This document shows positions 1-64,000 of a stretch of 64,000 bases of DNA, one piece after another. The position numbers and the translations under genes were made by a program. The stretch is from assembly GCA_951406725.2 (NCBI GenBank), contig OX597818.1, forward strand, positions 25,420,001 through 25,484,000, written 5' to 3'. How positions within the stretch are numbered: position 1 is the first letter of the stretch; every line of letters begins with the position of its first letter. The stretch comes from Octopus vulgaris (lineage: Eukaryota). The notes beneath the pieces were generated by a model. It was not told the DNA's origin, made no database searches, and saw only the letters and a list, made by a program, of their open reading frames with translations.

Positions 1-623
1 AAACACACACAATCTCATACAGTTACGCACACACACACAAACATATACACAATCAGCGTAATATTTTTCATTCATTTATTTTTATTATTGGAATGCTAAC
101 ATTGAACGAGGAGGAGGGTATACCGAGTAGCTAAAACAGACTGCCATTGTCAGTCTCATAAGGGAGGAGAAAGAGGGTATACTGAGTGAGTAAAACGGAC
201 TGACACATGTCAGTCCTGTGAAACCAATTTTATTTATATAGACAACACAAACACTTTGTAATTTAGTAGCTCTTAATGTGATATCTGTTAAACAGAAATT
301 ATTTTTATTTAATGAAAATTTAATAAAATCTAATCATGAGTGAAATTATGCTAAATACAACTAAATTGAAAACCTTTTCCCCCTCACCATATCAGCAATT
401 CTGAAAACTTTTGGGTGCGAATTTTACATGGGTAGAAGCTTTTTTTAACAATTTTTATCCTGAAAATCACTTGCGCAAATTACATAGATGCACAATTTAC
501 ATGGGTTTTTACGGTACTTGTTAAAGCTCATTTTTTTTTTTTTATAACTGTTAAGAGTAATAAATTGCCTACTTATTACATGGATGATACTTTTGAAGGT
601 TTTAAAGGTATTTATTGAACATA

Positions 624-1425
624 TGAGGAGGTACCCCCCAGAAAACCAGAATTTTGCAATATTATTTTATACTTTTACATGTTTACACTTTTATCACCTT
701 CAAAGTATTCTCCATTTGAAGCAATGCAAAGGTCCAGATGCATTAACTCTTATGAGTTATGCCTTTTAATGCCTCCATCATTTTTTTCCTTTGCCTCTTC
801 CACATCTGCAAAACGTTTTCCTTTAAGGATTTTTTTCATTTAGGGGAACAAGAAGAAAGTCGCTGGGAGCAAGATTGGGTGAATAGGGAGGGTGGGTTCA
901 TGCCATTTTGGGTCAAAAACTGCCTCACACTCAAGGCGGTGTCCAACTCTTGTGGCAACTTTTTTCATTCGCAATTCCTCGCTCAAAATTCGTTGGCAGG
1001 AGCTCCAAGACACCCGTCATACCAACAAGTTTTTCAATTGTTTGGTGAGTCCTCCAAGATTAGTTCATGAATTTTCATGATGTTTTCATTCATTTGGGAG
1101 GTGAACAGTTGCCCTGAATGAGGTTGGTCTTCAGGCAAGAAGTGACCATTCCTAAAGTAGGAAAACTACTCATAAACTTGTGTTTTGCTCATGACAGCAT
1201 CCTTGAAAGCTGTTTGAAGCATAACTACTGTTTCAGCTGCTTGTTTTCCCCAGCTGAAAACAGAATTTCATAGAAGCACCATGTGACAATACGACTTCAG
1301 AAGATGCAGCTGGTCAGCAACTGATGCCTGAGTGTCACATCAAGTGGCTTCTAACAACAGAAGCCTGACCCACAACAGGCTTGTCCCACAGAGAACATTT
1401 CTGGTTACTTTTGAGTACCTCCTCA
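624..1425. mobile_element. Mariner-like element, degraded; related partial copy at ~63783-64000
   Basis: TA-TGAGGAGGTAC...GTACCTCCTCA-TA termini; shared 5' sequence with the window end. Confidence 0.75.
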
Positions 1426-2658
1426 TAAAGCATTAGTAGAAGTCCAGTTGAACCTCTAAAGAAATATGGCCTAAAATACACAATCTACTACTAGTTAAAA
1501 ATTTATAAAAATACTGCAGCATCATTACTTTTATAAAAGGTTCATAATTTCTGTTTTATTTCATATACAACTCTAGTTTAATATATAGCTTATATATATA
1601 TATCATTACTAGTTGTTTTAATATTATATACATGGACACAGGTATGTATATATTATGAAGAAGATTGCTTTGCAGCCACATGTTTCTAGGTTTGATTCCA
1701 TGGCACAAACATAAGGCCTTGTGAGTGAAATTTGGTTGTCAGAAAGTAAAGAATTTTGTGTGTGTGTGTTTGGACGTTTTGATGTGGGATGTGCAGAATC
1801 AAGTACATCAGATGCAAGTATCTTGTGACACATTCTCTCTCTTTATTTCCTGTGGGTTTTGCCTTTTTAACATTCTCCTCTGGTTGATAAAATACATACT
1901 GAAGTCTGGTGCCGCTTTTCAGTGCACCAGCCCAGTCAAACCATCCAACCCATGCCAGCATGGACAAAGGACATTAAATGATGATAAAATCCTGGAGTTG
2001 ACAGAATTGACTAAAAACCTTTGAAGCTGGTGCCCCAGCATAGGCACAGTCCATCAGCCAAAACTGGTAAAAGAATATCTTCTAGACATCAGTCTAATTT
2101 CTCAATGAAAGATTTTAGAATGCCACTGCTGCCTAATCTTAGTTTTCTATCTCAGTACTAAACCAGATTATGTCATGAATCTTGTACATAGCCCATCTTC
2201 ATATAAAATTCCATCTTTAAATTTATTGTGGGTGTAGATTTGGATGGCTTCAAGACTAACATACTTGCATCATCAGATCACTTGTTCCAAAAGGCCAGCT
2301 GACTGACTGATGAATGTTCATTCACTAGCACACAAACACTACAATCACAAGTTCACCGATGTACTGAGTCATCACTCTCCCTTACACTATTGCTACAAAT
2401 ATATCACTTAAGCCCAACAATAGATTCTTTATTCTTTCTCCTTCTGCTAAATGTCTCCTATACTCTTTCATCTAGAACTGAAAACCTTAAACTTTCTTTT
2501 TGCTCATATTTTCCTGAAAGGCTTCAGACTACAAAAAAAAAAAGGAAGAAAGAAAGAAAGAAAAAAGCATAAATAAAATTACATAATTAAGTGTATGTCA
2601 AAGAGAGAGGTAATGAGAAATAAAAACTGTTGAATGTTCTAATCCAAATCTATTCTAG

Positions 2659-2792
2659 AATGTTGGCCGGAAGATGAACTGTAATGAGTTCATAGAAAAT
2701 TTGTGTGAACTGAATGATGGAGATAACTTTCCAAAAGAAGACCTTCGCCAAATCTATGCAGCCATTAAAATGGAACCTATAGAATGGGCTCC
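2659..2792 (+). CDS. PSD: PSD/EFA6 family Arf6 GEF, internal exon (end of Sec7 domain)
   Basis: AG at 2657-2658, GTAAGT at 2793. Translates NVGRKMNCNEFIENLCELNDGDNFPKEDLRQIYAAIKMEPIEWA, like the PSD/EFA6 Sec7 C-terminus. 134 nt; phase matches the next exon. Upstream exons are outside the window. Confidence 0.92.
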
Positions 2793-4681
2793 GTAAGTAT
2801 TTTTCCTTTTTTTTTGTTTGTTTTAGTTACATATTAAAAAAAAATCTTATTTAAATACTGATAATATAAAATTATTTTTTTATCTATAGTTTGATACTTA
2901 GGCTTGACATTACTCCTAACAACTACATATTCTTAGAAAGTACAAGCTACGGCTGAATGCAAAAGAAATAATCTAAGAATTGCATAAAATTGAAGGTTCA
3001 TTAACCCTGCATTGTAAATAATAAGTGTATGCTGCTTACACTATATATGGCTGTCCAGTAAACTAGTCATAGGAATTTTGAGTGTGGTCTTATAATTTTG
3101 CCTGAACTACAAAGCATATTGGGATGTGCTTGCAGATAATTAGTGGTGGGAAATCCTCATTCAAAAATTTGTTTTTGTGTTGGAATGGGTTGAACAGGTC
3201 TACTGTTTGTTTTGTTCTTTTGTTGTCCAGAAGATAACAATTGCAGGTACATCGAGTGGGTTTGAGCAAGTGTGATGCATAGTTGGCTCTGATTATATTC
3301 ATATTGGAATCATTATTGCTATCATCCTTATTTTAATATGTTTTTCTGTACATTTATAGGTTTGCTTTAAGACACATTGTCATTTACTGAAATCTTTTGC
3401 TATCTCATCCATGAAACCTATTAATCCAGGAATCTGACCTTGTAATTTCTTTCTTTGCCTCTATTGATTTTGCTCTGCTCTAAATATTTCACTCACATTA
3501 TCAGCCTTCTTTCAACATGAACTATTCATCCATTTCTTACCAAAGCAAACCTCTATCTGACATAAATTAATAGATTCATTTAATGCCCAATTGCTCTCTC
3601 AGCTCACTTGTGCTCTTTTTAAAAAAATTTTTATTATGAAAGTTAACATTCAATAGATCATGTCCACCTTATTTCTCTCCAGCCTCTACAGATCATCCAC
3701 ATTCAATAACCTTGTCTCACTGCCATGCAGCATCACACTTTTATACATACTTCATATACTTTTTTTATACATGGAAAGTGAAACTCTTTGTAACTAACAG
3801 AGATAACTGTGACATGAACTTCATCCATCACTCTAGTCATGCTTTCGCTATCAGCTAAGTAACAGAAACTAGTCCTGTGTGTTCAGCAAGCAGTTCACGG
3901 ACCAATTTAATGGTGCTCTTACTGTTAACATTTAGCACTGGCTTTTTCAGCATACCAGCAGTACAACTGCATCTTCTATTCATTGTTTGCAATGGATAGA
4001 CAAGTTTCTGGCTACTCCCTTTCTGTATACTGAGCAAGACTACTTTTCAGATTGTATGTAAACACAGTACATAATTTTTCCATCTCTATCATCATTTATT
4101 AGTGTGCATGTATGTGTGTTGCAATGTAGACATCATCATTATCATCATACCATACATCTTTTTTCTATGTTTATATAGGCTGGATAGATTTGCAATATGC
4201 CAAACTTACCATACATCTGAAATCTGTGTGATTTGTAAAGTCCTCTTTTAGCAGATCCTTAATTTCTTTATCTGCTTCTATTATATGTACCTTAAGACAG
4301 TTCTATTGACATATTGTTTCTAACTACTGTATCGCATGAGGTTTGACTTAGGTTTTTAAAACTGGATGTCTTTCTTACTGTCAGTTACAACTTGTGCATT
4401 CTATGTAAGTATTTCATTATTCTAACTAAGACTAAGCAGGATGTTGTCATTTTGAATTTACTGAAATATTGTTTCATTTATTCAGACTTGATATCTGTCA
4501 AATTTGCAGTATGTAAATAATTGAGAATTTCTTCCTTTCTTTGTTTTTCTTTTTTTTTTTTTTTAGCTTCTTTGTGAAATATTTCTACAATTATTGTTTT
4601 TTCTATTTACACCGTTCACCTGAAAATTTCTTTGTATTTCACTTCATTGTATTAAATGTTATAAATTATTTATCTATTTAG

Positions 4682-4784
4682 AGATGATGATCTGCAAGAT
4701 AGTGAAACAACAGTTACGAATGACCGGCGACAAGTGCCATTAAGTGAAACACCATCTCGGCTTGGCCACAACCCCTTCTTAGAG
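4682..4784 (+). CDS. PSD: PSD/EFA6 exon (Sec7-PH linker)
   Basis: tttag/ ... /gtaagc; (P)DDDLQDSETTVTNDRRQVPLSETPSRLGHNPFLE with the family NPFL motif; phases fit (2 to 0). Confidence 0.88.
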
Positions 4785-5009
4785 GTAAGCTGTACTTAAT
4801 ATTGGTTTCAAATCTTAGCACAGGGCCAGCAATTTTGGGGGAAGAGTAAGTTGATTACATCGACCCCAGTGCTCAACTGGTACTTATTTTATTGACCTTG
4901 AAAGTGTAAGTTGACCTTGGTGTAATTTGAACTCAAAATGTAAGATGGATGAAATGTTGCTAAGCATTTTGCCTAGCATGCTAACACTTCTGTCAACTCA
5001 TCACCTTAA

Positions 5010-5227
5010 CCCTTTCGTTACTGTATTTATTTTGAGATTTCTGTGTTTTTTTCAATTACTTTAAATATAACAAAGAATTTAGTAAAATAACTAGCTATAA
5101 TTCAGCTGGTGTTAGGAACATAAATTGTGACTAAGGTTTGGTGGAAAATTTTAATTCAAAATTTATGGAAACTAAACATTTGTACTCAGAGCCAGAGACA
5201 GTTTCAGCCGGGTTGGTAACAAAAGGG
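5010..5227. mobile_element. TTAA (piggyBac-type) MITE; related copies ~49930-50113 and ~50295-50512
   Basis: TTAA CCCTTTCGTTAC ... GTAACAAAAGGG TTAA. Confidence 0.85.
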
Positions 5228-6472
5228 TTAAACTGTAATTAATATCAGCATTATATTATTATTAGGTGTTATAATGAATATAATTGCTTTCACAGTTTTT
5301 GTATAAGCCAAAAGTAATTAGTTTGATTTTAAGACTATTATTCCTTTTTTCTTTTTAGTTAGTAACTTCATTTTTTTAAAAATTGCACTATTTAGTTATT
5401 CAGTTTTCTGCTTTTGCAACATGGTTTAGATCTTTTGAGAAATAACATGTTCAAATTTAAGTTTTTTTATTTGCTTTCATTTTCTGGTTGAATACATTGT
5501 GATTTAAATTGTCTTCATTCAATGAGAAAAGAAGACAAAACAGTTAACTTTCCTGTAATGGAGATAAATGACAAATAAGTATGAGCACTGTTTATGCTGT
5601 TGATTCTTTGACATGTCCTGTTTATGCTCACATGTATAGTTAACATCACATGTGTTGTACTTTTTTTTTTGCTTAGAAGGAAAGATAAAACTCAGAGCAT
5701 TTTGGGGGTTTACCTGAACAAAGAAGTGAAAAACTTAATGCAAATATTAAAAATGGTTAATGCTTGATGATATGTTAACAAAAAAGGAGTTTCAGAAGAT
5801 ATGTTTTGAGAAGAAAAAAAGGACTAGGAGAAAGTATTGTGTATCTGTAGCACCAAGGGGAAGAGAGATGCAGTTGACAGGACTTTGTAGTGGTGGGTTG
5901 GTTGTCAAACTGACGGTTTTTACTTGAAAGCAATCTCATATCAGAAAGGTGTGGAATAAGGCATATTTAAGCCACAGGAAAAGTCAGAAAGTATCTAGGG
6001 TTTAAAGTATTTCCTACCTTAATAAAAAGAGGTACCATCTCTTTACTGCAGCTTAAGATTCTAAGTGTAAAATATCAATTTGTTGATGCCACAAATACAG
6101 TTGATTCCATTTCACTGTAAAGGCAAAGAATTTTTTTAATTATGTCTTTTTGTCATTACATTAATGTTTAATGTTTGTTTTTCCATGGGTTGGATCAATT
6201 CACTGTATAACATATCGCTATCATCTTGATCTTCCATAATTTTCTATGGTATCCAGTGTCTTCCTTGACTTTCTTCCATAGTTACTTCTCAGTTTTTTTC
6301 CTCCATAGGAGAGAACTCTTTTTCACTCGGTACAGAGCATCCAATTACATCACATGTCCTTACTAGTAATGTTGCTTTTAATGCCTGATCAATTTTTACA
6401 GTAACAAAAGGGTTAATATAATTAAGTACATACATATCACCATACCCCATACTTGCTAAGAAACTTTGTGAA

Positions 6473-6800
6473 GGCACATGGCTCAGTGGTTAGAGCATTG
6501 GTTTCACAATCATGCGGTAGTGAGTTCAATTCCCAGAACAGGCTGTGTTGTGTTCTTGAGCAAGACATTTCACACTGCTTTAGTTCACTCAACTGTAGAA
6601 ATGATATGCAACATCATTGGTGACAAGCTGTATTGGCTTTTTGCCTTTCCCTTGGATAACATTGGTGGTGTGAAGTGAGGAGGCTGGTATGCATGGGTGA
6701 TTGCTGGTCTTCCATAAACAAACTTACCCAGACTTGTGCCTTGGAGGGGAACTTTCTTGGTGCTCTACCATGGTCATTCATGACCAAAAGAGGTCCCTTA
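6473..6800 (+). mobile_element. tRNA-derived SINE family A; second copy ~56181-56505 (-)
   Basis: A box TGGCTCAGTGG, B box GAGTTCAATTCC, body shared with the inverted copy. Confidence 0.85.
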
Positions 6801-7450
6801 TCATTATACCACCAACTTGACTCAGTTTTTTTTTTACAAAGTTACACATTTCAGGTACAACTTAACACTACCCTAAATACCATAACCATAGGAAATACTC
6901 AAAGAACACAATGCATTAACACATTCAGATATAAAATCAATACGTCTAAGACAAGAGGAATGCAATGGCATCACAGCTAAACTTCTTTCACACTCTGAAC
7001 AACCTACACTAATATACCATAGGTTTTTCTCACTGACACAAATACATATATTGACAGGTTTTGCACTTCCTGGGTTTTGATAATCAAATATAAACAATAG
7101 ATGAGGACTGTTTACAATTTACAAACATCTATATGTTTGAATGTATGCTTGCACATCAAGGCAAGCTCCTTAAAAACAAATTCAGCATTTTGTGCACTAA
7201 TTATGAAATCATGATCTGAAGCTAAATCTGTTTTTAAGGAGCTCATTTTGAGAGTTGCATTCCCTCACGTTCGAAAGACTGTATTTATTTATCATGGTAG
7301 TTTTGACTTTAAGAGTCCCTCATAGTATGAGGCATTTATGTATAGTAATACCCTTAATATAAATAAATATATTTAAAGATTTTTCCCTTATGAGGTTTTT
7401 GACACCGACTACTCAATAAATTCTTATAAAGATTTTATCCTATTTTAAAA

Positions 7451-7451
<1 letters not shown>

Positions 7452-7492
<41 letters not shown>

Positions 7493-7634
7493 ATGTGTGT
7501 GTGTGTATGTGTGTATATATATGTGTGTATATATATGTATGTATATGTGTGTATATATATATATATGTGTGTGTGTATATATATATGTGTGTGTGTGTGT
7601 ATATATATATATGTATCTATATATGTGTGTGTGT
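7452..7634. repeat. (TA)/(TG) compound microsatellite
   Basis: Direct reading. Confidence 0.95.
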
Positions 7635-7638
7635 TTAT

Positions 7639-10600
7639 GGAGATCAATGCTTGAACGGAGCCATGTCGATTTGTGCTACCTCCAAGAAGTAAGGTGGAGA
7701 GGAGGTTCCGCTAGGTTCCTCACAGGCAAAGAACACAGGTACAAGATTTTCTGGGCAGGGAACACTGATGGGGTCGGGGGTGTGAGTATACTTCTTGCAG
7801 AGAAATGGGTTGATAAGGTAGTCGAGGTATTCAGAGTATACGACAGAATACTTAAGATTAGATTAGTGCTTCATCATGGGTTAGCAATCATTATCTCACC
7901 CTATGCTCCTCAACCGGAGCTACCTGATGGGCAGAAAGACCGATTTTATGACACCCTCTTGCAGACTACCTCGTTGACAAATGATAAGGACCTTCTCTTT
8001 GTGGCTGGTGACTTCAATAGACATGTTGGACAACATGCAGAGGGCTTCCGTGGCATACATGGAGGCTATGGTTTTGGTTCCCGCAATGAGGAGGGAACCA
8101 GACTGCTGGAGTTCTGCGATGCAAATGATCTTATGGTTTGCAATACCAAATTCAGCAAACCTACCAGTCACCTACCGTTCTGGCAGACACACTAGCCAAA
8201 TTGACTACATCCTCGCCAGAAAAAGGGAAAGATGGCTGCTTATAAATGCCAAAACCCTCCCAGGCGAAGAATGTACCCCTCAACATAGACTAGTAGTTAG
8301 TGACTTCAGGATCAGGGTGAAATGGATGCCCAGAAGACAACCAGCATGGAGGAGAAGGGTCTGGAAGCTTAAAGATCCTGCAAATGGACAGATATTTAGA
8401 GATGTATTACTCGAAGCCTTTGATGAAATAAAAGAGGATATAGCATCACATGATGTGGAAGATAACTGGAGGTTTCTATGGGACAACCTGCTGAGAGCCA
8501 CTGCCCAGATCTGTGGATGGTGCAAAGTCCCCTCTTGATCCAAGGTAATGTGGTGGTGGGACAACATGGTTGATAGGGCTATTAGAGAAAAGAAACAAGC
8601 TTGGAAGGACTGGAAGAACGGTGGTAGCAGGGAATTGTATCAGACTGCACAGAAGGGAAGCTAAGAGATAGGCTTATTTAGCCAGAGGGGAAACAGATAA
8701 GAAAAAATTTGCCAATGTTCTGCACCGAGATGACCAAAGACTTGAAGTATTTCGTGCTGCAAGACAGTGTGTGGGAGAGAATTATGATGTTGTAGGAGAG
8801 AAATGTGTCCACATGGATAATGGTTCACTTGCACTGAGCGAGGCTGCAAAGAGACAGGTTTGGAGATGCTACTATGAAAGGTTGTTCAATAAAGAGAATG
8901 GATGGGAGAAAGAGAGTCTGCTGAATGTTGACCCATGAGAGGGACCAGCTATCCAAATTGAGAGTACCTTGCTCAAAATACCTGGTGGTGTTGGCTATAG
9001 CCTAGTCACTAGTATAGTTAACCAGGTGATACATGAAGGAGTCATACCCAATGTCTGGTGTAGCAGCAGCATAGTCAACTGCTACAAAGGTAAAGGTGAT
9101 GCTTTAGATACAAATAATTACAGCGGTATCAAGTTGTTGGATCAGGTAATGAAGGTCACGGAGAGGGCCATAGCCCAACTAATTAGGGAGAGAGTCAGTT
9201 TAGATGAGATGCAGTTTGGGTTCGTGCCAGAGAAAAGCACCACTGATGCTATATTTCTGGTAAGACAGCTGCAGGAGAAATACCTAGCCAAAGATAAACC
9301 TCTGTACCTGGCTTTGTTTGACAAGGAGAAAGCCTTTGACAGAGTCCCCCAATCCCTTTTCTGGTGGTCAATGAGGAAGCTATGGATAGATAAATGGTTA
9401 GTGAGAGCTGTGCGAGCCATGTACAGGGATGCTGTCAGTAAGGTGAGGGTTGGCAACGAGTACAGTGAAGAATTCCAGGTAGAGGCAGGGGTCCACCAAG
9501 GTTCAGCCCTCAGCCCCCCACCTATTTTTCATAGTCCTCCAGGCAATAACAGGGGAATTCAAGACAGGATGCCCCTGGCAGCTCCTCAATGCTGAGTCAC
9601 TATCAGAACTATAGGAGAAGTTTCAAGTGTGGAAGCAAGGATTAGAATCGAAGAGCCTTAGAATCAACCTAGCTAAAACCAAAGTCCTAATAAGTAGGAA
9701 GGCAGACAAACCACATACCCCTTCAGGTGGATGGCCCTGCTTGATATGTTGAAAAGGCATAGGTAGAAACTCAGTAAGATGTACCCAGTGTAAGCTATGG
9801 ACACATAAGAGGTGCAGCAATATCAAAGGGAGGCTAACTGGGAAGATAGTTTTTGCATGTGGCAAATGCTCGGATGCTATAAACACAGAAAATGTGCAGA
9901 GAACAACTTCTGCCACATTCCAGCGAGAAAAACTAGAAGTAGTTGATAGCTTCCATTGCCTAGGGGACCAAGTCAGTAGCAGGGGTGGATGCTCTGAAAG
10001 TGTAGCTGCTAGAGTAAGAATAACTTGGGCAAAGTTCAGAGAGCTCTTACCTCTGCTGGTGACCTCTCGCTCAGAATAAATCATAGACTGTATGATGCAT
10101 GTTTACAAACAGCCATGCTACATGGCAGTGAAACATGGGCTTTGACTGCTGAGGACATGCGTATGCTTGCAAGGAACGAAGCCAATATGCTTCACTGGAT
10201 GTGTAATGTCAGTGTGCATACTTAACAGAGTGTAAGTACCTTGAGAAAAAAGTTGAACCTAAGAAGCATCAGATGTGGTGTGCAAGAGAGATGACTGCGC
10301 TGGTATGGTCATGTGGTGCGAATGGATGAGGATAGCTGTGTGAAAAAGTGTCACACCCTAGCGGCTGAGGGTAACTAGAAGGGGTAGATTCCGGAAGACC
10401 TGGGATGAGGTGGTGAAGCATGACCTTTGAACATTGGGCTTCACTGAGGCAATGACTAGTTACCGAGACCTTTGGAAATATGCTGTGCTTGAGAAGACCC
10501 GGCAAGCCAAGTGAAACCATAACCTGTGGCCTATGCCAGTGGTGTAACCAGCCCACTTAAGCATACCTTTCTTTCATTGGACACTAAACTCTGCTTGTGA

Positions 10601-11117
10601 AGACCTGTTAAGGGAAGTGAAATCGAAATCAAATTCGATGACAGCACCGCTTGACTGGCATCTATGCAAGTGGAGCGCTAAGAGCACTATCCAAGCGTGA
10701 TCATTGCCAGAGCCGCTAACTGGCCCCTGTGCTGGTGGCACATAAAAAGCACCATTTGAGCGTGATTGTTACCAGCGTCGCCTTACTGGCACTTGTGCCG
10801 GTGGTATGTGAAAAACAACATTCGAGTGAGGGCGTTGCCAATGCCACTGGACTGGCTCCTGTGCAGGTGACATATAAAAACACCATTTGAGCGTGGCTGT
10901 TGCCAGTACCGCTTGACTGGCCCTTGTGCCGGTGGCACGTAAAAGCACCCACTACACTCTCGGAGTTGTTGGCGTTAGGAAGGGCATCCAGCTATAGAAA
11001 CTCTGCCAGATCAGATTGGAGCCTGCTGCAACCATCTGGCTCACCAGTCCCCAGTCAAACCGTCCAACCCATGCCAGCATGGAAAGTGGAGGTTAAACAA
11101 TGATGATGATGATGATG
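7639..11117 (+). mobile_element. RTE-clade LINE (APE+RT, degraded) with repeat-containing 3' UTR and (TGA)n tail
   Basis: LQEVRWRG, VAGDFN, SQIDYIL, PQHRLVV, QFGFVPEKSTTDAIF, EKAFDRVP, GVHQGSALSP motifs; several stops and frameshifts. Confidence 0.93.
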
Positions 11118-11249
11118 TTCTGTCATGTTTGCAGGTTAACATTGCTTATCTAGCAGTCCATGCTTGACTCCTTTCTCTTAAGCTTCCGTAGATTACCATA
11201 TAGTGCTGATATCTCACTACCATACAGATTCACATTTCATAGTCATGCT

Positions 11250-13590
11250 CTTACACATTTAGAGAAATCACAAGAATCTCAACCTTCTGAAATTCCTTTT
11301 CACCTATGTTTTACTTATAAATGTTCTGACTAAATATTAGCAATCACTATTCATGTCAAGAAAGCATGGTTGCAGGTCACCTCTTTAAACATGAGCAGCA
11401 AGCAACTGAAGTCCTTGCATTTGCTCCAAATACTAGGGTATGCTATAACTGAGGATCCCTACTGATAAATGCACATCTTTTACAGAGCCACTACTGCATT
11501 TCAAAGGCCAGTCTTTCCTTTCAGAGCCAGAAAATATTTCGGGCACTCATAATTATTGAACTTCTGCGAAACTCAAGTCAGACTCATAATGGAGAGCAGC
11601 ATTCAGCTAAAGCCCTTGCATTTGCTCCAGTTACTAAGCTATGCTATAACCGAGGTTCCTTACTGATGAATGCACATCTTTTACAGAGCCACTACTGCAT
11701 TTCAAAGACCAGTCTTTCCTTTCAGAGCCAGAAAATATTTCAGGCACTAATAATTATTAAACTTCTGCAAAGCTCAAGTGAGACTCATAATGGAGTACAG
11801 TCCCCTCATCTAGAACAGTGTTGCTGCTACACACACACACACAGACATCCTAAGCTTTCATGCAAAGAAAGTTCCACTCAACTAACTGGCATGCAGTTAC
11901 TCAGATATGCTCCAGCCTCTGACTCTCTACTTTTTCTGATGATAGTGCATTTCTGTTCAAGCTGATTGGCCACCTGCCATTTCTACTTGCAATTCCCTCA
12001 TCACTCATGCTGTCTCTAATATACCAAGCTCCACACTAATCATTACATTTCATTCATCAGTCTCTGAGATCTTGCAGAGTTAATATACTCACTCCTGACT
12101 AACCATAAAAACCTTCGTTACTAACAGCTCTTTAGACTTTTTCACTTCATTCTTCGGTACTCTAGTTACTATGCTTTTGAACCATCTCCAGTATTAATTT
12201 GATTGGATAGATAAAAGAAGTTATCAACTGTATTTAGTGAATCATCTGAACAGGTTATGGGTGCTCCTAGTGCTAACAACTGTGCATCTGTCATATCTGA
12301 AATCCCGGTTCTCTGTCACTATACCAGAAATTACAATGCACATTTTGTGTACCCATTACTTGCTCTGTGAATAAAATCTTTGAATTTTTAGATGCTTTCT
12401 TTTGACATCAAACAAGAGTACTTCCCAGGAATTTGTGTTCAGCACTTTGAACTTTGCCATTTGACCTTTTAGATATTTTAACCAAATTTAGACTATGCTT
12501 CCATGTTTAGAAATTTTTCTGCAACTCTTCAAAACATTCTACAATGAGAACCATATCATCAACATAAAGTTCTCAAGAATGCTATTGAACAGAAAGAATG
12601 TGCTATTAGGAATTTAGAGTGTGTGGTTTCAAGCTCTTGCACAAACTGCATTTATTCAAGCATTCTAATTGCTTTTGTAGCAAAGTACTTCTGCACCAGT
12701 CACTTGGACTAGCATCTTCCTGCACTGCCTGATTAACTAAGTAAGTGCCTTCGAGAGTAAATACCCTTGAATCACCTACTACTCTGCTTATTTTAATTTC
12801 CTCAATAGCCTTCTGAAGCTAATGTTTGTTACTGGCTCTTCTGCTGGTTCTCTTTGTGTCTCCCATTATCCTACTTATAATCTTCATTCACCAAGTACTT
12901 ATAGAACTTCCTTGACTTCTTGTTTCACTCTGAGTGCAGTTAACCTTGTGTTGTTTTGTACACGATTCTCCGTAATAAAATCTTCTTTCATACAAACACA
13001 CTACTTCACAATTTTGCAAACCTACTCAACTTTCTTTTGGTGACTTGTTTCTTGCGCAGCTAGTTTTTTAATATTTGTTCTTGCTGCACACATTCTTCTA
13101 TTCTTGTTACTTAGCTCATAAAGTCCAATCTGCTGTACTATTCTGGCATTTGGTTGAAAACCATCTCCATCTGCAGAATTTACCAGTGGTTTGCAGTATT
13201 GTTATGTTTCCTCCTCTCTCTCATAATAAGCACTACCTAATGCTGCTGAAAGTTTTGTCCAAAGAAGAACCATTTAACTTCCTTGCCTGCTTTCTAACAT
13301 GCTATCATTGATAATGGTAGGAAAGTTGTTCTTGAAATTAGGCCTGGGAGAGGAATGTCATTTCTGTTGGCAGTGGGATTGCCTGATGGCTATCTAGGGT
13401 TCCTCACTCTTAATGCCCACTATACACTGCACAGTACAAAGATGGCAAGTATCAGTCCTGTTTACACAACTGATGCTTCAACTCTGCAAAGATTTTTATA
13501 ATAAACTAGCTGTCCTTTCTATGACGAAGCACCTACAGAATGGACTCTGCACATTATTTTTTATTAGAGAAGTTGGTGTAATGAGAGCAG
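11250..13590 (-). mobile_element. Highly degraded LINE remnant
   Basis: Minus-strand LYVDDMVL RT-like motif near 12548-12571; boundaries uncertain. Confidence 0.45.
11413..11795. repeat. Direct tandem duplication, ~201-bp period
   Basis: CCTTGCATTTGCTCCA...GACTCATAATGGAG at 11413 and 11614. Confidence 0.85.
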
Positions 13591-14384
13591 TTTGTCCTGC
13601 TTAAAAGTATTATGGAATGATTACCATAACATTTATACATACTCTTATTTTCCATTTCTCTCTGCCTTCACAATCTGTATTTCTCTACATGCACTCTGTC
13701 ACTCAGCCTCCCTCTCTCTCTTCTTCCCCACATGTTCAATGAGCCTCACTTTTTACATAATCTTCATTCTCTCTCCCTGTATGTTCTTTATCTCTCATGC
13801 TGTGTTTCTTTCTCATATGCTCTCCATTATTCTTTCTCTCCTGGTGCTGTCTCTGTCTTTCTCCCTTTGCACACATGCTTTCTGTGTCTCTTTACCTGGA
13901 TGCTCTCTCCCCCCCTCTCTCTTCACAATGTTCTGTTTTGTTCTACATACCTTATCTCACACACCTTATCTTTCTCTCTGTGTCTTTTTCTCTTCCCACA
14001 CTATCTCTCCCTCTCCACATGCCCTCTTTTTCCCTCCTCCTCTCTCTCTCACACACACACATTTGTGTATTTGTTATAACTATTCAGATATGTGGATTCC
14101 AATCTAAAATGTTGTTTAAAAAATGTGTAGTTTAATCAGTCCTAGTTTGGATTGATTAATACAAAGTTTTAAAAGATCAAGATTGAAGGCGTTGTATAGT
14201 TTTCTAGCACTTCCATTTCTAATGGAGGCATACAAAACTTTTATTGACTTTTCATTTAAAATTTGTAAATTCATGAAACATCTTGTTAGAATAAAAAACT
14301 GTAGCAATTATTTTATGCTTCTTATTTCTGCTATTTTCTATTCAATTAACATTTTGTTATGTTGTATTTGGAAATTTATTGTAG

Positions 14385-14466
14385 ATACCTGACCCTAATC
14401 AAACCACAGAGTACAAGAAAGGATATGTAATGCGCAAGTGCTGTTTAGATCCAGATGGTCGACGTA
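14385..14466 (+). CDS. PSD: PSD/EFA6 exon (start of PH domain)
   Basis: gtag/ ... /gtatgt; IPDPNQTTEYKKGYVMRKCCLDPDGRR; 82 nt, phase 0 to 1. Confidence 0.92.
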
Positions 14467-14933
14467 GTATGTTTCATACAAATCTTTTTTTTCTTGTAAA
14501 ATATTTTTAAGGGCATTTAGTTACTTAAAATATTTATTTCTTAAAATACATGGTATGTGATTTATTTATTAAAAAAAAAACAAAAATTAATTTCTCTTTT
14601 ATTCATTGATTTCTAGCACAGATTTCTTTGATTTGACACTCATTGTTCTGACTCAGTCAGTCAGTGATAGAATGTTACTCTTGAATTCTTAATCATTATC
14701 TAGAGAGTAATCAGAACTTTTGATATAGACATCATAATTCAAATAACCAGAGAAATAGACTGGCTATAGGAAGTGTGAATGAAAAGAATATTATTAAAAG
14801 AATTGGTGTTAAAAATTGTTTGTGGTGATCTATGTGCTTGGACAATGATGATGGCAAGTCTTTTTGTGCTTTAAATAAGTTTTATTACTTCATCTTTCTT
14901 ATATTTGTCACTTTTTCTCTCTCTTTCTTTCAG

Positions 14934-15162
14934 CATCATTTGGTAAGCGAGGTTGGAAGATGTTTTATGCTTCATTAAGAGATATGATCCTTTATCTTCA
15001 CAAAGATGAGCATGGGTTCAAGAAAGGTAACTTAATTGAGAACTCTAGTAATGCCATCCGTATTCATCATTCCATTGCCACTCGAGCATCGGATTACACA
15101 AAAAAACAGCATGTATTTCGTTTGCACACATCAGATTGGGCTGAATATCTTTTCCAAACAAG
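14934..15162 (+). CDS. PSD: PSD/EFA6 exon (PH domain core)
   Basis: Long pyrimidine tract + cag; (T)SFGKRGWKMFYASLRDMILYLHKDE...IRIHHSIATRASDYTKKQHVFRLHTSDWAEYLFQT; donor gtatga. Confidence 0.95.
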
Positions 15163-15453
15163 GTATGATTTTCCCATTTTTGTTTATCTTCCTTTAATCC
15201 AGTAAACCATATTTAGAAAAAATAAAAATTTAATTAAAAAAACTTGGTAATTTTTATTAATTTATGTCAAAATTTATTTTCTGTTTATTTGAGAATATTC
15301 TGAAAAACATTTATTACAAATAGTCTGTAGCATCTGTTCTAAATGACACATTGGCAAAAGCCTATTTGGAAGTCATTTAACAAAGATTAAATTAAATCAG
15401 TTTCTCTACAAATATTTACTTTTCCTATCTTTTTGAATTCTCCATTCTTACAG

Positions 15454-15598
15454 TGACAGTAAAGAGCTCCAAGAGTGGATGGAAACTATTAATTATGTTG
15501 CAGCTAGTCTATCTGCCCCACCATTGCCTGGAGGGATAGGTTCTAAGAAGAAATTTCAGCGACCCCTTATGCCTTCTTCTTATACTAAGAAAAATCTG
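15454..15598 (+). CDS. PSD: PSD/EFA6 exon (PH end, proline-rich segment)
   Basis: tacag/ ... /gtatgt; (S)DSKELQEWMETINYVAASLSAPPLPGGIGSKKKFQRPLMPSSYTKKNL. Confidence 0.95.
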
Positions 15599-16042
15599 GT
15601 ATGTACATTTTTTTAATGATTACAAATTTAAATTGTAATCCAATGGGAGAGTTAGTAACTTCTAATTGTACTTTTAAGGTGTTTTAAAACATTTAAGCTT
15701 GTTGCTTTAGATGAAAAATTTGAAATTACTTTGGATTAATATTTTGTCCAAAATAATGATTTTATGTGCAATATTTTTCTTCTCCATCAGTCATGCCAAA
15801 GAAGGGAGAATTTAATTTCAAATTAAATATTTTAGTAGTATTAAACTTCCTAATTAACCTCAGAACAAATGTAAAGGAAATGAAGAATAAATAAACATTT
15901 TGAATAAAAACTTGATAATTTTTGGCTGAGAACTAGTGAATTACCTGTTTTATTTCATGTATGTATGATGCATTTTTTCTTATACCCAGCTTAAAAGCTA
16001 ATTTCTGTAATCGAGATTTTATTATTTTTAATTCCTTTTCAG

Positions 16043-16186
16043 AGTGAGCAATTAGCTCATCATCAAGAAAAAGTAACTCACCTAGAGAAAGAGTTACACG
16101 AACACAGGTTGTGTCCACCAGAAAAAGGCGCTAAAGCGCGTATAATCCATGATTATGTTGAAAAAGAGCAATTTTTAGAATCTGAG
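16043..16186 (+). CDS. PSD: PSD/EFA6 exon (coiled coil)
   Basis: ttttcag/ ... /gtaaat; SEQLAHHQEKVTHLEKELHEHRLCPPEKGAKARIIHDYVEKEQFLESE; 144 nt, phase 0/0. Confidence 0.92.
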
Positions 16187-17676
16187 GTAAATTATCTTTT
16201 GTTACTTTTAAATCAAGCCTGTTACTGATTACAGTTAAGTTGACTCTATTTACTACGTTCCTTTCATTATTCTTTTGCATCTAACATTTGGGTGTGTTTC
16301 ATTTAATTTGCATAAGAAATTGGTAGCGCTCTGATTTCAAAGTGTTTAAGGTATAAAACATGTAAGCATATTTTGAATATCAAAATTTTCAAAACCAATC
16401 AAACAGAATAATATAGGATATCAAGAATATAGAGAAAAGGTATCTTCATTGTTACTATATAATAACATATCTGATTGTCTTTATAGATATAAATTGTAAG
16501 GTCCAGTGTTTGGTACCCAGAGGTTTCTATTTTATTCAGTAGTCATTATATTGAACAACAAAGCTATCAAAATAATGTATTTTGTCTAAAAAGTGTACTT
16601 TATCAAAACAGAATATATATGCAAATCAAGTTTTCATGCAAAACTTGATCCATTTTTAGGCAACCTTACTTTAATCTATCCTTTAATCACTATTGCTCTT
16701 TTATCAAACACTTATTTCATGGCTGTGTGGTAAATAGCTTGGACAAGTGTCTTCTGCTATAGCCTTGGGCTGACCAAAGCCTTGTGAGTGAATTTGGTAG
16801 ACAGAAACTGAAAGAAGCCCATCATTTGTGTGTGTGTTTGTCTCCCCCACCATCGCTTGACAATCAATGTTGATGTGTCTACGTCACCGTAACTTAGCGG
16901 TTTGGCAAAAGGGACTGATAGAATAAGTACTAGGCTTACAAAGAATAAGACCTGGGATCAATTTGTTCAACTAAATTTTGTAAGGGAAAGATAACTGACT
17001 GATCATTCTCATTGCATTTACCCATACACATTTTATTAACCACATTAGGAGTAGAAAGTAAATTTCATACAGATGGGATTTGAATTCTGCCAAACTGAAC
17101 ATTTTAAATTATTCTGACAACTCTCACCTAAGTTATAACAAAGGGTGGTAGTGCAGATAGCAGAATTGGTAGGGCATTGCACAGGTTACCCTGTGGTATT
17201 TCATTACATCGCTTTACAACTTGTTCAAATCAAACACAGGCCTACTTTGCTTTTAATCTTCCCAAAGTTTATGAATAATTTGATGTAATTGTCTATTCTC
17301 TTTAAGATAGTGCCACAACTTGGCCACATTTTAATGACTGAAACCAATTAAAGTGACTGTTGGAAATATGAAGATTTCAAATCATAACAATGATTTGGTG
17401 AAAATGCTCGAAAAATTCATGTATTTTTGAATGAATCATTTATGCTACTCCTATTGCTGATTTTTTATGTCAGATGTTTTATATGCTTATTTTTCTAATT
17501 CTATGGATTGAATTGATTCAAAAAGGGATTTTCAAATGATTTGTATGCAATAATAAACACTAGTCATGTGAATTTGAATTCTCTAGATTCCAATATATAT
17601 TCTTTAACATGCATTTTTTTTTTAAAGTTTTTTCATTATTTCTAATCTCTTTGTTTTACTTATTTTTGCTTTTCAG

Positions 17677-17958
17677 TTAAAACGATTCCAAACCTACAAA
17701 TACCTTTTACAGTCAAAATTGAGTTCTTACAAAACAGAAGTTGAATCCTCATTAGTTGAAACTATTATTGGAGAAGATGATGAGACTGCAGATGATTGTG
17801 GAGATCGTTGTAGCCCTTCAAATACAACAATGTCGGTTGTCAGTGGAGCAAGCAGCAGCAACAAGAACATGAAACCAGTGCAGCGCAGTCTGTCTGATAG
17901 GTACAGTTACCGTGCTGCCATCTATCGTTCAGAGCATTTGGATTATGACCTTGTATGA
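17677..17958 (+). CDS. PSD: PSD/EFA6 last coding exon
   Basis: ttttcag acceptor; LKRFQTYKYLLQSKLSSYK...DRYSYRAAIYRSEHLDYDLV-TGA continues the coiled coil in frame. Confidence 0.9.
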   Translation, partial: LKRFQTYKYLLQSKLSSYKTEVESSLVETIIGEDDETADDCGDRCSPSNTTMSVVSGASSSNKNMKPVQRSLSDRYSYRAAIYRSEHLDYDLV

Positions 17959-18707
17959 CCCAGGTGTTAGCTTGTCTTCTGATGGAGGGTGCTAAGCTAA
18001 AGGGGCAGGAAGGGGGAATGCACTTCATTAGCCACTTGATGGGTGTGGTAAGCCACTAGAGATGTATAGTAAAGATGTAATGGAATTCTCAGCCAACTTT
18101 GATAACATTTTTTAAAAAATTTATACTTTTCAGTCATCCCTTGCTTCCTTTCTCCATTGTTTCCTTTGGTTTGCTTCTTGGTGAGGGTGCTTTGCTCTTA
18201 ATTCTGGCTTAGTAACTTACTTCTAAACTCTGGATTAGTAACAACTTAAATAATTCATTACTTTTAGAATACATTCATGTTCCAATTCATTAAACATTTT
18301 AATCTATTTTTTGTGTATGTGCATGCATGCATGCACATGCACACCAGCATTTACATGTATGTAAGATAAGAGGATTACATAATTAAAAGAAAATTTTATT
18401 TGTAAGAATTTTATAATAGATTTTAAACAGAATGAGGTTTGATTAAATTTAATTGTCGAACTTTTAAATTGAATACTATTTGTTCTTCAACCTGGTTGTT
18501 ATGACAGTAGTTGTACCAATTATAATAACTGAACTAAATTATGGATTATTGGACAATATTCACTAGTGTATTTAGAAAATATTTCTACTATTCTTAACAG
18601 TCCCACCTAGCATGTGCTATTGAGAATCTCATGATTAACATTTGATGTTTATTGGATGGAAATAGTAAAATATCTTTTGGAATATATCTATCTATCTATC
18701 TACATAC

Positions 18708-18752
<45 letters not shown>

Positions 18753-19369
18753 TATGTATGTATATATATCTTTTCATTTAAAGAATCTTTATTGGCCAGC
18801 TTACTTGCTCCCTCTTAAGACTAGTCATGTGGAACTTAGTCTGGACAAAGTTATGAATGATGGACAGATTTATTCAATTCACATTTGGCTAGTTTTATCA
18901 TTTAGATTATATCATAAGTGGAAGAACTGGAGGCCAGGCCATTGTTGTCTCTTGCTGTTGAAGTGTAGGCTCAAATGAAATTGATGAGCCTAAAAAATTT
19001 TAGTATTTCCTTACCTTTCAAATATGTACATTCATCAGTGCCTTCGGTTCTCATAGTACTCTGGCCCTTTCATATGCGATCTTATTTTTATTTTTATTCA
19101 GCAGGATTATTTTACATTCTGCTGCTATCTTGGAAAGTTGTGCCAAATATTTCCTTCTGCTATAATGTAAAATATAACACCCTATATTTCCCCACTCATC
19201 TAACAGGGTTTTGGTGATCATGATTCAATTTCAGATGTAAGTGCTGCTGTGCTGATTGTATTTTTTTTTCTCTCTTGCAGTACCTGCAATTGAGCCAGAT
19301 TTTTATTTAGTATTTTTGAGAAGTAATTTTGAAGGGTAACATTTTTGTCACACTTCATCTGTGCAAAAT

Positions 19370-19517
19370 GATATATATATGTATGTTTGTGTGTGTATAT
19401 ACATATATATAGATATGTGTGTGTGTGTGCGCATGTGTGTATAGATATGTATGTGTGTATATATATCTATATATGTGTGTGTGTGTGTGTATATATATAT
19501 CTATATATATATATATA

Positions 19518-19568
<51 letters not shown>

Positions 19569-19613
19569 TTATATATCTATGTGTGTGTGTGTGTGTGTAT
19601 ATATATATAGATA

Positions 19614-19655
<42 letters not shown>

Positions 19656-19705
19656 TGTGTATCTGTATATATATATATACACACACACACACACATATAT
19701 GTATG

Positions 19706-19741
<36 letters not shown>
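19370..19741. repeat. (TA)/(TG)/(CA) compound microsatellite
   Basis: Direct reading. Confidence 0.95.
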
Positions 19742-19743
<2 letters not shown>

Positions 19744-22700
19744 GATAAATACACATTGAGAATTGAATTGTGCTCAAACTATTTTGTAAATGATTGATGC
19801 GTAAATACATTTAACTATCTTCTTGTAATCTTGCTCTGCTCTTCAGTTGTTTGCATTTGGAGTCATTATAAATTAAATTATTGTGACTTTAGTAATTGTC
19901 TTAGCTACTTTTTATAAATGGATATTATGTTAATATTTTGTGTTTACTTTCAGTTCTTCAAATAATATATTCAGATTGTATAATTTAGATAACATTATAA
20001 TTGCTATATTTGAAATATGGCAGATATTTCTGAATGTAAAAACATTGCCTCAATTTTTATGAGGCCTTATAAATGCATTTTTACTGTGACATTTTCCTCA
20101 TGGGTTTTGCTTATTTATCATTCCATTATAATTTTAATTTTTATCAGCTGTTAATCATTTCAGAAGTTCTGTTGGCTGAGTGATTCTCTGCAGCCCCTTT
20201 TCTATAAACTCTTTAACCAATGTTTTACAAGACAGGAGTATTTTTCAAACTCCAGTGGCTCTCTGTACTGAAACTGTTAGCTAATGCAATGCATTTTCTC
20301 TTCAATCGCTTCTGATGATTATACACTACTGGAACAAATCTATGGTGGAAATTTAGCTAATGTTTTTAATGATATCTTGCTGTTGCCGCTATTACTATCA
20401 ACATTACAATCTGATGTCCTCTGAGCTTCCATACTTCAAATATCTTTTACTTAAAAAGAAAGGTTGAGGTGAAGAGAAGAAACTTTTCCCTCTTGAATTC
20501 TCAGTTCATTGACATCTTTTCCCTTTCTTTGAATTACTGTTTGGTGTTTTACCTGAGACAGTTAATACTTGTTTGGGTGAAAGCTGTATTGAGCAGTTAT
20601 TGTGATAAGTACATTTTAAGACTTAAAATTTTTTTTTTTTTTTCAGTTGTAGAGAATTTTAAATTTTGTATTACTTTTGTAGTAATAGATATTATACAAA
20701 TTTTTAATCTGTGCTAGAATAATTATAATCCATTTTGTGTAATTGAATCAGAACTTTTATTTAAATTTTAGCAGAAAAGTTATCTATTTTATTAAACAGA
20801 TATTAGTTATTGTTATTAATCCAAACTATTAAAATTGCAAACATTATTTAAAAATATAAAAAGTTCAGAACTTCAAAGTGATATTTCATACCTAGGATTT
20901 GCATCATTTCTAATGAAGCCTGTTATTAACTTCTGGCTTTTCAACATGCTGTTGTTTAAACAGTTATCAACTACATGAAAAATAATTACTAGAGTTTGAG
21001 AAGACAAGAAGTGGCCTGTATTGGCAAAAATGAATTCAGAAAAGTTATATAAAGTTGGGTGTGTTGGTGTGTTGTGGGAAGAAGGAAATCTGGTAATTTG
21101 GGCATAGCCCTTCACTGGTGAAAGAATAATAGATTTTTATATAACGGTACAAGACTGTGTTTCATTCACACTCTTCCCTCATGTACACACACGCACATGC
21201 AAAACTGTTTGGAAATCATCAAACTGAACTAGGAATTTGTTTTATAAATTTGTGATATTCCTATAGTTATGCCCAGTTGTTTCCAGTAGCATATACCAAT
21301 GCTCCACTAAATATCTCCCTCTAATAGCTGATTTTATCATGCAGCATAGAGGACAATCATCATTTTCTTAGAGAAAAAATACTGTATGTAGGCAATGAAC
21401 AAATAAAACATACTTCTTGAATTTAAAAAGTTTATTATGCCTAATTATATATATATATATATAAACAAATTTTTTGGGGGATGGTTTAACATGTTGTGAA
21501 ATAAGGCCTGATTTTTACAGAAGAGAAAAAGGTTGAATCTTTTAACTCTGGGCTCCAAACGTTCAGTGTTGTTTAGCAACACAAAAATTCAGGCTGCAAT
21601 AACTATTTTTTATGCTACTGAGGAAAGTAAACTATGATTAGATGGCCCCCTTTCAATAAATGAAAATTCACTTTTTTATTTTATTTTATTTTATTTTATT
21701 TTTTAGAATTTAATGTGTGTTAGTTTTAAGAGTAAATCTTACTAATGCTCAATTATAAATTTATCATAGACATTTGTTGTTCATGTTAGTAATTTTGAGA
21801 TTTCTCCTTACAACTGATTTGCACAGATTCTGTGCTTTATATAAATCGAAAATTAAAATTAATAGTTATCAGGAGGAGGATCAAATGGTTTGATAGCATC
21901 AACTGTAACAAAGTTAGTCACTTTAATTTTAGAACTGGCTACATCAACTCTTTGGTCATTGATGAGTTTCACAAGTCATTAGATATCCGTTTATTTGTTG
22001 ATGTTAATGGGCAAGTTTGTATTTTGGCTGTCAAAATAACACATTGCTTTCACTTTCTGACAAAGCAATCTTTTTCTTTGTACCTAAATGTTTGTACAGT
22101 TACCATCTCAACTGTCACAACAAAGAAACAAAATATGTTAATTCACATCAAACACACACACACACACATACAAACTCCCTCTCTTGCACACCTGCTCACT
22201 AAATCATCTGCATGCATTTACACTTAAACTATCAAATTTGTGTGTTAGTGTGTGTGGGACAAAGAGAGAAAAATATTTGTTTTAAAGTCTCTTGAAATAG
22301 AAGAAAAATATCAGAAGCCAAACTTGCCTGTCCACGTGTCAAACTTAGTTCACAGCTTCAGAATGTTCATTTAGTTTTAATAAGCATTTTTATGGAGAGG
22401 GCTTTTTTTTTTTTTTAAATTTATTTATCTCTATTTATTTATTTTCCTTTCACTTAATACCATATATTTCTGTTTGGAAATAATATTTTAGAGGCTCGTC
22501 TTACATTTGTCTTGTTTTCACTAAATGACTATAGACATTCTTACAAACACCTATTTTTGCATATCAAGCTAAATTTCCCATAAAATTAAATGCAATTATT
22601 TCAGAGATAATAGCCACCTTTTGTGTGTGTATGTGTGTCTGTATGTATATATATATATATATATATATATACATACACACGTGTGTATGTATGTGTATAT

Positions 22701-23129
22701 ATGCATATGTGTGTGTGAATATATATGTTTGTGTGTGTATAAGAAATATACAAACATATACAGCACACACTATTAATATCATTAGGATATTTTTTAATAT
22801 CTAGAGAGAAATTATATCCTGTTTGATTCATGAACATTTCAGATAGCAAAATGAAGAAAAAGGAAACATAAATAAGAGAAGGTAGGATGGAGAGAGGGAA
22901 TGCAGCTTTACAAATACCTTTTCCTCCTTTCATTTGTTCTTTAGATTCATTCTCAGTTTCTATTGGTATGAATTGTTGATGTCTTTTTCACTATCATCAC
23001 CTTCCATATCCATTGTTGTTGGTCCAGACTAGAATATTTCATTATTTTCATAGTTACTGTCTTAGCTCTTCAGCAAACATATAGTGATCAATTTAATCAT
23101 TGAATTATTTTACCTTCTATCTTCTACTT

Positions 23130-23510
23130 GTTTAAGTCATTGGGCTGTGGCCATGCTGGGGCACCACCATAAAGGGTTTAGTCGAACAAATCGACCCTAA
23201 TATTTGTTTTTTATTTGGGGGGTGGGGGGTAAAAGAAACTGGCAGTTATTTTATTGGTCTCCTTTTGCCAAACTGCTAAGTTATGTGGGATGTAAATAAA
23301 TTGACACCAGTTGTCAAGCAGTGGTGGGAAACAAACACACACACATATATGCAACAGGCTTTCAGTTTCTGTCTATCAAATCCACTCACAAGGCTTTAGT
23401 CAACCCAGACCTATAGAAGACAACACTTGCCTATGGAGCCATGCAGTGAGTCTGAACCTGCAACCTGTGGTTGGGAAGCTATCTTCTTACCTCACAGCCA
23501 TTCCTGCACC
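23130..23510 (-). mobile_element. SINE family C; copies ~1650-2075(+), ~16719-16975(+), ~40585-40885(+), ~41725-41860(-)
   Basis: Shared GGCTGTG.GGTAAGAAG..CAAGTGTCTTCT..TTGTGAGTGGATTTGGTAGACAGAAACTGAAAG motif. Confidence 0.75.
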
Positions 23511-26500
23511 GATTGACGAATTTTTATTATAACAAAGTCATTTAGCCCTCATCCTTCTATTAGTATTTTTATGGTAATAATATCCTGTTTGACATTCTTC
23601 CTATGGCTTAAATTATAATCATATGTAAGATACTAAACAGATTAGGGTTTTTCATCCAGAGAGTAAATAAATTTATGAAAAATAGGATAATTTTTTTTTA
23701 AATGTTCAGAATATCAGCTTTCAATCACAGAACTAGAATATAGCTTTTAATACTTTGTCATCTAGCTCTTTTATTTGCTCATAAACTTTGAAGACAGTGA
23801 GGTTGGTATCATGAACATTCCAAAATTAACTCTATATGAATTCTAAGTTATTTTATATAAATAACCAGAGCTATTCACACAATCGTTGCTACCACCCTCA
23901 TCATCATTATCATCATCATCATCATCATCGATTGGCATATATGTATGTATGCATGCAAGTACATATGTACACACACAAATATAATAATAATAATAATAAT
24001 AATATAAATTTCTCTTAGTCCCCTCCCCCCCATCTCTTCTGGTTATATTTTCTTTATTTTTGAAAATTTTCTTTTTGTTTATTTATTTTGTATTTCTTTA
24101 GTTTTGCTAACCCTCAAACACCTTATTAGTTCTCTTTCTGTCCTTGCAATTTGGCTGCTGATTACTCTTAGTAATTTTGAAAACCTAGCAAGAACAGTGC
24201 CTCCTGTTCTGTACCCTCATTCATCCCCACCTCTCCTTCTCTCCCTCTCATAACCATAATTACAACCACCACTTAACTCTCCTTGTTTAATGTGGTGATC
24301 CTACAAAATTGTATTGTTTTATTAGTTGTATAAATTCTTTCTTTTACCAATAAACTTCATTTTAAGTTATTACTGCTTTGCTTGCTTTTGTCTAACTTTT
24401 AATCAAATTAACCTGCTGGCTTAGAAGAGCCTTCTGGTATTTTATTAACCTTGACTTTTAAACCCAGTCACTTGATTTTTTATTTATTTATTTATTTAAG
24501 ACTAAACAATATTGATATTAGAAAGGAATATATTCAATGACAGTAACCATTCTTTCCTGCTTTACCTATTTTATTTAAATATACAACTTATCCTATCCGC
24601 AAACTATTCTACCATCGTCTTTTATCACATAAAAGTTACTGATTAGTATTATTCATAAGAAATCAATATTATATAGTAATATACTGTTGATCTCTTAATA
24701 ATTCACAGCAAATTTTTCTTAGCACTATCACACAAAAATGTCTTTCATACGACTAAGCTGTTATTTGCAGATATTCAGTTTCAAAGAGCTATTCTAATAT
24801 TTGTTACTAATAAGTGACAGATTGTTCAATGATTTTGACATAAGTTTTCCAATAATTTTTATAACACAAGTAAGATTTCTATTTTTAAAAATACTTTCTC
24901 ATGTTAAATTTAGTTTTTATTTTCTTTTTCTTTTTACTCTGAAGTAAATAGCATTACTGAAAACTTTATCGTAATGTATCCATGCCCCATTCTACTGATG
25001 AAAAATCAAGGATGTTTTTGAAATGAAAATTGATGTTCACTATGTAGAGAATCTTATGATTTTTCCCTTATGGATATAATCATTTTTCATTTCTAAAAAA
25101 TCCTACTTTGATAAAACACACATTAAAGAAAAAAATAAAGATTGACAACAGGAAGATCATCCAACTGTAAAATCCAGTCCTTCTTTGCATGGAAAACCTT
25201 ACATTAAATGAATGACTGGACAAAGGCTTACACATACTGAAGTACAATATATTTTTATCTAGTGTTAATATCACTCAGATTAAATAGTTTTAGAATATAA
25301 GCATATATTTTAGCTGCACCATTTACAAGATACTCTTTTCAAGAGTTTTTTCAAAACAGGTGCAGAACACAGAATTTATGTCTTTAATGATTAGTTTGTC
25401 ATTAGATGCACTTAAACAATTTTCAAAAATATACCAATAGTCTTTGTTGTTGTTGTCTTAGTTTCTCTAGTTGAACACATGGAAAATACTAACAGTGATG
25501 TTGGGTTTTACTTATTTAGCTTTTAATTTTAGTTTGATATTTCTCTTATTGCACTTTTTAACATGCACTGATTACTCCTGTTCCTTGAATTAAACAATAG
25601 AATAGTTGTTTTTTTTATTTGATCATTGCATTAAAGATCTTTCTCCCTTATTTAATCACGACAACATTACATATATTAATATATATATATATATGTGTAT
25701 ATGTATATATATATGTGTATATGTATATATAATGTGTATACTCACACAAATTTCCCTTACTTTGTTTATTCTCATCTTTGACACCTAGATTTTTAAAAAA
25801 TTCCTTGATTTGATAAAACATTCTCTTGATAAATGCCTTTTAAATCAAAATACTTATTTTCTTTCAGGAATAATTTTTTTGTCATTTTTTTTTGTTTCAA
25901 ATTTTTAAATCATTATTTACAATGAACATTTGTTATTGAATTTTAAGAATTAGACTGACTTAAACAAATTGTTATTTAATTCATTAGTTGACAACCATTT
26001 TAAAGAAATCTCTTCCACTGTTGCACTTTACACACATCCTTTGTTTAATGACTCAAAAGATCTGAATCACTGTTCTAAAAGTATTTTTGTGTTTCAAAAT
26101 GTATGTAAAATTACAATTCTGTCTACATATATCTCTGTTCAATTGTAGGTTTCTTTTTATTAGCTTCCTCTCATCATTAGGCTTTGTTTAGGTGAGTAAC
26201 CAGTGTGTAAGCTGCTGTGACATCCTAGCTTTCTCATCCTTGTGACTAGTCTATTTTGCACTGTTGCTGCATGCTTCCCCAAAGTTCTTACAGTTAATGT
26301 TTCTCTTGTTTATATGATTATTTCTTTTAGTGGCTGCAGTTGGCCAAGTTCATTTGGTTTAAGTCTAACAGGATTTATTTTTTCCTAATTTAAAACAAAC
26401 AATTACAATTTTTTTGTCTTGTTGAAAGATTGAGTTAATACTTAAAATTGTATACCTTTATTTTTCTTTCTCACTAGTTTATTATTTATCACATTATTAT

Positions 26501-26518
26501 TATTATTATTATTATTAA

Positions 26519-26730
26519 GGCGACAAGCTGGCAGGATTGTTAGCATGCCAAGTGAAATGTTTAGTGGTATTTCGTCTGTCTTCACGGTCTGGGTTCAAAT
26601 TCCACCAAGGTTGACTTTGCCTTTCACCCTTTCAGGGTTGATAAATTAAGTACCAATGAAACACTGAGGTTGATGTAATCAACTTGCCCCCTCTCTCCAA
26701 ATTTCAGGTCTTGTACCTTTAGTAGAAAGG
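26519..26730 (+). mobile_element. tRNA-derived SINE family B; copies ~4800-5005(-), ~17145-17290(+), ~29250-29450(+)
   Basis: AGCTGGCAG..TTAGC head, GGTTCAAATTCC B box, shared body, flanked by (ATT)n. Confidence 0.8.
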
Positions 26731-27090
26731 ATTATTATTATTATTATATGGTGGTAGAATCAGTAGGGCAGTGGCTGAAATGCCTTGCAATGGAAAGTGG
26801 CAGTGAAGATGGCTGAGACAAAACAGTAAAGTAAACCATAATCAGCTTCCACTACAGTAGACAAAGAAATAGGATATGTAGTTAGCATCCAATACAGCAA
26901 TTTGGCTGCCAATCCTAATAGGATTGATTCTATCAACTATAATCATCCCTTCCCCATTCAACATTGCTCTTGTCTTTAGTCATTTACAGAAGATACTTGG
27001 ATTAGTCCTACTAAACATACTCCTCTCCTCTTTTTTAAAGGTCCTTATGTCCAACTGAAAATTATATTTTTTTGATTTTCATAGAATTGA

Positions 27091-27136
<46 letters not shown>

Positions 27137-27160
27137 AAACAAAGTGAAATGTGGATATAA

Positions 27161-27197
<37 letters not shown>

Positions 27198-27401
27198 GAG
27201 AAACAGTTTTGTTTGATTCCCTATATTAACACATCACATTAATATACAGAAACCAACAACCTGTTGCTTGACTTAAATCTTCCTTAAAGCACATCATATG
27301 AAGCAAAGGACATGTTGAATAATTTAATTCTAATTGCTGTACACCTAGAATAACAAGTAAAAAAAAAGTTTTTGTCATGGTTGGAACATCTTTGACATTA
27401 G

Positions 27402-28915
27402 ATATTATTACATTTGACGGATATTTGTCCTCATCTCGTTTGTTGTTAACACAATGTTTCAGCTGATATACCCTTCACCCTTCATCGGGTGTCTTGGGGA
27501 AATTTCGAACCTGAGTTCTCATTCCTAAGGTATTTTTCAATGTTATTATTATTATTATTATTCAGGTCACTGCTTGGAATCAAACTCGGAATCTTGGGGT
27601 TAATAGCCCATGTTCTTAACCACTACGCCATATGCCCCTGGACAATTATGGAGTGAATTTTAGGGCTTATAAATCTAATATTTTCCTATCCTTCCTTAAT
27701 ACCAATTCCCATATGCTACTCATATCTGCTTAGGAGGTTGTTGTGTCCTAGCATATGTACTGCTTCTTTTAGTTTTCGTATTTTCCACTGGAGTTCTCTG
27801 TCTATTATTTTAAATTCATACGACAGGGAGAGGTGATCTCCATTTTTCCATACATGATCAGCTATACCCAATTTATCAATATCTTCTCGTGTCACAGCTT
27901 TGTGATGTTCGTCTACCCTTATTTTGAGGGGGCAGCATGTTTCTTTGTATAACCTACTACAGCTGCATGGGATGGAGTACACACAGTCTTTGGTCATATT
28001 CTCTTCTATTGGTGGTTTTACTCAAAGGAGATATTTGCGAAGTGTTGTATTACTCTTGAATACTGTCTGGATGTCATATGGGCTGCATATCTTTTGTATC
28101 TTTTCGGAGAGATCTTACATATAAGGTAGACAGACTGTTGGCAGTTTATTGCTTTCATCTCTTTTCTTCATGATTAGAGTGGAAAGTATGTTTTGGGGGT
28201 AGTTGTTGCGTAATAGATTGTTACTCAGCTTGATCATTTCTTTGTGGTGTGTATCACGATTGCTACTTATATTCTTTGCGCGATGTTTTAGGCACTGAGC
28301 AATCACTCTCTTTACACTGTATGGATAGTGGGAATTGAAGTTTAGGTATTGTTCAGTGAAGGTCAGCTTGCGCCCCATCAAAATAAGGGCAGACGAACAT
28401 TGCAAAGCTGTAACACGAGGAGATATTGATAAATTGGGTATAGCTGATCTTGTATGGAAAAATGGAGCCCACCTCCCCCTGTGGGATGAAGTTAAAATAA
28501 TAGACAGAGAACACAACTGGAAAATATGAAAACTAAAAGAAGCAGCACATATGCTAGGATACAACAACCTCCTAAGCAGACCAAGTACAGATACGAGTAG
28601 CACATGGAAACTGGTATTAAGGAAAGATAGGAAAATATTAGATCTATAAGCCCTAAAAGAGTGCAGGCTACTAACCCCAAGTTTCCGAGTTCGATTCCAA
28701 GCAGTGACCTGAATAATAATAATAATAATAATGACATCAAAAAATACCTTAGGAATGAGAACCCAGGTTTGAAATTTCCCCAAGACACCTAATGAAGGCT
28801 GGTGGGTATATCTACCGAAATGTTGTGTTAACCACAAATAAGATAAGGACAAATATCCATCAAATGTAAATAGTGTACATAATTCCTCATCTCTTAGATA
28901 GAGAACTGTATCTTT
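27402..28915. mobile_element. Penelope-like retroelement: minus-strand RT end/GIY-YIG + pLTR, with inverted plus-strand pLTR
   Basis: YLNFNSHYPYSVKRVI...NNYP (RT C-terminal region) and CVYSIPCSC...KIRVDEH...IADHVW (GIY-YIG) on the minus strand; ~28370-28915 is an inverted copy of ~27402-27935. Confidence 0.88.
27448..27493 (-). ncRNA. Minimal type I hammerhead ribozyme in the Penelope pLTR (mutated); second copy 28784-28829 (+)
   Basis: GACAC-CCGATGA-stem II-GAAACATT-GTGTT and GACAC-CTAATGA-stem II-GAAATGTT-GTGTT; the consensus is CTGATGA...GAAACGTT with stem I GACAC/GTGTT. Confidence 0.7.
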
Positions 28916-31900
28916 CAATCAATCATCATATTAGCTAAACTACATTGACATCATCTTTACATAATCATGTGTTAGATTGTGAAATTATTTTGAACTCTCC
29001 GCACAAGTGCATACTTTTTGTCATATATTTTGATTTGACTTGATTGCATCATAAAATCACTTCCATGATGAAAGTAATGATGATGCTTCAATTTGATCAC
29101 TTTAAAGGAAACTACTTATAGTTTACTTTCAACAATTAAATTGAGTTTAACTGTTGATGGTTAACCAATTATTTCTCATATGCATAACCTTATATCTGAA
29201 AATTTCACTTTGTTTAAAATATAAACATCATCATTATTATTATCATTAAGATGATGAGCTGGCAGAATCATTAGCACGCCAGGCAAAATGCTTAGTGGTA
29301 TTTCATGTCCTTACATTCCGAGTTCAAATTCCACTGAGGTCAACTTTACCTTTCATTCTTTTGGGGGTCAATAAAATAAGTATCAGTTGAGCACTAGGGT
29401 TGATGTAATCAACTTAGCCCCTCCCCTGAAATTACTGCCCTTGTGCCACCATTCTTATTATTAGCTAATTGCTTGCAAAATATATAGAAATGTAAGCAAG
29501 CTATGTTGAGTAAAATGCATTATAAGAAAATCTTGTTATGAGACAAAATATTCTTGTCCAGTTTTTTAGTTGTTTGAGTGTAAAATCTATTAAAAGAAGA
29601 TTGGTTGCTATCATTCCATTGCTGTATGCTGCTCAATTTGAATAATTTACAGAATTTCATTGTTTAAAGTTTTAGCAACACAAGCACCTCTTTTCAAGGG
29701 ACTTATTTTTAGAATTTTTTCACATACTTATTTACAATTGAGAAATTACTTACAGCACAACATAAGTTTTTCTATATTAGTTTCACATCCACACTCATCC
29801 ACTCTACAAAATGTATAAGTACACCTCCAGAAGAGTCACTCAAAGCGGTTATACACAAAGTAAATATGCATGGAGGGAAAACAGTTCAATTAAAACATAT
29901 ATTCAAGGGATGACTTTTCTGTATAGCATTCATATGCTTTTTATGAGATTTTATTGTGGTAGCCAAGTACTACACTCTCTCAAAAAGTGAACACCTGATA
30001 ATTTTTCCTTCTCTTAAAGAATTTACTGCCACTGTGTGAAATTCTGCAAGTAACTACAACTTTTCTACTCTTGTTACTTTCTATTCTCAAAATTACAATC
30101 TGTGGGATCAGGAAGAACAAAGTATTTTTATATAATGGTGTGGGAATAAAACATTTTTGTAGAGCGTACATTCTATTTTTTTTTTTTGCATGTGCCCCAC
30201 CTCTGTATGAACGCATGTCATTTGAATTACTTTAGCTAAATGTATATTTAGTTAACAGATGTGTTCAATTACTTTTGGGAATAATTAACAGTGTGCATTT
30301 GACATGTGTGCTGTAATAGATCATGGTTGCATTGCAAATTTAGTCATGTAGTTCTTTAACAGAGGATAGGCTACTGTGGTTTAACAATTACTTTTTCCAG
30401 GTTCATAGATTTGAAGAAGCCACTGCAAGTAGTGACACCTTAACTCAGAGCAGAGAACTATATGTTTTATAGTACTAATTTTGAACATGTGAGACAACCA
30501 AAAATAATAGTGTGGTAGGAGACAATCTGTTGACCTTTTGCCAGCAAACCAGATATTCTCTTCTTTCTATTTAGCAACTTTCTACATTTGAGGAATGATT
30601 TGTAATTTTTTTCTAATTGTTAGCATTTAATAATGAAGAATTTGGTTGTTTTTTAAATAAATCAATTCAATTTTGTAAAATTGTAGGGCTGTTTTGACCT
30701 CTATTTAAATTGAATGAAATATTTTGATTTACATGTGATCACAAGTTAATTATTTAATTAATGCATGTAGCTGTCTTATAGGGTTGATCTGATTATGATT
30801 TCAAACTTGTATCTTGATTCTCACTCGAAATGTGCTGTGTGGAATACAAGTAAATAGTTAAACAAATAGAAAACACCTCCATTTATTTTTTTAAAGATAC
30901 AATAGGAGTATAACTATAATATAAAGTGACGAATTTAGAAATAAGTAGTGATGTACTAAATGTCATAATCGAAATATTCTCATTTGAAATCTGTTTTTAG
31001 TTGGGGGCGGAGGGATACTAATAATTGTTACTTACTCTTAAAGAAGAGGGGAGATAACTTCCTAAAATTTCATGCCTGGTTAAAAAAAAATCTGCTCTTT
31101 GCATGCAAGTGGGACGTCTTTATACCAGCATGTGTTGAATTTTAAAATTATCTCGAGTCACAGCACAATTAAAATGCGTATATTTTGTGTACAGTCTTTT
31201 AATTTGATTGAAACGCAAAATCATTTTCTTGTTGCATAATGAAAGTAGTGATAATACTACAGCCAGTCACTCGTTATTTTAGAGGAGCCCACTTTTAATT
31301 TCAACGATTAAACTGAATTTAATTGTTAATAGTTAATCTATTCTCTTCCGTATGTAGTTTTCATATCTGAACGTAACACTTTTTTTCTAATTATCATTTA
31401 TCTGATTGTTTACAAGATACATGTAGAAATATATGCAAACTGTTTTTGGTTCCTAACATAGTATAGTCTAATCATAATCAGGCTTGCTTTGCTCAGCTGA
31501 CATTATATATACACACACATATCGTGTGTATGTATTTGCCTGCAGAAATCTGACTTCTCTTAAGCATGTCACCGATTATTTATTTCCTCAATTATCTCCC
31601 TTTTTCTTTGAGAGTACTTAAATGTTTTTTTTTTATGGGAGGAGGGGTTTCCTCCCAGCTAGAGAATTTCAGTTGAGGACTTTTTAACAGACATTTAAAT
31701 GAAACACACATGCATGTGTAAACAGAATGAACTGAAAATCAAAGTACACATTACAAATAAACTACTTTGTTTTTTCTCTCGGCAGTATATTTCAGTCTGC
31801 GAGATAAAAGGCATATAAAAATACATAATTTATCCTCTTCGTTAGCTTGCCATTGGAAGCAATGTTTCAAGCATTTTGAATAATTTACTCCATGAGTTAG

Positions 31901-34900
31901 TGAAAAAATTCTTTAATGGTAAAAAGCAATTGATAAGATAGCTGTGGTCAATTTAATTGATTATACCTTCCTGCCAAACGTGTGGCCTTATATCAGGGTT
32001 AGAAATTTATTATTAAAAGGTATATATTAGATTCCTTTCAAATTTGAAACTTAAATCTGAATATACTTTTTCTTTGAAAAATTACTTTTTTCAAATTTAT
32101 TTCAACCTGTAGGTTAAATAACTAGCATAAAATGTCTCAACATTTTTTGACATCCTTAAATCAAAACTACAGAATTTATTACTATAATTATTCTTTATTC
32201 AAACAGACCCTAAACTGTTAAGTAGATACTCAGTTAATTCCTTAGATGCAGACACTGCCAGATCATGAACTTTATAGTTTGATACTTAGCACCTGTTGTT
32301 TTTATATTAAATTACTTTAACAAAAAAAAAAATCCAGTCATTATGTAAAATAGCAATTTAACTGTCTCACTCACATTTAATTTGTATAAAAAGCAAAAAA
32401 ATCAAGCTATTTTGCTGTTCCTATGTCTCAGCTTGTTGAGCCACTGTAGTCCTATCTCTGGTATAAAAAGTTGAATTGGTGCATGCTAACTAGTCTTTAT
32501 ACTAAACAATCAAAGCAAGCAGGATATCACGCACACACACCTTTTAATATACAATTTCTTGATTTATTGCCCTGATCTCTTCCCATCTCCGACATGTTTT
32601 ATTTAAAGGAAGCTGTTATATAACTATATTGAACTGAATAGATGAACATAAATAAAATTTAAATGACAAACAATGTCTTTGTAGAAAACAGTTTGACTGA
32701 AATAAATTCTGGGCTTAGTTTCCAACAGAAAATGTTTCTGTTGGTGTATAATGTCATGTAAATAAAATGTAAGTCTGATTTGTGTCTGTCTTTCTATTTC
32801 CTTTATATTGATCCATGTTCAACATGGTTAACATATTTGCAAATCTTTCTACATGAGAGAACTAACATAATAATGTACCCAACACAATTTTGTGGCTTGT
32901 TTCTTATATGCAAGTGTGTTATAACTAAAATACATCTTTTACTATTTCCAACCTTTTTTCTGATACAGAATTCCAATTTGTTTTCTCAAATATATATATA
33001 TATATAATACTGACAAGGTTAATTAGTGGTTTAGGAACTTAATTTTACTCTTGTCATAAGTTAATTATGTTGCACAAAGATGTAATTAAGAAGCTTACAG
33101 AACATTGATTCAGGGTCTGTAGTCATTTATTCCAATTACCTAAGCATTATCATTGTTATATTGTTTAAATTTAATTTACAATTCGTTTCTTTTTTTGCAC
33201 TGAAAAAGATAAAATTCAGTCACAAAATAAAAAGTAAATTAATACTGAACTTAAGCTTAATACCTATTCATAATATTGAAAGTGTATCATTTGTGTGTAC
33301 ATTGCTCAGTGGTAAGTTCTCAGATTGAATTAACGACCCGATTGGAACCACCTCATTTATTTGGATGATGGTTCCTAACTCTCAAATATATTTCAGTGAC
33401 AATTTCCCTCCTGGGGTGTTATGCTTATAAAGAAAACCATTATGTATTGTTTTTTTACATACAAACCTGCTGACAAGACATCAGCTAATTGTATTCCTAG
33501 TAGACAAATTGTAGTGCTTTTTAAAGGAGTAATGTTTTTAGAAGCAAGTGGTATATGTATACCTTTTAGTAAACATAATTCCAGTCGCAACTTAATTCTA
33601 TACAAGCTACAAATGTCAGGTTTTTAAATTAGGCAAACATTCAGTTGGAATGTTCTCAGATGACATTGTGATCTAATTGGTTATTTAACTGCTTTTAGAA
33701 AAATTTTTTAAAACTGATATTAACCTGCATGAGACTACCCTTGGTTCTATAATACAAACTTCTAGTTTTAAAGTGATCTAAATTAAAACTTCCATTTCAT
33801 TCTATGTTCTTAAGAAAAAAAATATCCCAAGAAATTAAATAGTGAGATATCCAATACACAATCCTCAAACAGTAAGTGCATGAGAAGGCTGGACTCTTGA
33901 ATTAGAAGTACAATTCATCAAACAGATTTTCGGTTTTTGCCTACCCATCTTTACAAAGCTTAGGTCAACTTTAAGCTCTGGTAAAAGATGTCCAAAATGC
34001 CACAGCAAGATCAAATCTTCACTTGTAATTACAATCATCCATACTAATAGTTGTTGGAAAAATAACTATATTTAGACACCATGGGCAAAGTACTCAAAAT
34101 CTTCAACATTTCCTTGTGGACAGACTAAATAGCTCATTTCAATTAATAGTGAAACTTTTCCCAAGTTTCGTCTCTAATCATTGTGAAATGCCATATGCAT
34201 AGCTTTAATGGGTAAATAAGAACACTGGATCTCTGCATAAAGTAAATCCAAATTCAATTAAGTCTCTCAATCATGAACAGAAATTAAACCAACCAAAATA
34301 TAAACACCCCTCCAATGTTTCCAATGAGTTTAATTTCAATCCCTAACATTTGTATTTGTAAATAATAGAAAGCAACACTAGCTTATTGTTTAGTTTATAT
34401 ATACTTATCCCTGCTTATGAAATCACACCCTTTGCTATATATCCTTATCTGAAACCTGAGAGTAAATCCTAACCCATTATTTAAAAGCTTTTATCAGGAT
34501 TTATAATCTGTTGATACATTTTAATGCTGCTAATAATCCATCAACTACTGTCTTACATATTCCAGCACATTGACCCACAGCGCTGATTACGACTTCGAGC
34601 AGATGACTTATGAAATCTTCAATACTTGCACAATGACTACACATATGTAACAAGAAACAACCAATCTCAGAAAATTATTATGACCATATTTCTAATATTT
34701 ATGCAGGCTCATGATGCAGATTGCAAAGAATACATGAATAGAACATGTAGTGTGTGTAATATATATATTTGATATCAATAATGTTCCATACTAAATCTCT
34801 GCTCTAAAAAGAAACTACACACACCCTTGAAACAACCTAATTCAGATAGACTTCCCTTTATTTTTCTTTTGTATACACTTCATCTCATTTATAAAAATAA

Positions 34901-36437
34901 TTCTAATTTGCAGTATAAACACACCTTTCATAAAACAAAAGAACTGAGTCAATTTTTGAATCAGTATATCAACACAAAATCTATTTTAATGAGCCTAGAA
35001 TATCTCAATTACTGAAAATCATATCAATAAATCCAGTGTTAATTTCGTATTTGTAACTTTTTTTTATTTCAATACTAACAATAACGTTTGTAGAAAATGT
35101 AACTGCATATCATGCAAATTAAACAGACATGTCTAATTTGAAAACATTGCAGTTCCAACAATTTTCTACCACCAAGGTATTTCATGTGATGATACACACA
35201 GACAAATACTTTAAAAATTTAACATTTAGTTAAGTTTATTTTAAATCGTAAAGATTTGAATGTGGACAGTACATTTTTTTGAGTTGCAACTTAAGCTGAT
35301 TGATTTACTTTGTACATCATCAAGCCCTTTTTAAATTTCTATATTTTTCAGTACTAATTAAATAAAAATAGCAACCAATGATATTGGAAGTTATCACAGG
35401 AAGAAAAATTCTAGATTTTTTAAAATTATTATATCGAATGAAGAGGAGAAAAACAATCAGGATATAATTTCGTGGCCCTTACAAATTTTAGGTTTACTAA
35501 ATAAAAGGGTATAATCTATGCAGTGGACTTAAATAGTGAGGTAAGATCAATGGGAATTTTCATTAATATGGGTTTATAAGTTCCCTTGCTTGGTGGAGGC
35601 CATTCCAGGATAGTGGTCCCAGAGACATGTGTAGAGCCAGCCAGGTCCATCAGTGCTTTCCATTGCTAGTAGTCCTGTGCCAGCCCCTCTGCATCCTGGA
35701 AAATCTTGGTGAAACTTCAAATTTTATATGAAAATATTAACGCAATACGCTATTTAGTACTAGTGTTTTATAACTGGCCTACCTATTCACCCTAATATGG
35801 TCTTGTTTTAAGCCTCTGTGGCATATGCCTCCCACACACCATAGCAATACAACTAAGTTGGTCTATCACTGACTATCAAAACATTTGAAAAAAATGGCCA
35901 AGCAACGCTACCACAAACTTTGAATGTAAAGTAATGCTGTGCATTATTTTATGTTGGAAATAAGATACTGTACAAATACGCATTGATTAAGCCAGGGGAC
36001 AGTACTGTTACTACTACAGTCCCTTAAGATTTGGTTTCACATTAAGTTTTCTTCCATAATGTTTCATAGAGCAATAGTTGCCTGAATTTCATCAGAATTA
36101 TTCATGTTCAAGCAATTCTTTTTAGAATCACCAATAAGTTATTTGACTAAATCGTCTGAATTCTTCATTCCCATAATCAATTATAGGCAAAAAGGAGTAT
36201 TGTATTAAAAACATGGTCCTGAAAATTACCATAAAATTAGCCAGAAGAATTTAGCACTAAGAATTCTAAAGAACCTATTACCAAGCAGTTGGAGAAAATA
36301 GTTTAGATTCTCAAGACAGACACTCTAAGTGTTACTCCAACTGCATAAAATGCTGTGACCAAGAAAAGCACACCTCGTCATAAAGATACATTTGCACAAT
36401 AAATAAAAACAAAACAATGGATAATTGTCAGTGGAGC

Positions 36438-36443
36438 TTTAAT
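36438..36443 (-). terminator. RPS14 polyadenylation signal (ATTAAA)
   Basis: ATTAAA just after the stop codon, with a downstream U/GU-rich tract (TTGTTTTGTTTTTATTTATTGTG). Confidence 0.65.
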
Positions 36444-36450
36444 TAAACAT

Positions 36451-36606
<156 letters not shown>

Positions 36607-36952
36607 TTAATTCCTCACAGAACTAGGGACAAACCACCTTTAATTAATTTCAAAATACATTTGCAATGTGTAAGGTGGAATTCATCTCAGTATACTCCTG
36701 GCAGTTATTCATTCAATGAAATGAAAATCTATGTTAAGGAACAATGAAAATCTACGACAGATTAACTTTTCTATTGACTCTGAACAAAGACCTGTTTACA
36801 ACTTATTTTAGCAAAGTATCCAAATTAGATTGATTATTATTACCTCTAAAATAGTTTCCAACAGAAAGACTGTAAATAAACTGCCATGGACAATATTTAA
36901 TCTTTTCCAATTATAAATTGAGAAATTAACAAAATATACAAATACTACTTAC

Positions 36953-37029
36953 CAATACGTCCTATCTTCATACCAGAACGAGCCAAAGCTCGGAGAGCTG
37001 ACTGAGCTCCAGGGCCTGGAGTCTTAGTT
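36953..37029 (-). CDS. RPS14: RPS14 coding exon 3
   Basis: [25 protein letters not shown]; AG/GT boundaries; 77 nt. Confidence 0.98.
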
Positions 37030-38037
37030 CTGAAATAATTATGAGAATGCAATTTGTTACAATGAATCACACCATCTTGAAAATGTTTACAACACAATTT
37101 AATAACATCAAACTTGATCTAACATTGTTATGCATGTGTTGGCTTAAGATCTGTCACACATGGCATAAATTCCCAATGGTAAATTAATGCATAGTTTTCA
37201 AACATACATTGTCTTTGAAGTAGATAATCCTTTTACCACTAAAATCAATTTCTACTATATTGTATACATTTTATATCACTCCTTTTGATTACACGTGTGT
37301 GTGTGTGTATATATATAAAATAACTTAAAATTCAATATTGCATTAAAAGTATTTACACCAGATACCACTGAAAATAGTTATTCCCTCTCTAGCTTCACAT
37401 ATAGCCTGCTATTCATGACATGTCAAAAAGCATAGATTCTATCTACTAGTTAGAACAGCAAGCTTACATAGTGAACAGTCAGAGATAGCGAATTTATTTG
37501 CAAGATAGCATTCGTGAATTTAAGTTAATTAGTGGAGAAAGCATCAAGACAAACAACTATGCAAGAATAATAATTCTAACCATTACATTCAGTACTCTAG
37601 AACCAATATTAATATAAGCAATTGCAATATATCAAGTAATCATTTGTTTGAGTACTGAACTATCTACCTGCTTATGAAACTGACAGTCTAAGTGACTGGG
37701 TATTCTAAATGCAACTCACAAGCAGAATTAGCATGATAGTGAGCCACGACAGCCTTTGAACAAATGCAATTCAACCATTGCCAAACTGTTTTCAGTTAAC
37801 CATTTCCGCTCACAAGGGTTGGGTCAACTCCAATCTCTGTGAAACCTGACCAAAAGCTGCACATTGGAATTGAACCCCAAGACTTCTTGAACCAAACAAT
37901 TTTTTTTATCATACATAGACACACACAACTAAACAATTTTCTTTTCCTTCAATTTAATGCTGTTTAGGCTGCAAATCTGCATCCTTTACAATACATAAAA
38001 AAATTCCACAAGGAAACAATCCGTATGATCTACTCAC

Positions 38038-38199
38038 TTGTTGCCTCCAGTAGCTCTAAGGCGAATATGAAGAGCTGTAATTCCAACTGTTTTGCACCTT
38101 TCTGCTACTTCTTGTGCAGCCAACATTGCAGCGTAAGGGGAAGCTTCATCTCGATCAGCCTTGACCTTCATTCCACCCGTCACACGAGCTATAGTTTCT
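38038..38199 (-). CDS. RPS14: RPS14 coding exon 2
   Basis: [53 protein letters not shown]; 162 nt. Confidence 0.98.
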
Positions 38200-38869
38200 C
38201 TGAAAAATATGAAAATGTACTGTAGGAACTATTTCAATAACAAGGCAGCATCAAACTCCAGTTTGTGACTGGAACAATGAAGTCAAACGAAATATACAAC
38301 AATGAAGATGATGTTCCAGATAGCACAGAAAAAATAAACTGATTTTTCTACATTTGTACTTTTGTTTAACATGAGAATCAAATGAATTTACACTCACATG
38401 GGGAATGCAAAGTGAATATTTTGCGACTTTTTGAGAATAAGATCATAAATTTTCATAGTTTTTTTTACTTATTTAAAAATAAGCATGAAAATTATTTGTA
38501 AGAAAGATAATTCTGATAATGCAACCACTTTCCTATCTAAGGGTTAATTTACCAACAAAATAAAAAACATGCTCAAGAATTTTATGTAATAGGCACTAGT
38601 TAAGATCCAGCAATCACTGTAAATCAATAGATAAATTCTGAGATATCAATGTACCACAATGCAAATAAATAGCTGCATCTGAGATTTCTTGTCAAGCCAC
38701 AAAATATCTCAAAGAATTATTTTATGACAAAATCTTATACTGTAAACTCAGAATAGACTATTTGGGAGTGTAGTAACAGAAAATTTTGCAAGCTTCTACC
38801 TACTAAGAATATGTGCAATGCAATTGAGTTGGAACAACACATTATTAGTTCGTTCATCATTGACAACAA

Positions 38870-40010
38870 TCAAGAACATCACAGAAGACAATGGGGCTCA
38901 GTGTGTTCGGCTGTGACTGATCCGTTTGATGCATGCTCAGAAGGCTCTGCAGGTCAGGAACTGTTGGTGTAGCTTCACCAGACAAGTTGGGTTTTTGCTC
39001 TTGATTCCAAAACTTATTCAGTGAAACCATGAATGTATGTTTTAAAGTGCCTTTTCTGTCCACCTTGCATGCACTTGCCTCCTGCCAGTTCACTGCAAAA
39101 GTCTTTTGGGGAGCTTCATTTCAGGCATTCAAACAAAGTGGCCAGTCCACTTGACTTTCGCTCTCCTCAGTAGAGTGTAAATATTTGGTATATCAACTCG
39201 AGAGAGGACCTCCACGCCTAGGACTTTTTCAACAGCTTTCTCAGGCAGTTTAGCTTTTTGACAGGATGTTTGTGGACCATCCAAGTCTTGCAAGCATACA
39301 TTTGCACAGACAGTACAACTACTTGGTACACAATCAACATGGTAGCTAGCCTAATGCCTCTCTTCTCTCACAATGATTCATGTAGCCACCCGAATGCTAA
39401 GTTTCCCATGGCAATGTGCATGTTGACTTCATTGTCAATGTTCACAGATCTGGAAAGTGTGCTGCCAAGGCACATGTACATAACCTTTCGGGTTCCCCTT
39501 GAACAGTGACTGTTGGCTCCATATATAACGTCTGAGTACTGATTGTGAGGCCAAAATTACTGCAGGCTGTGTAGTGTTGGAGAGAGCTGTGGGACAGTCA
39601 ACATGATCTTTATTCTGCACCAATTTCAGAAGGCCTCTGAGACCAGCTGTGAGGGCATTTGGAAGATCATGTTAAAAGTTCAGCAGCTTGATGAATTCAT
39701 TAGCATGGTGTGACAGTTCCATGATGGCATGCCCACTTGAGTATTGGGCAGTGGTGATTCTCCCAATGTGTTCCCAGTCACTAACAAAGTCAAGCAGGAC
39801 TGTGTATTCACAACTATGCTGTTTTCAGTGTTATTCGATGTTTTCTGCAGTAGCAAAACCACATCAAGATCACATTCAGGACGTGTAGCACTCGAGACAG
39901 GAGGCTACAAGCAAACACCAAAGTGGGAGAGAATTCTGTGCATGACTCTGCAGATGACTGCGCACTCAACATCACTACAGAGGCCCAAATGCAGCAGAGC
40001 GTTTTGATAA
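38870..40010. mobile_element. Old RTE/BovB-like LINE with 5' inversion
   Basis: Plus part FPVTNKVKQDCV...SADDCAL; minus part YL-GSTLSR...KWTGHFV-type C-terminal motifs. Confidence 0.7.
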
Positions 40011-40894
40011 CAGCAACTATTTTATATTTGTGCATTTTGTAAAATGTAAATTCAAGTTACATAATCCCTCTATATTTTTCTATATCCCAACTGTACTCTG
40101 ACCAACTCAACACAATTGTTGGCTAATATTGCAAGTTATGTCCCTTGCAGAAGTCATTCTAACATGCAACTTTAGTTACACAGACCTGGTTTCCTTCCTC
40201 TTCATTGACATACTTCATCTTGTTGCCAACTCATTTTTTCTAGGCATTTTTTATATGCCACTGGTTTACAAGAAAAACTATTGCTCAAGTGGTGTCAATG
40301 TGAAGACAATTTCTGTCCACAAAGTTTTGATGGACTGCAGGAAGCTATGAAAATTAGTTTGTTTCTATGACTTCATGCAAAAAAACTTATGAGTGATTTG
40401 CCTAAGTGCTACACAATGAAATCTAACTCAAACCACATGGTTTTGAAGTGAACTTGTCTCTTGGATTTTCTGTTACATGGACATTTATATAACACTACTC
40501 TGTAATTAATTATGGTGGACTGCTGAGTTCATAAGAGATTACCATGATAGCCACAGAATTCTGTGAATCAATCTCAAATCAGTGTATGTGTAATAAGAAG
40601 CTTACTTCCCAACCTCATGGTTCCAGACTCAGTCCCACTGCATGGCACATTGGACGAATGTCTTCTACCATAGACTTGTAAGTGGATTTGGTAGACAGAA
40701 ACTGGAAGAAGCCAGTTGTATATATGTATATATATATATATATATCTGTCTTTGTCTCATTAATACTTGACAACTGGTGTTAGTGTGTTTACATCCCTGT
40801 AACTTAGTGGCTCAGCAGGCTTCAAAAAAAGTTCTGGGGTCGATTCCACCCTTCAAGGTGATGCCAATATGGCCATAGTCAAATACTTAATCAT

Positions 40895-40938
<44 letters not shown>

Positions 40939-41983
40939 TATTTCATCGTATGTATATACACACACACACACATCCACAATTACATCTAGAGTAAATTCAC
41001 TTCAATATTACACTCAGTCCTTTCACACAACTTACCAAAACAAGTTCTGAGATAGGGTTAATTTTTTGTTTCAATTTTTAACATTGATCTTCATTTTCAC
41101 TTATTCTCAAAGTGAGGGGAAAGGGATAAGTTCTTAAGTCTTTTTTCCATACAGGGAAAGAAAAGAAAAAAAACCTATTTGGTGAGCTTTGATTTTTTAA
41201 GCATCAAGTTACTTCAGTTTTAAAACAGATAAGGAAAGACAAATGTCAGAGGAAGACAAACAACAACCAATAAAAAAAAAGATAAAAAGCTATGAAAACC
41301 AAAGATATCTGAAGAGGTTGTACAAATTTCCTACCAAATATAATAAAACTCAGTAATTAACATAATAGCTTACGCAAGGCCATATGAAAGACAGAACATC
41401 ACAAAGCAAAAACATTATGAATATGAAGAACCTAGAACATACAAAATAAAAAAGGCAAAATTTAAAAAAGAAGAATCATGCAAAAATATAGGTAAATAAT
41501 TGCCACATCATTATATCTATAACCACTATTCCATGCTTGCATAGGTCAAACAATTCAATGAAGCAGATTTTCTATGGCTGGATGCATATCCTGTCATCAA
41601 ACCACACCTGTTTGCAAGCATAGGTTTTCCTTATGGTGGGACATGTTTTCACAGGTAGTTGGAAACAAAGCACACCATTTTTATGATGATGACATTTACA
41701 ACCATCAGGTAATGTCAAGACAATGGAACACATGCACAATGAGCTTCTTTCAGTTTCTATCTCTTAAATCTAACCATAGGTGTTTGGTCAACCCAAGACT
41801 ATAGCTAATGACACTTGCCCAAGGTTGTTATACAGTAAGACCAAACCCAGAAACATGGTATATTCAGCAGTGACATTGGTTGGATTTTATATGATTAGTA
41901 AGTGAATGCATCATGTTTTGTGTGTACATACAAATACAAAGGCAAAAAGCAGCCAAATTCGAGGGCAATCACCAAAGGTTTTA

Positions 41984-42571
41984 CTGTAAAAACTCATGTA
42001 ATTTGCATACCTGTGTAATTTATGCAGGTGATTTTTAGGATATGTAAAATTCACACCCAAAAGTTTTCAGAATTGCCGGCCAGGGAGAAAAGGTTTTCAA
42101 TTTATTTGTATTTAGCATAATTTCACTTATGATTAGATATTATTAAACTTTATTTTACATTTCTTGTCAAGAGACTAAGTCTGATCTTTAGCATACTGTT
42201 GTATGCCTTCTCAAATCACTATCATAGGAAATCATCAACATCATTTAACCTCCACTTTCCATGCTGGCATGGGTTGGACTGTTTGACTGAGGAATGTGAT
42301 TACCAGCAATGTAATGGTTTTAGTAAATTTATAGAGAAAAAGGAAGCATTATACCACCCAACATAAATAAAGTCAGCTTCATTATATTTAAGCCCTTATT
42401 TTTTCTGTAAAAACCTACTCTGACATTAAATGAGTCAACTTTTGGTACAAATGTTTGTTTTGTAAATCTTTATGAAAAAAAAAGAAGAAAAAAAGGCCCC
42501 AAAAAATTTGTTCATGTAATTTACGTACTCCTAAATTTTATTTTTGTGTTAAATTACATGGCTTTTTATGG
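41984..42571. mobile_element. Tc1/mariner-superfamily MITE (TA TSD); partial inverted copy ~300-514
   Basis: TA-CTGTAAAAACTCATGTAATTT ... AAATTACATGGCTTTTTATGG-TA; internal sequence shared with 300-514. Confidence 0.7.
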
Positions 42572-43383
42572 TATATGTAAACTTAAGCAAATGGTATGGA
42601 GAAGAGAGGTAGTGATGCAATGGTTCCAAATGTTAACTAGCGCCAGTTTGGTACTTCCTAAATTTGTGTCTAGAGTGGATAATTTGGGATAGTATTGCAC
42701 AAGCTAAAAACTTTGATTTTCCAATATTGGCAAACCATGTAGAGAACAGGTTTCAGACAACTTGTAGGTGCAAAAAATAGCTTCAGTGTATTTAGTGCAG
42801 GTGTTGCAATGTTTTTAAAGGTGGAAAATACAAAAACACATGTTGTGTTTTCTCAAGTACCCATAGAAAGCGCATTAATTCATTTTGCAACTGACAAAGC
42901 TACAATTAAGCTGCTGATTATTCTTACTACTTTGTTACAAAAGTATATATGTTGCACGAAGGATAACAATGTACCAAGCCACTGTGGCACAGTTATCTGC
43001 ATGCGCACAGATATATGTGGAGCCTGCAAGTCACAACAGGTCACCCAAAGACAGCAACCTCAATTAAACAGTAATACAGGGTAGTGTTATTACAAGAAAA
43101 TATACCCAGCGCAAAATGTAAAACAAAGCCAGCAGGTTTTGTGCTATATGCAAGATGATGCAAGCAATGAAACTTGCTCAACCCATGTAAGAATGGAAAC
43201 TTAAGCATAAAACTAATTCCTTACAAAACATCTTGAAGTGTCAGTCTGTGCTTAACTCAAAACCAACAGCAAACTTTAAAGATGCAGAAATTGTAAGTAG
43301 CATGTTTATCCAACATGGGAAAGTGGTAATATTCATAAATATCAACAGTAATGCAATCCCATTAGAATGTAAGTTAAGTTTTA

Positions 43384-44560
43384 TGAGGGTGGGCCGAAAA
43401 GTACATAGGCTGACTATAAAGGAGTGATGATGAAGCTATAAAATCTTACAAGCATTAATTTCAACCGTCTTATTAATAACTGCAGTTTCCTTCCAGATCA
43501 GTGCTTTTCAACAATTTTGCTGGAGCGGAACCCCAAGGAAACATTCCACTGGCTCAAGGAACCCCTGTGCAATAATTTAATAGTCTTATGCACACATATC
43601 TGCACAGGAGAATTTAAAATTACTGCCGATTTTAGCAGTTTTGTAACTTCTTGCGGAACCCCGGTTGAAAACCACTGTTCCAGATAAACAGTTGTAAAAA
43701 GAAGTCTTCAAAAGTAACTAGTAGTGACTTCTCTTGAAAATGAATAAAATGTGACACCGTGGTGTTATCAAGTACCTGCAGAAAAAGGACATTTGTGCCA
43801 ACATGATTGCTACATCAGGGGATAATGCTCCAGCTTTATCAACAGTGCAAAAGTAGGCAGGTGAATTTAGGGGGTACAGGGAAAATCTTGAAGATGACCT
43901 AAGGTTTGGACATTCTGCAACTGCCACCACATGATGATAGATGACAGGCAATTGACAATAAATCAAACAGCCAATCTATTAGCATTTCTTGTGAGTTGAG
44001 ATAATAAACAACCCTACTTGGTAGTTGCCATGTCTTTTGACAATTATTCAAGACTGTTTCAAGCAGATCCAGGATGTGTTGGCCTCTTTACTTTGAACCA
44101 GAGACAATCCATGCAGTGGAAACACCCCCTCCCATCTGCCCCAAAAGGCCAGTCATTCCACCTGCAGGGGTGTTGGGCTTCAGTTTTTTGGGATGCAAAA
44201 GGCATTGTGCTTATTGACTATCTTCAAAAGGGCCACACCATCAAAAGAGTATTATGCCAACTTGTTGCAGCAGTAATGGAAGGTCATCAAGACCAAATGC
44301 CCAGGAAAATTGAACAAAGGGTTCTTGTATCATCAGGACAATGCTCCATCACACAAATCCTTGGTTTCAATGGCTGTTGTGCATAACTGCAGCTTTGAAC
44401 AGGTTGACCACTCCCCCTATTTTGATTTGGTCCCATCTGACTACCACCTGTTACCCAACATGAAAAAACACTGGGAACCAGTATCAGTGATATGTCTACT
44501 GTTGATGACTTTTTTGACTGACAGGATGAAAACTTCATGAACGGTATCCAAGCACAAATT
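43384..44560 (+). mobile_element. Degraded mariner transposon
   Basis: QSMQWKH, SVFWDAKGIVLIDYLQKG, HQDNAPSH and HSPYFDLVPSDY (from HPPYSPDLAPSDY) motifs. Confidence 0.85.
43499..43677. mobile_element. hAT MITE nested in the mariner
   Basis: CAGTGCTTTTCAAC...GTTGAAAACCACTG TIRs; perfect 8-bp TSD TTCCAGAT (43491-43498, 43678-43685). Confidence 0.88.
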
Positions 44561-44747
44561 TCAAGACTATTTTTAAAAAATTGAAGTTACTAACAAATAT
44601 TGATACTCTTCTTGAGCCTGATTAATTCAAAACAATGTCAGAGCATTGCATTTGACAAAGTAAGCTTAATGCCAAAGGGCTAAAGAAATGGAAATTGTGC
44701 TTAGACCAACTCAAGCATGTTGGTGATTCTCTTCACTTTCAGTTTTC

Positions 44748-45014
44748 AGCATTCTTTCGATATAACCTGGCAAAGTCAAAACATTTCACTTCAGGTATTT
44801 CTATGGTATACAGTTCGATTCTGTTTTCTGCTTGGAAATTTGCAGATTTTACATAACACACATGAAACAGGTAAGAACAAATATGCAAGGCTTTTTTTCA
44901 AGTTTAAAATGAGAGACATTGCTGGCATAATTTCATTATATCTATACTCCACAACCCACGGAAATACCCAAAGTGAAATGCTTTGATTTTGTCGAGTTAT
45001 ATCGAAAGAATGCC
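44748..45014. mobile_element. MITE M1 (GGCATTC...GAATGCC TIRs, 8-bp TSD; Merlin-like)
   Basis: Long imperfect TIRs; TSD CAGTTTTC at 44740-44747 and 45015-45022. Confidence 0.85.
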
Positions 45015-45053
45015 CAGTTTTCTGTTGGCCATAAATCTCTTAACACCTAATTA

Positions 45054-45132
45054 CAGGACATCAGCTCTCCAAGGTGATTGGACCTATCATTGAGAAACAT
45101 AAGGTACCAAGTTGTTGTCATCATATGTCCTG
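45054..45132 (-). ncRNA. SNORD55: C/D-box snoRNA, SNORD55/U55(U39)-like, copy 1
   Basis: CAGGACA-t-ATGATGA(C box)CAAC...TCACCTTGGAGAG-CTGA(D box)-TGTCCTG. 7-bp terminal stem; 12-nt guide complementary to conserved 28S UCUCCAAGGUGA; sense strand in the RPS14 intron. Family name is from recalled similarity (ATGATGACAAC...ACCTTGGAGAGCTGA). Confidence 0.85.
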
Positions 45133-45352
45133 ATGCATGGCCTTCAATAAATATCTAGACAAAATAGTTTAAAAAATACTATGCAACCAAATGATACAAA
45201 CTCAATGTTCGTAAACTATTAAAGCAACCTATATAGACTTGAGTGTCAACTTTTACACTCGCATAATTTCGTTTCGTTGGGATGACTTTTTACAGAACTA
45301 TTATCAGTGCATACACACAACTAGCAAAGTCGACAGGGAAATGTAGAATTAA

Positions 45353-45651
45353 CCCTTTCATTACCAAACCGCCTGAAAAAAATTTTGGTTCATGTGACCA
45401 AGCCCCCTCCCCCCAACCGTCCATAATCACCTATTCATATTTAACCCTTTAGCATTCAGATTATTCTGTAAAATGTAAAGCTTATGTATTCACACCATGT
45501 AAAATTAATCTTGCATCATTTCATGGCTTTGAGATTTCAATGATGTGATTATTTTTAAAATGACACAATAAGGTAGCTATGAATGACCATATCTGACTAG
45601 TTTGAACATAAAATAGGTAGAATATTTTGGCCGGTTTAAACACTAAAAGGG
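45353..45651. mobile_element. TTAA-specific (piggyBac-type) non-autonomous element; duplicate at ~48732-49033
   Basis: TTAA-CCCTTT...AAAGGG-TTAA; the empty TTAA site is visible in the third repeat unit (49628-49631). Confidence 0.8.
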
Positions 45652-45656
45652 TTAAG

Positions 45657-45911
45657 GGCATTCTTTCGATATAACGTGACAAAAAACATTTTACTTCAGG
45701 TATTTCCGTGGAAGCAAATAACAGTTCGATTCTGTTTTCTGCTTGGAATGCAGATCTTATATACACACAATACAGGTAAGAACAAATATGCAAGGCTTTT
45801 TTAAAATGAGAGACATTGCTGGCATAATTTCATTATATCTATACTTCACAACCCACGGAAATACCCAAAGTGAAATGCTTTGATTTTGTCGAGTTATATC
45901 GAAAGAATGCC
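45657..45911. mobile_element. MITE M2 (chimeric M4/M1 copy)
   Basis: Left flank GAATTAAG (split by a TTAA element), right flank CAGTTTTC. Confidence 0.85.
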
Positions 45912-45950
45912 CAGTTTTCTGTTGGCCATAAATCTCTTAACACCTAATTA

Positions 45951-46029
45951 CAGGACATCAGCTCTCCAAGGTGATTGGACCTATCATTGAGAAACATAAG
46001 GTACCAAGTTGTTGTCATCATATGTCCTG
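45951..46029 (-). ncRNA. SNORD55: SNORD55-like snoRNA, copy 2
   Basis: Appears identical to copy 1 (offset 897 nt). Confidence 0.85.
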
Positions 46030-46186
46030 ATGCATGGCCTTCAATAAATATCTAGACAAAATAGTTTAAAAAATACTATGCAACCAAATGATACAAACTC
46101 AATGTTGGCAAACTATTAAAGCAACCTACATAGACTTGAGTGTCAACTTTTACACTCGCATAATTTCATTTCGTTGGGATGACTTA

Positions 46187-48656
46187 GTTAGTTAGTTAGT
46201 TAATTTGGCTCATAAGCAAATAGCAAGGCCATGTAGGGGGACATGGAGTTAAGTACAGGGTGGTGTTCATGTAAAGAGTTCAGGCCACTTGAGGTCCAGG
46301 GAGGCTTTGAACAAAGCGGTCGTCGGCATCTTCACCATCTCGTCTGGCAGCTTGTTCCACGGATCCGCAACCCGGACGGAGAAAGCTCCTCTCCTTCGAT
46401 TGAGATGAAATCGTCGCAGGTAGAGCTTTTCGGAATGACCCCGCAGCAGGAGTGAAGAACAGCTCTTTCGAGAGGTTACACTTCCCGCTTATGATGTTGT
46501 GGGCGAGAATGAGATCACCACGGCGGCGGCGTTTTTCAAGAGAACAAAGGTCGAGCGTCCTCAGCCTTTCTTCGTAGGACAAATTTTTGAGACCATGAAC
46601 CATGCGGGTAGCCAGCCTCTGGACTCTTTCGAGGTGCTGTATGTCTTTGAGGAGATAAGGAGAAGAGGCTTGAATCCCATACTCCAATATGGGTCTCACC
46701 AGCGTGACATAGAGTGGCAGGAATATGGCTGCTGTGAGCATTCCGAATGAACGTCGAATCAAAAACAGAATTCCGCGCGCTTTGTTGGCAGCATGGACGC
46801 ACTGGGCCGAAGGCGAAAAGGAGGAATCCACCAAGATACCCAGGTCCTTTACCTGATCGGTCCTCTCCAGCAGCAGACGACCCGGCTCGAAATCAAGTTG
46901 AGTTGCAGGAGTAGAGCCGACAGGCAGATGACAGCACTTTGATACGTTCAGACACAGGTCCCAATTGTTAGACCACTTCCAAATTTGGTGGAGGCATCGA
47001 CGAAGATCCTCTATACTACCGCGAGGAGCGACCAGTTTGATATCGTCGGCAAATAGAAGGGTGTGTTGCGTGAGGTCGTCGGGCAAGTCATTTATGAAGA
47101 CTAAGAACAACAAGGCCCAAGCACTGAACCTTGAGGCACGCCACTGCTCGCACTGGAGACGTCGGACCGCGAACCATTAACTTGAACTTGGAAGGAGCGA
47201 TCTGAGAGGAAGGCACCAACCCATCGTACAATATCCGGATGGAAACTATATGCTTGAAGCTTGACAAGTAGTAGGCGGTGGTTTACCGAGTCAAAAGCTT
47301 TGGCAAAGTCCAATAAAACGATGTCAACAGTATCACTATCATCGAGGATGCGCGTCACCAATTCTTCCATTACTAGTAAGTTGGTCAAGCATGATCTCTT
47401 CGGCACGAAGCCGTGTTGGGAATCAGTGATCGAGGCTGTGTTTAGGAGGTGGAGCATCATACTTTTCTTAAGGATGGTTTCGAACATCCTGCTGATTATT
47501 GATGTAAGGGAAACCAGTCGGTAGTTAAGCGGGTCTTCGCGGCTCCCTTTCTTGAAAATTGGGCAGATTATCGCTGTTCTCCAGTCTGCAGGTATAACAC
47601 CCGTCGCCAACGACATATTGAATAGTCGTGTTAAGGGCTCGCAGATGACCGGAGCCAACGCTTTGATAACCCGTGGGTGTATGCCGTCAGGGCCGTGACC
47701 CTTGTTGACATCGAGGCCTTGAATAACACGCTTGACTTGGTCCCGCGTGATGATCAATCGAAGCATTGGAGGTACCGATCTATCAAATGGAGGGGGTTCA
47801 CGACCATCATCTGGTTTGAAAATAGTTGAAAAAGCCTCGGCAAATAATTGACTCTGTTGATAAGGGTCCTCAATCGATACGCCTGTTGAGTCTACCAACG
47901 TTGCAATCTGGTTGTTCAAGCGGGAATTCCGCTGGACATGGGCAAAGAAGGTTTTTGGATTGCTACTGGCATTTGCCGCGATTTTGTATTCATAACTGAA
48001 GCGTTCTTTCTTTTCAATTTTCAAGGCTCGGTCTCGTTGAGTTTTGTACACCTCAAAAGCTGCAGTCGAATCCAGCCCAAGCAATATCTCTGAGTCGACG
48101 TTCTCGTTCAACCTTCTTCGTCACCCAGGGCTTGTGTTTCTTCCTCTTGGGAAGTCCAACGGGAACTGCCTGGTCAGTCAAACAGATTACATATGCTTTG
48201 AGGGATGACCATAGTTCGTCAACTGAGGACAACGTCATCAGGGAACGCCAGTCCAGAAGCGCAGAAGCCTCGGTTAGAATTTCAAGATTAATTGCAGAGA
48301 AGACTCTACGTGGCAGCGAAGTAATCGTGGGCGTGGAAAAAGTTGTGTGCATGACGAACTTCAGGACCGCATGATCACTCTTGGCAAGAGGGGCGCACAC
48401 AGATACGTCTGACACTGATCTTGGATAGCGGGAGAATACCAGATCTAGCATAGATGGCTGCTGCCCAGACCGATATTCAACATGTTGCAATAGAAAACAA
48501 TCTTCAGCCACGTCAAGAAGGGCCTGGCCGAACCGGGAAGATGTTGTACAAATTGATGCGGGCCAATCGATCGTGGGAGCGTTGAAGTCGCCTAGTACCA
48601 AGCAGTCATGCGAAGCTGAAACGAATCTTATCGCTTCGAGTAGATGAGCATATATT
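46187..48656 (-). mobile_element. CR1-clade LINE, 5'-truncated, frameshifted ORF2 (APE end + RT)
   Basis: VLGDFNAP, LDLVF, KGHGPDGIHP, QHGFVPKRSCLTNLL, LDFAKAFDSVNH, GVPQGSVLGP, LFADDIKL, LERVQRLATR across ORFs 48053-48601, 47101-48111 and 46280-47113; (TAAC)n tail; TSD GATGACTT(A) at 46178 and 48657. Confidence 0.93.
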
Positions 48657-49038
48657 GATGACTTATATTTATGGAACTATTATTAATGCACACACACGAA
48701 TAGAAAAGTCGACAAGGAAATGTAGAATTAACCCTTTCATTACCAAACCGCCTGAAAAAAATTTTGGTTCATGTGACCAGCCCCCCCCCCCACACCAACC
48801 GTCCATAATCACCTATTCATATTTAACCCTTTAGCATTCAGATTATTCTGTAAAATGTAAAGCTTATGTATTCACACCATGTAAAATTAATCTTGCATCA
48901 TTTCATGGCTTTGAGATTTCAATGATGTGATTATTTTTAAAATGACACAATAAGGTAGCTATGAATGACCATATCTGACTAGTTTGAACATAAAATAGGT
49001 AGAATATTTTGGCCGGTTTAAACACTAAAAGGGTTATG

Positions 49039-49293
49039 GGCATTCTTTCGATATAACGTGACAAAAAACATTTTACTTCAGGTATTTCCGTGGAAGCAAA
49101 TAACAGTTCGATTCTGTTTTCTGCTTGGAATGCAGATCTTATATACACACAATACAGGTAAGAACAAATATGCAAGGCTTTTTTAAAATGAGAGACATTG
49201 CTGGCATAATTTCATTATATCTATACTTCACAACCCACGGAAATACCCAAAGTGAAATGCTTTGATTTTGTCGAGTTATATCGAAAGAATGCC
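49039..49293. mobile_element. MITE M3 (duplicate of M2)
   Basis: Near-identical to M2, same hybrid flanks. Confidence 0.85.
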
Positions 49294-49332
49294 CAGTTTT
49301 CTGTTGGCCATAAATCTCTTAACACCTAATTA

Positions 49333-49411
49333 CAGGACATCAGCTCTCCAAGGTGATTGGACCTATCATTGAGAAACATAAGGTACCAAGTTGTTGTCAT
49401 CATATGTCCTG
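49333..49411 (-). ncRNA. SNORD55: SNORD55-like snoRNA, copy 3
   Basis: Appears identical to copy 1. Confidence 0.85.
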
Positions 49412-49632
49412 ATGCATGGCCTTCAATAAATATCTAGACAAAATAGTTTAAAAAATACTATGCAACCAAATGATACAAACTCAATGTTCGTAAACTATTA
49501 AAGCAACCTATATAGACTTGAGTGTCAACTTTTACACTCGCATAATTTCGTTTCGTTGGGATGACTTTTTACAGAACTATTATCAGTGCATACACACAAC
49601 TAGCAAAGTCGACAGGGAAATGTAGAATTAAG

Positions 49633-49903
49633 GGCATTCTTTTGATATAACTCGACAAAATCAAAACATTTCACTTCGGGTATTTCCATGGAAGCAAACA
49701 ACAGTTCGATTGTTTTCTGCTTGGAAATTTGCAGATTTTACATACACACATGAAATAGGTAAGAACAAATATGCAAGGCTTTTATTCTTCAAGTTTAAAA
49801 TGAGACATTGATGGCATAATTTCATTATATCTATACTCCACAACCCATGGAAATACCCGAAGTGAAATGTTTTAATTTCGTCAAGTTATATCAAAAGAAT
49901 GTC
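49633..49903. mobile_element. MITE M4
   Basis: TSD GAATTAAG at 49625-49632 and 49904-49911. Confidence 0.85.
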
Positions 49904-51137
49904 GAATTAAGGTTCAAGGTTTCTATAAACCCCTTTACTACTTTTTCTGTTGAAATAAACTTTCTTTGCTTTAATTCAATGAAGAAAAAAAGTCATTAAA
50001 CTGATGTTTGGAACATTATTAAACATGAAATTTTGAAAGATAATTTAAATTACATAAAAAAACAGAAAGTTTGTGTCATATAACCAGTCTCGGCTGCTAA
50101 GTAAAAAGAGTTAAATTATCCTCTTTCTATTCAAATGACAAATTAAATCGTGAAAAATTATAGCTAACTCAAAATCAAGAACCCATTTAGATGTGAAATT
50201 ACACAAAAGCCATTAAAATATCACCGAGACAACTGTTCAAATCAACATAAAACGGTCCAGCTTATTTTGGCTTTTGAGCACTGGTCCCAAATTATGATAC
50301 CAACCCAGCCAAAACCGCCTCTGCCTCTGTAGTACAAATGTCTTGTTTTCATAAGTATTGAATTAAAATCTTTCACCAAACCTTTGTCACAATTTATGTT
50401 CCTAACACTAGCTTAATGATAACTAAGTTCTTTTATTAAATTCTTTGTTCTATTTAAAATTAATTGAATGAAACAGAGCATCTCAAAATAAATACGGTAA
50501 CGAAAGGGTTAAGAAAACCTGACCACAACCAAATGGATAGACTGCACATGACTCAACAGACTGACTTGATATAACTCATGATATATAAATAAGTAATCAC
50601 TTTACCCAGTTTATCAAATCCCTGAGAAATTTCTGAATTCAAAAGGTATTAAACAATCACATTTTCAATTCTGTTGCTAATATGAAGTGTGGATGTACCA
50701 CTACAAATTCTCCGCGTTTTTACCCATGACGACATCAGCAAGTATTGTGATTCTTTAGGCCTTCCCTACTCTCAACAGGTTGGAAGCCATGAATTACCAA
50801 CGAGATCTTTTTTTCGCTCTCCTTTAAGAATTCACTGTATCACCAGTGTTAATGTTATCAGCCATACGCTATTTCAGGTTAGACTTCAAGGAAAAAGGTT
50901 ATGGAAGTGGTGATTGATGGCTGACACGGCTTTATTGTAAATTTTGGGATGGTTCGCGATATAATTGTGCACACGCACAAAAACCAAAAGTATTCGGACC
51001 ATGAAGGTTTGAAAATTCAGTTTCGAAATATCATCTTCTGAATACGTAAGTATTATTCTGGGATTTAAAATCACGAAGATTCCAAAAATGAGGCCTCCGA
51101 AATGTATTTTCTCGTTATAAACTTAGGAATTCAAAAG

Positions 51138-51202
51138 AAGACATCAGCTCTCCAAGACATCGCAAAACACAAGGTATCAAGGTTGTTGTCATCACATATC
51201 TT
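51138..51202 (-). ncRNA. SNORD55: SNORD55-like snoRNA, divergent short paralogue (copy 4)
   Basis: AAGATA-t-GTGATGA CAACAACCTTGATACCTTGTGTTTTGCGATGTCTTGGAGAG CTGA-TGTCTT; boxes and terminal stem intact; ~60 nt downstream of the exon donor. Confidence 0.78.
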
Positions 51203-51262
51203 GATTTACAAGCACTAACAATATCTTGACGTAAAAAATATATATACAAAGAAATCACTTAC

Positions 51263-51411
51263 TTGCCTGAAAGGTCAGTAACATGCACAAATGTATCATT
51301 GAAACTAGCAAAAATGTGGGCTACGCCGAAAACATTCTCTCCTTCCAGCACTTGTGGGCCGAGCGATACTTGCTCTTGCTGCTGTTGCGTCTTTCCTTTA
51401 CGTGGAGCCAT
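51263..51411 (-). CDS. RPS14: RPS14 first coding exon
   Basis: [49 protein letters not shown](K). Acceptor lies 1 nt before the ATG. The four exons sum to 456 nt = 151 aa + stop. Confidence 0.98.
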
Positions 51412-52055
51412 TCTGAAAGCAGATTTCATTACAATAAGGCGGGTGTTAGGAAACAGAAATAATAAACATTTGCATTGAATAAGGGATAACCAAATCAGAG
51501 TATTAGTTTCTCAATAAATTTCCCGATGATGTGTTTCACATACTGGTGAATATACAGTTCACCAACAGAATTACAAAACATGTGGAACAAAGATTGACTT
51601 AATCTAACATCAGTTTTGATTAGCACAAAATAGAATATTAATATCTGGCGGGCAATTCCCTCGGTATATTTCATTAGTAGACACCCTATAACACTGGCGA
51701 GTTAAATGGACATAAAGTTGTTTAAAAATATGCCTTATCTTCAAAAACTAAGTTAAATTTCAAATCACACGATAAAAAATACCATCACAACTTAAAATTT
51801 ACATAACACTATAATACACTAAAGGTTAAAATAAATCTAAATAACCAAGAACGTGTAGAAATAAAATCAATTTAAAATTAGACCATCATGTGTTTGGAGC
51901 AAAAAAACAACAATTTCTAGCAGTGAGATACGCAAAAGTACTTTATTCAGTGAGCAATTAGTTACAGTGTATATTAAAAATATAATTTATAATTTAAATG
52001 TGTTAAATAAAATAAGATGAAAGCAGATTAAATACAGCAAACAAAAAACACATAC

Positions 52056-52088
52056 CTTATACCAATATGACTAAGACTCAAAAGGAAG
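52056..52088 (-). promoter_or_regulatory. RPS14: RPS14 non-coding exon 1 with TCT/5'-TOP start
   Basis: Minus strand reads CTTCCTTTTGAGTCTTAGTCATATTGGTATAAG/GTATGT: polypyrimidine initiator typical of ribosomal protein genes followed by a donor site. Confidence 0.8.
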
Positions 52089-52200
52089 TAGTAGATGAGA
52101 ACGAGAACTTACGAGGTCCTGTAAATCTCGTCAGAAAGTGAGATTTTGTCATCTTCCGGTTTGATGAGAAAAAAAAGGTGGGTTGGGGATAGTAGAAGTA
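52089..52200. promoter_or_regulatory. Putative bidirectional promoter RPS14/ZSWIM8 with ETS-type site (CTTCCGG, ~52153-52159)
   Basis: CpG-containing, TE-free segment between divergent genes; CCGGAAG on the minus strand. Confidence 0.55.
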
Positions 52201-53039
52201 AGAGTAAAAGAAGCTAGAGTGCGTTTATCTTTTTTTTCCCCGAAATATACCGAAAAATTTACCGATTGCTACCGAAGTCACTCGATGCATTTGGAATAGT
52301 GTTGTTATTGTGAGTGCGAAAGATACTAGTTCCCCTTTTATTTGCTAAACATTTTACCATCACGCAACGCTTTGCTTCGGGACAAAATTATGGCTTATCA
52401 TCTAGTTTATTCGTGTTATATCATTTCTTCCTTTAACATCCATTGATTATCAGTGTTTCTGTCTAGTAAAATTTGTCTGCTGATTGACGAAGCGAAGATA
52501 AACTTAGCTGAAGTAAACCTTCGCTTTGTATTTCAAGAAGTCAGTGTTCCTTTGTATATTCGTGTAGTGCGCTCCCTCTTTCTCTCTCTCTCTCTGTCTG
52601 TCTCTCTCTCTCTCTCTTCCTCTCTGTAATGTATGTTTTGCTAACCACATATTTAAGTATTGCAACTTCATAGGCCTACTGTGTGACCCATATCAAAACC
52701 AATTTTTTGTTAAACAAGATTAATGGTTCAAACTACGGGCACCGACTTTAAGAAACTTAGCTAAAACCCTCTATTATCTTAATTTGACATCTGTTTTTCT
52801 CTATAACCAGTTTTATCTTTTTCTATCTCACTCTATTTATAGATACTATTTTTAATCTAAATAATATCGACCTGTGATATACATTAACACAGTCATCATT
52901 CACTCACAGCCTCCTATAAGAGAGGCTGGCTACCTGGTAAGCATTCTCCAGGGGGGGAATATCCGAGAAAGTCATCCTCTACATTCGTAACTTGACGTCT
53001 ATAAACTACAACACCCTCTACTCTCGGGTCCACCAAAGT

Positions 53040-53232
53040 ATGCACTTTATGTTTGACTGGGAGACGGAAGCCGATCATATCTCATTTGATGACAGTGACC
53101 GTTTCGAGGAGGATTCTCTGTGCTCGTGGAACAGCGAGCCCGAGAGTCTGTGCAACAACTGGAGAGGATGGAAGAGGCAAAATGGAGGCCAGGCTTTTCC
53201 AGCGCAGCAGCAGCAACAGCAGCGAACCACTG
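53040..53232 (+). CDS. ZSWIM8: ZSWIM8 (Dora/EBAX-1) first coding exon
   Basis: MHFMFDWETEADHISFDDSDRFEEDSLCSWNSEPESLCNNWRGWKRQ matches the characteristic ZSWIM8 N-terminus (SFEDSDRFEEDSLCS..SE.ESLC.NWRGW); phase-1 donor G/GTAAGA. No further exon recognised in the window. Confidence 0.92.
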
Positions 53233-53696
53233 GTAAGAAAACAAATAAAATACATTGAGAATTTTCTCCAAGCTTACACTTTATGTTTTTCTATATTTTA
53301 AATCTATGCATATGTGTAAATATATATATTTATGTTTATTTATATGGTCTACTGAACCTCGCACATCGTATATGTATATCTAATGACTAAATTTAGGTAT
53401 ATGTGTACTCATTGTCAATTGTATGTGTAGCTGTCAGGAGTGCATATATTCTCAATTTTTCATTATCCAAAAATATTCAACGAAATCAGAATACACGAAC
53501 TGAAATTTTACCTACAAATGAATATTTAGCTGATTATTTAGATCACTATATTGTTTATCACTTTCATTATATCGGAATACTCTTTCCAATTTTTTTTAAA
53601 ATTTCTTTTGCATATATGTTGAAGATAAAGAAAAGCCAGCGTATAAACAGTTATGAATTTTGCATAAATGATCTAATGCAGATGTGACATGATCAT

Positions 53697-53699
<3 letters not shown>

Positions 53700-53771
<72 letters not shown>
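53700..53771. repeat. Pure (TA)n microsatellite
   Basis: Direct reading. Confidence 0.95.
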
Positions 53772-53777
<6 letters not shown>

Positions 53778-53999
53778 CTCAAACGATTGTGTGTGTGCAA
53801 ATGTGTATGTAAGTGTTTGTATGCATATATTAATACGAATGTATATAAATATATAGGTGTTAGTGTTGTATATGTACACGCACATGTGTATGTTGTAGGA
53901 ACACAAACTGTACAACTGAGGATCCGAACCTTTTCCTTTTTATTCTCCGCCCCCCAGGAAACTTTTCAATGATAAATTTAATCACCTCTCGTTTCACTT

Positions 54000-55450
54000 C
54001 ATTATGGGGATGCACAGATACCTGAACCAGACAATATTAGTCAATGAAGGCCTTGTTGCTTTCATCTACGTAACCCTATTGTAGTGTTTGAAAGTAAGGC
54101 TCATGTTGTTTTTGAGGGTCACCGATGTCAAGGAGCCTGACACAAATAGTTGCATTTGGTTGGGTGATTTCAAAAACCTGCTTTATCTATGGAGAAAATT
54201 CTTCAGTTAATCCTAACCTTCACTTGAAAAGTACCTATTGCAAGTATTAAATTTGTCACGACGAATTGTAGAGTATTGAAGATCAGTCTTAACACGAGTC
54301 ATTATAAATGTTTTCTCATTTGCTAATGAAATTATCTGAGAGGTAATAATATTATCAAAATAATCGTAGAATTTTTTTTTAAAGCAGTCAGAAACTGACA
54401 TATTTCAACGTCAAGTATTGAAATATTGTTTCGTTCACCTGCCTCCTGGATTTAGTAAAATCTGCATGATTGCTGCTCTGAGTCCTACTACTCCACAGAA
54501 CTAATTTCACCAGAATTTGTTTCATGTAGCAATAACGGTACCGCTCCTTTCTTGTGTTTGAATATTGAACTGATTTAAATGTAAAAGCTATCTGTCAAGT
54601 AAGATAATATTCCATTAAATTTGTTATAAAATCTGGTTTCCATTCTCAAAAAAAAAATCTCCAATTCACTCCATACTTCGAAAACCCAAGACGAAACAAG
54701 CCCTCTCGAGCAATCGCACCTCAGTGTGGTAGAGAAGGATAGCATGTTTTCATCCCACTTGGTCACAATTTTATAAACATAATTGAAAATTCGTGCTCTA
54801 ATAAAATCCAGACTTTCAGTTACATACTGCAAAATAAATTTCCAGTAATCTGGAAATGTTTTCTTATCAGTACATGTCGAAGGACACAATGGGAAGAAAA
54901 CGTGTAGTAGTCTTTCACAAGTTTTGTAAATACAAACGTAGCACCAATCATAGCAAGAATCCCACCCGTGTACTACAAACCCACATTATTCAATGAAAAT
55001 TTTTTCTGCTTAAGGAAATTATCTATTTTGTTCAGAATGCCCACTGCATTTGTTGTCTCTCCAAATTTTCACACATCTAGAACTGTTCTGTCAACTGTCC
55101 TCAATGACCATAACAATCATGCTGAGTTCAACATCAGTTGATTCTTCCAATTAGCAAATGATTGTTATAGATTTGCACAAATTTCATCCACTGTTTGATT
55201 TACCAGGCTCTGTGACATCTCACCTAGATGAGATCATACTATATTGTTTGATAATGAAATTTTCCAACTTTCTTTTCTACAAATGAGTCCAGCCATAGCA
55301 CATGATTACTCAAGTTCTTCCCAAATGTATGTAGTTCCTTTTCTATTGCTATTTTTAGACTAGCATAGTAAGTTACTTCAAATTTGGCTTTGTTTTCAGG
55401 CATGACTCCCAGATTGGGCAATATTTTATCTGCATGAAATCAGGCAGATT
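54000..55450 (-). mobile_element. Degraded hAT (Charlie/Buster-like) transposase
   Basis: Remnant motifs SLSNNIV, LEESTDV and (W)LSRG..VFE..ELEIF. Confidence 0.6.
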
Positions 55451-57169
55451 TGGCTATCAAAGCTTTCCAACAATCATCTATCTGTGTTGACTAAAAGCAA
55501 GTTGAGCTTTCATAATAGGAAGCTTCAGACATGCAATACCCTGTAGTTAACAACAAAAAAATATATTGTGATTTCTGAAAAACTTCTGATAAATTCAAAG
55601 TCCACTTATCACTCAAGATAAGATCTCTTCTTTGGTGAGATAGATTAATATGTTCACTTTGGCACCCCAGCATGGCCACAGCTCTCAAACTTATTATAAA
55701 GTCAAAATGGCAAATATAGAATGTGTGATGGTTTTCTTAACTTTACTATAAATCATGAACTCTAAGATTTCTAAATACAGTACACCAACATTTGTCTAGT
55801 GGCTCACAATGAAATGAATCAACTATTATTTTGAATGACAAAATATATTGATGCATATGTGAATAGTTTCCAGGACATTTATAAGGAAAAAGTGACCCAC
55901 ATTAGACTCCTCACTCAGTTTAACTACGGTCTGTCCACAGCACTTACTTAGCATTACCTGCCACTCTTTGGGACTTCTAGATACCGATACCTCTCATATA
56001 TATATACATACACACACACAAATTACTCGGTTCCTTCCCTGGTGTCACTCCTATATATTCAAGCATGCATATCGTGTGGCTTTTTACACAAATTCCTTTA
56101 CATGCCATGTTGTTAGAAATGGAGTGGTTACAGGAACATTTGTACCAAATGATAAAGTTGTGGAATATGTATATATAAAAGGGTAAAGGCCCTCTTTGGT
56201 CATGAATGGCCATGGGATTGCACTTAGAAAGTTAGAATCCAAGGTATAGGTCCAGGCAAGGTTTATGGAAGACCAGCAGTTGTCCATGCATACCAGCCTC
56301 CCTTCTCTGATGTTATCCAAGAGAAAGGCAAAGGCTGATACAGCTTGGCACCAGTGACATCGCAACTCATTTCTACAGCTGAGTGAACTGGAGCAACATG
56401 AAATAAAGTGTCTTGCTCAAGAGCACAACACACAGCCCAGTCCAGGAATTGAACTCACTTTCTCATAATTGTGAGTCCAATGCCTTAACCACTGAGCTAT
56501 GTGCCTTTGTGTGTGTGTATTTACACACACACACACATATATATATTCAAAAGCAGAAAAGACAGACAAATAATAGTAGTTATAATGATTGTATTCACAT
56601 GGAAAGTTGCATATATAATTAAATGATGTAATCAAGTCCTACCTTTACAACTGATTTAGATAATTAATGCTATAACCATGTGTAATGTTAATGAGGTCCA
56701 ACAATATTGTAGGTGCATAGAGAGGTATGAATTTTGAGAGACTCATGGGGATTAGGTCCTGTTACTCTCATCAGAAATCACTGGCAAATCGCTTAGTAGA
56801 GAACAGTGCTTATAAATATATATATAAATGCAATACAGAAAGATAAGAGTAGTATACTCTTATCTTTTTTTCTTATTGAATTATATTAACACTGTTTTCC
56901 ACTAAGCTATTTGCTAGTGTCTTCTGATGATGATAAAATGACTTTACCCTACAGGTCTCTCAAAATCCTTGCCTGTCTCTATACCTTTAATATTGTTGGA
57001 TCTCATTGCAAAATATTACATAGTTATGACATCAATCATCAATTAAATTGTACATGCAACCATTCATGTAAATACACTTTTTATGCTTGTTTATCTGTCT
57101 TTTCTGCTTCCATACCAACTCAACGGATGTTGTTATACCAACTATCTACCTCACCACTACCTTATCTTA

Positions 57170-57900
57170 TTAAAGAGGTTTGTGTTGATGGTTTAGATTT
57201 TGGAATTTACTGATGACATTGTCTTGCTGGGTGAAGATAATAAAAATCTACAGGATCTCACATTAGAACTAGAACAGAATGCAGGAAAGATTGGTCTGAG
57301 AATCAATGTGGAGACGATCAAAACAAGGAATATTACAAATGATGACTGTCAAGCATCAACAATCATACAGATCACTTAGCAAAATATCAAGACAGTAGGC
57401 AAATTCCCCTATCTTGGTAGCATCATCAGTAACAATGGCAATATTGAAACTAACCTTAACCATGGAATTGGCAAAGCCATGGCCATATTCCAGAGAATGC
57501 ATGCTATTTGGTCCTCCAGTACCATCAACTTACACATAGTTCTACCAACATTTATGCTAGCGAAACATGGAAAGCATTGTGAAATTTGACACAAAGCTAG
57601 ATGTGCTCCATCAAAGATGCTTGAGAAGGATTCTGAGAATGTACTGACAAGACCACATAACCAATGAAGGCATTCTAAAGAGAGTCAATATAAGTCCACT
57701 ATGTGAAATCATCACTGATTGAAGATTAAAACTAGCAGGTCACATACTCTAGTTACCAGAACAACACTATTCTAAAACAGCTTTCAAATAGACACCACTG
57801 GAGGTGAAAAAGAAAGAGGTTGACAAAAACTACATGGTGCCAAACATTGGAAACCAACATGAAAGAAGCAAATATCACATGGCTAGTTGCAGAGAAATTT
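57170..57900 (+). mobile_element. Degraded RTE-type LINE 3' part
   Basis: FTDDIVLL...KIGLRIN, FPYLGSIIS, HQRCLRRILR, LAGHIL motifs. Confidence 0.75.
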
Positions 57901-58129
57901 GTAGATGATTTTATGGTTCAGGGATGGAGTCAGTGTCAATTATAGGTGGAGAGAATGATGGATAAATATCAAGGAAAAGCTACAGTTAGTAAGATGAAAT
58001 GTGATGGGGATGTCTTTGGGAGGAAACTGACCAATACACCGGTCCCAGTGTTCCTGCCACTTTTGGAGTCTGGCCTGGAAATTGTTTTCTGTAAACAAAT
58101 CAAGAACCTTTTGTAATTCACTCTAAATC

Positions 58130-58570
58130 TTGGCAACAGTGACCTTTGAGCTGTATTTTCATCTTAGGGATGTCTGCAGGTGCTAAATCTGGCAAATAGA
58201 GCAGATGTGGAAGTGATACCATGTTGCTTTCGGTGAGAAACTTGTGAATCACATGAACTTGGTGAAGAATCCTATTCTTCATGTTCCACAGATCTGATCA
58301 CTTTCACCAAATGCTTCAAAATGTTGCAGCAGAACTCTAGATTGAAGGTCTGACCTTGGGGGATGGATTCTCAATGCATAATACCACATTCCTGGGGGTG
58401 ATGCTTGTGATATGTCTTCTAGATTGCTCATCATCTTCCAGGGACATTCTACTTTCAAAGAGCCCTGGCCATTTGCAACATTGCATGCGACCAATTGCCT
58501 TGTTACCATAAGTTTGCCAAAGCATGCTCAATGTCTCTATAGCAGAGTTCCAAACCTCAGTTACACCGAG
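58130..58570 (-). mobile_element. Mariner-like fragment
   Basis: Mariner-type remnants (ETLSMLWQTYG; DLAPAD-like motif). Confidence 0.45.
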
Positions 58571-58853
58571 TTGGATGGGTCTTGAGAATTGCATATTGCC
58601 AGCTATCCCTTATATTTGTCTTCTCTTCTCTGAGGTCCTTAGATCAACCTTCATTCCATGTATTCCTAGTTCTCTCTGTTCTGCTGGTTCCAACCACATT
58701 AAGTGATCAGTTCATCTTAATACAGCTATCTTCATCCATATACCTCATGTAACCAAACAAGCTCAGTCATCATACATTGCACATCCAATGAAGCATACTC
58801 CGTTTATTTCCAGTTTTCTCAAGTCTTCTGCATTCACGCACATATATACATAT

Positions 58854-59775
58854 CGAAGACCCGGCAAGACTAGTCAGTCCACCTGTGCATACCTTCCTCT
58901 TGTGACACTTGTGAAGACCGGTTGAGGCAAGTGAAAATCAAATCAAATCAAATCAAATCAAATCAAAATAGACAAAATAGATGAACATCAATGGAATTTG
59001 TATCTTGTGGTACCAGTGCCTGTGGCACACAAGAAATCCATCAGTGCTGTAGTCAGTGCAGTGGGCACATGACAAACACCATCCGATCGTGGCCGTTCGC
59101 CAGCCTCATCTAGCACCTGTGTCGGTGGCACATAAAAACACCATCCGAAGACCCGGCAAGACTAGTCAGGCCATAACCCATGGCCCCTACCTGGGACGTA
59201 GTCAGTCCACCTGTGCATACCTTCCTTCTTGTGACACTTGTGAAGACCTGTTGAGGCAAGTGAAAATCAAATCAAAACAAATCAAAATAGATGAACATCA
59301 ATGGAATTTGTATCCTTGTGGTACCAGTGCCGGTGGCACGTGGCACATAAGAAAACCATCCGAACGTGGCCGTAGCCAGTACCGCATCGACTGGCCTCCG
59401 TGCTGTGGGCACGTAACAAGCACCATCCGATCGTGGCCGTTTTGCCAGCCTCATCTGGCACCTGTGTCGGTGGCACATAAAAACACCATCCGAGCGTGGC
59501 CGTCTGCCAGCCTCGTCTGGCACCTGTGTCGGTGGCACATAAAAAACACCATCCGAGCGTGGCCGTTTGCCAGCCTCGTCTGGCACCTGTGTCGGTGGCA
59601 CATAAAATCACCCACTACACTCTCGGAGTGGTTGGCGTTAGGAAGGGCATCCAGCTGTAGAAACACTGCCAGATCTGACTGGACTGGTGCAGCTTTCGGG
59701 CTCCCCAGACCCCAGTTGAACCGTCCAACCCATGCTAGCATGGAAAGCGGACGTTAAATGATGATGATGATGATG
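58854..59775 (+). mobile_element. RTE 3'-UTR-only element with internal duplication, (AAATC)n and ~62-bp repeats
   Basis: Starts at GAAGACCCGGCAAG (the RTE ORF end); 58854-59145 is duplicated from 59146; ends in (TGA)n. Confidence 0.85.
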
Positions 59776-59786
59776 TGTGTGTGTTC

Positions 59787-60667
59787 TAAAAGTATCCAAC
59801 TTTATTTTTCCCTGTCAAAACTAATGCCACATAGGCAAAATCCTTTGGGTGGAGATTACACCAGCTTTCTTGTGCATGCTTGAAAATTTTCACACCAGTA
59901 GGCTGTGTCAGTTACCGACCATTACACTTATAGTACAGGCATATAGTGTATGCTAATCAGATTTTTGTTTTCAGGTAAGATAACCAAGCACATTGAGCAG
60001 AGACCATAAATCCATGTCTCATCACTAGTGATAATGGTCTTCATGAAGTCTGGGTTGTGCTTTGCACAGTTCAGCATGTCCTGATTGATTTCCATGCGAA
60101 GTTGCTTCAGCTGCTCTGCCAGCACCTAGGGGATGAATTCTGCTGGCATTTTCTGCATGCACGAATCCTCCATTAAATTAGAATAACACTGATCTTGTAC
60201 TTATTTCCCACTTTTTGAGCAATTTCCTGGATTGTTACGCAAGTCTTCCACGACTATTTGCCACCTTCTCAATTGGCTCCTTGTTTCAGCTTGTGGATGG
60301 CCTGCCTTGCTCTCTACTAAGGTGTGATCATGTTTAAAGCAATTGTACCACTCCTTGATCTGAGTTTTTCCCATGACATCATCGCCAAAGGTTTACTGGA
60401 TCTTCTGGAAGGTTTGAGCTTAAGCACCACCAAGCTTTTAGTAAAGTTTAATGCAGTATCTCTGTTCAGTGCATTAGGTGAAAATGAAAATCCATTGAGT
60501 GTACACTAGATATCTGTACTCTAGGCATAACAGCCAGGAACTGACACAGCCTACAGACCTCAAAAGCTTTCAAGCATATACAGGAAAGGTGGTGTCACCT
60601 CCCACCCAAAGGATTATGCCTAGACAGCATTAGTTTAGGTGAGGAAAAACACAGTCAGATACTTTTT
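59787..60667 (-). mobile_element. Internally deleted mariner-like element
   Basis: PDFMKTIITSDETWIYG (first catalytic D region); long imperfect inverted ends. Confidence 0.7.
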
Positions 60668-60669
60668 GT

Positions 60670-60985
60670 GAAAGAGGTCAACCCAGGAATACATGGGATG
60701 AGGTGTTGATGTATGATCTTTGGATGTTTAGTCTCATTGAGACTGACAAGTAACTGAGATCTTCAGCAATTTGCAGTGCTTGAGAAGACGTGTCAAGCCA
60801 AGTGAAATAGTCATGACTTGTAAACGGCACCCACTACACAATAGAGTGGTTAGCATTAGGAAGGGCAGTTAGCTGTAGAAACCAAGCCAAAGAGATTGGA
60901 GCCTGGTGCAGCTCTCCAGCTTAGCAATTCCAGTGAAACCATCTAACCATGCCAGCATGGAAAATGGTTGCTAAATGATGATGAT
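60670..60985 (+). mobile_element. RTE 3' fragment lacking the repeat array
   Basis: Homologous to 10390-10515 joined to 10945-11110. Confidence 0.75.
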
Positions 60986-61315
60986 TTTTTTAAATTTACC
61001 TTAAAAACATTATGTTGGCATATATTTTCAGATATATTAATTTGAATGATACAACAGACATGATTGTCGGCTTTATATGCTGAATTCAACAATTAAAGAT
61101 GTGATTTTCTCTATTTGAATTTTTGTTGTCTAATACTCTGAAATTCTTGTAAATGATATTTCGGTCTACTCGTCATACATGAGGAATTACCTTGGATGTA
61201 TATTCTACTTGCATTTATTGGTGTCTGATTGTTTGATATAGTTAACCAAACTTGATTAAAATTGAGTGCTTTATTGATATCTGCCTGGATTTTTCAATCC
61301 CCTTTTTCTTTTATA

Positions 61316-63230
61316 TCATCATCATCATCATCATCAGTTAACATCTGCTTTCCATGTGGGCATGTGTTGAAAAGTTTGACTGAGGACTGGCAAGCCAGAA
61401 GGCTGCACCAATCTCCAGTCTGATCTGGCAATGTTTCTACAGCTAGATGCCCTTCCTAACACCAACTACTCCGAGAGTGTAGTGGGTGCTTTTTATGTAC
61501 CACTGGCATGAGGGCCAGTCAGGTGGCACTAGCATCGACCACACTCAAATGTTGCTTTTTACATGTCACCAGCACAAGAGCCAGTCAGGCAGCACTGGCA
61601 TCGACCACATTCGTATGGTGAATTTTACATGCTACCAGTATGGGGGCCAGTCTGGTGGGACTGGCATTGACCATGCTCAAATGTTGCTTTTTACATGCCA
61701 CCAACACAGGTGCCAGTTAAGCAGTACTGGCATCAGCCACAATAATGATTTTACTTGATTCAACAGGTCTTCTCAAGCACAGTTTATTGCCCAATGATTG
61801 AAGACTACTCTTAAGTCTACCTTTCATTCTGAGTGAGAGGCCCTTTGTAACTAGCAGAGGTAGGAGCTCTCTGAACTTTGCCCAGGCTATTCTTATTCTA
61901 GCAGCTACGCTCTCAGAGCATCCACCCCAGCTACTGTCTTAGTCACCTAGGAAATGGAAGCTATCAACTACTTCTAGTTTTTCCCCTGGGATGTGACAGA
62001 AGCTGTTTTCGGCACATTTTCAGTGTTTATTGCCCCTGTACATTTGCTACATACAAAAACTATCTTCCCAGTTAGCTCTCCTTTGATATTGCTGCACCTC
62101 TTGTGTGTCCATAGCTTACACTGGGTACATCTTAGGGAGTTTCTACCAACGCCTTTTCTACAGACTGAGCAGGGCCATCTACCTGAAGGGATTTGTGATT
62201 TGTCTGCCTTCTTACTTACTGAGATTTGGTTTTTGCTTGATTGACTCTATTGCCTTTCTAGTCCTTGCTTCCACACCCTAAACCTCGTCTCTAGTTCTGG
62301 CAGTGATTCAGCTATTAGAGCAAGGTCATCAGCATAGAGGAGCTCCCAGTGGATTCCTGTCTTGAATTCCTCTGCTATTGCCTGGAAAACTATGGTGAAT
62401 AAGAGGGGACTGAGGACTGATCTTTGATGAACCTCTACCCAGAATTCTTCACTGTACTCATTGCCAACCCTCACCTTACTGACAGCATCCCTGTACATGG
62501 CTTGTACAACTCTCACTAACCACCCCTCTATCCTTAGTTTCTGCATTGACTACCAGATAAGAGATCAGGGGACCCTGTCAAAGGCTTTCTCCGTGTCAAC
62601 GAAAGCCAAGTACAGAGGTTTATCTTCGGCTAGGTACTTCTCCTTCAACTATCTTACCAGAAATATAGCATCAGTGGTGCTTCTCTCCCTGGCAGAAACC
62701 AAATTTGCATCTCATCTAAACTAACTCTCTCCCAATTAGTTGGGCTATGACCCTCTCCATGACTTGTATTACCTCAACAACTTGATACCTGTGTAATTAC
62801 TTATATCTAATGCGTCACCTTTACCTTTGTAGCAGTTGACTATGGTACTGCTACACCAGTCATTGGGTATGACTCCTTCATGTATCACCTAATTGACTAT
62901 ATGGATGACTAGACTGTATCCCACACCACCAGATATTTCAAGCATCTCTGCGGTGATTCCTGATAGGCCGGGGGCTTTCCCGGTCTTCATACCCTTAATT
63001 GCTTTCTCAACCAAGGTACTGTCAGTTCAGATAGTTGGTCCCTCTGTTGGGTCAACATTTGGCAGACTCTCCTCCTCCCATTCATTCTCTTCATTTAGCA
63101 ACCTTTCATAATGATGTCTCTAAGTCTCTCTCTTTGCAGCCTCATTAAATGTAAGTTAGCTATCATTCATGTGGACACGTTTCTCTCCAATGATATCATA
63201 ATTCTCTCTCACACACTGTCTGCAACACAA
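61316..63230 (-). mobile_element. RTE-clade LINE of the same family, truncated with internal deletion
   Basis: ELLYADDLALIAES RT motif; homologous to ~8750-10085; deletion near 61815; UTR repeats and (TGA)n tail at ~61316-61336. Confidence 0.9.
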
Positions 63231-64000
63231 AACACTGCTCTGCAATCAGTTCAAAATCTGACATATGGTACACCATGCACCTGTTCTGGCAATGTCAATT
63301 TGATGGAGGTGATGAGCTAATGTATTTGATCACTATAAACAAATCATTTGTTCAGCATGAAATTACAGAACTGTCTTTCTCAGATGAGAGACTACTTCAT
63401 ACATACATATACACACACACATACCATATGTGTGTGTGTGTTCTGTGTAAATAGTATAAAAATTACCAAAATAATTCCAAGAGGGATGGGACATATTCTA
63501 CAAGAATTCGTTTATGAATGCATCGAGGGCTGCAGGGTCTCCTTTTACTTAAGAAATAATATTCTTAAACTCTCGACTTTTCATATTCAGCCACATACTT
63601 CCACAGAAGAAATTAATATGACAACAATCTCACTCACATACAAACAACACACCTAGAATACACATTTTCACACCCCATATTATTCTGCAATATACAAAAT
63701 ATATACATACACACTTCTATATAAAAAAAAAAACACATTGTAGTATAGACATATCTACATGCATTATATATATATATATGTGTAGGAGAGGGTACACAAA
63801 AGAAACTGAAATTTTGCAATATTATTTTACTTAGTTTTACATGTTTACACTTTTATCACCATCAAAATATTCTCCATTTGAAGCAATGCATTTTCCAATG
63901 TTGGAACTCTTGCAAAGTGATGCCTTTTAATGCCTCTGTCGTTTTTTTCTTCACCCCTTCCACATCTGTAAATTCATAGCACCAGCTTTCGTCACCAGTG

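Follow-up and report, generated by a model that had tools for sequence, protein, structure and literature searches.

In tandem arrays of transposable elements (TEs), copies lying in the same direction allow out-of-register exchange and the junction keeps a record of the target sites; such arrays can expand and contract (PMC5932611, in the available part of that paper), a property that the locus described here would share. Cis-duplication of snoRNAs, in which a local copy of an intronic guide snoRNA arises within its host gene with boxes and guide conserved, is likewise well described, its breakpoints being left untraced in the accessible portion of PMC2653536. The C/D arrays SNORD115/116 and SNORD113/114 also bear a likeness to our locus, as they are shaped by non-allelic recombination together with gene conversion (excerpt of PMC11028025). 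In sno-lncRNAs, at least two snoRNAs lie in one intron and exonucleolytic trimming yields a snoRNA-ended long RNA (PMC11028025 and PMC10557570, both in part). Human SNORD55, in turn, guides 28S Cm2791 (PMC8677024). A snoRNA duplication bounded by MITEs is absent from the titles and abstract openings covered by our literature search, most subscription papers falling outside that scope.

The locus was found in the window, that is, the whole 64-kb stretch of Octopus vulgaris DNA analysed here, within intron 2 (38200–51262, about 13.1 kb) of the RPS14 (uS11) gene. RPS14 lies on the reverse strand, with its first coding exon (51263–51411; PF00411) upstream of this intron and the next coding exon at 38039–38199. 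The array in the intron contains four MITEs in the same direction, three identical snoRNA copies, two TTAA inserts and one LINE. A fourth, diverged snoRNA paralog, absent from the earlier note, is located about 60 nt inside the 5′ end of the intron (51136–51204, reverse strand), which brings the snoRNA copies in the intron to four, provided that no unannotated exon falls between them.

As the earlier note had claimed, MITE M1 (44748–45014, forward strand) carries the target site duplication (TSD) CAGTTTTC on either side (44740–44747 and from 45015), and MITE M4 (49633–49903, forward strand) is flanked in the same way by GAATTAAG (from 49625 and at 49904–49911). The inner MITEs M2 (45657–45911) and M3 (49039–49293), both on the forward strand and identical to each other, had been described as carrying swapped flanks. 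Their right flank is indeed CAGTTTTC, at 45912 and 49294, but the left GAATTAAG is not intact: the M4-type duplication is split there into GAATTAA, about 303 bp of other sequence and G. In a junction test, M2 and M3 correspond to the left flank of M4 (Ea or Eb, the two types of unit end segment, plus GAATTAA..G) combined with the right TSD of M1. The flanks of the inner MITEs are mismatched because the bracketing MITEs sit at different sites. CAGTTTTC occurs six times in the window against 3.6 expected, so it is not rare in itself; four of the six occurrences adjoin MITE ends.

MITE copies in the array are non-coding and 255–271 bp long, with arms (terminal inverted repeats) of 57–60 bp (about 58 bp in M1) that are 84–95% complementary. 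Genome-wide, all 40 scored candidates were full-length matches, these being the best 40 of 648 candidates. At least seven of the eight TSD bases match in 23 of 29 family copies, and all eight match in 15. The length of the target site duplication is indicative of the transposon superfamily; from the 8-bp length alone we infer that the family is of hAT type. M1 and M4 depart from the family majority by 6.1 and 5.9%, respectively. Matches of MIR821 on the MITEs are hairpin artefacts (36–40 bits vs 249). On C5, a pair of MITEs separated by 9.2 kb was rejected as a second case of swapped TSDs: both copies carry an identical, intact TSD, and the pair lies inside a larger tandem.

The unit 1 core (45015–45352, forward strand) consists of CAGTTTTC, snoRNA copy 1 (45053–45133, reverse strand), a spacer and an Eb-type end segment. 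It is identical to the core of unit 3 (49294–49632, forward strand), made up of CAGTTTTC, snoRNA copy 3 (49332–49412, reverse strand), spacer, Eb and GAATTAAG. Unit 1 is followed by Ta1 (45349–45440), which represents 92 bp from the left side of a longer element flanked by TTAA and is cut off at an internal TTAA, and by Tb1 (45441–45655), a complete 215-bp TTAA-flanked high-copy MITE. A second copy of the composite, Ta2 plus Tb2 (48728–49037), whose right TTAA reads TTAT, precedes M3, all four pieces being on the forward strand; what had been taken for one TTAA element is two elements, Ta and Tb. Unit 2 contains snoRNA copy 2 (45950–46030, reverse strand) and a spacer end of another type, Aa (46107–46185, forward strand; four substitutions with respect to the Ab type of units 1 and 3), and is interrupted, as previously noted, by a LINE (46186–48656, reverse strand) flanked by the TSD GATGACTT at 46178 and 48657. 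This LINE is 5′-truncated, ends in a microsatellite tail and codes for endonuclease and reverse transcriptase in three frames, on the same strand as RPS14; it is young, with substitution divergence below 1% from some of its siblings (7/1342 and 17/2231). Beyond it lies Ea, the end segment of unit 2 (48657–48731, forward strand), which was missing from the earlier note and is 84% identical to Eb.

Comparison of the units argues for conversion. The 3′ part of M1 plus unit 1 differs from the 3′ part of M3 plus unit 3 at one position in 450, whereas the neighbouring 5′ half has 11 differences (Fisher p ~3e-6). The segments preceding the two TTAA inserts (E1 in unit 1, E2 in unit 2) differ by 9 substitutions in 65 positions and a 3-bp indel within 68–71 bp; in the adjacent block T-Mx-A, formed by the TTAA insert, the inner MITE and the snoRNA-bearing A segment, no more than 2 substitutions occur over about 755 bp (p ~3e-9). 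M1, M2 and M4 are roughly equidistant in their 5′ halves (11/138, 12/143 and 12/152 differences), so the duplication is old. Because E1 is equal to the unit 3 segment E3 while E2 has diverged, two plain duplications are insufficient and either conversion or a double crossover is required. The LINE is too young to explain the 14% drift in the segment next to it, and for the same reason the idea that the LINE shielded Ea from conversion was ruled out.

We consider it probable, on balance, that recombination between the outer MITEs generated an old two-unit duplication, and that gene conversion together with a recent unequal crossover then led to three units in RPS14 intron 2. The separate TSD pairs show that two MITEs first inserted 338 bp apart, flanking a snoRNA. 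A misaligned exchange at or near the MITE 5′ end would then have produced M1-Aa-Ea-Mx-Ab-Eb-M4, with swapped flanks on the inner MITE (Mx). Two TTAA elements would have entered the copied TSD at the left of Mx, later than the duplication since the insert is absent at M4, and the units would have drifted by about 8–14%. In organism A, the second unit would have overwritten the first over some 400–450 bp, with heterology bounding the tract on both sides, and a crossover just before 46107 between a converted and an unconverted chromosome would have created the third unit. The insertion of the LINE into the Aa unit would be recent and could precede or follow this crossover; the point that fails is a route without conversion. 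This ordered history draws on outgroup contigs as well as on the MITE flanks, the nested inserts and the conversion tract, and one of its steps is invisible to TSDs alone.

Contigs from four of the 24 public runs listed, with three organism labels (A for X1 and X2; B and D for X5 and X11) point to an old two-unit state. With respect to a long unique flank, the depth of the snoRNA-bearing contig is 2.0–2.4x in three runs and 2.0–2.9x in the fourth, contig depth not being equal to copy number. In X1, X5 and X11, this contig stops at 49549, one base ahead of the Aa/Ab variant. In organisms B and D (X5 and X11), Eb passes into M4 without a break; in organism A, it stops at 49631 in X1 and is followed in X2 by 38 non-M4 letters, as judged from coordinates rather than from the letters themselves. 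X5 has two of the four unit-2 alleles. X11 (organism D) has a piece of Ea whose matched part starts at the TSD of the LINE, a LINE-free state that is likewise read from coordinates. Position 48695 of Ea is without contig cover in X1, X2 and X5, which was not counted as absence of Ea, and no junction between LINE and Ea is seen among the contigs of the four runs. When a two-unit ancestor and a converted chromosome were simulated, their branch points fell where the contigs break, and the differing contig junctions between runs suggest copy-number variation. A single unit turned into an array by the assembly predicts depth 1 and no branch; this was rejected, as the depth is at least about 2 in all four runs, which also show breaks or continuations other than M4.

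Among the contigs of the four runs, the whole array is crossed by no read or contig, so three units in one molecule are unproven. The old duplication and the conversion could be real while the third unit arose in assembly, by a merge of the alleles M1-Ab-Eb-T-Mx-Ab-Eb-M4 and M1-Aa-LINE-Ea-T-Mx-Ab-Eb-M4 within a near-identical block of 760 bp. We regard such a merge as unlikely, but as deserving serious attention: its expected product equals the three-unit sequence in every letter, the two T-Mx-A blocks differ, as alleles would, by a poly-C tract and one base alone, and elsewhere on C5 the assembly contains a 9.2-kb, 99.9%-identical tandem of uncertain status. The depth ratios in X1 (A 2.27, Eb 1.68, Mx 1.70) come closest to those of a three-unit/two-unit heterozygote (2.26–2.38, 1.5–2 and 1.5), and the A:Eb depth of 1.36 lies between a merge (1.25–1.33) and a three-unit homozygote (1.38–1.5). 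A merge predicts an Mx-specific depth of 1.0, but in X1 and X2 this depth is about 1.7x that of the long flank; the X1 Mx contig has three non-matching letters and its depth may be inflated by family words. The flank contigs themselves disagree (72.9 vs 50.9 in X1, 14.1 vs 8.3 in X2), and against the shorter flank X1 gives 3.26 and 2.40. That the assembly comprises 227 contigs for 2.8 Gb also speaks against a merge, as it suggests reads exceeding the 5-kb array. Three units are weakly favoured over fewer.

M2 and M3 had been said to look like chimeras of M4 and M1 on account of the motif GGAAGCAAA. This motif is ancestral, being the majority state of the family, and M1 has a private 6-bp deletion there. 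When compared with 29 family copies, chosen as the best matches to M4, M2 and M3 have derived bases in common with M1, the 5′ half included: those at columns 32, 58, 256 and 267 and a 2-bp insertion are confined to M1 and M2, one (column 80) to M2 and M4, and one (column 68) to M1 and M4. As the 5′ half of M2 and M3 also goes with M1, the crossover is recorded by the flanks alone. A switch at the extreme 5′ end of the MITE would fit, yet would leave no mosaic signal. Two MITE insertions followed by recombination, as first proposed, remains the best reading of the swapped flanks, although the sequence of M2 and M3 does not show an M4/M1 mosaic. As to a separate subfamily or insertion as the source of the M2 5′ half, a candidate that we rejected, the best genome match reached only 88% (best 40 of 498 candidates scored).

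M1 and M4 may not be independent insertions, as they have four non-majority bases in common whereas the maximum in 406 sampled family pairs is three. hAT elements hop locally. The first duplication might have depended on transposase, one MITE hopping locally to give rise to the second, and repair of a break at one of them using the wrong copy of the sister chromatid as template. Besides the bases common to M1 and M4, the three equidistant 5′ halves, according to which duplication and insertions are of similar age, and a switch that maps at or near the MITE end would agree with this mechanism. Nevertheless, we judge it distinctly improbable: the common bases include CpG-decay and polymorphic columns (family counts 4/29, 4/29, 0/29 and 14/29) in a comparison set selected for similarity to M4, and exchange within the array could also have given M1 and M4 common bases. 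As its product equals that of a crossover, sequence cannot tell the two apart, and both may hold together. The route originally put forward (duplication, TTAA insertion, second duplication, LINE, without conversion) can hardly be maintained, since, although TSD layout and TTAA insert order fit, it predicts E1 = E2 where E1 = E3 is observed with E2 at 84%, the LINE is too young for the drift beside it, and organism D already has an Ea-type segment, whose presence in X11 argues against a local sequence error.

The snoRNA had been described as intact and SNORD55-like in each unit. It has C/D features and a guide, its three array copies are identical, and it falls below the Rfam gathering score. 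No Rfam family reaches that score in the 64-kb window: the best match of the array snoRNA is snoZ101 (RF00358, clan CL00057, which we take to be the SNORD39/55 clan) with 37.7 bits against a cut-off of 44 (E 3e-4), three overlapping matches of the same clan being masked there, and the fourth paralog scores 18.6 bits; the cut-off of SNORD39/55 (RF00157) is 35 bits. When the genome was searched with SNORD39, a single match was obtained, weak and unrelated (E 5.5), the array locus not being among the best 57 of 96,642 candidates scored. In all four copies, box C (RUGAUGA) lies close to the 5′ end and box D (CUGA) close to the 3′ end. The terminal stem forms six of six pairs in both paralogs, with one compensatory and one one-sided change; as covariation this involves two sequences only, and shuffles are equally good (247/500). 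Just upstream of box D, the guide forms 11 perfect Watson-Crick pairs with a conserved site in each of the four 28S copies fetched from the same genome, a length within the 10–21 nt expected of such rRNA complements, and its duplex energy is by itself unexceptional (14/100 shuffles as good). The array snoRNA is predicted to direct 2′-O-methylation at the first C of CC in 28S UCUCCAAGGUG, presumably the equivalent of human Cm2791. The fourth paralog is 13 nt shorter and its guide retains 12 pairs, including 3 G-U. For the C′ and D′ boxes there are degenerate candidates alone, in a part of which 13 nt are missing from the fourth paralog. The middle of the snoRNA complements 28S at about position 4188 in 16 of 17 positions (2/100 shuffles match; one of four segments tested), and we consider this possible second guide a lead only; the version in the fourth paralog is equalled by 81/100 shuffles, and the 5′ segment of the snoRNA, as a 28S complement, by 8/100. 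A DNA search of the genome for further copies recovered no more than the three array copies and is insensitive, since the local fourth paralog escaped it.

The array thus represents a gain of snoRNA copies in DNA, as had been claimed, from which more mature snoRNA need not follow. With four copies in one intron, this essential ribosomal protein gene departs from the usual layout of one snoRNA per intron and poses the question of how four snoRNAs are released from a single intron. Each MITE forms a long hairpin (z = −7.7), about 38 nt downstream of a snoRNA. It is conceivable, albeit doubtful, that the MITEs, having multiplied the snoRNA, now also serve in its processing, RNase III-type cleavage at the hairpins freeing several snoRNAs per intron; this would be an animal, transposon-built analogue of yeast Rnt1 processing. 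Without such cleavage, a snoRNA-capped long RNA of about 6 kb, rich in double-stranded hairpins, would be expected instead. The locus offers a direct test of the fate of extra copies in one intron, be it a higher guide dose, waste or an invertebrate sno-lncRNA.

When the array is set against the known systems, several differences emerge. The sno-lncRNA cases are mammalian and have two snoRNAs in the parts of PMC11028025 and PMC10557570 available, whereas the RPS14 intron, known from DNA alone, has four plus MITE hairpins. SNORD115/116 and SNORD113/114 are orphans, encoded in the repeated introns of imprinted lncRNAs and present in up to hundreds of copies (PMC11028025, same excerpt); unlike these, the array concerns an rRNA guide, in two to three units, within one intron of a housekeeping gene. 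Relative to Rfam snoZ101, the guide is equal, but the 5′ part of the consensus, with the D′ box, matches the array snoRNA poorly. Paralogs arising by snoRNA cis-duplication usually occupy different or adjacent introns, and the accessible portion of PMC2653536 names no breakpoint mechanism, whereas in RPS14 all four copies lie in a single intron and the breakpoints fall in MITEs. The TE cases in the available part of PMC5932611 are TE-TE tandems at one site or LTR-LTR exchanges, while in the RPS14 array 338 bp of host DNA lie between the MITEs. The rearrangement mechanisms are textbook ones and the cargo, a snoRNA, is unusual: the array adds a new, readable case to a known route of gene multiplication.

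The array lies in an RPS14 intron (38200-51262, minus strand, 13.1 kb) of the 2.8-Gb, 227-contig genome assembly. The exons on either side match Pfam Ribosomal_S11 (E 1.4e-5 and 2.1e-13) and have GT/AG ends. By eye, what is probably the first, non-coding exon of RPS14 lies at about 52110-52160 (minus strand) and begins with a pyrimidine-rich stretch, and a divergent exon-like stretch less than 1 kb off (53040-53232, plus strand) suggests a bidirectional promoter. The array intron also contains decayed transposon-like stretches (about 44070-44545 and about 38900-40000), presumably mariner-like and LINE-like as judged by eye, and a very high-copy TTAA-ended element (about 50300-50512; contig depth in millions) related to the truncated element inside the array.

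Four MITE copies in the same direction are present: M1 (44748-45014), M2 (45657-45911), M3 (49039-49293) and M4 (49633-49903). The family is widespread in the genome (40/40 scored candidates are family copies) and makes 8-bp TSDs, with at least 7 bases matching in 23 of 29 copies. One perfect TSD pair surrounds M1 and another surrounds M4. The swap of TSDs described in the earlier note is confirmed at the right ends of M2 and M3, which adjoin M1's TSD; on their left stands M4's TSD, not intact but with about 303 bp inserted at its TTAA. A chimeric M4/M1 origin of the M2 and M3 sequences, also claimed, is not demonstrated by their sequence. When M1-M4 are polarised against 29 family copies (a biased sample of the best matches to M4), the motif cited for the chimera is the majority state, with a private M1 deletion at its site. 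Most derived bases are shared by M1 and M2 alone (columns 32, 58, 256 and 267, plus a 2-bp insertion), against one by M2 and M4 (column 80, adjoining M1's deletion) and one by M1 and M4. The 5′ halves of M1, M2 and M4 are equidistant (11/138, 12/143 and 12/152 differences). Judged from sequence, the exchange appears to be recorded by the flanks and not by the MITEs themselves, consistent with a switch at or close to the MITE 5′ end, of roughly the same age as the insertions.

The TTAA insert (45349-45655 and 48728-49037), taken earlier for a single element, comprises two: a 92-bp left part of a longer TTAA element, ended at an internal TTAA with the remainder missing, and a complete, nested 215-bp TTAA MITE. 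The right part of the outer element was perhaps lost by deletion between similar right ends. As proposed, a LINE lies inside unit 2 (46186-48656, minus strand), with endonuclease and reverse transcriptase domains and an 8-bp TSD. It is in sense orientation in the intron and 97-98% identical to 39 other scored copies, and one 14-bp gap makes up most of the difference. The LINE family (1,281 candidates; about 48% GC in 33% GC surroundings) includes near-identical copies, and hence has been recently active.

Units 1 and 3 share the end segment Eb, with a single difference between them in the 450 bases that reach from mid-MITE to TTAA. Unit 2 equals them up to 46106, beyond which come four substitutions, the LINE and another end segment, Ea (48657-48731), separated from Eb by 9 substitutions in 65 bases and a 3-bp indel. 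Between the two blocks of insert (T), inner MITE (Mx) and core (A), a poly-C tract and one base are the only differences. The route suggested previously, duplication, TTAA insertion, second duplication and LINE insertion, fails here, since a second plain duplication of one block would leave identical ends before both inserts, which Ea and Eb contradict. The simplest account would start from an old two-unit array, Aa-Ea-T-Mx-Ab-Eb (Aa and Ab being core variants). On some chromosomes the second unit would then have overwritten the first by gene conversion, and three units would have arisen when such a chromosome crossed over with one still unconverted. Elsewhere on the contig, a tandem duplication (56,345,000-56,356,400; spacing about 9.2 kb) has copies that share 99.9% identity across the 2.2 kb compared, the MITE and its TSD being the same in each; it is either a recent duplication or an assembly duplicate.

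Contigs from 4 of the 24 listed public runs, all available as contigs, were compared over 48560-51500: X1 and X2 (organism A), X5 (organism B) and X11 (organism D). None of the four has a contig piece spanning the array. Depth of the snoRNA-bearing contig relative to unique flank, which is not a copy number, was 2.27 (X1), 2.38 (X2), 2.13 (X5) and 2.0-2.9 (X11). Ratios of about 2 or more in all four runs, together with the contig breaks, lead to the rejection of a single unit multiplied by the assembly. The snoRNA-bearing contig ends at 49549 in X1, X5 and X11, the point at which Aa and Ab diverge. Eb runs unbroken into M4 in X5 and X11, matching the simulated branch points of a two-unit ancestor; the X5 depths (2.0-2.1 and 0.9) fit such an ancestor closely, whereas the X11 Eb depth (1.7-2.4) does not. 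X11 also has an Ea piece from the LINE's TSD onward, which suggests a LINE-free allele; in the other three runs no contig was placed on Ea, which need not mean that it is absent. Eb ends at 49631 in X1 and goes on with 38 letters unlike M4 in X2, as an Eb-to-insert junction predicts. Measured against the long flank, the X1 depths (2.27, 1.68 and 1.70) are nearest to a three-unit/two-unit heterozygote, but against a shorter flank they become 3.26, 2.40 and 2.44; the assembly may itself derive from X1, which would then not be independent. The two-unit state is thus old and shared, and a three-unit state is favoured, though not proven.

The array snoRNA combines boxes C and D with a 6-bp stem, and its 11-nt guide pairs perfectly with 28S (4/4 copies fetched). 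By the D+5 rule, which sets the position of the 2′-O-methylation target relative to box D, the predicted target is the first C of a CC pair in 28S, which we take to be the site of human Cm2791. SNORD55 is named as the human guide of 28S Cm2791 (PMC8677024). No Rfam family reaches its cut-off in the window, the best covariance match of the array snoRNA being snoZ101 (37.7 bits against 44). Of the "SNORD55-like" assignment, a SNORD55-like function is thus likely from boxes, stem and guide, and membership of the Rfam family is not demonstrated. Just one further strong match exists in the window, a fourth paralog (51136-51204, minus strand), outside the MITE bounds and about 60 nt into the intron from its 5′ end. 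It keeps both boxes and the stem, with one compensatory change, and its guide forms 12 pairs, 3 of them G-U; it is diverged and older than the array. The snoRNA middle (45078-45097, minus strand) pairs at 16/17 bases with 28S, in a conserved segment at about position 4188 of the match, a possible extra pairing equalled by 2 of 100 shuffles with four segments tested; the fourth paralog's version has 12 pairs with 3 G-U. Weak C/D-like matches in the upstream intron (51518-51658; own model E 0.42, snoR124 E 6.2) are probably chance.

On the transcript strand the MITEs are predicted to fold into long hairpins, as expected of any MITE; that these would release the array snoRNAs seems improbable. 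Yeast polycistronic snoRNAs are described as requiring Rnt1 cleavage (PMC10557570), so extra DNA copies need not give more guide. The literature searched at title and abstract level contained no report of MITE-bounded snoRNA duplication. Sources already describe unequal exchange on TE substrates (PMC5932611), snoRNA cis-duplication (PMC2653536) and gene conversion in snoRNA arrays (PMC11028025), and the array is a real, well-readable variant of these known processes.

Follow-up and report, generated by a model that had tools for sequence, protein, structure and literature searches.

Four U39/U55-like C/D snoRNA copies in one RPS14 intron of Octopus vulgaris: probable origin and predicted processing

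The host intron and its four snoRNA copies

How does an intron come to carry several copies of one C/D snoRNA, and how would mature guides be released from its single lariat? The question is raised by the ribosomal protein gene RPS14 of Octopus vulgaris, which lies in the 64-kb stretch of DNA analysed here (the window). In a protein comparison, its joined frame of 151 aa matches the last 151 residues of an O. vulgaris RPS14 record, and this agreement of the exon frame indicates that the intron at 38200-51262 is right.

51263-51411, 38038-38199, 36953-37029 and 36451-36518, minus strand: RPS14 coding exons, joined frame of 151 aa
51263..51412, minus strand: first coding exon of RPS14 with its ATG at 51411; 50 aa align at 100% with O. 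vulgaris RPS14
38038..38199, minus strand: RPS14 second coding exon, from the gene model
38200..51262, minus strand: host intron of 13,063 nt with GT-AG borders
52058..52090 (approximate limits), minus strand: likely non-coding RPS14 first exon with a pyrimidine-rich start

By consensus scoring, the likely non-coding exon has the donor AAG/GTATGT, with its intron base at 52055; its pyrimidine-rich start is presumably 5′TOP-like. A scan for RTGATGA..CTGA on both strands of all 64 kb returned 22 matches, four of which have a terminal stem of at least 6 pairs. These are the four copies, all sense to RPS14 and inside the host intron.

51137..51203, minus strand: snoRNA copy A; box C 51195, box D end 51144, 52 nt from C to D
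49333..49411, minus strand: snoRNA copy B; box C 49403, box D end 49340, 64 nt from C to D
45951..46029, minus strand: snoRNA copy C; C to D 45958-46021, identical to B
45054..45132, minus strand: snoRNA copy D; C to D 45061-45124, identical to B

In 100 dinucleotide-matched random windows the same rule returned on average 0.27 matches and never more than 2, a comparison in which B, C and D are non-independent draws; the 13-nt guide-plus-box-D pattern common to the Rfam family was observed four times against 0.01 expected. The original prediction had placed four sense-strand copies in this intron, more than 6.8 kb from its 3′ splice site, and the measured range of 6.9-12.9 kb bears it out (box D to splice site: A 12,944, B 11,140, C 7,758 and D 6,861 nt). 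Copy A lies 67 nt from the 5′ splice site. Subject to unannotated exons, the arrangement falls within the definition of an intronic snoRNA cluster as at least two snoRNA genes per host intron (PMC11028025 supplement). A relaxed scan of 36451-52100 found no further C/D snoRNA in the other RPS14 introns (9 matches, with a stem of more than 4 pairs only in the four copies); H/ACA snoRNAs were covered by Rfam scans only. A motif scan of the host intron found no recursive splice sites (YAG/GTRAG), and sense AATAAA poly(A) signals number three between A and B and zero between B and D.

The four copies are not equals: B, C and D are intact, and A is reduced in length and in the strength of both stem and guide. 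All four have a perfect box C (RUGAUGA) towards the 5′ end and a perfect box D (CUGA) towards the 3′ end. B, C and D repeat a single sequence, the identity running through the RNA and into at least 85 nt of flanking DNA; their terminal stem has 7 pairs and their flank duplex reaches −15.7 kcal/mol (4 of 1000 shuffles as good), against 6 weak pairs and −5.2 kcal/mol in A (224 of 1000). The best pairs of internal D′/C′ boxes, which are dispensable in vitro (PMC7229835), total 3 mismatches in both copy types, with a C′-to-D spacer of 19 nt for B and 9 nt for A. Aligned to B, copy A shows a 13-nt gap, 8 identical guide positions after position 1, and 0 mismatches across 19 box and guide columns (P 0.016 before allowing for ascertainment); its stem carries a G-C to A-U swap. 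The 5′ intron flanks of A and B show a weak resemblance (z 2.2, 26 of 1000 shuffles); their 3′ flanks show none (z 0.6). The boxes and guide core kept by A, together with the stem swap, suggest that selection maintained two copies in one intron for some time. A is read here as an older, weakened paralogue that could still function, if poorly.

Family assignment and predicted target

Against Rfam snoZ101 (clan CL00057), B, C and D score 37.7 bits (E 6.4e-4) and A scores 18.6 bits (E 0.53). The gathering threshold is 44 bits, at which Rfam returns no match in the 64-kb window, and the copies are for this reason called U39/U55-like rather than filed as Rfam members. The family originally proposed, U39/U55, is nevertheless supported by the guide UCACCUUGGAGA, which equals the snoZ101 consensus at all 12 of positions 2-13. 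The conserved D-box guide of the clan, CACCUUGGAGA, is present in B, C and D, of which A keeps only CUUGGAGA. A C/D guide is expected to pair with its rRNA target over about 9-10 or more positions 5′ of box D. The guide of A shares positions 2-9 with the B type, to which three G-U pairs could add; with an 8-pair guide duplex, a target stayed unmodified in vitro (PMC7229835). The clan targets human 28S Cm2791 and Arabidopsis Cm1850 (PMC3511168), the listed site at which the D+5 target originally predicted falls, and the octopus copies are accordingly predicted from their guide to direct 2′-O-methylation of one 28S cytidine. B, C and D likely represent a mollusc U39/U55 orthologue, missed by the Rfam cut-off. 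A link to the octopus 28S H88 break was also considered and dropped, the text of the relevant paper (PMC13321053) containing neither 'snoRNA' nor 'methyl'.

With U39/U55 (SNORD55, RF00157) and plant snoZ101/AtU55 (RF00358) the octopus copies share the box C/D layout and the 12-position guide, whereas the D′ guide of the plant RNA has no match in them. Vertebrate U39/U55 occurs singly in RPS8 introns; SNORD55 is listed with RPS8 as its host in human, as the original prediction had it, and in mouse, and its chicken counterpart lies in RPS8 intron 1. In octopus it is RPS14 that hosts the family, with four copies per intron. RPS14 is not listed for the family in the host table searched. The different host had been thought notable, but snoRNA host switching is normal (PMC3511168).

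Mobile elements and the origin of the array

Mobile elements fill most of the region around B, C and D, transposon sequence making up 4,357 of the 5,766 nt at 44748-50513.

49633..49903, unstranded: MITE M3, a parental insertion; 8-bp target duplication GAATTAAG at 49625-49632 and 49904-49911; 57-pair helix
49039..49293, unstranded: hybrid MITE M2b; left flank as the M3 target site, right flank CAGTTTTC as that of M1
45657..45911, unstranded: hybrid MITE M2a; no difference from M2b across 252 aligned positions
44748..45014, unstranded: MITE M1, a parental insertion; 8-bp target duplication CAGTTTTC at 44740-44747 and 45015-45022
48728..49037, unstranded: TTAA-flanked non-autonomous element, copy 2; absent from unit 3, which has the empty site
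45349..45655, unstranded: TTAA-flanked non-autonomous element, copy 1; 99% to copy 2, with 3 differences and 2 gaps
46186..48656, minus strand: LINE, frameshifted and 5′-truncated, with a short tandem-repeat tail; 8-bp target duplication GATGACTT at 46178-46185 and 48657-48664

The four MITEs, the only copies in the window, have inverted-repeat arms of about 57-60 nt, a length of 255-271 nt and, for M1 and M3, 8-bp duplications; a protein search with the frame across M2a found no relative at E 0.01, which says little about their dispersal. Over their first 65 nt the hairpins pair end to end at 55-57 positions. Their z scores run from −9.5 to −13.4 relative to mononucleotide shuffles, one MITE in context scores −7.5 relative to dinucleotide shuffles, and the arms enclose an interior of about 150-200 nt. 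Every interval contains one such hairpin, which for B, C and D begins some 45 nt to the 3′ side of box D. Rfam matches to MIR821 on the MITEs (36-40 bits against 249) were set aside as generic long hairpins, as was pairing between neighbouring MITEs to loop out B, the minimum-energy fold having each MITE self-paired. Judged by their ends, we take the TTAA-flanked elements to be piggyBac-like. The 2.5-kb LINE sits between copies B and C and retains remnants of a reverse transcriptase (RVT_1, E 7e-18) and an endonuclease (Exo_endo_phos_2, E 8e-9).

In each internal MITE, the 8-bp target duplication on the left matches one parent and that on the right matches the other. The right halves of M1 and M2 agree at 99 of 100 positions, and with M3 only at 91-92 of 100; the left halves all differ (10-11 mismatches, 5-6 gaps). 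B equals D over 403 nt, and C differs from both at 4 of 274 positions. These footprints indicate that B, C and D likely arose by unequal crossing-over between two independent flanking MITE insertions. An old local duplication would have given an A-type and a B-type copy, after which two MITEs would have inserted, one on each side of B, and crossing-over between them would have doubled the unit. The TTAA element and the LINE would have come next, and a later exchange would have raised the number of copies to three and homogenised the part bearing the snoRNA to 98.5-100% identity; about 7-12% divergence remains in the left MITE halves and in a 72-nt piece adjoining the LINE.

Recombination between two flanking MITEs yields one MITE per interval automatically. 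The hairpins had been put forward as pointers to cleavage sites, but with their placement explained by the origin of the array they are no evidence of cleavage. The intact target duplications further imply that the snoRNA was in the intron before the MITEs inserted and so did not depend on them. We see in the locus an unusually clean record of the birth of an intronic cluster, with MITE insertions around a snoRNA followed by unequal crossing-over.

Processing of the array

The reading we favour, at somewhat better than even confidence, takes the four copies as U39/U55-like guides, with B, C and D multiplied by MITE crossing-over, from which ordinary splicing, debranching and trimming would yield one mature guide per lariat. 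The long distance to the 3′ splice site had been seen as a problem, but in human the majority of expressed snoRNAs are over 100 nt away from the branch point, and branch-point distance is a weak predictor of snoRNA expression (PMC10234308). Lying far from the branch point, B, C and D would by virtue of their strong stem be able to assemble independently of splicing, a behaviour that their stem strength fits (PMC5519232, PMC10234308). Copies failing to assemble would be degraded with the intron, and two assembled copies would leave a snoRNA-ended by-product of about 0.98 kb (C-D), 3.5 kb (B-C) or 4.4 kb (B-D), or of 1.9-6.2 kb when starting from A, with 5.3 kb as the intermediate length. Such by-products arising via duplication are a published expectation (PMC11028025 section 6). 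The original reasoning that two assembled snoRNPs per lariat give a sno-lncRNA unless a cut is made between them agrees with the same source (PMC11028025). The list of release options built on it lacked the most straightforward one, in which a lariat gives a single mature copy. Since the mature RNAs of B, C and D would be the same, whether only one copy is expressed is unreadable from small-RNA data; A alone could be distinguished, with about 60 nt predicted for it and 70-75 nt for the B type. Precursor flanks do separate C and D from B, C differing 85 nt 5′ of box C and D differing 111 nt 3′ of box D.

This model assumes incomplete assembly; efficient assembly on every copy would count against it, since plain trimming would then give mainly sno-lncRNA and little mature guide. 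Also counting against it, H/ACA clusters are described as the normal arrangement in Drosophila (PMC3089462), which makes a general between-copy cutting activity possible in invertebrates. The signs of selection on both A and the B type weigh against it too, as do the weak exon candidates that relaxed splice scans find in every interval. That a general endonuclease, acting independently of the hairpins, frees several mature octopus copies per lariat, as is presumed for the Drosophila clusters, ranks first among the alternatives and is unlikely. Up to ten paralogues occur per Drosophila intron, ribosomal-protein hosts included (PMC3089462 and the host table), and XendoU-type splicing-independent release is known in Xenopus (PMC10557570). 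Fly clusters are, however, mostly H/ACA and fly C/D loci mostly one per intron (PMC3089462), and the octopus intron sequence offers no pointer to a cut site.

Ranked next, and likewise improbable, is a sno-lncRNA as the main product, containing MITE hairpins and, for B-C and B-D, the LINE. Its stated prerequisite is two snoRNAs per intron, for which mouse RPL13A is a ribosomal-protein precedent (PMC4234469); the excised octopus intron does contain at least two snoRNAs, and B, C and D combine perfect C and D boxes with strong stems. Yet only 19 such RNAs are counted across three mammals (PMC4234469), and the spacer here is transposon sequence with no sign of function.

A reading compatible with any of the others, and one we rate as unlikely, in third place, takes the third B-type copy to be a chimera, made when the assembly joined two haplotypes of two copies each, one carrying the LINE and one lacking it. 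An out-of-register join of LINE-free and LINE-bearing two-unit alleles would give the observed order, and both the identity of B and D over 403 nt and that of M2a and M2b fit it. A real unequal crossover produces the same order, though, and C has its 4 differences in 274 positions, the left half of the MITE of D is distinct, and the two TTAA elements are set apart by 3 differing positions and 2 gaps. The divergence of the hybrid MITE means that A and no fewer than two B-type copies are real whether or not there is a chimera.

Cryptic exons, most plausibly derived from the TTAA elements, could split B, C and D among introns in a minor NMD-bound isoform, which we consider quite unlikely. Acceptor-like sites occur at 49025, 48752, 45643 and 45373, the best ones between C and D falling in TTAA element copy 1, with 50633 as a further candidate acceptor, and splicing choices in host transcripts do control sno-lncRNA versus snoRNA output (PMC4234469). 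At thresholds met by true donors, neither the B-C nor the C-D interval contains an exon candidate; relaxed scans give weak candidates in every interval (5 in A-B, 11 in B-C and 3 in C-D under a relaxed donor rule), among them 35-, 166- and 212-nt ones with the end TAG/GTGATT. Their donors score 6.5 against 7-8 for the four true donors by a crude consensus match, 37 such candidates in the other 6.8 kb of the intron make their density background, and none of the 35, 166 and 212 nt lengths preserves the frame. A decayed RPS14 exon hidden in the repeat unit was rejected separately, its similarity equalling that of shuffles (z −0.1 global, −0.6 local).

Cutting of the MITE hairpins by an RNase III-type enzyme (Drosha/Dicer-like), creating trimming entry points between copies, is very unlikely. 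Every interval does have one 55-57-pair hairpin, and Rnt1 plays such a role in yeast (PMC10557570). The duplication mechanism fully accounts for that placement, however; the arms enclose about 150-200 nt instead of a short loop, the snoRNA predates the MITEs in the intron and so had no need of them, and literature searches found no animal precedent. Least probable of all is a co-option of these stems in which RNase III would free several mature snoRNAs per lariat and ADAR editing would block the cut to leave a stable transposon-filled sno-lncRNA; if true, the MITE would have caused the array and would also, depending on editing, decide whether snoRNA or sno-lncRNA is made.

With trimming to one mature guide per lariat, the arrangement likely needs no new processing machinery. 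The MITE hairpins would most plausibly be passengers and ADAR substrates, young DNA transposons being prime A-to-I targets across surveyed metazoans, O. bimaculoides among them (PMC9989829).

Comparison with known clusters

The arrangement had been presented as exceptional, a view that the intronic paralogue clusters listed for Drosophila and C. elegans do not sustain. In Drosophila these include Or-CD11a-c in RpL28 (three C/D), Psi18S-525a-j in Arpc2 (ten H/ACA) and Psi28S-3405a-d in Hrb98DE; in C. elegans, three C/D genes of top-2 (K12D12.6-8) are classed as sharing a host intron. For both species the host table gives class and host only, without spacing or processing. Like the octopus array, they place several snoRNA genes, often paralogues, in one host intron of an invertebrate protein-coding or ribosomal-protein gene; the octopus copies differ in being C/D and identical and in lying 0.9-3.4 kb from one another, with transposons between them and a recombination footprint that can still be read. 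On these fly and worm precedents, we regard the locus as neat but ordinary.

Mammalian sno-lncRNA loci (PWS locus, mouse RPL13A SNORD33-SNORD34, SLERT) likewise have at least two C/D snoRNAs per spliced intron, and the cases described are mammalian (PMC11028025, PMC4234469). Their putative octopus counterpart is predicted to measure 1-6 kb, to be constitutive rather than dependent on alternative splicing, and to have mobile DNA as its spacer. With the polycistronic clusters of yeast processed by Rnt1/RNase III, the octopus array shares a double-stranded stem between successive snoRNAs, although here the stems are MITE inverted repeats with a 150-200-nt interior in an animal intron.

Flies have better-studied clusters, and B, C and D are indistinguishable as mature RNAs, which makes this locus a modest test case; its 0.9-kb unit could act as a reporter for the release of multiple snoRNAs from one animal intron.

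Four box C/D snoRNA copies in an RPS14 intron

The window is AT-rich DNA of eukaryotic type and its minus strand encodes RPS14, whose four coding exons join to a 151-aa protein:

51263-51411, minus strand, RPS14 coding exon
38038-38199, minus strand, RPS14 coding exon
36953-37029, minus strand, RPS14 coding exon
36451-36518, minus strand, RPS14 coding exon

Residues 1-50 show 100% identity with an Octopus vulgaris RPS14 record in a protein comparison, and the remainder agrees with the same record by eye, which makes an Octopus the source of the DNA. This 191-aa record carries a 40-residue N-terminal extension (window 52058-52365, minus strand), by eye apparently translated from upstream of and inside a short non-coding first exon near 52058-52090 with a 5′TOP-like start; the record is likely an over-extended gene model. 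Given that upstream exon, the 13,063-nt intron 38200-51262, with canonical ends, is the second of the gene.

Scanning both strands of the window for RTGATGA..CTGA returned 22 matches, four of which have a terminal stem reaching 6 pairs or more; the same box-plus-stem rule gave a mean of 0.27 and a maximum of 2 in random windows (n = 100). All four lie sense to RPS14 within the intron:

51144-51195, minus strand, snoRNA copy A, box C/D scan and stem
49340-49403, minus strand, snoRNA copy B, box C/D scan and stem
45958-46021, minus strand, snoRNA copy C, box C/D scan and stem
45061-45124, minus strand, snoRNA copy D, box C/D scan and stem

Copy A begins just 67 nt from the 5′ splice site. Box D lies 12,944 (A), 11,140 (B), 7,758 (C) and 6,861 nt (D) from the 3′ splice site, confirming the original observation of four sense-strand copies in this intron, all more than 6.8 kb from that site.

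Family, predicted target and the divergent copy

No Rfam family matched the window at gathering level. Under relaxed settings, copies B, C and D match snoZ101 (clan CL00057) with 37.7 bits against a gathering threshold of 44 (E 6.4e-4) and copy A scores 18.6 bits. According to PMC3511168, CL00057 unites human U55/U39 (28S Cm2791) and Arabidopsis AtU55 (Cm1850). The B/C/D guide equals the snoZ101 consensus at 12 positions ahead of box D, the fifth from box D being G. The D+5 rule applied to this guide would therefore select the same 28S cytidine previously proposed from the sequence. Taken together, the copies are a likely orthologue of U39/U55 that sits in an intronic cluster built by transposons.

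B, C and D are identical across RNA and flanks (B-C 451 nt, B-D 403, C-D 260). Copy A shares 83% identity with B over 66 aligned positions with one 13-nt gap, and its flanks 65% and 73% in gapped alignments. Both boxes and guide positions 1-9 are retained in it, and positions 10-12 could pair solely as G-U; its C′-to-D spacer is 9 nt versus 19 nt in B, and its flank duplex -5.2 versus -15.7 kcal/mol for the B type. Results described in PMC7229835 include an 8-pair guide duplex without modification in vitro and RNAs that guide without C′/D′, and weak stems mark snoRNA pseudogenes in PMC12309372. Simple decay of A is argued against by a stem pair switched from G-C to A-U and by the 11 A-B mismatches, all of which spare the 19 columns of the boxes and guide (P 0.016, a significance inflated since those boxes served to find A). 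The reading that suits copy A best is an older paralogue that has weakened.

Origin of the array

Four copies of a 255-271-nt element (MITE) with inverted ends of about 57-60 nt alternate with the snoRNAs, and a truncated LINE separates B from C:

44748-45014, outer MITE M1, separate insertion with 8-bp duplication CAGTTTTC
45657-45911 and 49039-49293, inner MITEs (M2), flanked by the M1 duplication on the right and the M3 duplication on the left
46186-48656, frameshifted LINE in the middle repeat unit, RVT_1 and endonuclease domains, 8-bp duplication
49633-49903, outer MITE M3, separate insertion with 8-bp duplication GAATTAAG

The M3-type left duplication at the inner MITEs is interrupted by a TTAA-flanked element (45349-45655 and 48728-49037), piggyBac-like by its ends, and mobile DNA occupies 4,357 of the 5,766 nt of 44748-50513. 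The hybrid flanks of the inner MITEs are the footprint of an M3 x M1 unequal crossing-over, which likely duplicated the enclosed snoRNA. Compared with one another, M1, M2 and M3 show 10-11 mismatches and 5-6 gaps over the roughly 150 nt of their left halves, and a 72-nt piece adjoining the LINE on its right has 87.5% identity with its counterparts, so the first duplication was not recent. The snoRNA-bearing segment is 98.5-100% identical between units and the right halves of M1 and M2 agree at 99 of 100 positions, a near-identity suggesting that the units were homogenised or duplicated again at a later stage. Two two-copy haplotypes joined out of register, whether in the germ line or during assembly, could give the three-copy order as well; copy A and two B-type copies stand either way.

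Another TTAA-ended non-autonomous element lies between copies A and B (50292-50513), 85% identical to 5005-5224 in opposite orientation. On the 3′ side of copy D, the intron holds a decayed mariner-type transposase remnant (about 43400-44560, plus strand; Pfam Transposase_1 E 1e-9 at 44000-44383) and a GC-richer stretch at about 38870-40010 (plus strand) resembling a decayed retroelement, two tested frames of which gave no Pfam match.

Processing of the array

Standard maturation, as outlined in PMC5519232 and PMC10557570, proceeds by splicing, debranching and trimming as far as the bound core proteins, and long stems can allow splicing-independent assembly. According to PMC10234308, a distance of 100 nt or more separates most expressed human snoRNAs from the branch point, and this distance ranks 23rd of 34 predictors, although rRNA-targeting C/D RNAs tend to sit close to it. 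Two snoRNPs on a single intron leave a sno-lncRNA (PMC11028025; PMC4234469). We somewhat favour a scheme in which each lariat would yield one mature guide, from whichever copy assembles, with sno-ended by-products measuring roughly 0.98, 3.5 or 4.4 kb for the B type and 1.9, 5.3 or 6.2 kb from A. The scheme is vulnerable in one respect: if every copy assembled efficiently, the long RNA would be favoured or cleavage would be needed.

Extra exons could instead separate the copies. A strict scan (donor score ≥7, true donors scoring 7-8; TTYAG acceptor, a rule that would miss one of four true acceptors, with 8 pyrimidines) returned two candidates in the whole intron, 50566-50632 between A and B and another on the 3′ side of D; the B-C and C-D intervals had none, and the antisense strand had 10. 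Relaxed rules gave 5 (A-B), 11 (B-C) and 3 (C-D) alongside 37 across the other 6.8 kb of the intron, a background level; the strongest candidates fall inside TTAA elements and would disrupt the reading frame. A search of the intron for recursive splice sites found none. Since the scan is crude, a minor isoform with extra exons is conceivable. Separately, sequence comparison of the repeat unit rejected a decayed RPS14 exon.

The MITE hairpins, originally proposed as candidate cleavage sites, have strong stems with 55-57 end-to-end pairs (z from -9.5 to -13.4), but their position is uninformative on cleavage: duplication necessarily yields one per interval, the snoRNA predates the MITEs and the arms enclose 150-200 nt. 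Their co-option as editing-sensitive cut sites is very improbable. A survey of 22 species, O. bimaculoides among them, places young DNA transposons with the most edited elements (PMC9989829), so editing may be their more ordinary fate here. Overall, the original observation holds and its interpretation only in part. The MITEs also carry a strong donor-like CAG|GTAAGA at 44870, 45775 and 49157 (plus strand, opposite RPS14), harmless here; in the other orientation it could lead to exonisation.

Comparison with known clusters and hosts

Among 60 of the at least 324 intronic_cluster rows (places 1-30 and 61-90) in the supplementary table of PMC11028025, this class includes at least three C/D paralogues in Drosophila RpL28, at least 10 H/ACA paralogues in Drosophila Arpc2 and at least three C/D genes in C. 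elegans top-2. Fly C/D loci are still mostly one per intron (PMC3089462), and a cluster of four C/D copies is therefore uncommon, though not without precedent. RPS14 is absent as a host from the part of the table covered. The same table bears out RPS8 as the host of SNORD55, mono-intronic in human and mouse, and chicken U39/U55 lies in RPS8 intron 1 (PMC2653536); host switching is described as a general rule in PMC3511168. A literature search, limited mostly to papers outside subscription, returned no paper that describes the locus or a snoRNA array generated by MITEs.

Neighbouring genes

At 53047-53235 (plus strand), some 1 kb away from the RPS14 start, lies the first coding exon of a head-to-head neighbour; its peptide gave no Pfam match and seems to resemble the ZSWIM8 N-terminus. 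Downstream of RPS14, at 35570-35700 (minus strand), reading by eye suggests the final coding exon of a gene, or part of such an exon. Exons of a further gene at 14879-17955 (plus strand) encode a PH domain (Pfam PH_9 E 3e-27, 14879-15202).
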